DNA of 64,000 nucleotides, from NCBI RefSeq assembly GCF_006345805.1, contig NC_042997.1, forward strand, positions 117,924,001 to 117,988,000, in the 5' to 3' direction. This document shows positions 1 to 64,000 of the stretch, in pieces (position 1 is the first letter of the stretch; the number at the start of each line of letters is the position of its first letter). Origin of the DNA: Octopus sinensis. Taxonomy: Eukaryota. Under the pieces are notes generated by a model. It was not told where the DNA came from and did no database searches. It was given only the letters and a program-made list of their open reading frames with translations. The translations under genes and the position numbers were made by a program.

Positions 1-138
1 TGCTTCCCAACCACATGGTTCTGGGTTCAGTGCCACTGCATGTGACCTTGGGCAAGTATATTCTACTATAGCCTCAGGCCAACAAAAGCCTTGTGAGTGG
101 ATTTGGTCGATGGAGACTGAAAGAAGCCCATCGTATAT
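1..138 (+). mobile_element. tRNA-derived SINE, 5' portion (octopus OK-type family), cut by the window edge
   Basis: B-box-like GGTTCAGTGCC followed by ...ACCTTGGGCAAG...GCCTTGTGAGTGGATTTGG...GAAAGAAGCCC. Related copies occur at 3841-4185, 14215-14530 and 33896-34023. Confidence 0.75.
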
Positions 139-444
139 CCATCATCTATCATTTCGAATCTGGGTTTTGTCCCCATTAACGAGGGTGGCTGGATCTAGCT
201 TGATGCCATAGCGACCACCCTCACACCAGCTTGCCTGGTTTGGGGCATCCTCCCAATTTCCTCTTCCACCTGTCCCCTCTACATTTTCCTCGGTCTACAT
301 TGATTTCACTGTTCTTTTACTCGAAACTCTAGCACCCTCTTCAGAACATGCTCCTCATCCCTCCTCAACACATGCCAATACCACTGCACTCCATTTGCCT
401 TTGCCAGCTGTTCCACTGATTCCTCCAACCCCAGCATCCCCAAA

Positions 445-512
<68 letters not shown>
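445..512 (+). repeat. (TG)n microsatellite
   Basis: Direct reading; it explains the VCVC/HTHT ORFs at 355-639. Confidence 0.95.
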
Positions 513-513
<1 letters not shown>

Positions 514-544
514 TCTGTGTTTGTTCCCTACCATCATTTGGCAA

Positions 545-720
545 CTGTTATTGGTCTGTTTACATCTCAGTAACTTAGTGGTTTGACAAAAGAGACCAAT
601 GAAGTAAGTACCAAGCTCAAAGAAACAAAAAGCAAGCAAACTGGGGTCAATTCACTTGATTAAGATTCTTCGGATGATGCCCCAGCATGGCCAGAACAGA
701 AACAAGTAAACGATTAAAAA
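545..720 (+). mobile_element. SINE 3' portion
   Basis: AAGTACC...CTGGGGTCAAT...GCCCCAGCATGGCC...GAAACAAGTAAA matches the 3' tail of the SINE at 3841-4185. Confidence 0.55.
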
Positions 721-1190
721 AGAGATAAATTTAACAGAGTTTTGAATGTTTTAATTTAGATTACTTTAAAACATGATGTTTGCATCATAGAAGCTTTGTC
801 TTGGCTAGAATTAAATTAATATATGCACTTGAAATGGAATAAAATAATGATGAGTATAACATTTATAATGGATATATATACGAAAGCAGAATGGCCTAAG
901 ATGTAATATCTAGTCTCAGAGAAACTTCTTGTAGAGACTTGTGAGTTAAAATAACCTCACAGAACCCATTCGGAATGTCATTTGGTGGATGGTCACACAC
1001 AGTGTTTATGTAGTTGTTCGTGTTACTTAGCCCTAGACCAACTATAATTGATGATAGTGTCTTTCATTCTTCCAATAACTCGCATTTCTCGACCCCACCC
1101 CCACATAGTAAATATCTTTTGTGATAAGAACGTATCTTATTATGATATGATTCTTATTTATTCCCTAATGTATTTCTCATCAAATATCTT

Positions 1191-1228
<38 letters not shown>

Positions 1229-1799
1229 ACAAGCAGGTTAGTAAGCAAAGGATCAAACTGTGTTAATAGTGTCTCAAAGATTGTGGGACATTATACTAAC
1301 AACTAATGCAACCATATCTTTTATTGAGGGCTCAAAGTTCACGGAACACATGGAGTTGATGGTTTTTGATTAGCTTAGCAACGATAGCAATATTTTATCA
1401 ACTAGGAAGGTTTAAAATTACAAATTAAAGCTGAAGAGCATTGATAAAAAGAATAATTAGATTTAAAATTTTTAATTGAGGGTGTTGTCATTACAAAAAA
1501 GGTTGGTAAAAGGAAAAAAAAAAGTGGGGAACGATAGAATTGTACAATTTTGTTGCTGTTGTTTTAACTCCAGGTCAGCTCTGATGGAGCAGACCTATAA
1601 TCATAGGCATTCCAAGCATGACCAACTTGTCTTGATATATAGTGTGTCTAGGATCACATTATACAAGGTATCTTCCTATTTCTAAAACAGTAGGGTTTGA
1701 TTTGAAGAAGATTTGGCTGATATTTATAGCATGGGAAGTGATGATGTAGAGTAGTGATTCTCAACCATTTTTTCCCCCTATGGACCCCTTTGAATGGCC

Positions 1800-2880
1800 A
1801 AAGAGGAAAGTGTCTGCCTTCAGCCCTTTCAGTCTGGTCCACCACACAACCTCTTTCACTACAGGCAAAGGAAAACAGCTAGGCCTTCTTGGCCAAAGGA
1901 AGGCAGTGGGACCATTTTCCCAATGACCTCAGCTGATAGACGGATTCATCCCACACGTGACAGCAGGGGTTCAACATAAACCCACAAGTCAGAAATACTT
2001 GGGCACTGGACAAGAATATGGAGAACAGTGTGGATGATTGCACTTCCATGGTCGTAGGGTTTATCTTGAACAGGCAGTGCCCCACAGTAGGACTGCCAGG
2101 CCAAGGATTTCTGGAAATTATCCATAGGCCCCGGCCCAAAAGTTCCCCGGAACAAACCAGCCAACTCATTCTTGTCGACACCCAGGGTCTCCCTGAGAAT
2201 GTCATTGCACTTACCCACCACTAACCCTCTACAGAAAGCTATAGTGGAACTTCCACTGATCGCATTGCCTAACTGGCAGAGGAGTGTGAGCGCCTGGCAA
2301 CACTAGGTGCTAGTTGTCTTTCCTCGGTCTATGTTTGATCCAGGACTACAGCTCAGTCAAAGAGATGAGCTGTGAGAAACTGCATCTAACACACAGCAAC
2401 CACGCTTGCTCACCATCTAGGAAATGCTGGAGATACTGCAGCCTCAGTGCATGTCTGCACATCAGTAGTCATGGCATACACAGCAAATGGAGCGCATCCC
2501 TTCCACAGAAAGCAGAAGAACCAGAACAGGGTATGACGGTGAGGCAGTAATAGATGATGGATGTGATGTATGCATTCACCACTTCTGCCTGACCTTTCAG
2601 GGATAGCTTTCTCTCAGCCCATTTCTAAGTGATATTGGCCACCCTGTCGCCACCTGGTCCTAGTTCTTCACCTAGAAAGCTGGACTGAACCAGCACCCAG
2701 GGTAATTTAACCAGTCTTCCATCCAGTGTCCCACAACACTGTTGGAAGGCATGGATCTGCCTCTCCAGGCACCAAGTTGCAGGCCCACTGACTTCTGTTT
2801 AAATTTCACTTCTATCACAACCTTGTATTCTTTTAGAGAAGTGCCAACCAGGTCTATGTGCCTGGTGTTCAAACACTATG
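1800..2880 (-). pseudogene. Degraded L1/Tx1-type LINE ORF2 (post-RT region and C-terminal Cys/His region)
   Basis: Minus-strand translation across frameshifts gives KSVGLQLGAW...WLNYPGCWF, KWAERKLSLKGQAEVVNAYITSIIYYCLTV, LAWQSYCGALPVQDK...TVLHILVQCPSISDLW and VKEVVWWTRLKGLK, all typical of L1/Tx1 ORF2. Confidence 0.75.
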
Positions 2881-3060
2881 ACGGTGATGTCATCCAATCC
2901 TTTCTACTATAGACACAAGGCCTGAAATTTGAGGAAGGAGGCTAATCAAGATTCATTTTGAGGATCTGATTGAAGACTTTGCAATTAAAAAAAAAATAGG
3001 AGAAAACTTCAAATACTTATAAAGTAAAAGTAAACAAAAATTAATTATTTTCCATCTTTT

Positions 3061-3345
3061 TTTTTTTTTTATGCACCCTTTTCAAGCCTTGCCAGGCTCA
3101 TGGACCTGGTTTCCTGGTTTCTATAGCGTATGTGTTCCCCCAAACTGGACAAGACACCAGTCCATCGCAGCGTTACTCAAGAAACAGGAAGAAAGTTGGG
3201 GCGAAAGAGTACAACAGGGGTTGCCACCACCCCCTGCCGGAGCCGCGTGGAGCTTTTAGGTGTTTTCAATAAACACACACAACGCCCGGTCTGGGTCCTC
3301 CGACTGCGAGTCCGCATGCCCTAACCACTGAGCCATTGCTCCTCC
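3061..3345 (-). mobile_element. tRNA-derived SINE with poly(A) tail, second family
   Basis: The reverse complement starts GCAATGGCTCAGTGGTTAGGGC (A box). It has the same AAGCTCCACG..GGCTCCGGCAGGGGGTGGTGG core as 31696-31925. The poly(T) tract on the + strand is at 3057-3070. Confidence 0.75.
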
Positions 3346-3840
3346 AGCAGTAAGATTCTCCATCTTACTGCTAGTTTTATTTCATTTTGAAGAAAGAAAA
3401 TTATGATTTATCATTATTTATATTTTGAATTACGAATATGAGTGGCCTGAATTTTTTTTAAATGTTTAGGGCCTTTATGGGTCTTAATCCGGCACCAGGT
3501 AAAACATTAAATTGTATGATAAAGGACAAGCACAAGTGTCTTACTGCAGAGCAGATACATGGTTGCCCCAGATAGAAAAGAAAGAGGATGATGGCAAACA
3601 TATGTCAGGGCCTACCCTCAAGTTAGAGGAAGATGAACATAAGTGGTATGATGAGTTCATGGGAGTGTAAGGTGAGTGACAGAGAGAGATGGGGCTAGAA
3701 GGAAATGAAGTGGGTGGTGAACATGGTCAATTGTGTATAGACCAGTGATTCTCAGTCAGGATCCATATGGCCCTTAAAGGTCTATATAAGAATTTGTTGT
3801 TAAAAGTTATCTGCAATAAATTGGTTATACTTCGACAATA

Positions 3841-4185
3841 CTCTTTTACTTGTTTCAGTCATTTGACTGCGGCCATGCTGGAGCACCCCTTTTAGTCGAG
3901 CAAATCGACCCCAGGACTTACTCTTTGTAAACCTAGTACTTATTCTATCGATATCTTTGGCCAAATCGTTAAGTCACAGGGACGTAAACACACCAGCATC
4001 AGTTGTCAAGCGATGTTGCGAGGACAAACACAGACACACAAATACACACATATATATACATATATACGACGGTCTTCTTTCAGTTTCCGATCTACCAAAT
4101 TCACTAACAAGGTTTTGGTCGGCCCAAGGCTATAGTAGAAGACACTTGCCTAAAGTGCCACGTAGTGGGATTGAACCCGGAACCA
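3841..4185 (-). mobile_element. OK-type SINE, near full length
   Basis: The reverse complement has GGTTCCGGGTTCAATCCCACTAC (B box), an internal microsatellite and the 3' tail GGTGCTCCAGCATGGCCGCAGTCAAATGACTGAAACAAGTAAAAG. Confidence 0.8.
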
Positions 4186-7100
4186 TTAATACAATTCTCA
4201 ATAATATTTAATTATAAAAGCATGATTTTTAAAAAAATCAAATAGCTAGGAGAGTACATCCAGGTAAAATAGGAACTAAGGGGTCCATGAGTAAAAAATG
4301 ATTAAGAAACACTGGTATAAACCCTAATCTTCCAAGCACTAATAATCCATGGCAGGCAAAGCACTCAATAACTCCAGAACTATTAAAAAGATTGCTTCTG
4401 ATTTTGTTAAAACCTGCAGGTGGAGTAAGACCCAAACTAAAAGAAAGAAAAATTGCTAGTAATAAAGCTCCACTAAGAGCAGGCTAATATGAGTTTTATG
4501 ATCAAGTTTCGATAAGGATGATCGTAATTGAAATTTAGAAGTAGCTTATCAATGTTTAAACAAGACCATGAGTCAAAACACTCCATTTGATAAGAAGCAG
4601 GGAGAGATGGAAGACAATGGCGATAATAATGATAACAAATAAGAGGTGGTAACAAAATGGTGAAGAAAATGAAAGAGTAAAGTTAATTGGGGATTAGTGT
4701 AATAAGGTCAGTCTTCAGAGAAAACAGCACCAAGCAATTTAACATTGACTAGAGTTGCCCTAATGAATAGTTTGTCGAATATGTGAGATAGTGTTCACTT
4801 GGGAAATAGTTGGCAAAAAATAATCAAAAGACGTGTCTTCCTACGGACAATATAAAGAACCAAGAGGATTTGTTCTGAGTGTGGTTAAATAAAACTTCTT
4901 GCATGGTGATCTGAAGTTTGTGTCCTAAATAATATGCGCTTTTCATTCTCTGCCGTTTTCACTTTCATTTGTGGCAATGCCATACGTTACTCAAAAGCAC
5001 CATAAATCAGTAAAGTAGTTCTGAAACTGACAAAAAACCACGCCCTGCCCACCAAAATATTAGAAGAATCCTTTGGTATCCCGCCCTTACATCTAAATGA
5101 TACGTCTTTCTTTGTGATGGTGTTGCACAAATTCAAAATGTTGGAAATCCTCTACATTTTTATTGAACATGTTAATTTGCCGGATTGTAAAAATTTACCA
5201 ATTTGCTTTACCCCATTTCAAATCTTCAGTCTCCTACCCTGCCCTAGAGGCCTGGTCACTTCTATGGGAAAGGGTACCCTAAATTGTTTAACAAGTTACT
5301 ACTAAATGATGATAACCGAACGAATACCCAATGGGGAATCTAAGTAATGGATTTCATGAGATACGTCTGTAACAGACGGTGTAAGGATCACAAAAATTCA
5401 AATAAAAATCTACACATCGGTGGATTGGATCCAAATAACTGGGGATCGGATACTATTACTCCCGCTGAAAAGAAATATTACTATCGCTAATATGCTTCAG
5501 GTGTCTGGTTAGATGGACTTTGGGTATTTGGTGGGGATAATACGACGAGACTCTGAAGGTATGTCAGATTGTCGGTTTATTCCTCATCTACCCATTGTCA
5601 ATTAACGATAGACCTATCGTTTGTTTGGATAACCGGCTGTCTCAGGTGGGGGTTAAAGCCATGCTTAAGTGTTTTGGTTATGATAGGGAAAATTTTGTAG
5701 ACACTGGAAAATTTGCTTGACCGTACACAGGGAGCCGAATCAAAAAACAGTTGAAATGAAGAAATGGGACATTACAAAGTCCCATTATTAGTTGTTTCAG
5801 TTTAAAAGAACATGGCTAAATGACATATTTATACTAGAAGATGGAAAGGGTTTCAATAACATTTACTAATTTTATTAGCGATTGGAGAAAAAAAAAAAAA
5901 AAAAGGAAAACTATAATGCAATAAATTAGCAATTGGAGGTTAAAATTGCTTTTCGTTGCTAATACTATATTGGCAGTATTCGTATATTTATTTTCATTTT
6001 TAAGAATATAAACCGTACGCAAGTAAAGTGAAAATAAAGAAAAAAAAAAACTGGGACAGCTAGAAAAGATATCCATGTATTTGTTCTTATTTAGAACGTT
6101 AAGCATCAAGATCGCCGACAAAAATAGTAATAATAACAGATCGAAGAATGTGTATAATAAGTTTGTTGTGAAGATTTTGTTGGCATGGGTACAACGAGGA
6201 CAACGGAACAACAGAGATAAATTAAAGAATGTTGACAAAGATAACTAGATTAGTGGGACGTTGGGGGGGGGGGTAGTAACGAAATAAGGAACACTGGAAG
6301 GGAAGATTAATTAATATTGAAACTTGGAGTGAAAAAAATTACTCTGAAATAACTACAGGGGTGAGTGTATATAAAATAGCATATATGTGCGTGTGTGCTA
6401 TAGATAAACAAATCTTTCATAGATTAAGAGTTAAAAGAAAACATATATATATATATACATAATAAATAATATTAGGGTAATAAGAATTATAGAAATTATT
6501 ATTGGTCTAGGAACTAAATTAGATGGTAAACGTTTTTAATTTTCATTCCTTTCGAGAATTTATCCCTAATTAGTTTGAATTTTCTACTGCTCTTTCTAGC
6601 ACAAGGCTTTCCTATTTGGAAGCCTCTTAATGTGTTTTAATGTACACGATATTTATATATATATATATAAATTTCAATTAAACTATTATGATTTCTAAAG
6701 TTAGTTATTTTCTAATTTTTCTGTAAAACTACATTTTCCATTTTTTTTTTAAGAATTCAATGTAAATAAAATGCCAAACCGCTTCATTCAAAAATACCAT
6801 CTACGCCCTTTCAATATTAAAAAATCAATTATAAACACTGTCTTAATATAATAAAGATCACTCCCCAAACATACGCCCTATGGCCAGATAATCATTCAAA
6901 CAGAATACTTTGTATTATAGCTGATTTCATATCTTAACTATTATTCAAATTATATAAAAAATTCAAATATGAATTAAAGAGAGGGAAAAAAAAGATAAAT
7001 TAATTACTTTTTACCAAGAATCCGGTTCAGCAAGCCGGTTGTTGAGTACATAACAAATCATAATACCTATCCAGAGAAACAAAGATTCAGACATACTTCA

Positions 7101-7249
7101 GAGTTTCCACCAGTATTTTACACCAACACCGAAACGAACCAACTTTTTATACGCGTATTTTTGTTTTATATTAACGTTTCATATATTTGGCTTCTACAGC
7201 CTGTAATATACTTTTCTTTAAATGCAAGAAATTAAACAAGAAATAGATT

Positions 7250-7387
7250 ACAAACTACAGAATTTTCTCAAGAAAGTCAAGAGAAAAAGATGTTTTATTT
7301 GACACATTCTACCAGTATACGAAGTTTAAAAGTGTTTAGTTACAAAGAAATTACTAAAAAAATCTGCCGGTCAAAGCGAAAAGATCC
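7250..7387. mobile_element. One-ended fragment of the GGATC MITE family
   Basis: Ends in CTGCCGGTCAAAGCGAAAAGATCC; its subterminal sequence matches the full copies. Confidence 0.7.
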
Positions 7388-7645
7388 CTGTGTATTACTG
7401 TCTGAATTCAAAATCTGAAGGAATCTTCTTTATTTTTTTTTCCATCCTTCTAAGCTCCATGAAATAAATAATAGGACTGCGGTCTCGTTCCAATTGCGTG
7501 TCATCCTTCCGTAAGTATCTTCTAGCATAGCTTCAAGTAGACCAACACTGTGAAGGAAATTCAGTTATCAAAAATGATGTGGAAGCATGTTGGAGAGACT
7601 GCTGCTGTTCGTAATAAAATTAACCCGTTGCCCAAGCTAACACTA

Positions 7646-8850
7646 CCATCTTTTCGGTTTGAACGGCAGTTTTTAACATAATTTCTAGGTAACTAAAAAA
7701 TTTTAAACTTCGTATACTGATAGAATGTGTCTATAAAACATCTTTTTCTCTTGGCTTTATTGAGAAAATTCTATAGTTTGTGAGATATTTGTTGTTTTTT
7801 TCTTCAATTTCTGCAATTTCAACCAATCACTGACGTCTATTGAGGTAAAAAAAACATTTTGTGCAGTATGAATATGTCCCCCGTTTAAGAAACAGATTGG
7901 GTTTATTTACATTTGTGAAGAAAAAAAGATACCCTTCCCCCACCCCTAACCCTCCTAACTAACCCTAACCCTAAAACATTGAAATGCAATAGATCGATAC
8001 TAGGGTCATAATTATGGGTGACAATTTGGATCTTTTCCTTTTGAACGGCAGTTTTCAACACAATTTCTACTTAACTAAACACTTTTAAACTTCGTATACT
8101 GGTAGAATGTGTCAAAATAAAACATTTTTTTCTCTTGACTTTCTTGAGAAAATTGTAATTTGTAAGTTTAACGTAGTTTAATTTTTCAAATTTTAACCAA
8201 TCGATGGCCTATATTGATCTAAAATCATTTGCTGCGTCTAAAACTGAGACAACATCCTGTCACTGACCCTAACCCTAACCCTAACCCCAATCCTAACACT
8301 AACCCTAACCCTAAATTTTAGCCTTTCGGGTTTTTTTTCTTAATTGTTAAATTAATTTAATTGTTACGCGTGTGTCTAAAATTATTCGTTTTGTTTTTGT
8401 TTTGAGATACACGTGTATTGTTTAAACTATTTTCCATTGCTTAAGAAAAAAAAAAAAACGAAAGGCTAAAACGAAAGCAATGGAAAATAATTTAAACAAT
8501 TAACAAACAAAATAATTCTATAATTTTATACACACGCTTTCCGAACTTAAACATAACAGTGACAGGATGTTGTCTCAGTTTTAGACGCAGCAAATGATTT
8601 TAGCTAAATAGAGGCCATCGATTGGTTAAAATTCGAAAAATTAAACTACGTTAAACTTACAAATTACAATTTTCTCAAGAAAGCCAAGAGAAAAAAAAAT
8701 GTTTCATGTTGACACATTCTACCAGTATACGAAGTTTAAAAGTGTTTAGTTAATTAGAAATTGTGTTGAAAACTGCCGTTCAAAAGGAAAAGATCCGACA
8801 ATTTCAAATGACACCGCTAGAAAAAACTGCCGTTCAAACCGAAAAGATCC
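7646..8850. mobile_element. GGATC-family MITE (host copy) interrupted by a related element
   Basis: Termini are CCATCTTTTCGGTTTGAACGGCAGTTTT and AAAACTGCCGTTCAAACCGAAAAGATCC. The family consensus resumes at 8805, after the insertion. Confidence 0.85.
8028..8796. mobile_element. Long-TIR (about 240 bp) non-autonomous DNA transposon with 8-bp TSD
   Basis: Arms 8028-8265 and 8557-8796 are reverse complements. The TSD GACAATTT is at 8020-8027 and 8797-8804. (CCCTAA)n lies just inside the left arm. Confidence 0.9.
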
Positions 8851-9512
8851 ATCTTGTCTTTAGAGAAGTCCACTTTACAGTAATCATTCGGATCAGGACT
8901 CCAGTTGGAGTATAACTGTTTCCTTCTTCTCAGATGCCCTGGAAAGAGTCATGAACGCTACGCTTTCTCCTCTGACAAATCCATTAAAATTTGATTAAAA
9001 TTCAGAATTCGCAGAATGTATTCTAATCACAGGGAACAAGCAAGCCATAAGAACATATATAAACACAATAGACTACGTTTATTTTTTTTATTACTATTTC
9101 CATTCATTAAACAATATACCGCCTACTCGAGCTAATGAAGAAGTCTCCACGCGGTCACTGGATCTGTTAAAAGTTGCAGCAAAATCTCCTGCCAAAATTA
9201 CATCTCCTAGACACAGTGACATAGTGTGGGGTACGCGGACCTCACAGGGTAATTTCTTGTTCAAATATATGTTGAAGCTATGTTACATTTAGGGAAGAAT
9301 TGGCCAATATAGCTACCGCTCAGGGTAGCCAAAACCCACGCTACGGCACTGCCCAGATAAACAGAAAAACAGGATGGTCATATCTCGAAGTCCTTTTTGG
9401 TTATTAGTCTTCTCAATAGGAGGTAGCCTAGACTGAATAATACAACATGTATGCTGTGTACAATAAACAGAATAAACATTGGCTTTGTACCGAATAAAAA
9501 ATATTACAACTT

Positions 9513-9725
9513 AGACGGCGAGCTGGCAGAATCGTTAACAAGTGGGCAAACTGCTTAGCAGCATTCCACCCGACTTTATGCTCTGAGTTCAAATCCCGCC
9601 CATAACGACTTTGCCTTTTATTTTTTCGAGGTCATTAAATTAAGTACCAGCCAAATGCTAGGGGCCAACGTAATCGATTAACTCCTATCCGCCCAAACTG
9701 TTGGCCTTGATGGTCTAGAAACAAT
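9513..9725 (+). mobile_element. Diverged tRNA-derived SINE (GGCGGCGAGCTGGCAGAA family)
   Basis: GGCGAGCTGGCAGAATCGTTA...GAGTTCAAATCCCGCC...ACTTTGCCTTT...AAGTACCAG. Confidence 0.7.
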
Positions 9726-10096
9726 CTTAGACGAAGAAACTTTATTGTACCAAACAAGCTACAGATCTTAATGAAATGTGAAGAGGGATCGATTGCCATA
9801 CAAAATAAACGTTTTGCCGCATTCGTTAACATCTTTTCAGCGTTTTTATTCGAATTTTACCGTGGTTGAGTTTGATCTTTATCCTTCCAAAATCGATAAA
9901 ATAAATACCTCTGAAGTACTCTGAAGTACTGCGGTCAGTATAATCGTTTATACTTATCCCTGAAATGTTTGGCCTTGTTCCCATCTTTAAAATTCATTAT
10001 TAATTCATCAGGAGCATTGAACTGATCACGGCAATAATTTATTGAAATCATTGTTCAATCTAACACAACAGACAGGAAAAATACATTTAAAGATAT

Positions 10097-11362
10097 TGTT
10101 ACGGTTGGCTAAGTGCATTTCGGGTTTAATTAGTGTAGTGTTTCTGGTGACCCACATAGGAATAATGGTTCCAGTATGTCTGGTGAAAAGTGACGGGTCC
10201 TTTGTCTAGTGGGAGATTAATGAGACCTTTCTGACCTTGTGCGGTCGATTGGAGGTCATTCTAAGCACCCCTTGAAGAAGTGAAGAGGAGGACAGATTAA
10301 GGGAATCTAAGAGCAGATGGAGAGGGTATTGACAGTAGGAGAGAAGGACAGGCAGAGAGTATGGTAGAGCTGTCATGAGAGAGATAGAGTATAAGACTAA
10401 GGGACAGTTAGAGAGGGTATGAGCGGTACAGAGGGAGATGAGGGAGTGGAAGAAGCACAGAGACGAAGTGAGGTCTTGGCAGTCGTTGAGCGGTCGTCGA
10501 AGAACACAGACGGATCTTGCAGTCGCTGGCCGGTCCTCGAAGAAGACAGACGGACTCTGGAGGTCAGAGCGAGTGGATGGAACCTTGGATTTAAGGAGCA
10601 AGCGTTGGAATTCCTGGGAGCGAGCTGGAATGCGAGGAGGCCTAGGGGCAAGCGATTGGAATATGCACAGAGGGGAATTAGCAGAGTATTCAGAGGATTT
10701 GGCAGTATTCAGAGATGAGTGCAGAATGGGACACTGGCGATTCAGTTAGGAATTAAGGTATGTGTTTGTGCATTGATATGTGTCACGGTGTATACGGACC
10801 GACAGAAAAGAACAGTCAAGGACTCTGCCGATGTGGTCGATAAAGGACATTGTGAATTGAGTAAAGGACTTGTTGATTGTGATGTTCAGAAAGAAACTTT
10901 GAAGGAACTGTGTCTTCGGACGTGTACTCGTGAATTGTTGTGATACGAACATTGTATAATGTATCGAAGTGTTCTGATTGGACTGTGACGTATCGTGAAC
11001 ATTATTTGATCTGGACTTGTTGTGTCGTTACTGAACACTGTTATATTGTTACATGCATGTTGTTAAATGCTTTGATCTGTGGTATACCGTATGATGTATT
11101 GATTTGTTGTTTGCCTTAAATGCTTTGATGTTGTAACAATTGTAATTGTCGTATAAACTGTTGTTTGAATATAAGCCAGTGTTGCCAGTTGTTGCCTTGC
11201 CTCTTTGGGTTGTATCTCGGGTTGTGCCTCTGTATCTCTGTGCTGCTGAGGTTGTGGAAGTATCTATCTGTATCTCCTCTCTCCGCCTCTTTGGGTTCCG
11301 TGGCGGAACTTGTGTGTGACCCGTTCGGGACGGGCGACGACGGGTGATTCCGTTCCGTAACA
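10097..11362. mobile_element. Solo LTR (1266 bp), probably Gypsy-type
   Basis: Perfect 8-bp inverted ends TGTTACGG...CCGTAACA and a 4-bp TSD ATAT (10093-10096 and 11363-11366). GC content is higher than in the flanks, and there is no internal pol. Confidence 0.85.
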
Positions 11363-11963
11363 ATATATTCTTGTGCTGGTTACAGTCATCGTCGTAAATA
11401 TAGTGAAAGTAAACGGTCCCTAAAAAATAAAAGTATATAGCAATAGAAGTCGGAAGTAACATCCTGTAACTTCATGTAATCCATACATATATTTTATACA
11501 AGACGAGCAAAACGCTCCCTGTCCAATAGATGATGCTGAGTTGTCAAACCTTTAAACCAAATTTTCTCAAAACAACTTGTCCGGCCGTCCCATAGGCCTC
11601 CCTTTTGAAAAACACTGATTTAACCAAAATTTGAGACACCAGCAAAAGAAGAAATAAAGATAGACTTTTTTTCCATTCCAAAGAAAAACGATTTTATTCA
11701 CACAAATATGCAACCGAAGGGTTTAAAGTACCAGTAATGATAAGGTTGTTGCCTGGGAGAACACAAACATGGTTTAAATAGTAAGCTTGGCAGGAAAGAA
11801 ACGTGCCTTTAAGCAGTACAAAAACAACAAAAAATGGAAGGTGCAGTTATATACAGGTTGACGGAAAAAAGCAGGACAAAAACGGCTTTATCGATCGCAT
11901 TCTCACCTGGAATCGATTTTTGTAATTTTTTTCAAGACTTATACACGCCCTGATACCCATTTC

Positions 11964-12195
11964 GGATCTTTTCTTTTTGATGGACGGAATTTTCTAGTTA
12001 ACTAAACAATTTGAAACTTCGTATACTGGTAGAATGTGTCAAAAGAAAACATTATTGTAAACAAAATTGGAAACAAAATTGTAATTTCTAAGTTTAACAG
12101 ATTGAAATGCAATAGATCGATACTAGGGTCATAATTATGGGTGACAGTTTCATATGACACCGCTAGAAAAACTGCCGTTCAAACCGAAAAGATCC
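11964..12195. mobile_element. Internally deleted, chimeric GGATC-family MITE
   Basis: The left end resembles the 8028 variant (GGATCTTTTCTTTTTG...GTGTCAAAA). The right end is the standard ...CAAACCGAAAAGATCC. Confidence 0.7.
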
Positions 12196-12264
12196 GCTCT
12201 GAATTTTTATTTGTAATATTCTGAAATAAAATATATTACTCTCTATGTTGCTCGGTTAACAAAT

Positions 12265-12447
12265 ATCGGTTTCAAATTTTAGCACAAAGTCAGCAATTTC
12301 GGGAGAGCAGTGCTCAACTGGTACTTATTTTATCGACCCCGAAAGGATGAATAACGAAGTCAATCCGGCGGAATTTGAACTCAGATGGTAAAGTCAGAAG
12401 AAACGCGACAAAGCATTTAGTCCGGCGCAGTAACGATTCTTCCAGCT
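12265..12447 (-). mobile_element. SINE (GGCGGCGAGCTGG family)
   Basis: ACTGGTACTTATTTTATCGACCCCGAAAGGATGAA...GGCGGAATTTGAACTC on the + strand is the reverse complement of the family core. Confidence 0.75.
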
Positions 12448-13234
12448 CCCTAACTTTAGGTTTGCAAATATTCCTGCAGCGCTGCATTAAGCAAATAAGC
12501 ACATGCTTAGGGCATCAAAAGAAGGAGGTGAGCACCATAGAAATGGTAAATGGTTTAGGCACAAACGAAACCACTGTAACAGGATGTAAGGTCTGTAACA
12601 CTGGATGGGTGCAGCTCTCAACTTTTACATAAAAATATTAATCGAAGGAAAGAGTCAAGACTTCCGATTAACTTCAACAGCATAAATATTTTATTTCTGG
12701 ATTCGCAATATATACATTCTTCTTTCGGGGCGAATCGGCAGCCTAGGAGCTCGTCGCAGTAGTCAAGTGGAGTGAGCTAAATCCTGTCCGTTCAAGCATA
12801 GCGTAGCAACGCCACGAGGTGGCAGCTTGAGAGAGCTGCTAAAACACGACCGTCCTGTTCGGCTTTCTCTGACAGCAGTTTTACATTTTCCAGATACCTT
12901 TAACTAGGCCGAAATAATGTTTTCACTACTTGACCCTTTCTAACCTCTTCTACTTCAGCAAAAGTATATATAAGATTCGTTTTGAGGATCTGATAAAAAA
13001 AACTTTGCAATTTAAAAAATGTTGTAGAAAACTTTCCAAAATCGATAAGTTGAGAGTATCGAAAAATGAACATTATTTTCTATCTTACTGTTAGTTTTAT
13101 TTCATTTTGAAGAATGAAAATTTATTTTATGGTTCATCATTATATATATATTGATCTACATATATATGGATGGTACCAAAATCTTTTAAATGCTTAGGGC
13201 TCTGTATTTCTCTCTAAATAAATCAATATATATA

Positions 13235-13943
13235 TGTAACGGCAAAATTTGGTTTAGTAAACATTATTATGAAGTTGATAGTCGGCTGGTGTGACGATAA
13301 GAGTTTGTTATTATGGTTGCATACTGTAGGATGTGCGAGAGGAACAATGCATGAAGTTTAAAGAAAGTATTTATTTACCGTTACGTTACAGTACCATGAC
13401 TCGACGGGCAGGTTATGATAAATCCAAAAGCATGCGAAAGTTAGATGCGGTAGAATGTTTGAGTTTGGGTTCTCTTCATTGTTTAGTAGTAGTTGCCGAG
13501 ACAGATAGAATGATGTAAGAGAACAGAATTAGAGCTAGTGAGAATTGTAGGGTGTGGGACGTTGCTGACAGTAAACTTCATTTCTCCCTCTGACCAATGT
13601 TCTAGCTGGTCAGCCAGACTTCGTTCTCACTGAGTGGTCACTAACTGATTTTGTTTGGGGTGTGATTGCTTATATAAAGATCCAGAAAGATAGATATATC
13701 ATTGAGAATAATAGATTTAGTTGGTGGTCTTGTTATCTATTCTAGCTTTTGGTGAAGTAGAAGAGGTTAGAAATGGTCAAGTAGTGAAAACATTATTTCG
13801 GCCTAGCTAAAGGCATCTGGAAAATGTAAAACTGTTGTCAGAGAAAAACCATTGTTCCATCGTGGGAAAAGTTCTGTAGCAGGGTTAATTTAAATTTGGC
13901 TGTGGTGGATCGAATCCACTTCATGCATGCAAGATCCACTACA
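13235..13943. mobile_element. Solo LTR (about 710 bp) inserted in a (TA)n tract
   Basis: TGTAACGG...CCACTACA termini with TATA on both sides. An inverted fragment of the same family lies at about 12865-12963. Confidence 0.7.
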
Positions 13944-14214
13944 TATATATATATATACTGAGATGTTTCAAAATGCCTCAACATTGAAGCTAGAACTATC
14001 TTGTAATAAAATTTATTTTGTTTGGAAAGGTATTATATTAAAAAACATGGAATAGGTTTAACGTTACATAAAGGTATCTTCTGCTGAATGTATTCCAAAC
14101 GGGAGCGTTGGTGAATTTCAGACTGTGCAATGTGAAGCAACGGTAGCGCATCTGACTCCTTATCAAAAGGCTGCATGCTCAAATCACTCCAGGGTCATAA
14201 TAGATTTTTAGGTG

Positions 14215-14530
14215 CAGGTTTGGCTGGATGGTTAAGAAGTTCGTTTCACGTCTACGTGGTTTGGACCAGGCCGTCCAATGCCTTGTGAGTGAATCTGGTA
14301 GATGGAAACTTCGTGAAAGCCCGTCGTATGTATGCAAAGATGCATATTTATATGAGCGCGTTCGCATTTCTTTGACTCCTCATGGCGTTGGTTTGTTTAC
14401 GACTCCGTGACTTAGCTGTTCGGTAAAAGGTTTCGATAGAAAGATTGCCAGCCACTAAAGCAAACTTGTTCGGTTAAACCGCTCAAGGTGATGCTCGAGC
14501 ATGGCTGCAGTCCAATGATTGAATCAAGAA
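14215..14530 (+). mobile_element. OK-type SINE
   Basis: GGCTGGATGGTTAAGAAGTT...GCCTTGTGAGTGAATCTGGTAGATGGAAACT...GAAAGCCCGTCG...GAGCATGGCTGCAGTCCAATGATTGAA. Confidence 0.7.
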
Positions 14531-14685
14531 AAGAATTGCTATTCAGTTCGAACCCATGACAGCTTTGAAGCAAATACATTACAAGAAAAGTTTAACGCAA
14601 ACAGGAATTTTCTGTTGCATTTCAAATAGACAATTTGTTAACGAACAAAACATCTTGAAAATATTCATATCGTCATAAACCGATT

Positions 14686-15022
14686 ATTACCTCCGCCTTC
14701 GCTAAGGCGGAGGTATTGTTTTCACTTGTGTTTGTTTGTCCGTGGACAAGATATGTCAAGAACCGCTGGATGGATTCGGATGAAACTTTCAAGGATGTTT
14801 GACCTCGTGACTGGCACGAACTGATTAGATTTTGGAATCGATCGTTTTTCTTTCACTTAATTTTTGAGTGCAGTCGAGTTCATTTTTAGTATTCTCGTTT
14901 GTGAGAGCAGTCGAATTTAATTCAAATATTCTCATTTTAAAAATCATCTCTGGCTAATCAGTGAGAGGACGTTGGTGTTGCCTTGTCAGAGGTTTGCACT
15001 CTCCGAATGCTCATGTTTTCTA
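14686..15022 (+). mobile_element. Helentron-associated (HINE/DINE-1-like) non-autonomous rolling-circle element
   Basis: The 5' end has a perfect 12-bp hairpin, TACCTCCGCCTT-CGCT-AAGGCGGAGGTA (14688-14715). It is followed by TGTTTGTTTGTCCG and GGATGGATTCGGATGAAACTTT, and ends near CAGAGGTTTGCACTCTCCGAATGC. This is the organisation of HINE-type elements. Confidence 0.65.
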
Positions 15023-15099
15023 TTGAACTAGTCCAAAAAGAAAGAAAAAAAGTGAACTTTGAACTGGCCCGTTTTAATACTACGCATTTTCGGTTGAAA

Positions 15100-15249
15100 C
15101 ACACACACATACATACATACATACATACATACATACATACATACACACAAGCACATACACGCACACACATACACACATACATACATACATACATACATAC
15201 ATACATACATTCATACATACATACATTCATACATACATACATACATACA

Positions 15250-15282
<33 letters not shown>

Positions 15283-15538
15283 TTGTAACACACCGCCAAA
15301 ATACTAATCTCGATAAATTAGGCTTCTCAAAACCAGAAAGGAGAAAGCTAATTCGAAGACTACAGATCCAATCCATCACTGGAACTAAAAATCTGGAAAA
15401 CTTTCCAGCAGTTTATATTCTAAGTATATATTAGCTTGTGTAGATATGCAGCTATATGCATGAGAATACATACGTAAAGTAAAACATACAAATCTGCACA
15501 CCTTCATGCATACATACATACATGCATACATACATACA

Positions 15539-15570
<32 letters not shown>

Positions 15571-15588
15571 CATACATACATACATACA

Positions 15589-15621
<33 letters not shown>

Positions 15622-15956
15622 TTGTAACACACCGCCAAAATACTAATCTCGATAAATTAGGCTTCTCAAAACCAGAAAGGAGAAAGCTAATTCGAAGACT
15701 ACAGATCCAATCCATCACTGGAACTAAAAATCTGGAAAACTTTCCAGAAGTTTATATTCTAAGTATATATTAGCTTGTGTAGATATGCAGCTATATGCAT
15801 GAGAATACATACGTAAAGTAAAACATACAAATCTGCAGACCTTCATGAATACATACATACATGCATACATACATACATAATACATACATACATACATGCA
15901 TGCATGCATACATACATACATACATACATACATTCATACATACATACATACATACA

Positions 15957-15989
<33 letters not shown>

Positions 15990-16376
15990 TTGTAACACAC
16001 CGCCAAAATACTAATCTCGATAAATTAGGCTTCTCAAAACCAGAAAGGAGAAAGCTAATTCGAAGACTACAGATCCAATCCATCACTGGAACTAAAAATC
16101 TGGAAAACTTTCCAGAAGTTTATATTCTAAGTATATATTAGCTTGTGTAGATATGCAGCTATATGCATGAGAATACATACGTAAAGTAAAACATACAAAT
16201 CTGCACACCTTCATGCATACATACATACATACATGCATACATACATACATAATACATACATACATACATACATGCATGCATGCATACATACATACATACA
16301 TACATACATACATACATACATACATACATACATGCATACATACATACATACATACATACATACATACATACATACA
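15100..16376 (+). repeat. Three tandem copies of a ~230-bp LINE 3'-end fragment separated by (ATAC)n
   Basis: Cores at about 15279-15508, 15618-15847 and 15986-16215 are nearly identical. They translate VTHRQNTNLDKLGFSKPERRKLIRRLQIQSITGT and, after a frameshift, KIWKTFQKFIF*, which resembles the C-terminus of an RLE-class non-LTR ORF. Confidence 0.85.
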
Positions 16377-16829
16377 AAAATAGCTTGTTGATGTTGAAAT
16401 TCCAATGAAGGAACCTTGGTTCTAGGTCAGAAACTGGTTCCTTCTCTATTGGCAAGAAATCTTGAAATAAAACTGAACAATCCCATTCATACATGAAAGA
16501 GCCTCTTGTTGGTTTTGGAGCGAGAGAAGGGAGTTAAGCCTGAAGCCAGGAAATGAGGAGCAATGATCGGGCCACTTCTGCTGACCCACCAACGGGAGCG
16601 TGTTTCGATTTGGGGTTGAAACACCCGATGAGCGTTGGATATCGTCTGATGACATCAGTTCCTCCTGATCAAAGCTCTATTCACTTAGGTGAGCGGAAAA
16701 AACACCTCATTCTAAGTGTTATTAACACACGCGCACGCGAACACACATACACACAGAGAAAGAAAGAAAGAAAGAAAGACAGGAACAATATCAACTTTAA
16801 GTGCTTCGATTGGCCGCACATCACAAGGT

Positions 16830-17530
16830 TCAACAGAACCTACTGGTGTAAGCCAGCATGCTCGCATTGTTACCACAGGCAATGGCGAGGCTAAGTCTTT
16901 GGAGCAGTCAAGTGCCCTCACGGGTATCACCAGAGACACCTCGGTAAAGTGATCCACCAACGATAGCAAGAACATTTGTTGTTAGCGGCCCAGCCCCACC
17001 AAACATTTCAAACGCCGCAGGCTGGAAGAAATTGTTCACCGACAAGTCTCGATACTTAAGGATTTTATTCTGTTTGGCTACAGAAGCAGTGACCCCGCCA
17101 CCGCCATTTACCGCAGCATTCAGAATGTGAGAAGGACCAAAAGAATCACAGACTGTGGCGTCCCAGATGAGACACCTACCTCTTATTTCTTTACTGCCCA
17201 CATGGGGCTGCACACAGAGGGGACAAACAAGAGCAGACAAAGGGATTAAGTCGATTGCATCGACCCCAGTGCGTAACTGGTACTTATTTAATCGACCCCG
17301 AAAGGATGAAAGGCAAAGTCGACCTCAGCGGAATTTGAACTCAGAACGTAGCGCCAGATGAAATACTTCTAAGCATTTCGCCCCGGCATGCTAACGTTTC
17401 TGCCAGCTTGCCGCCTTTTAGGCACCTACCTCTTACTCTAGGAAAAGAGTAACACCATCGTTTCTGGATAATTCCGCCGGCTCCAGAACTAAGGGGATAT
17501 TAACCCAAGCCAGGGCCCGCTTAATGATCA
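16830..17530 (-). pseudogene. CRE-clade non-LTR retrotransposon, restriction-like endonuclease remnant
   Basis: Translation gives NLIIKRALAWVNIPLVLEPAELSRNDG, then the SINE, then GRCLIWDATVCDSF...KILKYRDL...FQPAAFEMFGGAG...GDTREGT*LLQRLSLAIACGN, matching CRE/Cnl1 RLE motifs. Confidence 0.85.
17186..17418 (-). mobile_element. Young full-length SINE with 13-bp TSD, inserted in the CRE remnant
   Basis: TSD CACCTACCTCTTA at 17173-17185 and 17423-17435; the 5' end AAGGCGGCAAGCTGGCAGAA is intact. Confidence 0.9.
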
Positions 17531-18070
17531 GGTTCATAAGTAGTTCATAGGTAAGCGGATTAAATGACTTCCAATTGGAGAGCATGTAATTATATGATAA
17601 TGGAGCGTAGTCTGTGAGGGAATTTTGTATGTGATTATGCAGTTGAGGGAAACATCGATCATGAAACAGTTACTTCGACATGTGACAATCGCTCATTGGT
17701 TTTCTTGTTGAATATTTACTTCGAGTATTTATTTATACAAACGTATTCACACAAGAAAGAAGCATTTAAGACTTGCATTGAAAACTAAAGCAATATTTGG
17801 AAGTTTAAAAAAAAATGGTATTTATATGGAACTTCTTTCTTAATCTTTCAATCAGGAGGGAAATAAATTCCCATGAGCCTTTGCAGGGCCTTTGAGATTT
17901 GTGAGCAGGAGGGAGGAAGCTATCTTCAAACCGGAGTGGACTCTGATAAATGAATCCTTGGTGCCTGGTGATGGTATTAAGCCGGGTGGAAGGTCTCCCA
18001 CTTGTGATACAAATGTAAAATAGATATGAACAATGCAAAGTGTCGTTTAGAGCTGGGTTTGTTATTTCCT

Positions 18071-18130
18071 AGAATAGAATAGTCTATAGTTTCCTTTATG
18101 ACGTCACACTTGCAATAAAAGTCTATAAAA
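18071..18130 (+). promoter_or_regulatory. Proximal promoter of basic-protein gene A: conserved block, CRE and TATA box
   Basis: GAATAGAATAGTCTATA...TTTATGACGTCACACT is shared with gene B. TGACGTCA is at 18099-18106 and TATAAAA at 18124-18130, about 100 bp upstream of the ATG. Confidence 0.7.
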
Positions 18131-18227
18131 GCGGCATAATTTCTTCCAGCGCTTACATTTGCCGTGTTCCATTAACCTCTTCGAGACCTATTTTTCTACA
18201 TAGTGGCTTAAAACCTCAGATAGAAAG

Positions 18228-18776
18228 ATGACCAGTTTAAAAGGCTCTTCTCGTAGATGTCCATACAGAGTATGCAAAGAAGAGAGAAAAGCAAAGAAAA
18301 GGAATCAGAGATACCCCAAACTGAAATACTCTTCAAAACATAATACGGGGAGCAATCGGGTATTAAGCAATAGCAACCGGCATCCAAAGTGTCTGAGTAG
18401 AAGTCAATCGGGAAATTCTTACAGGGCTCTTTTCAGAACGAAGAAAAGAACCAAGAGTATGAGAGACTCCAGGGGACATAATTGTACAAGAGTTCAAAGT
18501 ACTTCGAATCGGAAGTTAAAACAGAGAAAGCCGAAACGTAGGACAGTTCCCAAGCACTCAACTTCATCGGAAGTTCAAGCGGTAACCTCTCAAGAAATTT
18601 CAGAACAGGCAAATAATGACAAAATGTTATTGTCGCATGTTTCAGAAAGCAGTTCTTCGAAAGGAACAGAAACAGATTGCAATGCTCAGGTGGATGAACC
18701 TGTATCGAATGCTTTGGATATGGACAGATATGATCAGACGATTACATCACAAAATACAATTCTCGGTAGGGTTTAA
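18228..18776 (+). CDS. Basic-protein gene A: 182-aa protein, R/K/S-rich N-terminal part and acidic C-terminal part; putative protamine-like sperm nuclear basic protein
   Basis: Intact non-repetitive ORF with about 36 R+K in the first 110 aa (counted by hand). It aligns end to end with the ORF at 26384-26923. ATG context AAAACCTCAGATAGAAAGATG is conserved, and AATAAA is at 18789-18794. The function is inferred from composition only. Confidence 0.7.
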   Translation: MTSLKGSSRRCPYRVCKEERKAKKRNQRYPKLKYSSKHNTGSNRVLSNSNRHPKCLSRSQSGNSYRALFRTKKRTKSMRDSRGHNCTRVQSTSNRKLKQRKPKRRTVPKHSTSSEVQAVTSQEISEQANNDKMLLSHVSESSSSKGTETDCNAQVDEPVSNALDMDRYDQTITSQNTILGRV

Positions 18777-19112
18777 TTATTTGTATTAAATAAAAATATA
18801 TATTTAAATTTCTCTTGTCTTTATTCTCCACCGAGAACTTATATTTCTTGTAAAACTATACCTGTACATGCATATTCAAATTAAAATATTGTCACATGTC
18901 TACCTGTATACATCAGAGTTTTAAGTAATAAATTTTTTAGAACCTCAATGGGTGTTTTGTGTTGTAATATACATCGTTAGCAGATGTTAAAATACCAAGT
19001 ATTCAACTTTAATTGACTGTAGAACGGTAAATTTTGCGTTATCCTCCCCAGGAAGGAAAAGAGATGGGGTTTCAACAATGGAGGCTACTTTCGAAGTTCA
19101 GTTTATGGAATT

Positions 19113-19533
19113 GTGTGTGTGTTGTGTTTTGCGCGCGCGCGCGCGCGTGTGTGTTGTGTGTTTTTTTTTGTGTGTGTTGTATTTTGTTGTGTGTGTGTTG
19201 TAGTGCGTGTGTGTGTATGTTGTGTTTTGTGTTGTTTTGCGTGTGTGTGTGTGCGTGTGTTTTGTGTTGTGTGTGTGCGTGTGTTTTGTGTTGTGTGTGT
19301 GCGTGTGTTTTGTGTTGTGTGTGTGCGTGTGTTTTGTGAGTTTTGTGTTGTGTGTGTTTTGTGAGTTTTGCGTGTGTGTGTGTGTGTGTTTTGCTTGTAT
19401 GTGTGTGTGTGTTTTGTGTGTTGTGTGTTTTGCGTGTGTGTGTGTATGTGTGTGCCGCTCGGTGTAATCTTTGAATCTGCCGGACTCCCCAAGCCTCCGT
19501 GTGTGTGTTTTGTGTGTGTGTGTTTTGTGTTGT

Positions 19534-19570
<37 letters not shown>
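19113..19570 (+). repeat. Compound (TG)n/(GTTTT) microsatellite with two copies of a ~45-bp GCCGCTCGGTGTAA...GAATCTGCCGG unit
   Basis: Direct reading; the unit occurs at about 19454 and 19571. Confidence 0.8.
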
Positions 19571-19572
<2 letters not shown>

Positions 19573-19701
19573 CGCTCGGTGTAACCCTTGAATCTGCCGG
19601 GTTCCCTCAAGCCTATCTCAAGATCATAGAGCAGACCCAAAAGATGCCCTCCCTGTAAAAAGCGTTCGCCCGGGGCAGACCGCTACCCCATATAACTGCG
19701 C

Positions 19702-20112
19702 TATTATTGCCCACAAGGGGCTAAACATAGAGAGGACAAACAAGGACAGACAAAGGGATTAAGTCGATTACATCGACCCCAGTGCGAAACTGGTACTTTA
19801 TTTATCGACCCAAAAAGGATGAATGGCAAAGTCGACCTCGGCGGAATTTGAACTCAAAACTAACGACAGACGAAATACCTATTTCTTTACTACCTACAAG
19901 GGGCTAAACACAGAGGGGACAAACAAGGACAGACAAGCGGATTATAGGTGAGACATCGACTCCAGTGCGTAACTGGTACTTAATTTAATGACCCCGAAAG
20001 GATGAAAGACAAAGTCGACCACGGCGAAATTTGAACTCAGAACGTAACGGCAGACGAAATACCGTTAAGAATTTCGCCCGGCGTGCGAACAATTCTGCCT
20101 GCTCGCCGCCTT
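19702..20112 (-). mobile_element. Dimeric SINE (full-length unit followed by a 5'-truncated unit)
   Basis: Two head-to-tail cores (about 19702-19880 and 19882-20112), with the same layout as 24553-24970. Confidence 0.8.
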
Positions 20113-20477
20113 GAGCGGGCATTTTGGACGTGGAGGTCATCGATTTATAAGGAGGTATAAAACCGAATCCTGGAGCACACGGTGTCGCTTTTAAGGAATG
20201 TAAAATGTTCCGTCAATATATGCAACAGTAGTGCAATCTGAAAGGAGGCTATTGATCCAAAACATGCAGTTTCGATATGAAATTCGCATTATATATAAAG
20301 GTAAACTTTGCTATTATCGAAGACATTACTTTCACCAAATTTCAGCCACAGCAAGTGTCCACTGATGGGCGACATAAGAAGAGGGTGTCTATGCCTGTTC
20401 GTGACAATGTAACCTAAAACTAGTGGTACAAACATGTTAAAATTCGATTGAGAGTGACGGTTAGGTTTTACACGTAA

Positions 20478-20950
20478 GCAGGCGTGCGCGTGTGCATTCA
20501 ACAAACACACGCAGGCATGCGTGCGTGCATGCATTCTTCAGCGCCAACACGCGCAACACGTGCACGGGTGTGCGCTCGGGCCGCGCACTCTCCTGCGCCA
20601 ACACGCGCGCGGGCATGCGCTCGCGCCGCGCACTCTCCTGCGCCAACACGCGCAACACGTGTGCGGGCGTACGCTCGCGTCGTGCACTCTACGGCACCAA
20701 CACACGCAACACGTGCGCGCGCACCGTGCACCTTTCGGCGCCAACACACACAACACGTGCGCGCTCCGTGCATTGTTCGACGCCAACGTACGCAAAACGT
20801 ACGCGGGCGTACGCTCGCGTCGCGCACTCTACAGCACCAACAAACGCGGGTGTGCGCTCGCGCCGCGCACTCTCCTGCGCCAACACGCGCAACACGTGCG
20901 CGGGCGTGCGCTCGCGCCGCGCACTCTCCTGCACCAACGTACGCAAAACG
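20478..20950 (+). repeat. GC- and CpG-rich degenerate minisatellite
   Basis: Recurring GCGCTCGCGCCGCGCACTCTCCTGCGCCAACACGCGCAACACGTG units. Confidence 0.85.
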
Positions 20951-21029
20951 GACGAAGGTTGCAAATCGACTCAACCAAAAGTAGCGAAACGTCCCGCCTA
21001 ACAACAACACTGATGGACATCGAAAAAAG

Positions 21030-22925
21030 ACTGCAACAATCCTATGTGAGGAGAAAGCAGACAAAGAAGCCTGGGTTATAAAAAACATTAAGTCAAAGCC
21101 AAAGGCCTTCTTTCATTACGCGAAAGAAACAACCTCAGTACACTACAAGATAAGACCCCTCCTCCAAAAGGATGGCTCCCTCACAGACAGTCCAACTAAG
21201 ATCAGTGAGATACTGAATGACCAGTTCAAAAGTGTCTTTACCACCCAGTTGGAACACAGACAAGTGAACGAACCAGTGGACTTCTTTGCCGCCTCACCTA
21301 TAACCAGCGAGGCAGTTACAATGAAATACATTGACATTAGCGAAGAAGATATACTACTAGCCATAGATGAAGTGGACACAAACTCAACTGCTGGTCTGGT
21401 GGTTTCCCAGCAATCCTCCTCAAATCGTGTAAGCATGCCCTGGCAAAACCCCTCAAGATTCTCTTCCAGAGCTTTCTTGCAAATGGCAAACTGCTAAGCA
21501 AGCTGAAGGAGGGAATAACATGCCCAATACATAAAGGGGGAAGTAGAGCAGATGCCAAAAACTATAGGCCTATCTCTCTGACTTGAAACATCAGCAAAGC
21601 CATGGAACGGATAGTCAGAGGGAAACTAATCGCATTCTTTGAAAAAAATAACCAGCATGATTTTCGACCAGGTAGGAACTGCCTGACCCAGCTCTTACAA
21701 CATTACAACAAATCAAATGTGGATGTAATATACCTTGATTTTACAAAAGCATAGCTGGAAAACTTGGAGTGTGTTTACATGACTTCCTGAAAGATAGGAG
21801 TCAGGCAGTAGTAGCTAATGGAGCCACCTCTTTGAACACACAAATAGTGAGCGGTGTTCCATAGGGCACTGTCTTGTGATCACTGCTCTTTATAGTGGCC
21901 CTCTCAGATATGCCCTCAAATGCCCGAATAGCCACCTTGGCAAGCTATGCAGATGATACGAAAGTCTCGCAGAAAATACAGAACCCCAGCGATGTTGCAC
22001 ACCTGCAGCAGGAGTTGGACTCAATTTACAGATGGGCTGAGGATAATAATATGCAGTTTAATGCTGAAAAATTACAGGCCCAGCGCTACCAGCATCCAAA
22101 ACTGAATATGAAACTTACAGGGTACACCGGTCCTCAGGGAATTTCAATCCCAGAGCCTAAGTCAGTGAGGGACCTGGGTATCGACATGAGGTATGATACC
22201 TATTTCCAAATGCACATTACCAGGATGGTGACAAAGTGCAGACGACTGGCTGGATGGATCCTAAGAACATTCAGAACCAGAGATAAGGAAACCATGATGG
22301 TCCTCTGGCGGACTTTCGTCCTCAACCGCCTGGATTATTGCTCACAGCTATGGTCACCCACCAGTATGAAATTAACAGCGGACCTTGAAGCAATCCAGAG
22401 AAGATTCACAAAGAAGATCGTCTCTTTGCAACAGCTCAGCTACTGGGAAAGGTTGAAACAGCTAAGACTCTACTCCCTGGAGAGAAGACGGGAGAGGTAT
22501 GCAGTAATATATGTCTGGAAGATCCTGGAAGGAATTGTGTCATATTTTGGCACTGAAAGCTACACCAATACCAGAACGGGACGACACTGCATAGTGCCAA
22601 AGTTCCCAGCAATGCCATCACGCTTCAGGACCAGTTACTGCAACAGCCTGGGTTTCAAGGGCCCACAGCTTTTTAATATTCTCCCAAAGAGTCTGAGGAA
22701 CTTGCACAAAGTAGATGTAGGGGTTTTAAATCAAAGCTGGACCTCTTCATGTCGAGAGTCCCAGATGAACCTGCCTCATGGCAAGAGGTGCAAATGAGGG
22801 TAGCTGTATCAAACTCCATTCTTCACCAAGTGCCACATATTAGAGGAGGTTCTTCGTAATAACAGTGTAGCACAAAACGGTGGTGCATCAGCATGGCCGC
22901 AGCTCTGAGCTGAGACTAAAAAAGA
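21030..22925 (+). mobile_element. 5'-truncated CR1/L2-group LINE with 3' UTR (decayed ORF2)
   Basis: Translation gives IKNIKSKPKAFFHYAK...EILNDQFKSVFT and KNYRPISLT. ORF 21895-22797 carries the RT motif YADDTKV plus RDLGI, LDYCSQLWSP and LYSLERRRERY. Stops, frameshifts and deletions occur upstream. Confidence 0.9.
21895..22797 (+). pseudogene. Reverse transcriptase C-terminal half of the CR1-group LINE (300-aa open segment)
   Basis: ASYADDTKV catalytic motif; the N-terminal RT subdomains lie in broken frames. Confidence 0.85.
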
Positions 22926-24074
22926 ATATATATAATAACTTTGATACGTTTCGGCCAGTACGGGCCCAGGCCATGTCTATATATATACATGTATGTATAT
23001 GTACTCGTACAAAATGGATCCTCCGCCGTTTTCGTCGATGAGCATTCAACTGTTTGAGGCAGTCATAGAGCGACAGACAAATTGTTTTTCGCTGGGAACG
23101 GCCGAAAAAGTGTTTGGTGTCAGCTCACGACTACAGCAACACCTAAAACAATAATCGGTAGTATGGTGTATGTTACTAGCGAAACATTGAGCATGTAACC
23201 ACTGAAGAAAGAGAGGAAGGACTACACCAGCACTTGGCTAGTACCAATCTTCATTTTACCACGTAAAATGGGGATGCCTTGCTGAAATACACAACACACC
23301 GGGATCTTTTCGGTTTGAACGGCAGTTTTTTCTAGCGATGTCATATGAAATTGTCACCCATAATTATGACCCTAGTATCGATCTATTACATTTCAATCTG
23401 TTTTTGGTTTAGGGTTAGAGTTAGGGTTAGGGGGTATCATTTTTTCTTCAGAAATGTAAATAAACCCAATCTGTTTCTTAAACGAGGCACATATTCATAC
23501 GGCGCAGAATGCTTTTGCCTCAATAGACGTCATTGATTGGTTGAAATTGCAGAAATTGAAGAAAAAAACAACAAATATCTTACAAACCATAGAATTTTCT
23601 CAATAAAGCCAAGAGAAAAAGATATTTTATAAACACATTCTACCAGTATAGGAAGTTTTTTATAGTATAGGAAGTTTTTTAATTACCTAGAAATTGTTAA
23701 AAACTGCCGTTCAAACCGAAAAGATCCCCAATCTTGGTACCAATGAAGATTGGTACTAGCCAAGTGCTGGTGTAGTCCTTCCTCTCTTTCTTCAGTGGTT
23801 ACATGCTTAATGTTTCGCTAGTAACATACACCATACTACCGATTATTGTTTTAAGTGTTGCTGTAGTCGTGAGCTGACACCAAACACTTTTTCGGCCGTT
23901 CCCAGCGAAAAAATTTGTCTGTCGCTCTAATGACTGCCTCAAACAGTTGAATGCTCATCGACGAAAACGGCGGAGGATCCATTTTGTACGAGTACATATA
24001 CATACATGTATATATATAGACATGGCCTGGGCCCGTACTGGCCGAAACGTATCAAAGTTATTATATATATTCTT
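22923..24074. mobile_element. Foldback-type element with 333-bp inverted arms
   Basis: 22923-23255 is a near-perfect reverse complement of 23742-24074. The spacer is occupied mostly by a MITE. Confidence 0.85.
23302..23727. mobile_element. GGATC-family MITE, full length
   Basis: Both ~28-bp TIRs are present, with an internal (TTAGGG)-like tract at 23405-23431. No clean TSD. Confidence 0.9.
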
Positions 24075-24350
24075 CAATTTCAACCAATCAATGACGTCTA
24101 TTGAGGTGAAAACATTCTGTGCCGTATGAATATGTCCCTCGTTTAAGAAACAGATTGGGTTTATTTACATTTGTAGAAACAGATTGGGTTTATTTACATT
24201 TGTGAAGAAAAAAAGAAACCCTTCCCCCCCACCCCTAACCCTAACCCTGAAACAGATTGAAATGCAATAGATCGATACTAGGGTCATAATTATGGTGACA
24301 ATTTCATATGACACCGCTAGAAAAAACTGCCGTTCAAACCGAAAAGATCC
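24075..24350. mobile_element. Truncated GGATC-family MITE with an internal 29-bp tandem duplication
   Basis: AGAAACAGATTGGGTTTATTTACATTTGT occurs twice; the copy ends GAAAAGATCC. Confidence 0.85.
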
Positions 24351-24429
24351 ATTTGATGTCTAAAAAAAATCTTTTTATATTTTTATATTTTATATTTTTA
24401 GAATGAAATATATATCGTATATAATTAAA

Positions 24430-25105
24430 AGATACAGAAATATTTTATTCTCAAACGCATGACAATGCCAATACAGTAGCATGAACAGGATAAACTACCC
24501 ATTTATTGCAGAACAATTCGTTACTGGGCAGTTTAGCTTAAAGGTAAAGCACTAAGGCGGCGAGCTGGCAGAAACGTTAGCACGCCGGGCGTAATGCTTA
24601 GTGGTATTTCGTCTGCCGTTACGTTGTAAGTTCAAATTCCGCCGAGGTCGACTTTGCCTTAAATCCTTTCGGGGTCGATAAATTAAGTACCAGTTACGCA
24701 CTGGGGTCGATGTAATCGACTTTAATACCTATGTCTGTCCTTGTTTGTTCCCTCTGTGTTTAGCCCCTTGTGGGTAATAAAGAAATAGGTATTTCCTCTG
24801 CCGTTACGTTCTGAGTTCAAATTCCGCCGAGGTTGACTTTGCCTTTCATCCTTTCGGAGTCGATTAAATAAGTACCAGTTACGCACTGGGGTCGATATAA
24901 TCGACTTAATCCGTTTGTCTGTCCTTGTTTGTCCTGTCTGTGTTTAGCGCCTTGTGGGTAGTAAAGAAATAGGTAAAGCATTAACGCGTAATCACATGGA
25001 TGTGAGTTCGAGTCTCATGGCTGCAATATATGGATAGGTTTATCCTGTTCATGCTATTGTATTAACATTATCATGCGTTTGAGAATAAATTATTTCTGAA
25101 TCTTT
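24430..25105. mobile_element. Small inverted-repeat element (arms about 70-80 bp) containing a SINE dimer
   Basis: TTTATTCTCAAACGCATGA...GCATGAACAGGATAAAC (about 24430-24500) pairs with GTTTATCCTGTTCATGC...TCATGCGTTTGAGAATAAA (about 25030-25105). Confidence 0.7.
24553..24970 (+). mobile_element. Dimeric SINE with 10-bp TSD
   Basis: A full unit plus a truncated unit; AGGTAAAGCA lies at 24542-24551 and 24971-24980. Confidence 0.85.
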
Positions 25106-25643
25106 CAATACATCTCAACGCTTCTATTTGATTACTTTCATCGTAAGTTGAATATATAATTAAATATTTTTGTAATTAATATGAATTTTATAAGAAAAAT
25201 GTTAGATGTATAACCAATTTATTGCAAATAAAATTTAGAAAAATCTAAGGTTGAGAAGGGACAGAATATGTCCATCAATACATTGAGAGTGGTGATATAG
25301 GATTTGTTAGAACTAGGATTCAGTCGATGCTCAGGAGTCTTGAACAAGCTACAAAATCTTCCGTGGGCGCTATGTGAACCCCATGAGCAATACAGACCTC
25401 GGTTGAGAACCATTTGTTCAGAGGATTATGCAAAGTGTGATAGCTGGAAGGAGTGAGGATTGTACTAGGATGGTACTCATTCTAGCAGAGCAGACTGGAA
25501 TAACATGAAATGAGATGCCTCACTCAGAAACACAGCGTTTTGACTAGCCGAGAATTGAACCCACGACCTTATGGTCGTCAGCGGAACACTCCCCAAACGG
25601 AAGCCTCGACTAAAATGTTCAATTAAGCAGAAGCTAAAACAAT

Positions 25644-26056
25644 GGATCTTTTCGGCTTGACCGGCAGTTTTTAAAAATAATTTCCACGTAACTAAGCACT
25701 TTAAAACTTCCTATACTGGTAGAATGTGTTTATAAAACATCTTTTTCTCTTGGCTTTATTGAGAAAATTCTATAGTTTGTAAGATATGTTGTTTTTTCTT
25801 CAATTTCTGCAATTTCAACCAATCAATGATGTCTATTGAGGTGAAAACATTCTATGCCGTATGAATATGTCCCTCGTCTAAGAAACAGATTAGGTTTATT
25901 TACATTTGTGAAGAAAAAAAGATACCCTTCCCCCCACCCCTAACCCTGACTCTAAAACAGATTGAAATGCAATAGATCGATTCTAGGGTCATAACTATGA
26001 GTGGCAATATCATATGACACCGCTAGAAAAAACTGCTGTTCAAACCGAAAAGATCC
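25644..26056. mobile_element. GGATC-family MITE, full length, 8-bp TSD
   Basis: TSD AAAACAAT at 25636-25643 and 26057-26064. Confidence 0.92.
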
Positions 26057-26228
26057 AAAACAATATCGAGGAAGTTTTGATATGGTACTTCGTGTGTAGA
26101 TCAAACTCTATCAAAGTTTTTCTTTTCTTATCATCTGTATGGGGCACCAGACATACTGGGTAGATTGAATAAACTATACTCTCCCCAACATTCTAGGGAC
26201 TTATGTATATTATTATAATTATATTAGG

Positions 26229-26280
26229 GAATAGAATAGTCTATAATCTCTTTATGACATCACACTGACGTCACAGACGT
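26229..26280 (+). promoter_or_regulatory. Proximal promoter of basic-protein gene B with tandem CRE-like sites
   Basis: Contains the block shared with gene A, plus TGACATCA (26255-26262) and TGACGTCA (26266-26273). No canonical TATA box is visible. Confidence 0.65.
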
Positions 26281-26383
26281 AGATATTGAACGTCATTCTT
26301 TCAAGCTTTTTCATTCACCGTGTTTCAGATATAACTTCGTGACCAATTTTTCTATACAGCAGATTAAAACCTCAGATAGAAAG

Positions 26384-26923
26384 ATGGTTACCTTAAGCAG
26401 CAGTTCTCGCAGATATCCATACAGAGTATACAAAGGACACAGAAAAGTAAAGAGATGTTCGAAACACTCAAAACCGAGAAGTTCTTCCAAATATTTGTAC
26501 GATAACCGAGGATCACAGAGCAAAAGTAACCGGTATCGCAAGAGTCTGAGCAGAAGTTATTCGAAAAATTCTTATAGGCCTCTTTCCGGGACGAAGAAAA
26601 CTAAAAGAGATTCTAGGAGACATAGATTTCGAGGTAAAGGAACTTCAAATCGAAGGACGAGGCAGAGAGTCAAGAGGCGTAGGCGAACTCGCAATCATAC
26701 AGGCTCTTTGACGAAACAAGCTGAGATGCCTCAAGATTGTTCAGAACAGGAGAATGCTGATACCACGGAATTAAAATCGAATACTCCAGTAAATGATTCT
26801 ACAAACGATGGGGAAACGGTTCGTAGTGTCCAGACGGATGAAAATATGCCAAATGCGTTGGCAATGGACAGTAAAGACCAAGGGGCAAAAACACAAAATG
26901 CGTCTGTCGGTACGATTGAATAA
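26384..26923 (+). CDS. Basic-protein gene B: 179-aa paralog of gene A; putative protamine-like sperm nuclear basic protein
   Basis: The ATG at 26384 aligns with the gene A start; the GTG start at 26339 in the track is unlikely. About 39 R+K in the first 110 aa, including RRTRQRVKRRRRTR, followed by a D/E/T/N-rich tail. AATAAA is at 26942-26947. Confidence 0.72.
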   Translation: MVTLSSSSRRYPYRVYKGHRKVKRCSKHSKPRSSSKYLYDNRGSQSKSNRYRKSLSRSYSKNSYRPLSGTKKTKRDSRRHRFRGKGTSNRRTRQRVKRRRRTRNHTGSLTKQAEMPQDCSEQENADTTELKSNTPVNDSTNDGETVRSVQTDENMPNALAMDSKDQGAKTQNASVGTIE

Positions 26924-26994
26924 TGATTTGAATTTTAAAAAAATAAAGAAATGAAAATATTAATTTTAGTCTTATTCTCAAATATAAATCTTTT

Positions 26995-27413
26995 GGATCT
27001 TTTCGGTTTGAACGGCAGTTTTTTCTAGCGGTTTCATATGAAATTGTCACCCATAATTATGATCCTAGTATCAATCTATTGCATTTCAATCTGTTTTAGA
27101 GTCAGGGTTAGGGGTGGGGGGTAGGGTATCTTTTTTTCTTCTCAAATGTAAATAAACCCAATCTGTTTCTTAAACGAGGGACATATTCATACGGCACTGA
27201 ATGTTTTCACCTCAATAGACGTCGTTGATTGGTTAAAATTGCAGAAATTGAAGAAAAAAAAAACAATAAATATCTTACAAACTATAAAATTTTCTCAATA
27301 AAGCCAAGAGAAAAAGATGTTTTATAAACACATTCTACCAGTATAGGAAGTTTAAAAGTGTTTAGTTACGTGGAAATTATTTTAAAAAACTGCCGGTCAA
27401 ACCGAAAAGATCC
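26995..27413. mobile_element. GGATC-family MITE, full length, opposite orientation to the 25644 copy
   Basis: Both TIRs are present; the flanks TAAATCTTTT and TAAACCTTTT suggest a 10-bp TSD with one mismatch. Confidence 0.9.
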
Positions 27414-27589
27414 TAAACCTTTTTAAAGTCGTATTTCAATTTCTTCGTGTATAAAAAGAATAATTGTGCTTTGTTATAAGATGTTTTAGATAACGAAATC
27501 AATGTGTTAACTTGAATACATCAAACAGATGGCATATATGGCAAAGCATAGATAATTACTGGTGTAACGCCCGTAATTACATGTGTAAT

Positions 27590-28038
27590 ATCATACATAC
27601 ATGCATATATACATACATAAATACATACATACATACATACATACATAAATACATACATACACACACACATACATACATACATACATACAGTACGTACGTA
27701 CGTACGTATGTATGTATGTATGCATGCATGCATGTATTTATGTATGTATGTATGTATGTATGTATGTATTTATGTATGTATGTATGTATTTATGTGTGTA
27801 TGTATGTATGTATGTATGTATGTATGTATGTATGTATGTATGTATGTATTTATGTATGTATGTATGTATGTATGTATGTATGTATGTATGTATGTATTTA
27901 TGTATGTATGTATTTATGTGTGTATGTATGTATTTCTGTATGTATGTATGTGTGTACGTATGTATGTATGTATGTATTTATGTATATATGTATGTATGTA
28001 TGTATATATTTATGTATGTATGTATGTATGTATGTAAG

Positions 28039-28069
<31 letters not shown>

Positions 28070-28427
28070 GTATGTATGTATAATGTATACATGTATGTAT
28101 GTATGTATTTGTGTGTATGTATGTATTTATGTATGTATGTGCGTACGTACGTACGTACGTACGTATGTATGTATGTATGTATGTATGTACGTATCTATGT
28201 ATGTATTTATGTATGCATGTATGTATGTATTTATGTATGTATGTGCGTACGTACGTACGTACGTACGTACGTACGTATGTATGTATGTATGTATGTATGT
28301 ATGTATGTATGATGTTATGTATGTATGTATGTATGATGTATGTATGTACGTATCTATGTATGTATTTATGTATGTATGCATGTATGTATTTATGTATCTA
28401 TGTATGTATGTATTTATGAATATTATG

Positions 28428-28461
<34 letters not shown>

Positions 28462-29027
28462 TGTATGTATGTATGTATGTATGTATGTATGTATGTATGT
28501 ATGTATGTATGTGTGTGTGTGTGTATGTATGTATCTGTGTGTGTGTGTATGTATGTATCTATGTGTGTGTGTATGTATGTATGTATGTGTGTGTGTATCA
28601 TGTATGTATGTATTTATGTATGCATGTATGTATGTATTTATGAATATATGTATGTATGTATGTGTATGTATGTATGTATGTATGTGTGTGTGTATGTATG
28701 TATCTATGTGTGTGTATGTATGTATGTGTGTGTGTATGTATGTATGATGTATATATGTATATATGTATGTATTTATGTATGTATGTATTTATGTATGTAT
28801 TTATGTATGTATTTATGTATGTATGCATGTATGTATGTATGCATGTATGCATGTATGCATGTATGCATGTATGTATTTATGTATGTATGTATGTATGTAT
28901 GTATGTATGTATGTATGTATGATGTATGTATGTATGTATGTGTGTGTGTGTGTATGCATGTATGTATGTATGTATGTATGTATGCATGTATGTATGTATG
29001 TATGTATGTATGCATGTATGTATGTAT
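27590..29027. repeat. About 1.4-kb (ATAC)n/(GTAT)n microsatellite with a strand switch near 27690
   Basis: Direct reading; the junction is (GTAC)n. Confidence 0.95.
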
Positions 29028-29526
29028 TTAAACGCAGCTTAAATCTCGAATTTAAATGTAAACTTTAATGTCAACTAATATATTTTTCAATGTTTGCAGC
29101 GATGTATTGTTGTGTTGGTGTTTGTGCTTCGGCAGGGCAACACGCTACTCCACCATGGGCGTCTTTTCAAGTTAAAATAAACATGAGAATGAGAGCTTAA
29201 CACTGCATTGATGGACAAAATATTTTTTGTATTTGTAAGCTAACAAGGCTAACATTGGTTTCATGCCAAGAGAAATCTTAGCAATTATGAAACCTGTCAC
29301 CAATATATGTATGTGTTTGTGAATAGAATAAACGTGAAATATTGTAAGAATCCTTCAAATGTGATACAAACATGCAATTTGGAACACTTCTTGCAACATT
29401 AAAATCGAAAATGTCGGCCAAAATCCAAAACAGCGCCCAACACTAAAAATTAAAACTTGCGACGTAAAGAAAATATGATTTATCATAATAAACATTATTT
29501 ATTAAGCAATGTTTTATACAAATAGC

Positions 29527-29640
29527 CATAGCAGAACAATGCCAAGCGCTTAAAAAGTGCCAATGCAAAACTGAATGTGTAGGACGTTGCACGTGCAAGA
29601 AGTCAGCCTTTTCTTGTTCTACAATTTATGCTTGTCCAAG
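29527..29640 (+). pseudogene. Cys-rich CXC-like coding remnant, probably from a DNA transposon
   Basis: Translates IAEQCQALKKCQCKTECVGRCTCKKSAFSCST; there is no intact upstream ORF. Confidence 0.4.
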
Positions 29641-30081
29641 TATTTGATTGATAATGGCACCTGTAGAACCTGAAGAATTAATAAAGAGAATAGTAGACAA
29701 ATACATCGAGAGGTAAATATACGGCTATTTGTGTAACATATTGCATAATAAATAACGTTTATTATAATAAAACTTATTTCCTGTTCATCGCAATTATTAA
29801 TTTTTAATGCTGGATGCCGTCTTAGAAATTGCCCGCCATTTTCGATTTTCACATTGGTAATCAAGCAAACTTTAGGCGTGCCAGACTGTTTATTTGTATC
29901 AGCTTTTGAAGGATTTTTCTAATTCATTCTCCATTACATGGCATTTTGGAAGAGTCAAATATATACAGTTAAAGGGGAACAATTCTGAATTGTTATCTCC
30001 CTTGCATCAGTAGCAATTTAGAAATATAAATATGGATACGTATGTATACTTATGCAGAATATGAGTGGGAGCATACATAAC

Positions 30082-30318
30082 CGCGCGCACGCGCACACAC
30101 ACAGAGCACATGCACACACTGGCACACGCACGTCCACACTGGAGCGCGCTCACACACACACATACACATAGACACAACAAATACATAGGCAAGCACGCAC
30201 ATGATGCACACACTTGCACACATAAACTCCCACACCGGCACGCACACACACTCACATTCAAACACACACATACACGTCTTTACATTTGCACTATGCATAT
30301 TATTCGTGTTTGAGTGTG
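30082..30318 (+). repeat. Degenerate (CA)n/(GC)n tract
   Basis: Direct reading. Confidence 0.8.
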
Positions 30319-30464
30319 TGCTCATAATTGTGGACGTTCACATATTTTAAAGTTCTATATTTCATTGACAGAGTTTCGGTATAACTACGGATGTATACCA
30401 CAAACCGACTTTGTTGCCTCATAACTTCCAGAAAAACAGAACTTCAACAAATAACAAAACTTTC

Positions 30465-30881
30465 GGATCTTTTCGGTTTGAACGGCAGTTTTTTAAAATA
30501 ATTTCTACGTAACTTAAGCTCTTTTAAACTTCGTATACTGGTAGAATGTGTTTATAAAACATCTTTTTCTCTTGGCTTTATTGAGAAAATTCTATAGTTT
30601 GTAAGATATTTGTTGTTTATTTCTTCAATTTCTGCAATTTCGACCAATCAATGACGTCTATTGAGGTGAAAACATTCTGTGCCGTATGAATATGTCCCTC
30701 GTCTAAGAAACAGATTGGGTTTATTTACATTTGTGAAGAAAAAAAGATACCCTTCCCCCCACCCCTAACCCTAACCCTAAAACAGATTGAAATGCAATAG
30801 ATCGATACTAGGGTCATAATTATGGGTGACAATTTCATATGACACCGCTAGAAAAAACTGCCGTTCAAACCGAAAAGATCC
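30465..30881. mobile_element. GGATC-family MITE, full length
   Basis: Both TIRs are present, with an internal CCCTAACCCTAACCCTAA. Confidence 0.9.
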
Positions 30882-31176
30882 CAGTACTTGAACAAATAAC
30901 GAAACTTTCAACAAATAATCGCTTAGATCCTGTAAGTTGAATGTGTAAAGATTTGTTGGAAAAAATACCGATTCTAGTAGATTGGCTGGAATACATTCTT
31001 GCTGGAATACATTCTTGCTGGAATTCAGCAGCTCAATGTCCGTATCCACTCTCTTGATGATTGGCCAAAGATTGATGCTCATGTCTGTTCACTGGAATAC
31101 ATTCAACTTCTCAATGCGCTTCATGAGACTCAACAGATCGATGCTCCTGTCCTTTCGCTTGAATATATTATTCAAG

Positions 31177-31412
31177 TAAGGCGGCGAGCTGGCAGAATCG
31201 TTAGCACGCCGGGCGAAATGTGTAGCCGTATTTCGTCTGCCTTTACGTTCAGAGTTCAAATTCCGCCGAGGTCGACTTTGCCTTTCATCCTTTCGGGGTC
31301 GATAAATTAAGTACCAGTTACGCACTGGAGTCGATATAATCGACTTAATCCGTTTGTCTGTCCTTGTTTGTCCCCTCTGTGTTTAACCCCTTGTGTGGGT
31401 AGCAAAGAAATA
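31177..31412 (+). mobile_element. Full-length SINE (GGCGGCGAGCTGG family)
   Basis: TAAGGCGGCGAGCTGGCAGAATCGTTAGCACGCC...GAGTTCAAATTCCGCC...AAAGAAATA. Confidence 0.88.
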
Positions 31413-31695
31413 GATATTCAACAGCTCATTGATAGTCTCAGCTCGCTTGATATTCAATAAACGCTCAGTGCACCTCTCGGATTATTCGATTATATTAACC
31501 AGTCATGATGGACCTGTGGGATGACGTCAGCAGCTGGGGAGCTGACCGGAAGAGGAAGGGGAAGGAGTGACGCGCGCGCAGGGAGGGAGCATGGGTCCTT
31601 TTTCGATCGAGATAGAAGAAAAGGTGACACCGCATTAGTAATTCTACATTTCCCTCCTTTCACGATAAATATTTATAGTATAAGATATAATACTG

Positions 31696-31925
31696 TGGAG
31701 GCGCAGTGGCCCAGTGGTTAGGGAAGCAGACTTACGGTCGTATGATCGCGGTTTCGATTCCTAGATCGGACGTTGCGAGTGTTTATTGAGCGAAAGCACC
31801 TAAAGCTCCACGAGGCTCCGGCAGGGGGTGGTGGTTATCCCTGCTGTTCTCTTTCACCACAACTTTCTCTCACACTTTCTTCTGTAGGCCTGCTCGCTTA
31901 GCCAGCGGGGTGGCGTCATTTGGAG
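31696..31925 (+). mobile_element. tRNA-derived SINE, second family
   Basis: GGCGCAGTGGCCCAGTGGTTAGG (A box) and GGTTTCGATTCC (B box), with the same core as 3061-3345. Confidence 0.78.
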
Positions 31926-31969
31926 GCTAAAACATCTGATAGCCTGGTCGGTCACCGTGATATAATACT

Positions 31970-32340
31970 ATACACACGCACATGAAAAGTTCCTGAATTT
32001 AAGGGTAACGCGAAAAGGTAGAGCTGTTACCTTTACAGGAGAAGGACAACTGTTAAGAAGGTATGCAAAAAAATTATGATGGTATACTATATATATTTTC
32101 CACAGTGGATTTTGGTAAAACTGAAGCACATCGGGTTATGAAGTTCTTCCTTTTGTAAAGCAAAGTAGCTGCGGAAAACCATGGCGAGATAAAGGAAATT
32201 TTGAAAGCTGACTGCCCATCTTACTCCACAGTAAAAACCTGGGTGCCAATGTTTCGGACTGGTAATTTCGAGGCCACAGATGAATCCAGGTCAGGACGAT
32301 CCACTTCCTCGACTACGGAGGACAAAGCCGGGCTTGTCGC
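31970..32340 (+). pseudogene. Mariner/Tc1 remnant encoding the transposase N-terminal HTH
   Basis: From 32105 it translates VDFGKTEAHRVMKFFLL*SKVAAENHGEIKEILKADCPSYSTVKTWVPMFRTGNFEATDESRSGRST. A TIR-like CATGAAAAGTTCCTG is near 31980. Confidence 0.75.
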
Positions 32341-32346
32341 CTCTAC

Positions 32347-33895
32347 GGCAATCTTTCGTCTCTAGTAGACCTTTCCGTCGATTTCCGTAAAAAAATTTTT
32401 CTTTTTACATATGGGCTTGCGGGAACTTTTGAAGTAATGAGAGCGAAAGAGACTAAGAGAAAGCGATTGTATGACGAGGGAAGTTCTTTTGAAGTTACCG
32501 TGCATGGGAGCATTGATGTACATGTGTGTGTGTGTTTGATGGGGTGTGGGAGACAGACAGTATGTTGTGTAAGTGAAGTGCTTCTATTAGTGTGTGTGAA
32601 GAGACAGAGAGAGAGTAATGTGTGAAAGAGAGAGATAACTGAAATTTTTTACTCGGTGTATGTGTATATGTATGTATGCATGTATGTGTGTGTGTGTGTA
32701 TGTATGTATGTAGTATGTATGTATGTATGTATGTATGTGTGTGTGTGTGTGTGTATGTATGTATGGCCGATTCAGTGTTTACATTATTTCGAGTTAAAAC
32801 GAAAGATTACCTTTGCCTGTTTATGTAACGGTCTGCTATGTAGAAAATAATGAGGTTGACTCAATGGAATAATGACAGTGATCGAAGATATAGACAAAAT
32901 TTTTTTTATTTAATCGTTATACATGCCTTGTCGACAGTCTAATCGGTACAGTGATTTGTGTTGTTTTGGGACGAAGGGACAGTTCCGAAATGCCAAATTC
33001 CTCTTCACCCCACGACACACGAACTCATCCAAACTTAAGAATCAACATGGCTTTGCTAAGTCAATTGATGTGTTTTCCGTTTGACTTAAAACTTTTGCTA
33101 CATATCGCTGGTCACAATGCGCTTCCTCACATTGTTGTAGCTTCTGAGTGATGCCACCCTGAGGCTAGACGGGTAGGGTTGCCCATTTAAAACTGTGTCG
33201 ATCGTAGTAACGTGAAACGAAGCCTTTTGCTCAAAGCCTTTTCCTTTGCATGCAACTCTTTTCTCATGAGAAGAATATCTCCTCCTCATTTTATAACTCT
33301 CCCGTCTTTTTCTTACCATTTCACCATCGTCACATCAACAGAGACATTAAGGCTGCACAGTAGCAGTCGACAAGGCATGTATAACGATTAAATAAAAATT
33401 TTTTTGTCTATATCTTCGATCACTGTCATTATTCCATTGAGTCAACCTCATTATTTTCTACATAGCAGACCGTTACATAAACAGGCAAAGGTAATCTTTC
33501 GTTTAAACCCCATACACACACACATACATAGATACATACACACACACACACACATACATGCATACATACATATACACAAACACCGAGTAAAAAATTTCAG
33601 TTATCTCTCTCTTTCACACATTACTCTCTCTCTGTCTCTTCACACACACTAACAGAAGCACTTCATTTACACAACATACTGTCTGTCTCCCACACCCCAT
33701 CAAACACACACACACACACATGTACATCAATGCTCCCATGCACGGTAACTTCAAAAGAACTTCCCTCGTCATACAATCGCTTTCTCTTAGTCTCTTTCGC
33801 TCTCATTACTTCAAAAGTTCCCGCAAGCCCATATGTAAAAAAAATTCTTTTTTACGGAAATCGACGGTAAGGTCTACTAGAGACGAAAGATCGCC
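32347..33895. mobile_element. Large foldback element with 530-590-bp inverted arms
   Basis: Arms 32347-32935 and 33366-33895 are reverse complements. Termini are GGC(A/G)ATCTTTCGTCTCTAGTAGAC, and the unique spacer is about 430 bp. Confidence 0.88.
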
Positions 33896-34023
33896 CTGTC
33901 TACCAAATCCACTCACAAGGCTTTGGGCGGCCCGAGGCTATATTACTTGCCCAAGGTGCTACGTCGTGTGACTGAACCCAGAACTATGTGGTTGGGAAGC
34001 AAGCTACTTACCACACAGCCACT
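33896..34023 (-). mobile_element. OK-type SINE, 5' half
   Basis: The reverse complement begins GTGGCTGTGTGGTAAGTAGCTTGCTTCCCAACCACATAGTTCTGGGTTCAGTC. Confidence 0.8.
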
Positions 34024-34325
34024 CAAATCGGGTGTGTTATTTGGTTTTACTTCTCTTAGTGTCTGAATATCAATTGTCTTGGCATGTTTTATGCCATCAT
34101 CCATTAGTGATAGTGAATAATATCTGTGGATGAACAAGGTTTGAAGTTTGCGAAGGCATAAGACATGGGTATTTTCATCGGAGACAAATGTGGAAAGCCA
34201 TTTTGTTAAATTAAAAGGAATCTTTTAGTATTTTTTCCAGTGACATGAGCTAAAGAATGAGTTTGTGGGTTTATAATAATAAATGGGAGTTTCAGTTTGG
34301 TTAATGACTTTTTTTAAAAAGATAT
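34024..34325 (-). pseudogene. Duplicated Penelope-like RT fragment
   Basis: Direct-repeat copy of 36338-36650; translates IPFNLTKWLSTFVSDENTHVLCLRKLQTLFIHRYYSLSLMDDGIKHAK. Confidence 0.7.
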
Positions 34326-34499
34326 TTGGCTATCATTCGGTACTAGTTACATAGCTGTCACTTATAAACCCACGTGGGTTTATTTACATTTCTGAAGAAA
34401 AAGAAACCCTCCCTCCCACCCTTAACCCTAACCCTAACCCCACATATATAAAAAAAAATTACGGAAAGTGACGATATTCTTCTTCAAATGTAAACAAAC

Positions 34500-34800
34500 A
34501 CACGTGATGTGAACGGTACTCATATCGAAAGATAATAGATGTGTGGTAGTTTCCTCAGGAAGCTACCCCAACAGAATTGTCCACCCGTACCCAGAGACAT
34601 TCCTGAGTACAGCCATGACAATTCAGCAGAACATCTCGCTGAACAAGTTTACCAGCCAGAGACCCAGTTCACTGCGCACAGGATGTCCCACCTGCCAACT
34701 CGGGAAGTCCTAAGCCAGTAGTGTACACCAGGAGCGGTCGGAGAATTCGACCACCAAAGAAACTGTCGTTATGAACTCATAAAAGTGAAACTGGAGATGT
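34500..34800 (+). pseudogene. Gypsy-like integrase C-terminal remnant with a possible polypurine tract
   Basis: Ends PKPVVYTRSGRRIRPPKKLSL* (stop at 34772-34774), followed by the purine-rich AAAAGTGAAACTGGAGA and then TGTGG. Confidence 0.5.
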
Positions 34801-35582
34801 GGTGTTATCTCCCTTCCATTGGTCACCTACCATAACTGGAACTCTCTAGTTTGAAAAGAACACATTTGAGTCCCTAATGGTAGAAGGCCACACGCGGACG
34901 TATGGACATAATCTCACACTGCTTTGTCTTTCTGTTTGTTAACCAATATCGTCAAGCTTCATTATATAACGGTTTGTGGGGTGAGGGGACCTCCGGACAG
35001 GGTTCTCGCCATTGCAAACATTGGTCAGCCTCGCCATCACCCGCGGCAACGCTGCAAGCTTGGTGACGTGTCTTGATAGCCATCATTCTTTACATTAAAA
35101 AGACCTGGTAAATTACTTTTTTTCTTTTAGTTTTGGGTGAAGTTAACCCTAAACAGATTGGTTATATATATATTCTTTTTCTCTCCTTGTTTTTTCTGTT
35201 TCCCTTTCTGTAGAAGAGCGTAGACTCGAAACGTAAAGAACTTTTTCTATTCCTGAGCGTTATACTAATACATCTGTTTGTTTTGTACACCACCTGTCTT
35301 CGTCTTTTGTTTTTTTCATAAACTCTCCCTATATACATATATATATATATATATATATAAATTAATAATAAATATTAAGGAATAAATCCAAACTTACAGG
35401 GAAAAATCAGATTTAGGATTGAATCCAATTTTATAGTAAAATATTATATTATATTAAATTAGAGAAAAAACCACTATTAGGCAAATCATACAATGAAAAT
35501 CTTAAGCCAATACATAAGATTATTTAATTTATATTATTTGAATATTTAACAAAATTATAAAAAAAAAATATAATTAATATAA

Positions 35583-35648
35583 CACTACGATCGTTTCATG
35601 GCTGTTAATTTCTTTAAATTTTCGAGTTACAGTCATTTCATCAGGTGG
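35583..35648 (-). ncRNA. Type I hammerhead ribozyme-like motif, Penelope-associated
   Basis: The minus strand reads CCAC-CTGATGA-A-ATGACTGT...ACAGCCAT-GAAAC-GATC-GTA/GTG. This gives both conserved core strands, stem II, a short stem III with a palindromic loop, and a 3-bp stem I. Confidence 0.6.
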
Positions 35649-36074
35649 TTTAAATATTTAACTTGGCGAGGTTTAATCAATGAACTAAAATTTTAATAAT
35701 TTTATGTATTCAAATAATATAAATTAAATAATCTTATGTATTGGCTTAAGATTTTCATTGTATGATTTGCCTAATAGTGGTTTTATCTCTAATTTAATAT
35801 AATATATATATATGTGTGTGTGTGTGTGTGTATATATAAAAGAATTGTTAGAAGCAATGGAGGTAATGCCTCACTTTTTGTACGAAGTAAATTAATTATA
35901 TGTAGATTAGTTACATATAAGTACTTACATACATACACACACATGCATACATGCACACATACATACATACATACGATTTCGTGCTTTTCTTTAAGCGTGG
36001 TTAATATTTTTTACTGAAAGTAGTCTCTTTATTTATCTGTTGTTGTTTAGAAATCGTTCCACTGCATTGGTATG

Positions 36075-36830
36075 AATTAACTATTTTGAAGTCTGGCTAG
36101 AGATTCTCGTCACATCTATTTATGTGTTCACTGAATGGTCCTTGTCTCCATTTTGGGAAGCAAATTTGTTCTCTGTCTTAATGTCATTCCTATTCGTCTT
36201 GTATAGTTCTATCCATAGCCTAAACATGTTCTAGCACAGATCAGGTTTTCAGATGTACAACTCATTCATTATTTTGAATGTTATAAACCGCATTGTTTCT
36301 ATCATTATGTGTATATATTGGTATATAAAATAAGTTTCAAATCGGGTGTGTTATTTGGTTTTACTTCTCTTAGTGTCTGAATATCATTGTCTTGGCATGT
36401 TTTATGCCATCATCCATTAGTGATAGTGAATAATATCTGTGGATGAACAAGGTTTGAAGTTTGCGAAGGCATAAGACATGGGTATTTTCATCGGAGACAA
36501 ATGTGGAAAACCAGTTTGCTAAATTAAAAGGAATCTTTTAGTGTTTTTTTCCAGTGACATGAGCTAAAGAATGGGTATTGACTTGAGTTTGTGGGTTTAA
36601 TAATAAATGCCATTTTCAGTTTGGTTAATGACTTTTTAAAAAAAATATCTAATAATAGAAGTTTATCTTTGTTGTATTCCCTTGTGACACAATGGCATTT
36701 TGGCATCAAAAGGTTTAAAATGCATTCTGTGCTGAGCTGTAGTCTTCAGAAGGGACAGATAGGTGGCGCTTTCCATTTTTATGTTAGTATATTTTGTTAC
36801 CTGCTATTTTAGCCAATCTTAGACTACCAA
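36075..36830 (-). pseudogene. Penelope-like element remnant (RT thumb/linker and GIY-YIG endonuclease)
   Basis: Translation gives KLLLLDI...IKPTNSSQYPFFSSCH (canonical LPFLDI...YRKPT...YL...SCHP), then ENLICARTCLGYG*NYTRRIGMTLRQR...FSEHINRC. Confidence 0.75.
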
Positions 36831-37880
36831 CCTGTCAGCAAATGCCAACATTTTATCTTTTTTTTTTTTTTGCAGGAATCCCAAGGCAGAATTAAAGAAT
36901 TCAATAATTTTATGTTTAACAAACTACAATAAAGAAGGTGTAAAAATGTAACAGAGACATAACAACAATAAAATCATATGTTTGCATATATTAGTGTTTT
37001 TCCTTTATTTTTCAAATTCTTCCAGGCCATACAACTCTTCTAGTTTAAGATGGAATTCATAAAACAGCATCTGTATTTATAAAGCTGTTATGGACAGTAA
37101 TACATATATAGAAAAATAAAATCTTTTCAAATTACAATATTAATAATAAAAGCTTGGTTTTACATAAAATATGTTTTAGTATTTATTGAAAACTTCATTT
37201 AAAAAAAAAAACGCATTCACTTTTCTGAAGCAGTTGGAGGGCACACTTGTGTAGGTATGTCGCTGTAGAAAATATGAGATATAACAAGAAAGTTATATAT
37301 GTTTGTATATATTTGTAGTTATCATTGCAAATGCTTCCACATTATAGAACTCTTCCAGTGTAAGTGATGCTGGAAAATATGGTGGTCAATAAGCATGTAT
37401 AAAGGTTATGGATAGTAATGCAGTTATAGAAAATTAAAATGTCTTCAAATTTTAACATGAATAATAAAGCTGAGATTTACATAAAACATGTAGAAAAATA
37501 GTGTTATGCTTTTGTACAATCGTTTAAATTACTCTTTAGGTTCACATGTAGTGTTGATGGAAAAATGTTTGAGAAAATACAGAAATATAATATAAGTGGT
37601 TACAGAGATGTACTTCCATAGCAAGTGACCTGATCTGAGATCATGTGCTGGAACGAAAACAATTGCCGCATGGGAGGTGTTTATAGGCCATTTAAGAAAC
37701 ACACACACACACACACACACAAAAACTCCTTAGATTCACTTTAACATTTAAATTTAATTTGCCAAAATATTTTCATCGCTTTGAGATTGCGACCTGTTCA
37801 CTGATAAAATTCCGTGCTGCGTGTTTCTTAAATGGCTTATAAATATATGTGGTTGTTACATATGGCAAATTGGCTTTTAA

Positions 37881-38967
37881 CCCTTTCGTTACTATATTTC
37901 TGACCAAATTACACCCCTTATGTGTTTCAATTAATTTCTAACGTAATCATAAATTTAGTCTGGTTTCATTAAACAACTATAACTTTTTTATTTATCGATA
38001 TATCAATCTGATTTTTGGAAGATAATTTAATGAAATATTCTCAACCAATTCTATACTATAATTTTTGTTACAAAGTGACTCTAATTGCAGGTAGATACAG
38101 GTAAATTCCACAAAATATAAAATTATTAAAATTTTGTTCAAACATCGCTATAGAAAATGGGTTATTAGCTAATATTCAATTGGGTATACAACAAAATTTT
38201 ACGATAGAATTTGTTATTCTGGGTAACTTTCTGATACCCATAATATATATTTACGGCAAAATAGTCTTAATTTCATTTAAGGTTGAGGGAAACCACAAAC
38301 TATCGTTTCTTTTGCTTTGTTTACGTTTAGCGTAACGGTTCGTCTCCGCCGTAATGATTTCAAATAGGCTCATTCGAAAAAGTAAAAAGAAATAGTCTAA
38401 GGCTTTACTCTTCTGGGAAAGTCTGTGGCTTGGTCCAGTTTCTTCAGAGAAATCACCGAGAGAAACAGTTTTTAAATTTTCACTCCATTCAGGTGCCAAT
38501 TCGTTTTCTTTATCGCTATCGGAGATCTCAGATTCACTATTTTCACTTTCGGAAAATGAAACATCAGATTCATTATCAAATACCACATGCTTTTTTTTTT
38601 CAGTCATAGAGTTAGATTTATGAAGGTCTCCAGTAGAAAATCCTTCGAATTCTGACTCGCTGCTTGATATAATGAAATTCGTATCCATTTTTTGTCAGAA
38701 TTACAAATTTTGAAAACACAATAGGAACAAATTTCAGAAAAAAATCTCCCAAAATTCACGGAATTAAAATTACACTTCGATTATTGTACAAAACTGTAGT
38801 TGAACTGTTTACGAAGTATAATACGTGTTTTCACGAATGTACTGAAGAGATTTGCTCTGATATTCTCATTTAAATATGAATAGGTAAATTCGGGCGGCTT
38901 TGGGCGGTTTGGTTTCATAAACCAAAATTTTGTTCGGGCGGCTTTGGGCGGTTTGGTAACGAAAGGG
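37881..38967 (-). mobile_element. Internally deleted piggyBac element
   Basis: TTAA TSDs at 37877-37880 and 38968-38971, with TIRs CCCTTTCGTTAC and GTAACGAAAGGG. A second TIR-like sequence starts at 38972. Confidence 0.9.
38251..38688 (-). pseudogene. piggyBac transposase N-terminal fragment (145 aa, no DDD catalytic core)
   Basis: An acidic Ser-rich N-terminus followed by GPSHRL...LDYFFLLF...EIITAETNRYA...WFPSTLNEIK, the start of DDE_Tnp_1_7. Confidence 0.85.
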
Positions 38968-39770
38968 TTAATCCTTTTGTTACCATATTTCTGTTGAGAT
39001 GATTTGTGTTTCAATTAATTTGAAATTGATTATCTTCAAGCATAAATACATACATAGAGATGCTACAGATGCTACTGTGTGTGTGTGTGTACAATGATGG
39101 ATTCAGGGGTTTCGTTTGCTTGCGAGTTGATTTCTTAATTTCACCGGGGTAGGTCAATGATTTTGAAAAGAATTTTGATTGATCATTTGCAAGGGACTAC
39201 AGTGTAGCTTTTATATGTTTTGAGGCACTTTGAAACAAAAATAATAGGTATTCATCTCATATATGTGTTCTTGCATATACACACCTACAAGGTTGTATAT
39301 AATGTTATGTATACGTAAAGAACAATAAGTAAAGAAGGGTTTTACAGTTTCTGATATCTTGCGTGAGATTCTGTTTTCCATCATGTACAGGGTTTTTCAC
39401 TTGTGGTTAGTTCATATGGCAAGGTGCATACGGTAAGATTCTCCTCTTGGACAGGATGCCAGTCCATCACGACTTGTTACTTAATATAATCGAATAATCC
39501 GAGAGGTGCAACGAGCGATTATTGAATAACAAGTGAGCATAGATGAGCTGTTGAATTGAAAGGACAGGAGCATCGATCCGTTGAGTCTCATGAAGCCCAT
39601 TGAGAAATTGAATGTATTCCAGTGAACAGACACAAATATCGACCTTTGGTCAATCATCAAGAGAGTGGATACGGGCATTGAGCTCCTGAATGTGTTCGGA
39701 ATACTGAAACGTAATACAGCCGAGGGAAGCCAAGTAATGAAACATGAGAGTTTTGGAAACATTGTACAGT

Positions 39771-41290
39771 TGGGTACTTATTATTTGTACTTATTATTAA
39801 GCAGGCAAGTAGGCTGTTGTACCGCGAGTAAGAAGGTTGGCAAGTGTAGTAGTGACCGGAGATGGTTAGGTCTTTATATGTGTATGGAAGGAGAGAAAAT
39901 AGTAGTTCAGTAAAGGAGAAGTTGTAAGACTGAGAAGTAGTGGGAGAAAGTAATAGCAATGAGAGAGAGAGAGGAATATTGCTATTAATAATTAAGGCGA
40001 AGTAGTGGTTGAATACTGAAGTCCACACAAACACACGAGCGACAGGTTAGTTTTTTCGTCTGCGTTGGTGAAAAAAGTGACGAGCGACAGGTTAGTTTTT
40101 TCGTCTGCGTTGGTGAAAAAAGTGACGAGCGACAGGTTAGTTTTTTCGTCTGCGTTGGTGAAAAAAGTGACGAGCGACAGGTTAGATGGGTACATATTAT
40201 TTGTACTTATTATTAAGCAGGCAAGTAGGCTGTTGTACCGCGAGTAAGAAGGTTGGCAAGTGTAGTAGTGACCGGAGATGGTTAGGTTTTTATATGTGTA
40301 TGGAAGGAAAGAAAATAGTAGTTCAGTAAGGGAGAAGTTGTAAGACTGAGAAGTAGTGGGAGAAAGTAATAGCAATGAGAGAGAGGAATATTGCTATTAA
40401 TAATTAAGGCGAAGTAGTGGTTGAATACTGAAGTCCACACAAACACACGAGCGACAGGTTAGTTTTTTTCGTCTGCGTTGGTGAAAAAAAAAGTGACGAG
40501 CGACAGTTAGTTTTTTCGTCTGCGTTGGTGAAAAAAGTGACGAGCGACAGGTTAGTTTTTTCGTCTGCGTTGGTGAAAAAAGTGACGAGCGACAGGTTAG
40601 TTTTTTCGTCTGCGTTGGTGAAAAAAGTGACGAGCGACAGGTTAGTTTTTTCGTCTGCGTTGGTGAAAAAGTGACGAGCGACAGGTTAGTTTTTTCGTCT
40701 GCGTTGGTGAAAAAAGTGACGAGCGACAGGTTAGTTTTTTCGTCTGCGTTGGTGAAAAAAGTGACGAGCGACAGGTTAGTTTTTTCGTCTGCGTTGGTGA
40801 AAAAAGTGACGAGCGACAGGTTAGTTTTTTCGTCTGCGTTGGTGAAAAAAGTGACGAGCGACAGGTTAGTTTTTTCGTCTGCGTTGGTGAAAAAGTGACG
40901 AGCGACAGGTTAGTTTTTTCGTCTGCGTTGGTGAAAAAAGTGACGAGCGACAGGTTAGTTTTTCGTGCTGCGTCTGCGTTTGAAAAAAGTGACGAGCGAC
41001 AGGTTAGTTTTTTCGTCTGCGTTGGTGAAAAAAGTGACGAGCGACAGGTTAGTTTTTTCGTCTGCGTTGGGTACTTATTATTAAGCAGGCAAGTAGGCTG
41101 TTGTACCGCGAGTAAGAAGGTTGGCAAGTGTAGTAGTGACCGGAGATGGTTAGGTTTTTATATGTGTATGGAAGGAAAGAAAATAGAAGTTCAGTAAAGG
41201 AGAAGTTGTAAGACTGAGAAGTAGTGGGAGAAAGTAATAGCAATGAGAGAGAGGAATATTGCTATTAATAATTAAGGCGCAGTAGTGGTG
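39771..41290 (+). repeat. Composite tandem array: three ~220-240-bp units interleaved with 45-bp repeats
   Basis: Long units are at about 39771, 40188 and 41069. The 45-mer GTGACGAGCGACAGGTTAGTTTTTTCGTCTGCGTTGGTGAAAAAA occurs about 3 times (40035-40185) and about 14 times (40445-41068). Confidence 0.92.
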
Positions 41291-41406
41291 ATTCTTTATT
41301 ACCCACTAGGGGCGACACAGATGGGGACACCAAAAGACATGGGGACATAGAACATTATAATTAAAATTTATGAAAAATGAATTGTTAAGTGAAAGAAAAT
41401 GATAAT

Positions 41407-44400
41407 ACATTACAACAAAGTTGGGTTAGAAAAAAAAGTTCAATTTCCCGGCGCACATTACAACAAAGTTGGGTTAGAAAAAAAAGTTCGATTTCCCGGC
41501 GCACATTACAACAAAGTTGGGTTAGAAAAAAAAGTTCGCTTTCCCGGCGCCACATTACAACAAAGTGGGTTAGATAGAAAACAAAGTTCGATTTCCCGGC
41601 GCACATTACAACAAATGTGGGTTAGAAAAAAAAGTTCGATTTCCCGGCGCACATTACAACAAAGTTGGGTTAGAAAAAAAAGTTCGATTTCCCGGCGCAC
41701 ATTACAACAAAGTTGGGTTAGAAAAAAAAGTTCGATTTCCCGGCGCACATTACAACAAAGTTGGGTTAGAAAAAAAAGTTCGATTTCCCGGCGCACATTA
41801 CAACAAAGTTGGGTTAGAAAAAAAAGTTCGATTCCCGGCGCACATTACAACAAAGTTGGGTTAGAAAAAAAAGTTCGATTTCCCGGCGCACATTACAACA
41901 AAGTTGGGTTAGAAAAAAAAGTTCGATTTCCCGGCGCACATTACAACAAAGTTGGGTTAGAAAAAAAGTTCGATTTCCCGGCGCACATTACAACAAAGTT
42001 GGGTTAGAAAAAAAAGTTCGATCCCGGCGCACATTACAACAAAGTTGGGTTAGAAAAAAAAGTTCGATTTCCCGGCGCACATTACAACAAAGTTGGGTTA
42101 GAAAAAAAAGTTCGATTTCCCGGCGCACATTACAACAAAGTTGGGTTAGAAAAAAAGTTCGATTTCCCGGCGCACATTACAACAAAGTTGGGTTAGAAAA
42201 AAAAGTTCGATTTCCCGGCGCACATTACAACAAAGTTGGGTTAGAAAAAACAGTTCGATTTCCCGGCGCACATTACAACAAAGTTGGGTTAGAAAAAAAA
42301 GTTCGATTTCCCGGCGCACATTACAACAAAGATGGGTTAGAAAAAAAAGTTCGATTTCCCGGCGCACATTACAACAAAGTTGGGTTAGAAAAAAAAGTTC
42401 GATTTCCCGGCGCACATTACAACAAAGATGGGTTAGAAAAAAAAGTTCGATTTCCCGGCGCACATTACAACAAAGTTGGGTTAGAAAAAAGTTCGATTTC
42501 CCGGCGCACATTACAACAAAGTTGGGTTAGAAAAAAAATGTTCGATTTCCCGGCGCACATTACAACAAAGTTGGGTTAGAAAAAAAGTTCGATTTCCCGG
42601 CGCACATTACAACAAAGTTGGGTTAGAAAAAAAAGTTCGATTTCCCGGCACATACAAACAAGTTGGGTTAGAAAAAAAAGTTCGATTTCCCGGCGCATAT
42701 TACAACAAATTGGGTTAGAAAAAAAAGTTCGATTTCCCGGCGCACATTACAACAAAGTTGGGTTAGAAAAAAAGTTCGATTTCCCGGCGCACATTACAAC
42801 AAAGTTGGGGTTAGAGAAAAAAAGTTCGATTTCCCGGCGCACATTACAACAAAGTTGGGTTAAAAAAAAAAAGTTCGATTTCCCGGCGCACGTTACAACA
42901 AAGTTGGGGTTAGAGAAAAAAAAGTTCGATTTCCCGGCGCACATTACAACAAAGTTGGGTTAGAAAAAAAAGTTCGATTTCCCGGCGCACATTACAACAA
43001 AGTTGGGTTAGAAAAAAAAGTTCGATTTCCCGGCGCACATTACAACAAAGTGGGTTAGAAAAAAAAGTTCGATTTCCCGGCGCACATTACAACAAAGTTG
43101 GGTTAGAAAAAAAAGTTCGATTTCCCGGCGCACATTACAACAAAGTTGGGTTAGAAAAAAAAGTTCGATTTCCCGGCGCACATTACAACAAAGTTGGGTT
43201 AGAAAAAAAAGTTCGATTTCCCGGCGCACATTACAACAAAGTTGGGTTAGAAAAAAAAGTTCGATTTCCCGGCGCACATTACAACAAAGTTGGGTTAGAA
43301 AAAAAAGTTCGATTTCCCGGCGCACATTACAACAAAGTTGGGTTAGAAAAAAAGTTCGATTTCCCGGCGCACATTACAACAAAGTTGGGTTAGAAAAAAT
43401 TTCGATTTCCCGGGCCACTTACAACAAAGTTGGGTTAGAAAAAAAAGTTCGATTTCCCGGCGCACATTACAACAAAGTTGGGTTAGAAAAAAAAGTTCGA
43501 TTTCCCGGCGCACATTACAACAAAGTTGGGTTAGAAAAAAAAGTTCGATTTCCCGGCGCACATTACAACAAAGTTGGGTTAGAAAAAAAAGATCGATTTC
43601 CCGGCGCACATTACAACAAAGTTGGGTTAGAAAAAAAAGATCGATTCCCGGCGCACATTACACAAAGCTGGGTTAGAAAAAAAAGATCGATTTCCCGGCG
43701 CACATTACACAAAGTTGGGTTAGTTAGAAAAAAAGTTCGATTTCCCGGCGCACATTACAACAAAGTTGGGTTAGAAAAAAAAGTTCGATTTCCCGGCGCA
43801 CATTACAACAAAGTTGGGTTAGAAAAAAAGTTCGATTCCCGGCGCACATTACAACAAAGTTGGGTTAGAAAAAAAAGTTCGATTTCCCGGCGCACATTAC
43901 AACAAAGTTGGGTTACAAAAAAAAGTTCGATTTCCCGGCGCACATTACAACAAAGTTGGGTTAGAAAAAAAAGTTCGATTTCCCGGCGCACATTACAACA
44001 AAGTTGGGTTAGAAAAAAAAGTTCGATTTCCCGGCGACACATTACAACAAAGTTGGGTTAGAAAAAAAGTTCGATTTCCCGGCGCACATTACAACAAAGT
44101 TGGGTTAGAAAAAAAAGTTCGATTTCCCGGCGCACATTACAACAAAGTTGGGTTAGAAAAAAAAGTTCGATTTCCCGGCGCACATTACAACAAAGTTGGG
44201 TTAGAAAAAAAAGTTCGATTTCCCGCGCACATTACAAAAAGTTGGGTTGTTAGAAAAAAAGTTCGATTTCCCGGCGCACATTACAACAAAGTTGGGTTAG
44301 AAAAAAAAGTTCGATTTCCCGGCGCACATTACATCAAAGTTGGGTTAGAAAAAAAAGTTCGATTTCCCGGCGCACATTCAACAAAGTTGGGTTAGAAAAA

Positions 44401-47400
44401 AGAGATCGATTTCCCGGCGCACATTACAACAAAGTTGGGTTAGAAAAAAAAGTTCGATTTCCCGGCGCACATTACAACAAAGTTGGGTTAGAAAAAAAAG
44501 TTCGATTTCCCGGCGCACATTACAACAAAGTTGGGTTAGAAAAAAGTTCGATTTCCCGGCGCACATTACAACAAAGTTGGGTTAGAAAAAAAAGTTCGAT
44601 TTCCCGGCGCACATTACAACAAAGTTGGGTCAGAAAAAAAAGTTCGATTTCCCGGCGCACATTACAACAAAGTTGGGTTAGAAAAAAAAGTTCGATTTCC
44701 CGGCGCACATTACAACAAAGTTGGGTTAGAAAAAAAGTTCGATTTCCCGGCGCACATTACAAAAAAGTTGGGTTAGAAAAAAAAGTTCGATTTCCCGGCG
44801 CACATTACAACAAAGTTGGGTTAGAAAAAAAAGTTCGATTTCCCGGCGCACATTACAACAAAGTTGGGTTAGAAAAAAAAGTTCGATTTCCCGGCGCACA
44901 TTACAACAAAGTTGGGTTAGAAAAAAAAGTTCGATTTCCCGGCGCACATTACAACAAAGTTGGGTTAGAAAAAAAAGTTCGATTTCCCGGCGCACATAAC
45001 AACAAAGTTGGGTTAGAAAAAAACAGTTCGATTTCCCGGCGCACATTACAACAAAGTTGGGTCGATTTCCCGGCGCACATTACAACAAAGTTGGGTTAGA
45101 AAAAAAAGTTCGATTTCCCGGCGCACATTACAACAAAGTTGGGTTAGAAAAAAAAGTTCGATTTCCCGGCGCACATTACAACAAAGTTGGGTTAGAAAAA
45201 AAAGTTCGATTTCCCCGGCGCACATTACAACAAAGTTGGGTTAGAAAAAAAGTTCGATTTCCCGGCGCACATTACAACAAAGTTGGGTTAGAAAAAAAGT
45301 TCGATTTCCCGGCGCACATTACAACAAAGTTGGGTTAGAAAAAAAAGTTCGATTTCCCGGCGCACATTACAACAAAGTTGGGTTAGAAAAAAAAGTTCGA
45401 TTTCCCGGCGCACATTACAACAAAGTTGGGTTAGAAAAAAAAGTTCGATTTCCCGGCGCACATTACAACAAAGTTGGGTTAGAAAAAAAAGTTCGATTTC
45501 CCGGCGCACATTACAACAAAGTTGGGTTAGAAAAAAAAGTTCGATTTCCCGGCGCACATAACAACAAAGTTGGGTTAGAAAAAAAAGTTCGATTTCCCGG
45601 CGCACATTACAACAAAGTTGGGTTTAGAAAAAAAGTTCGATTTCCCGGCGCACATTACAACAAAGTTGGGTTAGAAAAAAAAGTTCGATTTCCCGGCGCA
45701 CATAACAACAAAGTTGGGTTAGAAAAAAACAGTTCGATTTCCCGGCGCACATTACAACAAAGTTGGGTTAGAAAAAAAAGTTCGATTTCCCGGCGCACAT
45801 TACAACAAAGTTGGGTTAGAAAAAAAAGATCGATTTCCCGGCGCACATTACAACAAAGTTGGGTTAGAAAAAAAAGATCGATTTCCCGGCGCACATTACA
45901 ACAAAGCTGGGTTAGAAAAAAAAGATCGATTTCCCGGCGCACATTACAACAAAGTTGGGTTAGAAAAAAAAGTTCGATTTCCCGGCGCACATTACAACAA
46001 AGTTGGGTTAGAAAACAAAGTTCGATTTCCCGGCGCACATTACAACAAAGTTGGGTTAGAAAAAAGAGATCGATTTCCCGGCGCACATTACAACAAAGTT
46101 GGGTTAGAAAAAAAAGTTCGATTTCCCGGCGCACATTACAACAAAGTTGGGTTAGAAAAAAAAGTTCGATTTCCCGGCGCACATTACAACAAAGTTGGGT
46201 TAGAAAAAAAAGTTCGATTTCCCGGCGCACATTACAACAAAGTTGGGTTAGAAAAAAAAGTTCGATTTCCCGGCGCACATTACAACAAAGTTGGGTTAAA
46301 AAAAAGTTCGATTTCCCGGCGCACATTACAACAAGTTGGGTTAGAAAAAAAGTTCGATTTCCCGGCGCACATTAAAAAAAGTTGGGTTAGAAAAAAAAGT
46401 TCGATTTCCCGGCGCACATTACAACAAAGTTGGGTTAGAAAAAAAAGTTCGATTTCCCGGCGCACATAACAACAAAGTTGGGTTAGAAAAAAAAGTTCGA
46501 TTTCCCGGCGCACATTACAACAAAGTTGGGTTAGAAAAAAAAGTTCGATTTCCCGGCGCACATTACAACAAAGTTGGGTTAGAAAAAAAGTTCGATTTCC
46601 GGCGCACATTACAACAAAGTTGGGTTAGAAAAAAAAGATCGATTTCCCGGCGCACATTACAACAAAGTTGGGTTAGTTAGAAAAAAAAGTTCGATTTCCC
46701 GGCGCACATTACACAAAGTTGGGTTAGAAAAAAAAGTTCGATTTCCCGGCGCACATTACAACAAAGTTGGGTTGGGTTAGAAAAGAAAGTTCGATTTCCC
46801 GCGCACATTACAACAAAGTTGGGTCAGAAAAAAAAGTTCGATTTCCGGCGCACATAACAACAAGTTGGGTTAGAAAAAAACAGTTCGATTTCCCGCGCGC
46901 ACATTACACAAAGTGGGTCGATTTCCCGGCGCACATTACAACAAAGTTGGGTTGTAGAAAAAAAAGTTCGATTTCCCGGCGCACATTACAACAAAGTTGG
47001 GTTAGAAAAAGTTCGATTTCCCGCGCACATAACAACAAAGTTGGGTTAGAAAAAAACAGTTCGATTTCCCGGCGCACATTACAACAAAGTTGGGTTAGAA
47101 AAAAAAGTTCGATTTCCCGGCGCACATTACAACAAGTTGGGTTAGAAAAAAAAGTTCGATTTCCCGGCGCACATTACAACAAAGTTGGGTTTAGAAAAAA
47201 AAGTTCGATTTCCCGGCGCACATTACAACAAAGTTGGGTTAGAAAAAAAAGTTCGATTTCCCGGCGCACATTACAACAAAGGTGGGTTAGAAAAAAAAGT
47301 TCGATTTCCCGGCGCACATTAAAACAAGTTGGGTTAGAAAAAAAAGTTCGATTCCCGGCGCACATTACAACAAAGTTGGGTTGGTTAGAAAAAAAAGTTC

Positions 47401-50278
47401 GATTTCCGGCGCACATAACAACAAAGTTGGGTTAGAAAAAAAAGTTCGATTTCCCGGCGCACATTAACAAAAACGTTTGGGTTAGAAAAAAAAGTTCGAT
47501 TTCCCGCGCGACCACATTACAACAAAGTTGGGTGTAGAAAAAAAAGTTCGATTTCCCGGCGCACATTACAACAAAGTTGGGTTAGAAAAAAAAACAGTTC
47601 GATTTCCCGGCGCACATTACAACAAAGTTGGGTTATTAGAAAAAAAAGTTCGATTTCCCGGCCGCACATTACAACAAAGTTGGGTTAGAAAAAAAAGATC
47701 GATTCCGGCGCCACATTACAACAAAGTTGGGTTCGATTTCCCGGCGCACATTACAACAAAGTTGGGTTAGAAAAAAAAGTTCGATTTCCCGGCGCACATT
47801 ACAACAAAGTTGGGTTAGAAAAAAAGTTCGATTTCCCGGCGCACATTACAACAAAGTTGGGTTAGAAAAAAAAGTTCGATTTCCCGGCGCACATTACAAC
47901 AAAGTTGGGTCGATTTCCCGGCGCACATTACAACAAAGTTGGGTTAGAAAAAAAAGTTCGATTTCCCGGCGCACATTACAACAAAGTTGGGTTAGAAAAA
48001 AAAGTTCGATTTCCCGGCGCACATAACAACAAAGTTGGGTTAGAAAAAAACAGTTCGATTTCCCGCGCAACATTACAACAAAGTTGGGTTAGAAAAAAAA
48101 GTTCGATTTCCCCGGCGCCACATTACAACAAAGTTGGGTTAGAAAAAAAAGTTCGATTTCCCGGCGCACATTACAACAAAGTTGGGTTAGAAAAAAAAGT
48201 TCGATTTCCCCGGCGCGCACATTACAACAAGTTGGGTTAGAAAAAAAAGTTCGATTTCCCGGCGCACATTACAACAAAGTTGGGGTTAGAGAAAAAAAAG
48301 TTCGATTTCCCGGCGCACATTACAACAAAGTTGGGTTAGAAAAAAAAGTTCGATTTCCCGGCGCACATTACAACAAAGTTTGGGTTATAGAAAAAAAAGT
48401 TCGATTTCCCCGGCGCACATTACAACAAAGTGTGGGTTTAGAAAAAAAAGTTCGATTTACGGCGCACATTACAACAAAGTTGGGTTAGAAAAAAAAGTTC
48501 GATTTCCCGGCGCACATTACAACAAAGTTGGGTTAGAAAAAAAAGTTCGATTTCCCGGCGCACATAACAACAAAGTTGGTTAGAAAAAAAAGATCGATTT
48601 CCCGGCGCACATTACAACAAAGTTGGGTTAGAAAAAAAGTTCGATTTCCCGGCGCACATTACAACAAAGTTGGGTTAGAAAAAAAAGATCGATTTCCCGG
48701 CGCACATTACAACAAAGTAGGTGGGTTAGAAAAAAAGACGATTTCCCGGCGCACATTACAACAAAGTTGGGTTAGAAAAAAAAGATCGATTTCCCGGCGC
48801 ACATTACAACACAGTTGGGGTTAGAAAAAAAAGTTCGATTTCCCGGCGCACATTACAACAAGTTGGGTTAGAAAAAAAAGTTCGATTTCCCGCGCACATT
48901 ACAACAAAGTTGGGTAGAAAAAAAAGATCGATTTCCCGGCGCACATTACACACAAAGTTGGGTTAGAAAAAAAGTTCGATTTCCGGCGCACATTACAACA
49001 AAGTTGGGTTAGAAAAAAAAGTTCGATTTCCCGGCGCACATTACAACAAAGTTGGGTTTAGAAAAAAAAGTTCGATTTCCCGGCGCACATTACAACAAAG
49101 TGGGGTTAGAAAAAAAAGTTCGATTTCCCGGCGCACATTACAACAAAGTTGGGTTAGAAAAAAAAGTTCGATTTCCCGGCGCACATTACAACAAAGTTGG
49201 GTTAGAAAAAAAATTCGATTTCCCGGCGCACATTAAACAAAGTTGGGTTAGAAAAAAAAGTTCGATTTCCCGGGCCACACATTACAACAAAGTTGGGTTA
49301 GAAAAAAAAGTTCGATTTCCCGGCGCACATTAACAACAAAGTTGGGTTAGAAAAAAACAGTTCGATTTCCCGGCGCACTTACAACAAAGTTGGTTAGAAA
49401 AAAAAGTTCGATTTCCCGGCGCACATTACAACAAAGTTGGGTTAGAAAAAAGAAGTCGATTTCCCGCGCACATTACAACAAAGTTGGGTTAGAAAAAAAA
49501 GATCGATTTCCCGGCGCACATTACAACAAGTTGGGTTAGAAAAAAAAGTTCGATTTCCCGGCGCACATTACAACAAGTTGGGTTAGAAAAAAAAAAGTTC
49601 GATTTCCCGGCGCACATTACAACAAAGTTGGGTTGTTAAAAAGAAGTTCGATTTCCCGGCGCACATTACACAACAAAGTTGGGTTAGAAAAAAAAGTTCG
49701 ATTTCCCGGCGCACATTACAACAAGTTGGGTTAGAAAAAAAAAGTTCGATTTCCCGGCGCACATTACAACAAAGTTAGGGTTAGAAAAAAAAGTTCGATT
49801 TCCCGGCGAACATTACAACAAGTTGGGTTAGAAAAAAAAGTTCGATTTCCCGGCGCACATTACAAAAAGTTGGGTTAGAAAAAAAGTTCGATTTCCCGGC
49901 GCACATTACAACAAAGTTGGGTTAGAAAAAAAAGTTCGATTTCCCGGCGCACATTACAACAAAGTTGGGTTAGAAAAAAAGTTCGATTTCCCCGGCGCAC
50001 ATTACAACAATGTTTGGTTAGAAAAAAAAGTTCGATTTCCAGGCGCACATTACAACAAAGTTGGGTTAATTAGAAAACAAAGTTCGATTTCCCGGCGCAC
50101 ATTACAACAAAGTTGGGTTAGAAAAAAATAGATCGATTTCCCGGCGCACATTACAACAAAGTTGGGTTAGAAAAAAAAGTTCGATTTCCCGGCGCACATT
50201 ACAACAAAGTTGGGTTAGAAAAAAAGATCGATTTCCCCGGCGCACATTACAACAAAGTGGGTTAGAAAAAAAGTGATC
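41407..50278 (+). repeat. 48-bp satellite, about 185 copies
   Basis: Monomer ACATTACAACAAAGTTGGGTTAGAAAAAAAAGTTCGATTTCCCGGCGC; the variation is mostly homopolymer indels. Confidence 0.97.
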
Positions 50279-50378
50279 NNNNNNNNNNNNNNNNNNNNNN
50301 NNNNNNNNNNNNNNNNNNNNNNNNNNNNNNNNNNNNNNNNNNNNNNNNNNNNNNNNNNNNNNNNNNNNNNNNNNNNNN
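50279..50378. other. Assembly gap (100 N)
   Basis: Run of 100 N, most likely a placeholder of unknown true length. Confidence 0.99.
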
Positions 50379-53300
50379 TCGGCGCACATTACAACAAGGT
50401 TAGAAAAAAGTCGATTTTTCGGCGCACGTTACAAGGTTAGAAAAAAGTTGATTTTTCGGCGCACATTACAACAAGTTAGAAAAAAGTCGATTTTTCGGCG
50501 CCACATTACCAGGTTAGAAAAAAGTCCATTTTTCAGCGCACATTAATACAAGGTTAGAAAAGGGTCGATTTTTAGGCGCACATTACAAGTTTAGAAAAAA
50601 GTTGATTTTTCGGCGCACATTACAACAAGGTTAGAACAAGTTGATTTTTCGGCGCACATTACAAGATTAGAAAAAAGTTGATTTTTCGGCGCACATTACA
50701 ACAAGGTTAGAAAAAGTTGATTTTTTCGGCGCACATTACAAAATTTAGAAAAAAGTTGATTTTTCGGCGCACATTACAACAAGGTTAGAAAAAAGTTGAT
50801 TTTTCGGCGCACATTACAACAAGGTTAGAAAAAGTCGATTTTTCGGCGCACATTACAACAAGGTTAGAAAAAAGTCGATTTTTCGGCGCACATTACAACA
50901 AGGTTAGAAAAAAGTCGATTTTTCGGCGCACATTACAACAAGGTTAGAAAAAAGTCGATATTTCGGCGCACATTACAACAAGGTTAGAAAAAAGTCGATT
51001 TTTCGGCGCACATTACAAGGTTAGAAAAAAGTCGATTTTTCGGCGCACATTACAACAAGGTTAGAAAAAAGTTGATTTTTCGGCGCACATTACAAGATTA
51101 GAAAAAAGTTGATTTTTCGGCGCACATTACAACGAGGTTAGAAAAAAGTTGATTTTTCGGCGCACATTACAACAAGGTTAGAAAAAAGTTGATTTTTCGG
51201 CGCACATTACAACAAGGTTAGAACAAAGTTGATTTTTCGGCGCACATTACAACAAGGTTAGAAAAATTGATTTTTCGGCGCACATTACAACAAGGTTAGA
51301 AAAAAGTCGATTTTTCGGCGCACATTACAACAAGGTTAGAAAAAAGTCGATTTTGGGGCGCCACATTACAACAAGGTTAGAAAAAAGTCGATTTTTCGGC
51401 GCACATTACAAGGTTAGAAAAAAGTCGATTTTTCGGCGCACATTACAACAAGGTTAGAAAAACTCGATTTTTCGGCGCACATTACAACAAGGTTAGAAAA
51501 AAGTCGATTTTTCGGCGCACATTACAACAAGGTTAGAAAAAAGTCGATTTTTCGGCGCACACATTATAACAAGGTTAGAAAAAAGTCGATTTTTCGTCGC
51601 GGCGCACATTACAACAAGGTTAGAAAAAAGTCGATATTTCGGCGCACATTACAACAAGGTTAGAAAAAAGTCGATTTTTCGGCGCACATTACCCAGGTAG
51701 AAAAAGTCCATTTTTCGGCGCACATTACACAAGGTTAGAAAAAGTTGATTTTTCGGCGCACATTACAACAAGGTTAGAAAAAAGTCGATTTTTCGGCGCA
51801 CGTTACAAGGTTAGAAAAAAGTTGATTTTTCGGCGCACATTACAACAAGGTTAGAAAAAAGTCGATTTTTCGGCGCACATTACCAGGTTAGAAAAAAGTC
51901 CATTTTTCGGCGCACATTATAACAAGGTTAGAAAAGGGTCGATTTTTAGGCGCAACATTACAAGTTTAGAAAAAAGTTGATTTTTCGGCGCACATTACAA
52001 CAAGGTTAGAAAAAAGTTGATTTTTCGGCGCACATTACAACAAGGTTAGAAAAAAGTTGATTTTTCGGCGCACATTACAACAAGGTTAGAAAAAAGTTGA
52101 TTTTTCGGCGCACATTACAAAAACTTTAGAAAAAAGTTGATTTTTCGGCGCACATTACAACAAGGTTAGAAAAAAGTTGATTTTTCGGCGCACATTACAA
52201 CAAGGTTAGAAAAAAGTTGATTTTTCGGCGCACATTACAACAAGGTTAGAAAAAAGTTGATTTTTCGGCGCACATTACAACAAGGTTAGAAAAAAGTTGA
52301 TTTTTCGGCGCACATTACAAAAACTTTAGAAAAAAGTTGATTTTTCGGCGCACATTACAACAAGGTTAGAAAAAAGTTGATTTTTCGGCGCACATTACAA
52401 CAAGGTTAGAAAAAAGTTGATTTTTCGGCGCACATTACAACAAGGTTAGAAAAAAGTCGATTTTTCGGCGCACATTACAAGATTAGAAAAAAGTCGATTT
52501 TTCGGCGCACATTACAACAAGGTTAGAAAAAAGTCGATATTTCGGCGCACATTACAACAAGGTTAGAAAAAAGTTGATTTTTCGACGCACATTACAACGA
52601 GGTTAGAAAAAAGTTGATTTTTCGGCGCACATTACAACAAGGTTAGAAAAAAGTCGATTTCTCGGCGCACATTACAACAAGGTTAGAAAAAAGTTGATTT
52701 TTCGGCGCACATTATAAGATCAGAAAAAAGTTGATTTTTCGAGTCACATTACAACAAGGTTAGAAAAAAGTTGATTTTTCGGCGCACATTACAAAAAGGT
52801 TAGAAAAAAGTTGATTTTTCGGCGCACATTACAAGGTTAGAAAAAAGTTGATTTTTCGGCGCACATTACAACAAGGTTAGAAAAAAGTTGATTTTTCGGC
52901 GCACATTACAACAAGGTTAGAAAAAAGTTGATTTTTCGGCGCACATTACAACAAGGTTAGAAAAAAGTTGATTTTTCGGCGCACATTACAAGATTAGAAA
53001 AAAGTTGATTTTTCGGCGCACATTACAACGACGTTAGAAAAAAGTTGATTTTTCGGCGCACATTACAACAAGGTTAGAAAAAAGTTGATTTTTCGACGCA
53101 CATTACAACGAGGTTAGAAAAAAGTTGATTTTTCGGCGCACATTACAACAAGGTTAGAAAAAAGTTGATTTTTCGGCGCACATTACAACAAGGTTAGAAC
53201 AAAGTTGATTTTTCGGCGCACATTACAACAAGGTTAGAAAAATTGATTTTTCGGCGCACATTACAACAAGGTTAGAAAAAAGTTGATTTTTCGGCGCACA

Positions 53301-56300
53301 TTACAACAAGGTTAGAAAAAAGTCGATTTTTCGGCGCACATTACAACATGGTTAGAAAAAGTCGATTTTTCGGCGCACATTACAACAAGGTTAGAAAAAA
53401 GTCGATTTTTCGGCGCACATTACAACAAGGTTAGAAAAAAGTCGATTTTTCGGCGCACATTACAAGGTTAGAAAAAAGTCGATTTTTCGGCGCACATTAC
53501 AACAAGGTTAGAAAAAAGTCGATTTTTCGGCGCACATTACAACAAGGTTAGAAAAAAGTCGATTTTTCGGCGCACATTACAAAAAGGTTAGAAAAAAGTC
53601 GATTTTTCTGCGCACATTACAACAAGGTTAGAAAAAAGTCGATTTTTCGGCGCACATTACAACAAGGTTAGAAAAAAGTTGATTTTTCGGCGCACATTAC
53701 AACAAGTTTAGAAAAAAGTTGATTTTTCGGCGCACATTACAACAAGGTTAGAAAAAAGTCGATTTTTCGGCGCACATTACAACAAGGTTAGAAAAAAGTT
53801 GATTTTTCGGCGCACATTACAACAAGGTTAGAAAAAAGTTGATTTTTCGGCGCACATTACAAAAAGGTTAGAAAAAAGTTGATTTTTCGGCGCACATTAC
53901 AACAAGGTTAGAAAAAAGTTGATTTTTCGGCGCACATTACAACAAGGTTAGAAAAAAGTTGATTTTTCGGCGCACATTACAACGAGGTTAGAAAAAAGTT
54001 GATTTTTCGGCGCACATTACAACAAGGTTAGAAAAAAGTCGATTTTTCGGCGCACATTACAACAAGTTTCGAAAAAAGCCGATTTTTGGGCGCACATTAC
54101 AACAAGGTTAGAAAAAAGTTGATTTTTCGGCGCACATTACAACAAGGTTAGAAAAAAGTTGATTTTTCGGCGCACATTACAACAAGGTTAGAAAAAAGTC
54201 GATTTTTCGGCGCACATTACAAGATCAGAAAAAAGTTGATTTTTCGAGTCACATTACAACAAGGTTAGAAAAAAGTTGATTTTTCGGCGCACATTACAAA
54301 AAGGTTAGAAAAAAGTTGATTTTTCGGCGCACATTACAACAAGGTTAGAAAAAAGTTGATTTTTCGGCGCACATTACAACAAGGTTAGAAAAAAGTTGAT
54401 TTTTCGGCGCACATTACAAGATTAGAAAAAAGTTGATTTTTCGGCGCACATTACAACGAGGTTAGAAAAAAGTTGATTTTTCGGCGCACATTACAACAAG
54501 GTTAGAAAAAAGTTGATTTTTCGGCGCACATTACAACAAGGTTAGAACAAAGTTGATTTTTCGGCGCACATTACAACAAGGTTAGAAAAATTGATTTTTC
54601 GGCGCACATTACAACAAGGTTAGAAAAAAGTCGATTTTTCGGCGCACATTACAACAAGGTTAGAAAAAAGTCGATTTTTGGGCGCACATTACAACAAGGT
54701 TAGAAAAAAGTCGATTTTTCGGCGCACATTACAAGGTTAGAAAAGAGTCGATTTTTCGGCGCACATTACAACAAGGTTAGAAAAACTCGATTTTTCGGCG
54801 CACATTACAACAAGGTTAGAAAAAAGTCGATTTTTCGGCGCACATTACAACAAGGTTAGAAAAAAGTCGATTTTTCGGCGCACATTATAACAAGGTTAGA
54901 AAAAAGTCGATTTTTCGGCGCACATTACAACAAGGTTAGAAAAAAGTCGATATTTCGGCGCACATTACAACAAGGTTAGAAAAAAGTCGATTTTTCGGCG
55001 CACATTACCAGGTTAGAAAAAAGTCCATTTTTCGGCGCACATTACAACAAGGTTAGAAAAAAGTTGATTTTTCGGCGCACATTACAACAAGGTTAGAAAA
55101 AAGTCGATTTTTCGGCGCACGTTACAAGGTTAGAAAAAAGTTGATTTTTCGGCGCACATTACAACAAGGTTAGAAAAAAGTCGATTTTTCGGCGCACATT
55201 ACCAGGTTAGAAAAAAGTCCATTTTTCGGCGCACATTATAACAAGGTTAGAAAAGGGTCGATTTTTAGGCGCACATTACAAGTTTAGAAAAAAGTTGATT
55301 TTTCGGCGCACATTACAACAAGGTTAGAAAAAAGTTGATTTTTCGGCGCACATTACAAGATTAGAAAAAAGTTGATTTTTCGGCGCACATTACAACAAGG
55401 TTAGAAAAAAGTTGATTTTTCGGCGCACATTACAAAAAGTTTAGAAAAAAGTTGATTTTTCGGCGCACATTACAACAAGGTTAGAAAAAAGTTGATTTTT
55501 CGGCGCACATTACAACAAGGTTAGAAAAAAGTTGATTTTTCGGCGCACATTACAACAAGGTTAGAAAAAAGTCGATTTTTCGGCGCACATTACAACAAGG
55601 TTAGAAAAAAGTCGATTTTTCGGCGCACATTACAACAAGGTTAGAAAAAAGTCGATATTTCGGCGCACATTACAACAAGGTTAGAAAAAAGTCGATTTTT
55701 CGGCGCACATTACAAGGTTAGAAAAAAGTCGATTTTTCGGCGCACATTACAACAAGGTTAGAAAAAAGTCGATTTCTCGGCGCACATTACAACAAGGTTA
55801 GAAAAAAGTTGATTTTTCGGCGCACATTATAAGATCAGAAAAAAGTTGATTTTTCGAGTCACATTACAACAAGGTTAGAAAAAAGTTGATTTTTCGGCGC
55901 ACATTACAAAAAGGTTAGAAAAAAGTTGATTTTTCGGCGCACATTACAACAAGGTTAGAAAAAAGTTGATTTTTCGGCGCACATTACCAAAGGTGAGAAA
56001 AAAGTTGATTTTTCGGCGCACATTACAACAAGTTAGAAAAAAGTTGATTTTTCGGCGCACATTACAACAAGGTTAGAAAAAAGTTGATTTTTCGGCGCAC
56101 ATTACAACGACGTTAGAAAAATTTGATTTTTTTCGGCGCAACATTAACAAGGTTAGAAAAAAGTTGATTTTTCGACGCACCATTACAACGAGTTAGAAAA
56201 AGTTGATTTTTCGGCGCACATTACAACAAGGTTAGAAAAAAGTTGATTTTCGGCGCACATTACAACAAGGTTAGAACAAAGTTGATTTTTCGGCGCACAT

Positions 56301-59300
56301 TACAACAAGTTAGAAAAATTGATTTTTCGGCGCAACTTACAACAAGGTTAGAAAAAAGTTGATTTTTCGGCGCACATTACAACAAGTTGTTAGAAAAAAG
56401 TCGATTTTTTTTCGGCGCACATTACAACATGTTACAAAAAAAGGTCGATTTTTCGGCGCACATTACAACAAGGTTAGAAAAAAGTTGATTTTTCGGCGCA
56501 CTTACAACAAGGTTAGAAAAAAGTTGATTTTTCGGCGCACATTACAACAAGGTTAGAAAAAGTTGATTTTTCGGCGCACATTACAACAAGGTTAGAAAAA
56601 GTTGTGATTTTTCGGCGCACATTACAACAAGGTTGAAAAAAGTTGATTTGTCGGCGCACATTACAACAAGGTTAGAAAAAAGTTGATTTTTCGGCGCACA
56701 TTACAACAGGTTAGAAAAAAGTGGATTTTACGGCGCACATTACAACAAGGTTAGAAAAAAGTTGATTTTTCGGCGCACATTACACCAAGTTAGAAAAAAG
56801 TTGATTTTTCGGCGCACATTACAACAAGTTTAGAAAAAAGTTGATTTTTCGGCGCACATTACAACAAGGTTAGAAAAAAGTTGATTTTTCTCGCGGCGCA
56901 CATTACAACAAGGTTAGAAAAAAGTTGATTTTTCGGCGCACATTACAACAAGGTTAGAAAAAAGTTGATTTTTCGGCGCACATTACAACAAGGTTAGAAA
57001 AAAGTTGATTTTTCGGCGCACATTACAACAAGGTTAGAAAAAAGTTGATTTTTCGGCGCACATTACAACAAAGTTAGAAAAAAGATGATTTTTCGGCGCA
57101 CATTACAACAAAGTTAGAAAAAAGATGATTTTTCGGCGCACATTACAACAAGGTTAGAAAAAATTTGATTTTTCGGCGCACATTACAACAAGGTTAGAAA
57201 AAAGTTGATTTTTCGGCGCACATTACAACAAGGTTAGAAAAAGTTGATTTTTCGGCGCACATTACAACAAGGTTAGAAAAATTGATTTTTCGGCGCACAT
57301 TACAACAAGGTTAGAAAAAAGTTGATTTTTCGGCGCACATTACAACAAGGTTAGAAAAAAGTTGATTTTTCGGCGCACATTACAACAAGGTTAGAAAAAA
57401 GTTGATTTTTCGGCCCACATTACAACAAGGTTAGAAAAAAGTTGATTTTTCGGCGCACATTACAACAAGGTTAGAAAAAGTTGATTTTTCGGCGCACATT
57501 ACAACAAGGTTAGAAAAAAGTTGATTTTTCGGCGCACATTACAACAAGGTTAGAAAAAAGTTGATTTTTCGGCGCACATTACAACAAGGTTAGAAAAAAG
57601 TTGATTTTTCGGCGAACATTACAACAAGGTTAGAAAAAAGTTGATTCTTCGGCGCACATTACAACAAGGTTAGAAAAAAGTTGATTTTTCGGCGCACATT
57701 ACAACAAGGTTAGAAAAAAGTTGATTTTTCGTCGAACATTACAACAAGGTTAGAAAAAAGTTGATTTTTCGGCGCACATTACAACAAGGATAGAAAAAAG
57801 TCGATTTTTCGGCGCACATTACAACAAGGATAGAAAAAAGTCGATTTTTCGGCGCACATTACAACAAGGATAGAAAAAAGTCGATTTTTCGGCGCACATT
57901 ACAACTAGGTTAGAAAAAAGTTGATTTTTCGGCGCACATTACAACAAGGTTAGAAAAAAGTTGATTTTTCGGCGCACATTACAACAAGGTTAGAAAAAAG
58001 TTGATTTTTCGGCGCATATTACAACAAGGTTAGAACAAAGTTGATTTTTTGGCGCACATTACAACAAGGTTAGAAAAAAGTTGATTTTTCGGCGCACATT
58101 ACAACAAGGTTAGAAAAAAGTTGATTTTTCGGCGCACATTACAAGGTTAGAAAAAAGTCGATTTTTCGGCGCACATTACAACAAGGTTAGAAAAAAGTCG
58201 ATTTCTCGGCGCACATTACAACAAGGTTAGAAAAAAGTCGATTTTTCGGCGCACATTATAAGATCAGAAAAAAGTTGATTTTTCGAGTCACATTACAACA
58301 AGGTTAGAAAAAAGTTGATTTTTCGGCGCACATTACAAAAAGGTTAGAAAAAAGTTGATTTTTCGGCGCACATTACAACAAGGTTAGAAAAAAGTTGATT
58401 TTTCGGCGCACATTACAACAAGGTTAGAAAAAAGTTGATTTTTCGGCGCACATTACAACAAGGTTAGAAAAAAGTTGATTTTTCGGCGCACATTACAACA
58501 AGGTTAGAAAAAAGTTGATTTTTCGGCGCACATTACAACAACAAGGTTAGAAAAATTTGATTTTTCGATTTTTTCGGCGCACATTACAAGGTTAGAAAAA
58601 AGTTGATTTTTCGACGCACATTACAACGAGGTTAGAAAAAAGTTGATTTTTCGGCGCACATTACAACAAGGTTAGAAAAAAGTTGATTTTTCGGCGCACA
58701 TTACAACAAGGTTAGAACAAAGTTGATTTTTCGGCGCACATTACAACAAGGTTAGAAAAATTGATTTTTCGGCGCACATTACAACAAGGTTAGAAAAAAG
58801 TTGATTTTTCGGCGCACATTACAACAAGGTTAGAAAAAAGTCGATTTTTCGGCGCACATTACAACATGGTTACAAAAAGTCGATTTTTCGGCGCACATTA
58901 CAACAAGGTTAGAAAAAAGTTGATTTTTCGGCGCACATTACAACAAGGTTAGAAAAAAGTTGATTTTTCGGCGCACATTACAACAAGGTTAGAAAAAAGT
59001 TGATTTTTCGGCGCACATTACAACAAGGTTAGAAAAAAGTTGATTTTTCGGCGCACATTACAACAAGGTTAGAAAAAAGTTGATTTGTCGGCGCACATTA
59101 CAACAAGGTTAGAAAAAAGTTGATTTTTCGGCGCACATTACAACAAGGTTAGAAAAAAGTTGATTTTTCGGCGCACATTACAACAAGGTTAGAAAAAAGT
59201 TGATTTTCGGCGCACATTACAACAAGGTTAGAAAAAAGTTGATTTTTCGGCGCACATTACAACAAAGTTAGAAAAAAGTTGATTTTTCGGCGCACATTAC

Positions 59301-61368
59301 AACAAGTTTAGAAAAAAGTTGATTTTTCGGCGCACATTACAACAAGGTTAGAAAAAAGTTGATTTTTCGGCGCACATTACAACAAGGTTAGAAAAAAGTT
59401 GATTTGTCGGCGCACATTACAACAAGGTTAGAAAAAAGTTGATTTTTCGGCGCACATTACAACAAGGTTAGAAAAAAGTTGATTTTTTGGCGCACATTAC
59501 AACAAGGTTAGAAAAAAGTTGATTTTTCGGCGCACATTACAACAAAGTTAGAAAAAAGATGATTTTTCGGCGCACATTACAACAAAGTTAGAAAAAAGAT
59601 GATTTTTCGGCGCACATTACAACAAGGTTAGAAAAAATTTGATTTTTCGGCGCACATTACAACAAGGTTAGAAAAAAGTTGATTTTTCGGCGCACATTAC
59701 AACAAGGTTAGAAAAAAGTTGATTTTTCGGCGCACATTACAACAAGGTTAGAAAAAAGTTGATTTTTCGGCGCACATTACAACAAGGTTAGAAAAAAGTT
59801 GATTTTTCGGCGCACATTACAACAAGGTTAGAAAAAAGTTGATTTTTCGGCGCACATTACAACAAGGTTAGAAAAAAGTTGATTTTTCGGCGCACATTAC
59901 AACAAGGTTAGAAAAAAGTTGATTTTCGGCGCACATTACAACAAGGTTAGAAAAAAGTTGATTTTTCGGCGCACATTACAACAAGGTTAGAAAAAAGTTG
60001 ATTTTTCGGCGCACATTACAACAAGGTTAGAAAAAAGTTGATTTTTCGGCGAACATTACAACAAGGTTAGAAAAAAGTTGATTCTTCGGCGCACATTACA
60101 ACAAGGTTAGAAAAAAGTTGATTTTTCGGCGCACATTACAACAAGGTTAGAAAAAAGTTGATTTTTCGTCGAACATTACAACAAGGTTAGAAAAAAGTTG
60201 ATTTTTCGGCGCACATTACAACAAGGATAGAAAAAAGTCGATTTTTTGGCGCACATTACAACTAGGTTAGAAAAAAGTTGATTTTTCGGCGCACATTACA
60301 ACAGGATAGAAAAAAGTCGATTTTTTGGCGCACATTACAACTAGGTTAGAAAAAAGTTGATTTTTCGGCGCACATTACAACAAGGTTAGAAAAAAGTTGA
60401 TTTTTCGGCGCACATTACAACAAGGTTAGAAAAAAGTTGATTTTTCGGCGCATATTACAACAAGGTTAGAACAAAGTTGATTTTTTGGCGCACATTACAA
60501 CAAGGTTAGAAAAAAGTTGATTTTTCGGCGCACATTACAACAAGGTTAGAAAAAAGTTGATTTTTCGGCGCACATTACAACAAGGTTAGAAAAAAGTCGA
60601 TTTTTCGGCGCACATTACAACAAGGTTAGAAAAAAGTCGATTTTTCGGCGCACATTACAACAAGGTTAGAAAAAAGTCGATATTTCGGCGCACATTACAA
60701 CAAGGTTAGAAAAAAGTCGATTTTTCGGCGCACATTACAAGGTTAGAAAAAAGTCGATTTTTCGGCGCACATTACAACAAGGTTAGAAAAAAGTCGATTT
60801 CTCGGCGCACATTACAACAAGGTTAGAAAAAAGTCGATTTTTCGGCGCACATTATAAGATCAGAAAAAAGTTGATTTTTCGAGTCACATTACAACAAGGT
60901 TAGAAAAAAGTTGATTTTTCGGCGCACATTACAACAAGGTTAGAAAAAAGTTGATTTTTCGGCGCACATTACAACAAGGTTAGAACAAAGTTGATTTTTC
61001 GGCGCACATTACAACGAGGTTAGAAAAAAGTTGATTTTTCGGCGCACATTACAACAAGGTTAGAAAAATTGATTTTTCGGCGCACATTACAACAAGGTTA
61101 GAAAAAAGTTGATTTTTCGGCGCACATTACAACAAGGTTAGAAAAAAGTCGATTTTTCGGCGCACATTACAACATGGTTACAAAAAGTCGATTTTTCGGC
61201 GCACATTACAACAAGGTTAGAAAAAAGTCGATTTTTCGTCGCACATTACAACAAGGTTAGAAAAAAGTCGATTTTTCGTCGCACATTACAACAAGGTTAG
61301 AAAAAAGTCGATTTTTCGGCGCACATTACAACAAGGTTAGAAAAAAGTTGATTTTTCGGCGCACATTA
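50379..61368 (+). repeat. 40-bp satellite, about 275 copies, related to the 48-mer
   Basis: Monomer GGCGCACATTACAACAAGGTTAGAAAAAAGT(T/C)GATTTTTC, with recurrent substitution variants. Confidence 0.97.
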
Positions 61369-61408
61369 AGCTCTTGCATACTTCTCCCCCTGAGCGAAGC
61401 GAAGCGAA

Positions 61409-62855
61409 GCTAAGCTAAGCTAAGCTAAGCTAAGCTAAGCTAAGCTAAGCTAAGCTAAGCTAAGCTAAGCTACTAAGCTAAGCTAAGCTAAGCTAAGCTA
61501 AGCTAAGCTAAGCTAAGCTAAGCTAAGCTAGCTAAGCTAAGCTAAGCTAAGCTAAGCTAAGCTAAGCTAAGCTAAGCTAAGCTAAGCTAAGCTAAGCTAA
61601 GCTAAGCTAGCTAAGCTAAGCTAAGCTAAGCTAAGCTAAGCTAAGCTAAGCTAAGCTAAGCTAAGCTAAGCTAAGCTAAGCTAAGCTAAGCTAAGCTAAG
61701 CTAAGCTAAGCTAAGCTAAGCTAAGCTAAGCTAAGCTAAGCTAAGCTAAGCTAAGCTAAGCTAAGCTAAGCTAAGCTAAGCTAAGCTAAGCTAAGCTAAG
61801 CTAAGCTAAGCTAAGCTAAGCTAAGCTAAGCTAAGCTAAGCTAAGCTAAGCTAAGCTAAGCTAAGCTAAGCTAAGCTAAGCTAAGCTAAGCTAAGCTAAG
61901 CTAAGCTAAGCTAAGCTAAGCAAGCTAAGCTAAGCTAAGCTAAGCTAAGCTAAGCTAAGCTAAGCTAAGCTAAGCTAGCTAAGCTAAGCTAAGCTAAGCT
62001 AAGCTAAGCTAAGCTAAGCTAAGCTAAGCTAGCTAAGCTAAGCTAAGCTAAGCTAAGCTAAGCTAAGCTAAGCTAAGCTAAGCTAAGCTAAGCTAAGCTA
62101 AGCTAAGCTAAGCTAGCTAAGCTAAGCTAAGCTAAGCTAAGCTAAGCTAAGCTAAGCTAAGCTAAGCTAAGCTAAGCTAAGCTAAGTAAGCTAAGCTAAG
62201 CTAAGCTAAGCTAAGCTAAGCTAAGCTAAGCTAGCTAAGCTAAGCTAAGCTAAGCTAAGCTAAGCTAAGCTACTAAGCTGCTAAGCTAAGCTAAGCTAAG
62301 CTAAGCTAAGCTAAGCTAAGCTAAGCTAAGCTAAGCTAAGCTAAGCTAAGCTAAGCTAGCTAAGCTAAGCTAAGCTAAGCTAAGCTAAGCTAAGCTAAGC
62401 TAAGCTAAGCTAAGCTAAGCTAAGCTAAGCTAAGCTAAGCTAAGCTAAGCTAAGCTAAGCTAAGCTAAGCTAAGCTAAGCTAAGCTAAGCTAAGCTAAGC
62501 TAAGCTAAGCTAAGCTAACTAAGCTAGCTAAGCTAAGCTAAGCTAAGCTAAGCTAAGCTAAGCTAACTAAGCTAAGCTAAGCTAAGCTAAGCTAAGCTAA
62601 GCTAAGCTAAGCTAAGCTAAGCTAGCTAAGCTAGCTAAGCTAAGCTAAGCTAAGCTAAGCTAAGCTAAGCTAAGCTAGCTAAGCTAAGCTAAGCTAAGCT
62701 AAGCTAAGCTAGCTAAGCTAAGCTAAGCTAAGCTAAGCTAAGCTAAGCTAAGCTAAGCTAAGCTAAGCTAAGCTAAGCTAAGCTAAGCTAAGCTAAGCTA
62801 AGCTAAGCTAAGCTAGCTAAGCTAAGCTAAGCTAAGCTAAGCTAAGCTAAGCTAA
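61409..62855 (+). repeat. (GCTAA)n = (TTAGC)n pentamer array, about 290 copies
   Basis: Direct reading; preceded by (GCGAA)3 at 61394-61408. Confidence 0.98.
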
Positions 62856-64000
62856 AACATTATGCTGGCCGTCTTTTTCTTCTCCCCTCAACGAAACTAA
62901 TCTAAGCTAAGCTAAGCTAAGCTAAAAATGCTGGCCGTCTTTTCTTCTCCCCTCAACGAAACTAAGCTAAGCTAAGCTAAGCTAAGCTAAAACATTATGC
63001 TGTCCGTCTTTTTCTTCTCCCCTCAACGAAACTAAGCTAAAACATTATGCTGGCCGCCTTTTTCTTCTCCCCTCAACGAAACTAAGCTAAGCTAAGCTAA
63101 GCTAAGCTAAAACATTATGCTGGCCGTCTTTTTCTTCTCCCCTCAACGAAACTAAGCTAAGCTAAGCTAAGCTAAGCTAAAACATTATGCTGGCCGTCTT
63201 TTTCTTCTCCCCTCAACGAAACTAAGCTAAAACATTATGCTGGCTGTCTTTTTCTTCTCCCCTCAACGAAACTAATCTAAGCTAAGCTAAGCTAAGCTAA
63301 AACATTATGCTGGCCGTCTTTTTCTTCTCCCCTCAACGAAACTAAGCTAAAACATTATGCTGGCCGTCTTTTTCTTCTCCCCTCAACGAAACTAAGCTAA
63401 GCTAAGCTAAGCTAAGCTAAAACATTATGCTGGCCGTCTTTTTCTTCTCCCCTCAACGAAACTAAGCTAAAACATTATGCTGGCCGTCTTTTTCTTCTCC
63501 CCTCAACGAAACTAAGCTAAGCTAAGCTAAGCTAAGCTAAAACATTATGCTGGCCGTCTTTTTCTTCTCCCCTCAACGAAACTAAGCTAAAACATTATGC
63601 TGGCCGTCTTTTTCTTGTCCCCTCAAAGAAACTAAGCTAAGCTAAGCTAAGCTAAGCAAAAACATTGTGCTGGGCGTCTTTTTGTTGTCCCCTCAACGAA
63701 ACTAAGCTATGCTAAGCTAAGCTAAGCTAAAACACTGTGCTGGCCGTCTTTATCTTGTCCCCTCAACGAAACGAAGCTGAGCTAAGCTAAGCTAAGCTAA
63801 AACATTGTGCTGGCCGTCTTTTTCTTGTCCCCTCAACGAAACTAAGCTAAGCTAAGCTAAGCTAAGCTAAAACATTGTGCTGGCTGTCTTTTTCTTGTCC
63901 CCTCAACGAAACTAAGCTAAGCTAAGCTAAGCTAAGCAAAGCTAAGCTAAGCTAAGCTAAGCTAAGCTAAGCTAAGCTAAGCTAAGCTAAGCTAAGCTAA
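62856..64000 (+). repeat. Higher-order repeat: 40-bp core plus variable (GCTAA)n, returning to pure (GCTAA)n at the window end
   Basis: Core AACATTATGCTGGCCGTCTTTTTCTTCTCCCCTCAACGAA. Alternating 50- and 70-bp monomers give an exact 120-bp period (63181, 63301, 63421, 63541). Confidence 0.95.

Follow-up and report, generated by a model that had tools for sequence, protein, structure and literature searches.

A tandem pair of octopod-restricted orphan genes encoding basic proteins with an acidic tail in Octopus sinensis

Two open reading frames on the same strand of a 64-kb stretch of Octopus sinensis DNA (64,000 nucleotides, here called the window) raise the question of whether they are genes in their own right and, if so, whether their products belong to the sperm nucleus. 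An earlier note had described them as a tandem pair of rapidly diverged, protamine-like genes, perhaps from an undescribed cephalopod family, with an acidic C-terminal tail that might neutralise or chaperone the basic N-terminal part and subsequently be cleaved off. The two, which we call A and B, are real, intact and independent single-exon (intronless) protein-coding genes, and the proteins they encode are probably not the sperm protamine itself. The explanation we prefer, to which we assign a probability of about one half, is that they would form an orphan pair of nuclear nucleic-acid-binding proteins with a possible place in the male germline.

Gene structure and control elements

The layout of the locus is much as the earlier note had described it. 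Two intact frames of 182 and 179 residues lie 8.2 kb apart (8156 bp from start to start) and align over their full length despite their divergence (BLASTP: 43% identity, 6 gap positions, E=6e-25), and the outer limits given for the pair agree with those of the DNA similarity between the copies, which begins at 18072/26229, about 155 bp 5' of each ATG, and stops at about 18798/26945. Wherever the DNA alignment covers coding sequence, its gaps are of 3 or 9 bases, so that every indel is in frame. By tblastn, A and B are the only two family copies within the window. The predicted leader of A contains no upstream ATG. In the gene collection searched, the gene caller applied to the O. vulgaris assembly had called B and not A.

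Each unit is compact, measuring about 0.75 kb from upstream element to poly(A) signal, with a leader of roughly 73 nt and a predicted 3' UTR of about 30 nt (Table 1). The upstream element GAATAGAATAGTCTATA is the same in both copies, near-identical in a third octopus (Logan genomic contigs L001/L004) and recognisable in Argonauta as AAATAGGACAGTCTATG. The CRE, the TATA box and the leader block are likewise kept as far as Argonauta, where the position aligned with the TATA box of A reads TATAAAAC and an AP-1-like TGAGTCA stands beside the CRE and TATA box. Perfect CRE sites number 3 in the window against 0.71 expected, two of them being those of A and B. In comparison with the third octopus, promoter and leader together show 94% identity in A and 86% in B, where the outer flanks show 43-75%; the first 60 nt past the stop codon are 89% identical in A, dropping to 75% farther out, and 93% identical in B. 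Conservation thus extends from -155 to about +60 past the stop codon and collapses outside these limits.

Table 1. Positions in the window of genes A and B and their control elements
Feature	Position	Strand	Remarks
Gene A upstream element GAATAGAATAGTCTATA	18072-18088	+	5' edge of conserved unit; putative factor-binding site
Gene A perfect CRE palindrome TGACGTCA	18099-18106	+	Kept in B, third octopus and Argonauta; predicted CREB/CREM-type binding
Gene A TATA box TATAAAAG	18124-18131	+	17 bp 3' of CRE; read from sequence
Gene A initiator-like TTACATT	18153-18159	+	Predicted transcription start about 18155, 31 bp past TATA box
Gene A leader block CATTTGCCGTGTT	18156-18168	+	Opened by initiator-like site; common to Argonauta
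Gene A CDS	18228-18776	+	ATG start, 182 aa; residues 1-110 basic, 111-182 acidic tail, conserved tail core about 125-166
Gene A poly(A) signal AATAAA	18789-18794	+	13 nt past stop codon
Gene B upstream element GAATAGAATAGTCTATA	26229-26245	+	Identical to that of A
Gene B CRE-like TGACATCA	26255-26262	+	Just 5' of perfect CRE
Gene B perfect CRE TGACGTCA	26266-26273	+	Kept in third octopus
Gene B degenerate TATA-like TAGATATT	26280-26287	+	At TATA position of A by alignment; weaker than that of A
Gene B CDS	26384-26923	+	From ATG, 179 aa; richer in Arg than A (26 R, 18 K), with Arg clustered in residues 74-103; mechanical ORF list opens upstream, at GTG 26339
Gene B poly(A) signal AATAAA	26942-26947	+	19 nt past stop codon

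Distribution, evolution and composition of the pair

Intact orthologues of both genes are present in O. bimaculoides and in the third octopus, and Argonauta hians has that of A; across the four octopod species the frames are undisrupted. Gene A is 97% identical to A0A0L8GAK6 of O. bimaculoides and 51% identical to GAB1598102.1 of Argonauta hians, and B is 90% identical to A0A0L8GBG6 of O. bimaculoides and 76% identical to its orthologue in the third octopus. Both loci are orthologous across species, flank homology picking up again past a lineage-specific repeat insertion. Copy number was assessed indirectly, through the window and through protein databases: two family proteins are all that O. 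bimaculoides has, and the family amounts to five clusters among 5.8e9 proteins. No further credible relatives occurred among 1.84e9 representative proteins, nor were Pfam, PDB or viral relatives found, and the UniProt accessions of the family were not found in the literature searched, nor in supplementary files published with a single O. vulgaris skin-mucus proteome. Judged by these sequence comparisons, the family is octopod-restricted within the databases searched; the suggestion of an undescribed cephalopod family holds in that the family is real and undescribed, but its range in those databases is narrower than the cephalopods at large.

The duplication that produced A and B is old (dS about 0.72), and branch omega differs between the copies, at 0.27 for A and about 0.95 for B. 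Against the third octopus, omega for A is 0.21 overall (p=6e-4 for omega <1) and 0.10 in the tail; against Argonauta it is again below 1 (p=6e-5), and the frame has been kept through a dS of about 1. Within the A lineage, no segment is better conserved from Octopus to Argonauta than the tail core (residues 125-166), which is 71% identical; for residues 34-70 the figure is 27%. For B, omega against the third octopus is 0.30 in the basic half (p=0.005) and 2.1 in the tail, where 30 nonsynonymous differences stand against 4 synonymous; rates differ between its N- and C-terminal domains (p=0.004), while an omega above 1 in the tail has p=0.14 by itself and could reflect relaxed constraint. The description of the pair as rapidly diverged is therefore apt for B but not for A, which is under purifying selection.

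The division of each protein into a basic and an acidic part is borne out by composition. Arg and Lys make up 32.7% (A) and 35.5% (B) of the first 110 residues, with Ser at 14.5-19%, and this region has a pI of 11.8-12.0; the final 70 or so residues contain 17-20% Asp and Glu and have a pI of 4.1. Over the whole protein the pI is 10.5-10.9, R+K is 22-25% and Arg alone 11.5% (A) or 14.5% (B). The protamine-like (PL) proteins of molluscs, which derive from histone H1, contain roughly 35-50 mol% Lys+Arg in the Ausio classification; the whole proteins lie below this range and the N-domain alone at its lower edge, a value that would be relevant only upon removal of the tail. Net charge is +33/+37 in the basic part and -8/-9 in the tail. 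The Arg-richest window of 30 residues reaches 23% in A and 47% in B, and R/(R+K) is 0.35 in Argonauta against 0.59-0.66 in B. Three conserved K/R clusters (RKAKKR, KKRTK and RKPKRR) mark the basic region of A, and the tail has the conserved core SEQANxD...ESSSSK...Q-x-DEPVSNALDxD.

Both products are predicted to be hydrophilic, intrinsically disordered and without a signal peptide. The 15-residue Kyte-Doolittle average has its maximum below 0, and AlphaFold returns a mean pLDDT of 50 without secondary structure, which, from an alignment of 6 rows, is weak evidence for disorder. In a Pfam-A hmmscan at E<=10, B matched nothing and A had a single, spurious match, to 'Transformer' (E=2.6); there was no match to the protamine (Protamine_P1, P2 and related), TP1/TP2, H1 or HMG models. 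For the winged helix of histone H1/H5 there was neither a linker-histone Pfam match, nor a PDB sequence relative, nor a folded domain in the AlphaFold model; for the HMG box and the HMGN nucleosome-binding domain there was no Pfam match, and no helices are predicted.

Weighing the explanations

As precursors of a protamine-like sperm nuclear basic protein, A and B would condense sperm DNA with their basic N-terminal part, while the acidic C-terminal part would act as an intramolecular neutraliser or chaperone until it was cleaved. We consider this unlikely, despite an N-domain rich in Ser, Arg and Lys with a pI of about 12, small intronless tandem genes whose CRE adjoins the TATA box, as it does in mammalian genes for protamines and transition proteins, the fast, Arg-shifted evolution of B, and the frequent processing of precursors in sperm nuclear basic proteins (PMC12216123). 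Protamines are dominated by arginine, have arginine clusters and a pI of at least 12 (PMC12216123); A and B fall short of this in Arg and in R+K, for the whole protein as for the N-domain (33-35%), and in pI only the N-domain comes near. No model for protamines, transition proteins, H1 or HMG matched either, and the label 'protamine-like' is not supported. The role proposed for the tail also fits poorly, since the charges given above do not allow it to neutralise the basic half, while the strong conservation of its core in the A lineage would be unexpected in a disposable propeptide, and known precursors, according to the earlier note and PMC12216123, shed N-terminal rather than C-terminal pieces.

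Three other explanations place the pair outside the sperm nucleus or deny it the status of genes. The proteins might be nuclear regulators of an immediate-early type, unrelated to sperm, whose expression in the nervous system or another somatic tissue would be induced by a stimulus acting through the CRE and, in Argonauta, also the AP-1-like site. Promoters with a CRE and a TATA box are also found driving stimulus-induced somatic genes; the perfect CRE lies directly 5' of the TATA box, with TGAGTCA alongside in Argonauta, and short intronless units for disordered nuclear proteins are typical of genes of this type. Against this, though not decisively, the short predicted 3' UTR leaves no space for the usual AU-rich instability elements, and a lineage-restricted gene with a fast-evolving tandem paralogue is more typical of reproduction; we think the idea distinctly unlikely. 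A derivation from transposons, either as ORF1/gag of the neighbouring LINE or as cargo between inverted MITE copies around B, is highly improbable. A LINE reverse-transcriptase fragment does lie 3.1 kb 3' of A on the same strand (21895-22797), but the related fragment in Argonauta is upstream and on the opposite strand, and because its position differs there is no fixed association. Inverted 420-bp repeats (MITE) do flank B, but at 93% identity they are young and the duplication old; the right-hand site is empty in the third octopus, A has no such flanks, and both loci are orthologous across species. Pfam-A finds no gag, zinc-knuckle (CCHC) or ORF1 domain in A or B, and two copies in the window, with only two family proteins in O. 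bimaculoides, speak against a high-copy repeat; being low-copy, octopod-restricted and devoid of Pfam, PDB and viral relatives, they are not transposon proteins. That the frames arose by chance in a non-coding transcript, or are exons of a larger spliced gene, is scarcely credible: the omission of A by the gene caller speaks for it, but omega lies significantly below 1, no indel shifts the frame, which survives the distance to Argonauta, and a TAG in frame lies 9 codons 5' of the ATG of A. A and B have the attributes of independent RNA polymerase II protein-coding genes: purifying selection on the ORF (in B, on its basic half), a conserved core promoter of their own (CRE, TATA box, initiator-like site) and a conserved AATAAA, with conservation dropping sharply beyond the unit.

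The evidence shows A and B to be old tandem duplicates of an octopod-restricted orphan gene. On the explanation that we prefer, they would be nuclear nucleic-acid-binding proteins: the K/R clusters of the basic region may provide nuclear targeting and electrostatic binding to DNA or RNA, and the tail core may serve a specific partner as a docking or autoregulatory motif rather than being a bulk neutraliser of charge. A CREB/CREM-type factor acting on the CRE beside the TATA box probably drives transcription. After duplication, A would have retained an ancestral, constrained function, while B would have gained Arg and its tail evolved at the neutral rate or above. If one site of action is to be named, gene architecture and asymmetric evolution favour the male germline, in a spermatid chromatin-transition role; reading from sequence, we would give it roughly one chance in three. 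A fuller version, possible but rather unlikely, takes the pair for an octopod-specific kind of spermatid chromatin-transition protein, with no relation to the sperm proteins that derive from H1 or carry an HMG box. The cationic region would displace histones from DNA, and the conserved acidic tail motif with its interspersed hydrophobic residues (DEPVSNALDxD) would bind either histones or a partner in remodelling; B, being enriched in Arg and having a tail omega above 1, would then be evolving through sexual selection or genetic conflict.

Known systems and the meaning of the pair

Should A and B prove to be testis-expressed, their nearest functional analogy would be mammalian TNP1/TNP2. These proteins, and the PRM1-PRM2-TNP2 cluster, share with A and B an intermediate basicity (Ser, Lys, Arg), genes that are small and lie in clusters, and CRE-type elements near the TATA box, the last being characteristic of CREM-dependent spermatid promoters in mammals. 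The mammalian genes, however, have an intron and no acidic tail, and there is neither homology nor a TP1/TP2 Pfam match, so the likeness is one of analogy only. For the joint working of basic region and acidic tail, the best analogy may be with the HMGN and HMGB types, which also combine a cationic region binding nucleic acid or nucleosomes with an acidic regulatory tail and are largely disordered; A and B, however, lack an HMG box, an HMGN nucleosome-binding motif and any homology to them, and HMGN is vertebrate-specific. Drosophila MST-HMG-box genes (ProtA/ProtB), of heterogeneous Lys/His/Arg composition (PMC12216123), are similarly taxon-restricted, tandemly duplicated, of mixed basic composition and have quickly evolving paralogues, but are defined by an HMG-box-like fold, whereas in A and B no domain is detectable and disorder is predicted. 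Sperm proteins of the same animal group, as far as the 2002 work is cited in PMC12216123 and PMC11607694, are likewise small, highly basic and contain Ser and Arg, with precursor processing known, and the Eledone protamine is described as Cys-rich where PMC12216123 cites it. No sequence similarity to A and B was detected, and Arg in A and B is several-fold lower; in contrast to those proteins, the N-domain here mixes Lys, Arg, Ser and Asn and is followed by an acidic C-terminal domain with a conserved motif, while the known precursors lose N-terminal leaders.

If A and B are not testis-specific, they constitute an ordinary but well-defined orphan gene family, and its main practical value would then lie in annotation, because A is missing from the recorded O. 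vulgaris assembly genes in the collection searched. For octopod spermiogenesis, biochemical descriptions are known only of the final, Cys-rich protamines; if the pair is testis-specific, that process would gain its first intermediate chromatin proteins defined by sequence, and A and B would offer a clean example of asymmetric evolution in a duplicated, lineage-restricted pair of genes. In that event the conserved CRE-TATA module would also imply, for haploid chromatin genes, a CREB/CREM-type control that either predates the vertebrates or is convergent.

An old gene pair of an octopod family

The earlier note had described two ORFs on the same strand whose products align over their full length, and both statements hold (Table). 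The proteins, A and B, are 43% identical end to end (E=6e-25), and when their DNA is aligned, every gap within the coding region measures 3 or 9 bases. A and B are real genes. The ORF is open in all species compared (Octopus spp. and Argonauta), and Nei-Gojobori estimates of dN/dS (omega), with significance tests, give 0.21 for A against a third octopus (dS 0.127; omega below 1, p=6e-4), 0.35 for A against Argonauta (dS about 1.0; p=6e-5) and 0.30 for the basic half of B, residues 1-110, against the third species (p=0.005).

The duplication that separates A from B is old (dS 0.72), and the two copies have since evolved differently. With Argonauta as the third point of a three-point estimate, dS is much alike for the branch to A (0.34) and the branch to B (0.38), while dN is 0.09 on the former against 0.36 on the latter, giving branch omegas of about 0.27 and 0.95. 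Between B and its counterpart in the third species there are 14 nonsynonymous and 12 synonymous differences in the basic half, against 30 and 4 in the acidic tail of some 70 residues (omega 2.1), a heterogeneity that is significant (p=0.004), although an omega above 1 in the tail taken alone is not (p=0.14). The phrase 'rapidly diverged', which had been applied to the pair, therefore fits B, and its tail above all, but not A.

Relatives of both genes occur in other octopods. A is 97% identical to A0A0L8GAK6 of O. bimaculoides and 51% identical to GAB1598102.1 of Argonauta hians (167 aa), while B shares 90% identity with A0A0L8GBG6 of O. bimaculoides. The exact B protein is on record at 115.8 Mb of OX597814.1, a 225.7-Mb chromosome of GCA_951406725.2, which is the chromosome-level reference of Octopus vulgaris (bioRxiv 10.1101/2023.05.16.540928); A is not among the gene calls on record for that assembly. 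The third octopus has orthologues of both genes on Logan contigs of about 1 kb (runs SRR11869384/390/391). We rejected a cDNA origin for these contigs (L001, L002, L004 and L005), since they extend into promoter DNA and flanking microsatellites and so are genomic. The A protein of the window and the exact O. bimaculoides protein are on no recorded contig.

No third copy was found in the 64-kb window by tblastn, and no credible member beyond octopods emerged either from searches of 5.8e9 proteins (two with single sequences, one word-indexed with a profile) or from a full HMMER search of 1.84 billion representatives with a six-sequence profile. One candidate, P0007 (380 aa, E=1.5e-5), was rejected: it is a repeat protein carrying a KWYxGxI-type motif, and composition drives the match. 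Pfam, the PDB sequence profile, viral contigs and Rfam gave no match to the family, which is therefore low-copy and limited to Octopoda as far as these databases show. It is also undescribed. A literature search for its accessions returned no match, they are absent from the supplements of one skin-mucus proteome, and a paper on the O. maya testis transcriptome held nothing relevant.

A bounded transcription unit

Identity to the third species outlines a footprint around each gene. It stands at 94% (A) and 86% (B) over the 155 bp before the start codon, at 96% over the coding sequence of A, at 92% and 84% over the basic half and tail of B, and at 89-93% over the first 60 nt past the stop; beyond this the boundary is sharp, with identity down to 43-75%. 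A promoter anatomy is recognisable in both paralogues, the third species and Argonauta, comprising an upstream block, a perfect cAMP-response element (CRE), a TATA box or its counterpart, and an initiator-like motif at which a conserved leader block, CATTTGCCGTGTT, opens. Three perfect CREs occur in the window against 0.71 expected, and two of the three belong to A and B; the third, with no related ORF nearby, was treated as chance. In Argonauta an AP-1-type site follows the conserved CRE, in the stretch that precedes the TATA box and that in Octopus B contains a second CRE.

An in-frame TAG lies nine codons upstream of the ATG of A, whose predicted 73-nt leader contains no upstream ATG, and an AATAAA signal is found 13 nt past the stop codon of A and 19 nt past that of B. 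Given the bounded footprint, promoter anatomy, upstream TAG and AATAAA signals, each copy is a compact unit without introns, about 0.75 kb long and with predicted start and poly(A) sites, and does not form part of a larger spliced gene.

Features of the window and of the Argonauta locus contig L003
Feature	Position	Strand	Basis or remark
ORF A, 182 aa	18228-18776	+	ORF list
ORF B, 179 aa	26384-26923	+	start is the ATG aligned with that of A
17-bp upstream block GAATAGAATAGTCTATA	A 18072-18088; B 26229-26245	+	sequence comparison
Perfect CRE palindrome TGACGTCA	A 18099-18106; B 26266-26273	+	sequence comparison
TGACATCA, just before the perfect CRE	B only	+	sequence
TATA box TATAAAAG	A 18124-18131	+	sequence
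TATA counterparts			TATAAAAC in Argonauta; degenerate TAGATATT in B
Initiator-like TTACATT	A 18153-18159	+	sequence; 31 bp past TATA box
Third perfect CRE	31522
AP-1-type site TGAGTCA	L003 ~9887-9893
LINE fragment	21895-22797	+	truncated non-LTR reverse transcriptase
Relative of LINE fragment	L003 2160-3463	-
MITE-like copies flanking B	25644-26060; 26991 to 27413 or 27419	-; +	inverted, 93% identity
Other MITE-like copies	30465-30881; 23302-23727; 7648-8027; 24070-24351
MITE-like fragments	7234-7387; 8028-8229; 8593-8796; 12096-12195
Near-perfect palindrome	22922-24074		arms 22922-23275 and 23724-24074
~183-bp repeat	17184-17417; 19704-20063; 24554-24975		83-90% identity
LTR-type retrotransposon	L003 4093-8260	-	apparently intact
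Multi-exon gene call, 101-aa product	~29862 to beyond 36923	-
(ACAT)n with 368-bp higher-order unit	15099-16376
(GT)n-rich tract	19147-19614
GC-rich 54/140-bp repeat	20541-20944
(GTAT)n	27690-29027		~337 copies
45-bp tandem array	40035-41070		96-100% identity
48-bp satellite	41407-50272		~186 copies
40-bp satellite	50379-61368		~277 copies
(AGCTA)n	61393-62855		~297 copies
CTAAG-based higher-order repeat	62847-63937		50/70/120/190 bp

Mobile elements and repeats around the genes

A and B are not transposon products. The LINE fragment between them matches RVT_1 weakly, and its Argonauta relative lies upstream of the gene on the opposite strand; given this difference in position and orientation, there is no fixed linkage between LINE and gene. 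The 420-bp repeats in inverted orientation on either side of B belong to an abundant MITE-like family whose terminal inverted repeats read GGATCTTTTCGG...CCGAAAAGATCC and of which the window contains at least eight copies or fragments. In the third species the site of the right-hand copy is empty, homology to contig L001 ending at 26994 and resuming at 27420; TAAA[T/C]CTTTT may be the target-site duplication. Because homology resumes past the insertion, the A and B loci are orthologous across species; the MITE insertions around B are young and lineage-specific, whereas the gene duplication is old. We therefore rejected the idea that the inverted repeats form a structure mobilising B.

Other repeats were recorded in passing. 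The palindrome, with arms 96.6-100% complementary, encloses a further MITE-like copy and has a foldback-like look, and the ~183-bp repeat, in tandem pairs and both orientations on either side of A, is apparently another interspersed family. The LTR-type element of Argonauta, with long gag-like, protease-RT and integrase ORFs, lies upstream of the family's gene there, at a distance of some 1.7 kb. Synteny with Argonauta was uninformative, the kelch-like gene downstream of its copy being absent from the window; downstream of B is a multi-exon gene call on the opposite strand. Microsatellites and minisatellites surround A and B, and it is from them that the long 'ORFs' of low complexity in the mechanical list arise. 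The 48-bp and 40-bp satellites have related units, with a common core CGGCGCACATTACAACAA..GGTTAGAAAAAA and strong AT skew, and together make up almost a third of the window.

Protein composition and possible role

The earlier note was right about composition. R and K make up 32.7% (A) and 35.5% (B) of residues 1-110, with 14.5-19% Ser, a pI of 11.8-12.0 and a net charge of +33/+37, and the tail is acidic (17-20% D+E, pI 4.1, net charge -8/-9). It had read this as a protamine-like protein whose acidic tail neutralises the basic region and is later cleaved, a reading we consider unlikely and rank below a male-germline role. Protamines, including the Cys-rich octopod protamine of Eledone, are described as proteins of arginine clusters with a pI of at least 12 (PMC12216123; PMC11607694), whereas A and B contain 11.5-14.5% Arg and match no protamine, transition protein, H1 or HMG model in Pfam. 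Nor can the tail neutralise the basic region, its charge being far too small. When Octopus A is compared with Argonauta, identity is highest over residues 1-33 (67%) and over the tail core, residues 125-166 (71%; ...SEQAN.D...LSH..ESSSSK..ET.CN.AQ.DEPVSNALD.D), against only 27% over residues 34-70, and this conserved core argues for a specific function and against a disposable spacer.

Three K/R clusters are kept in the family. A PY-type nuclear import signal at RRCPY was dropped, as PN in Argonauta shows that it is not conserved. The maximum Kyte-Doolittle mean over 15 residues is below 0, so there is no hydrophobic stretch and hence no signal peptide or membrane segment. AlphaFold, from a shallow alignment, returned no secondary structure (mean pLDDT 50).

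Several features fit a role in spermatid chromatin of the transition-protein kind, although none is diagnostic. The genes are small, tandem and without introns, they have a CRE next to a TATA box and a very short 3' UTR, they are restricted to one lineage, and one paralogue evolves fast and is gaining arginine. B is richer in Arg than A: its orthologues have an R/(R+K) of 0.59-0.66, compared with 0.53 for A and 0.35 for Argonauta. In the reading we favour, the genes would be transcribed from the CRE-TATA promoter and encode nuclear proteins that bind nucleic acid electrostatically, with a conserved docking or autoregulatory motif in the acidic tail. Judged from sequence, a male-germline role for this octopod family is plausible, with a probability of about one third.
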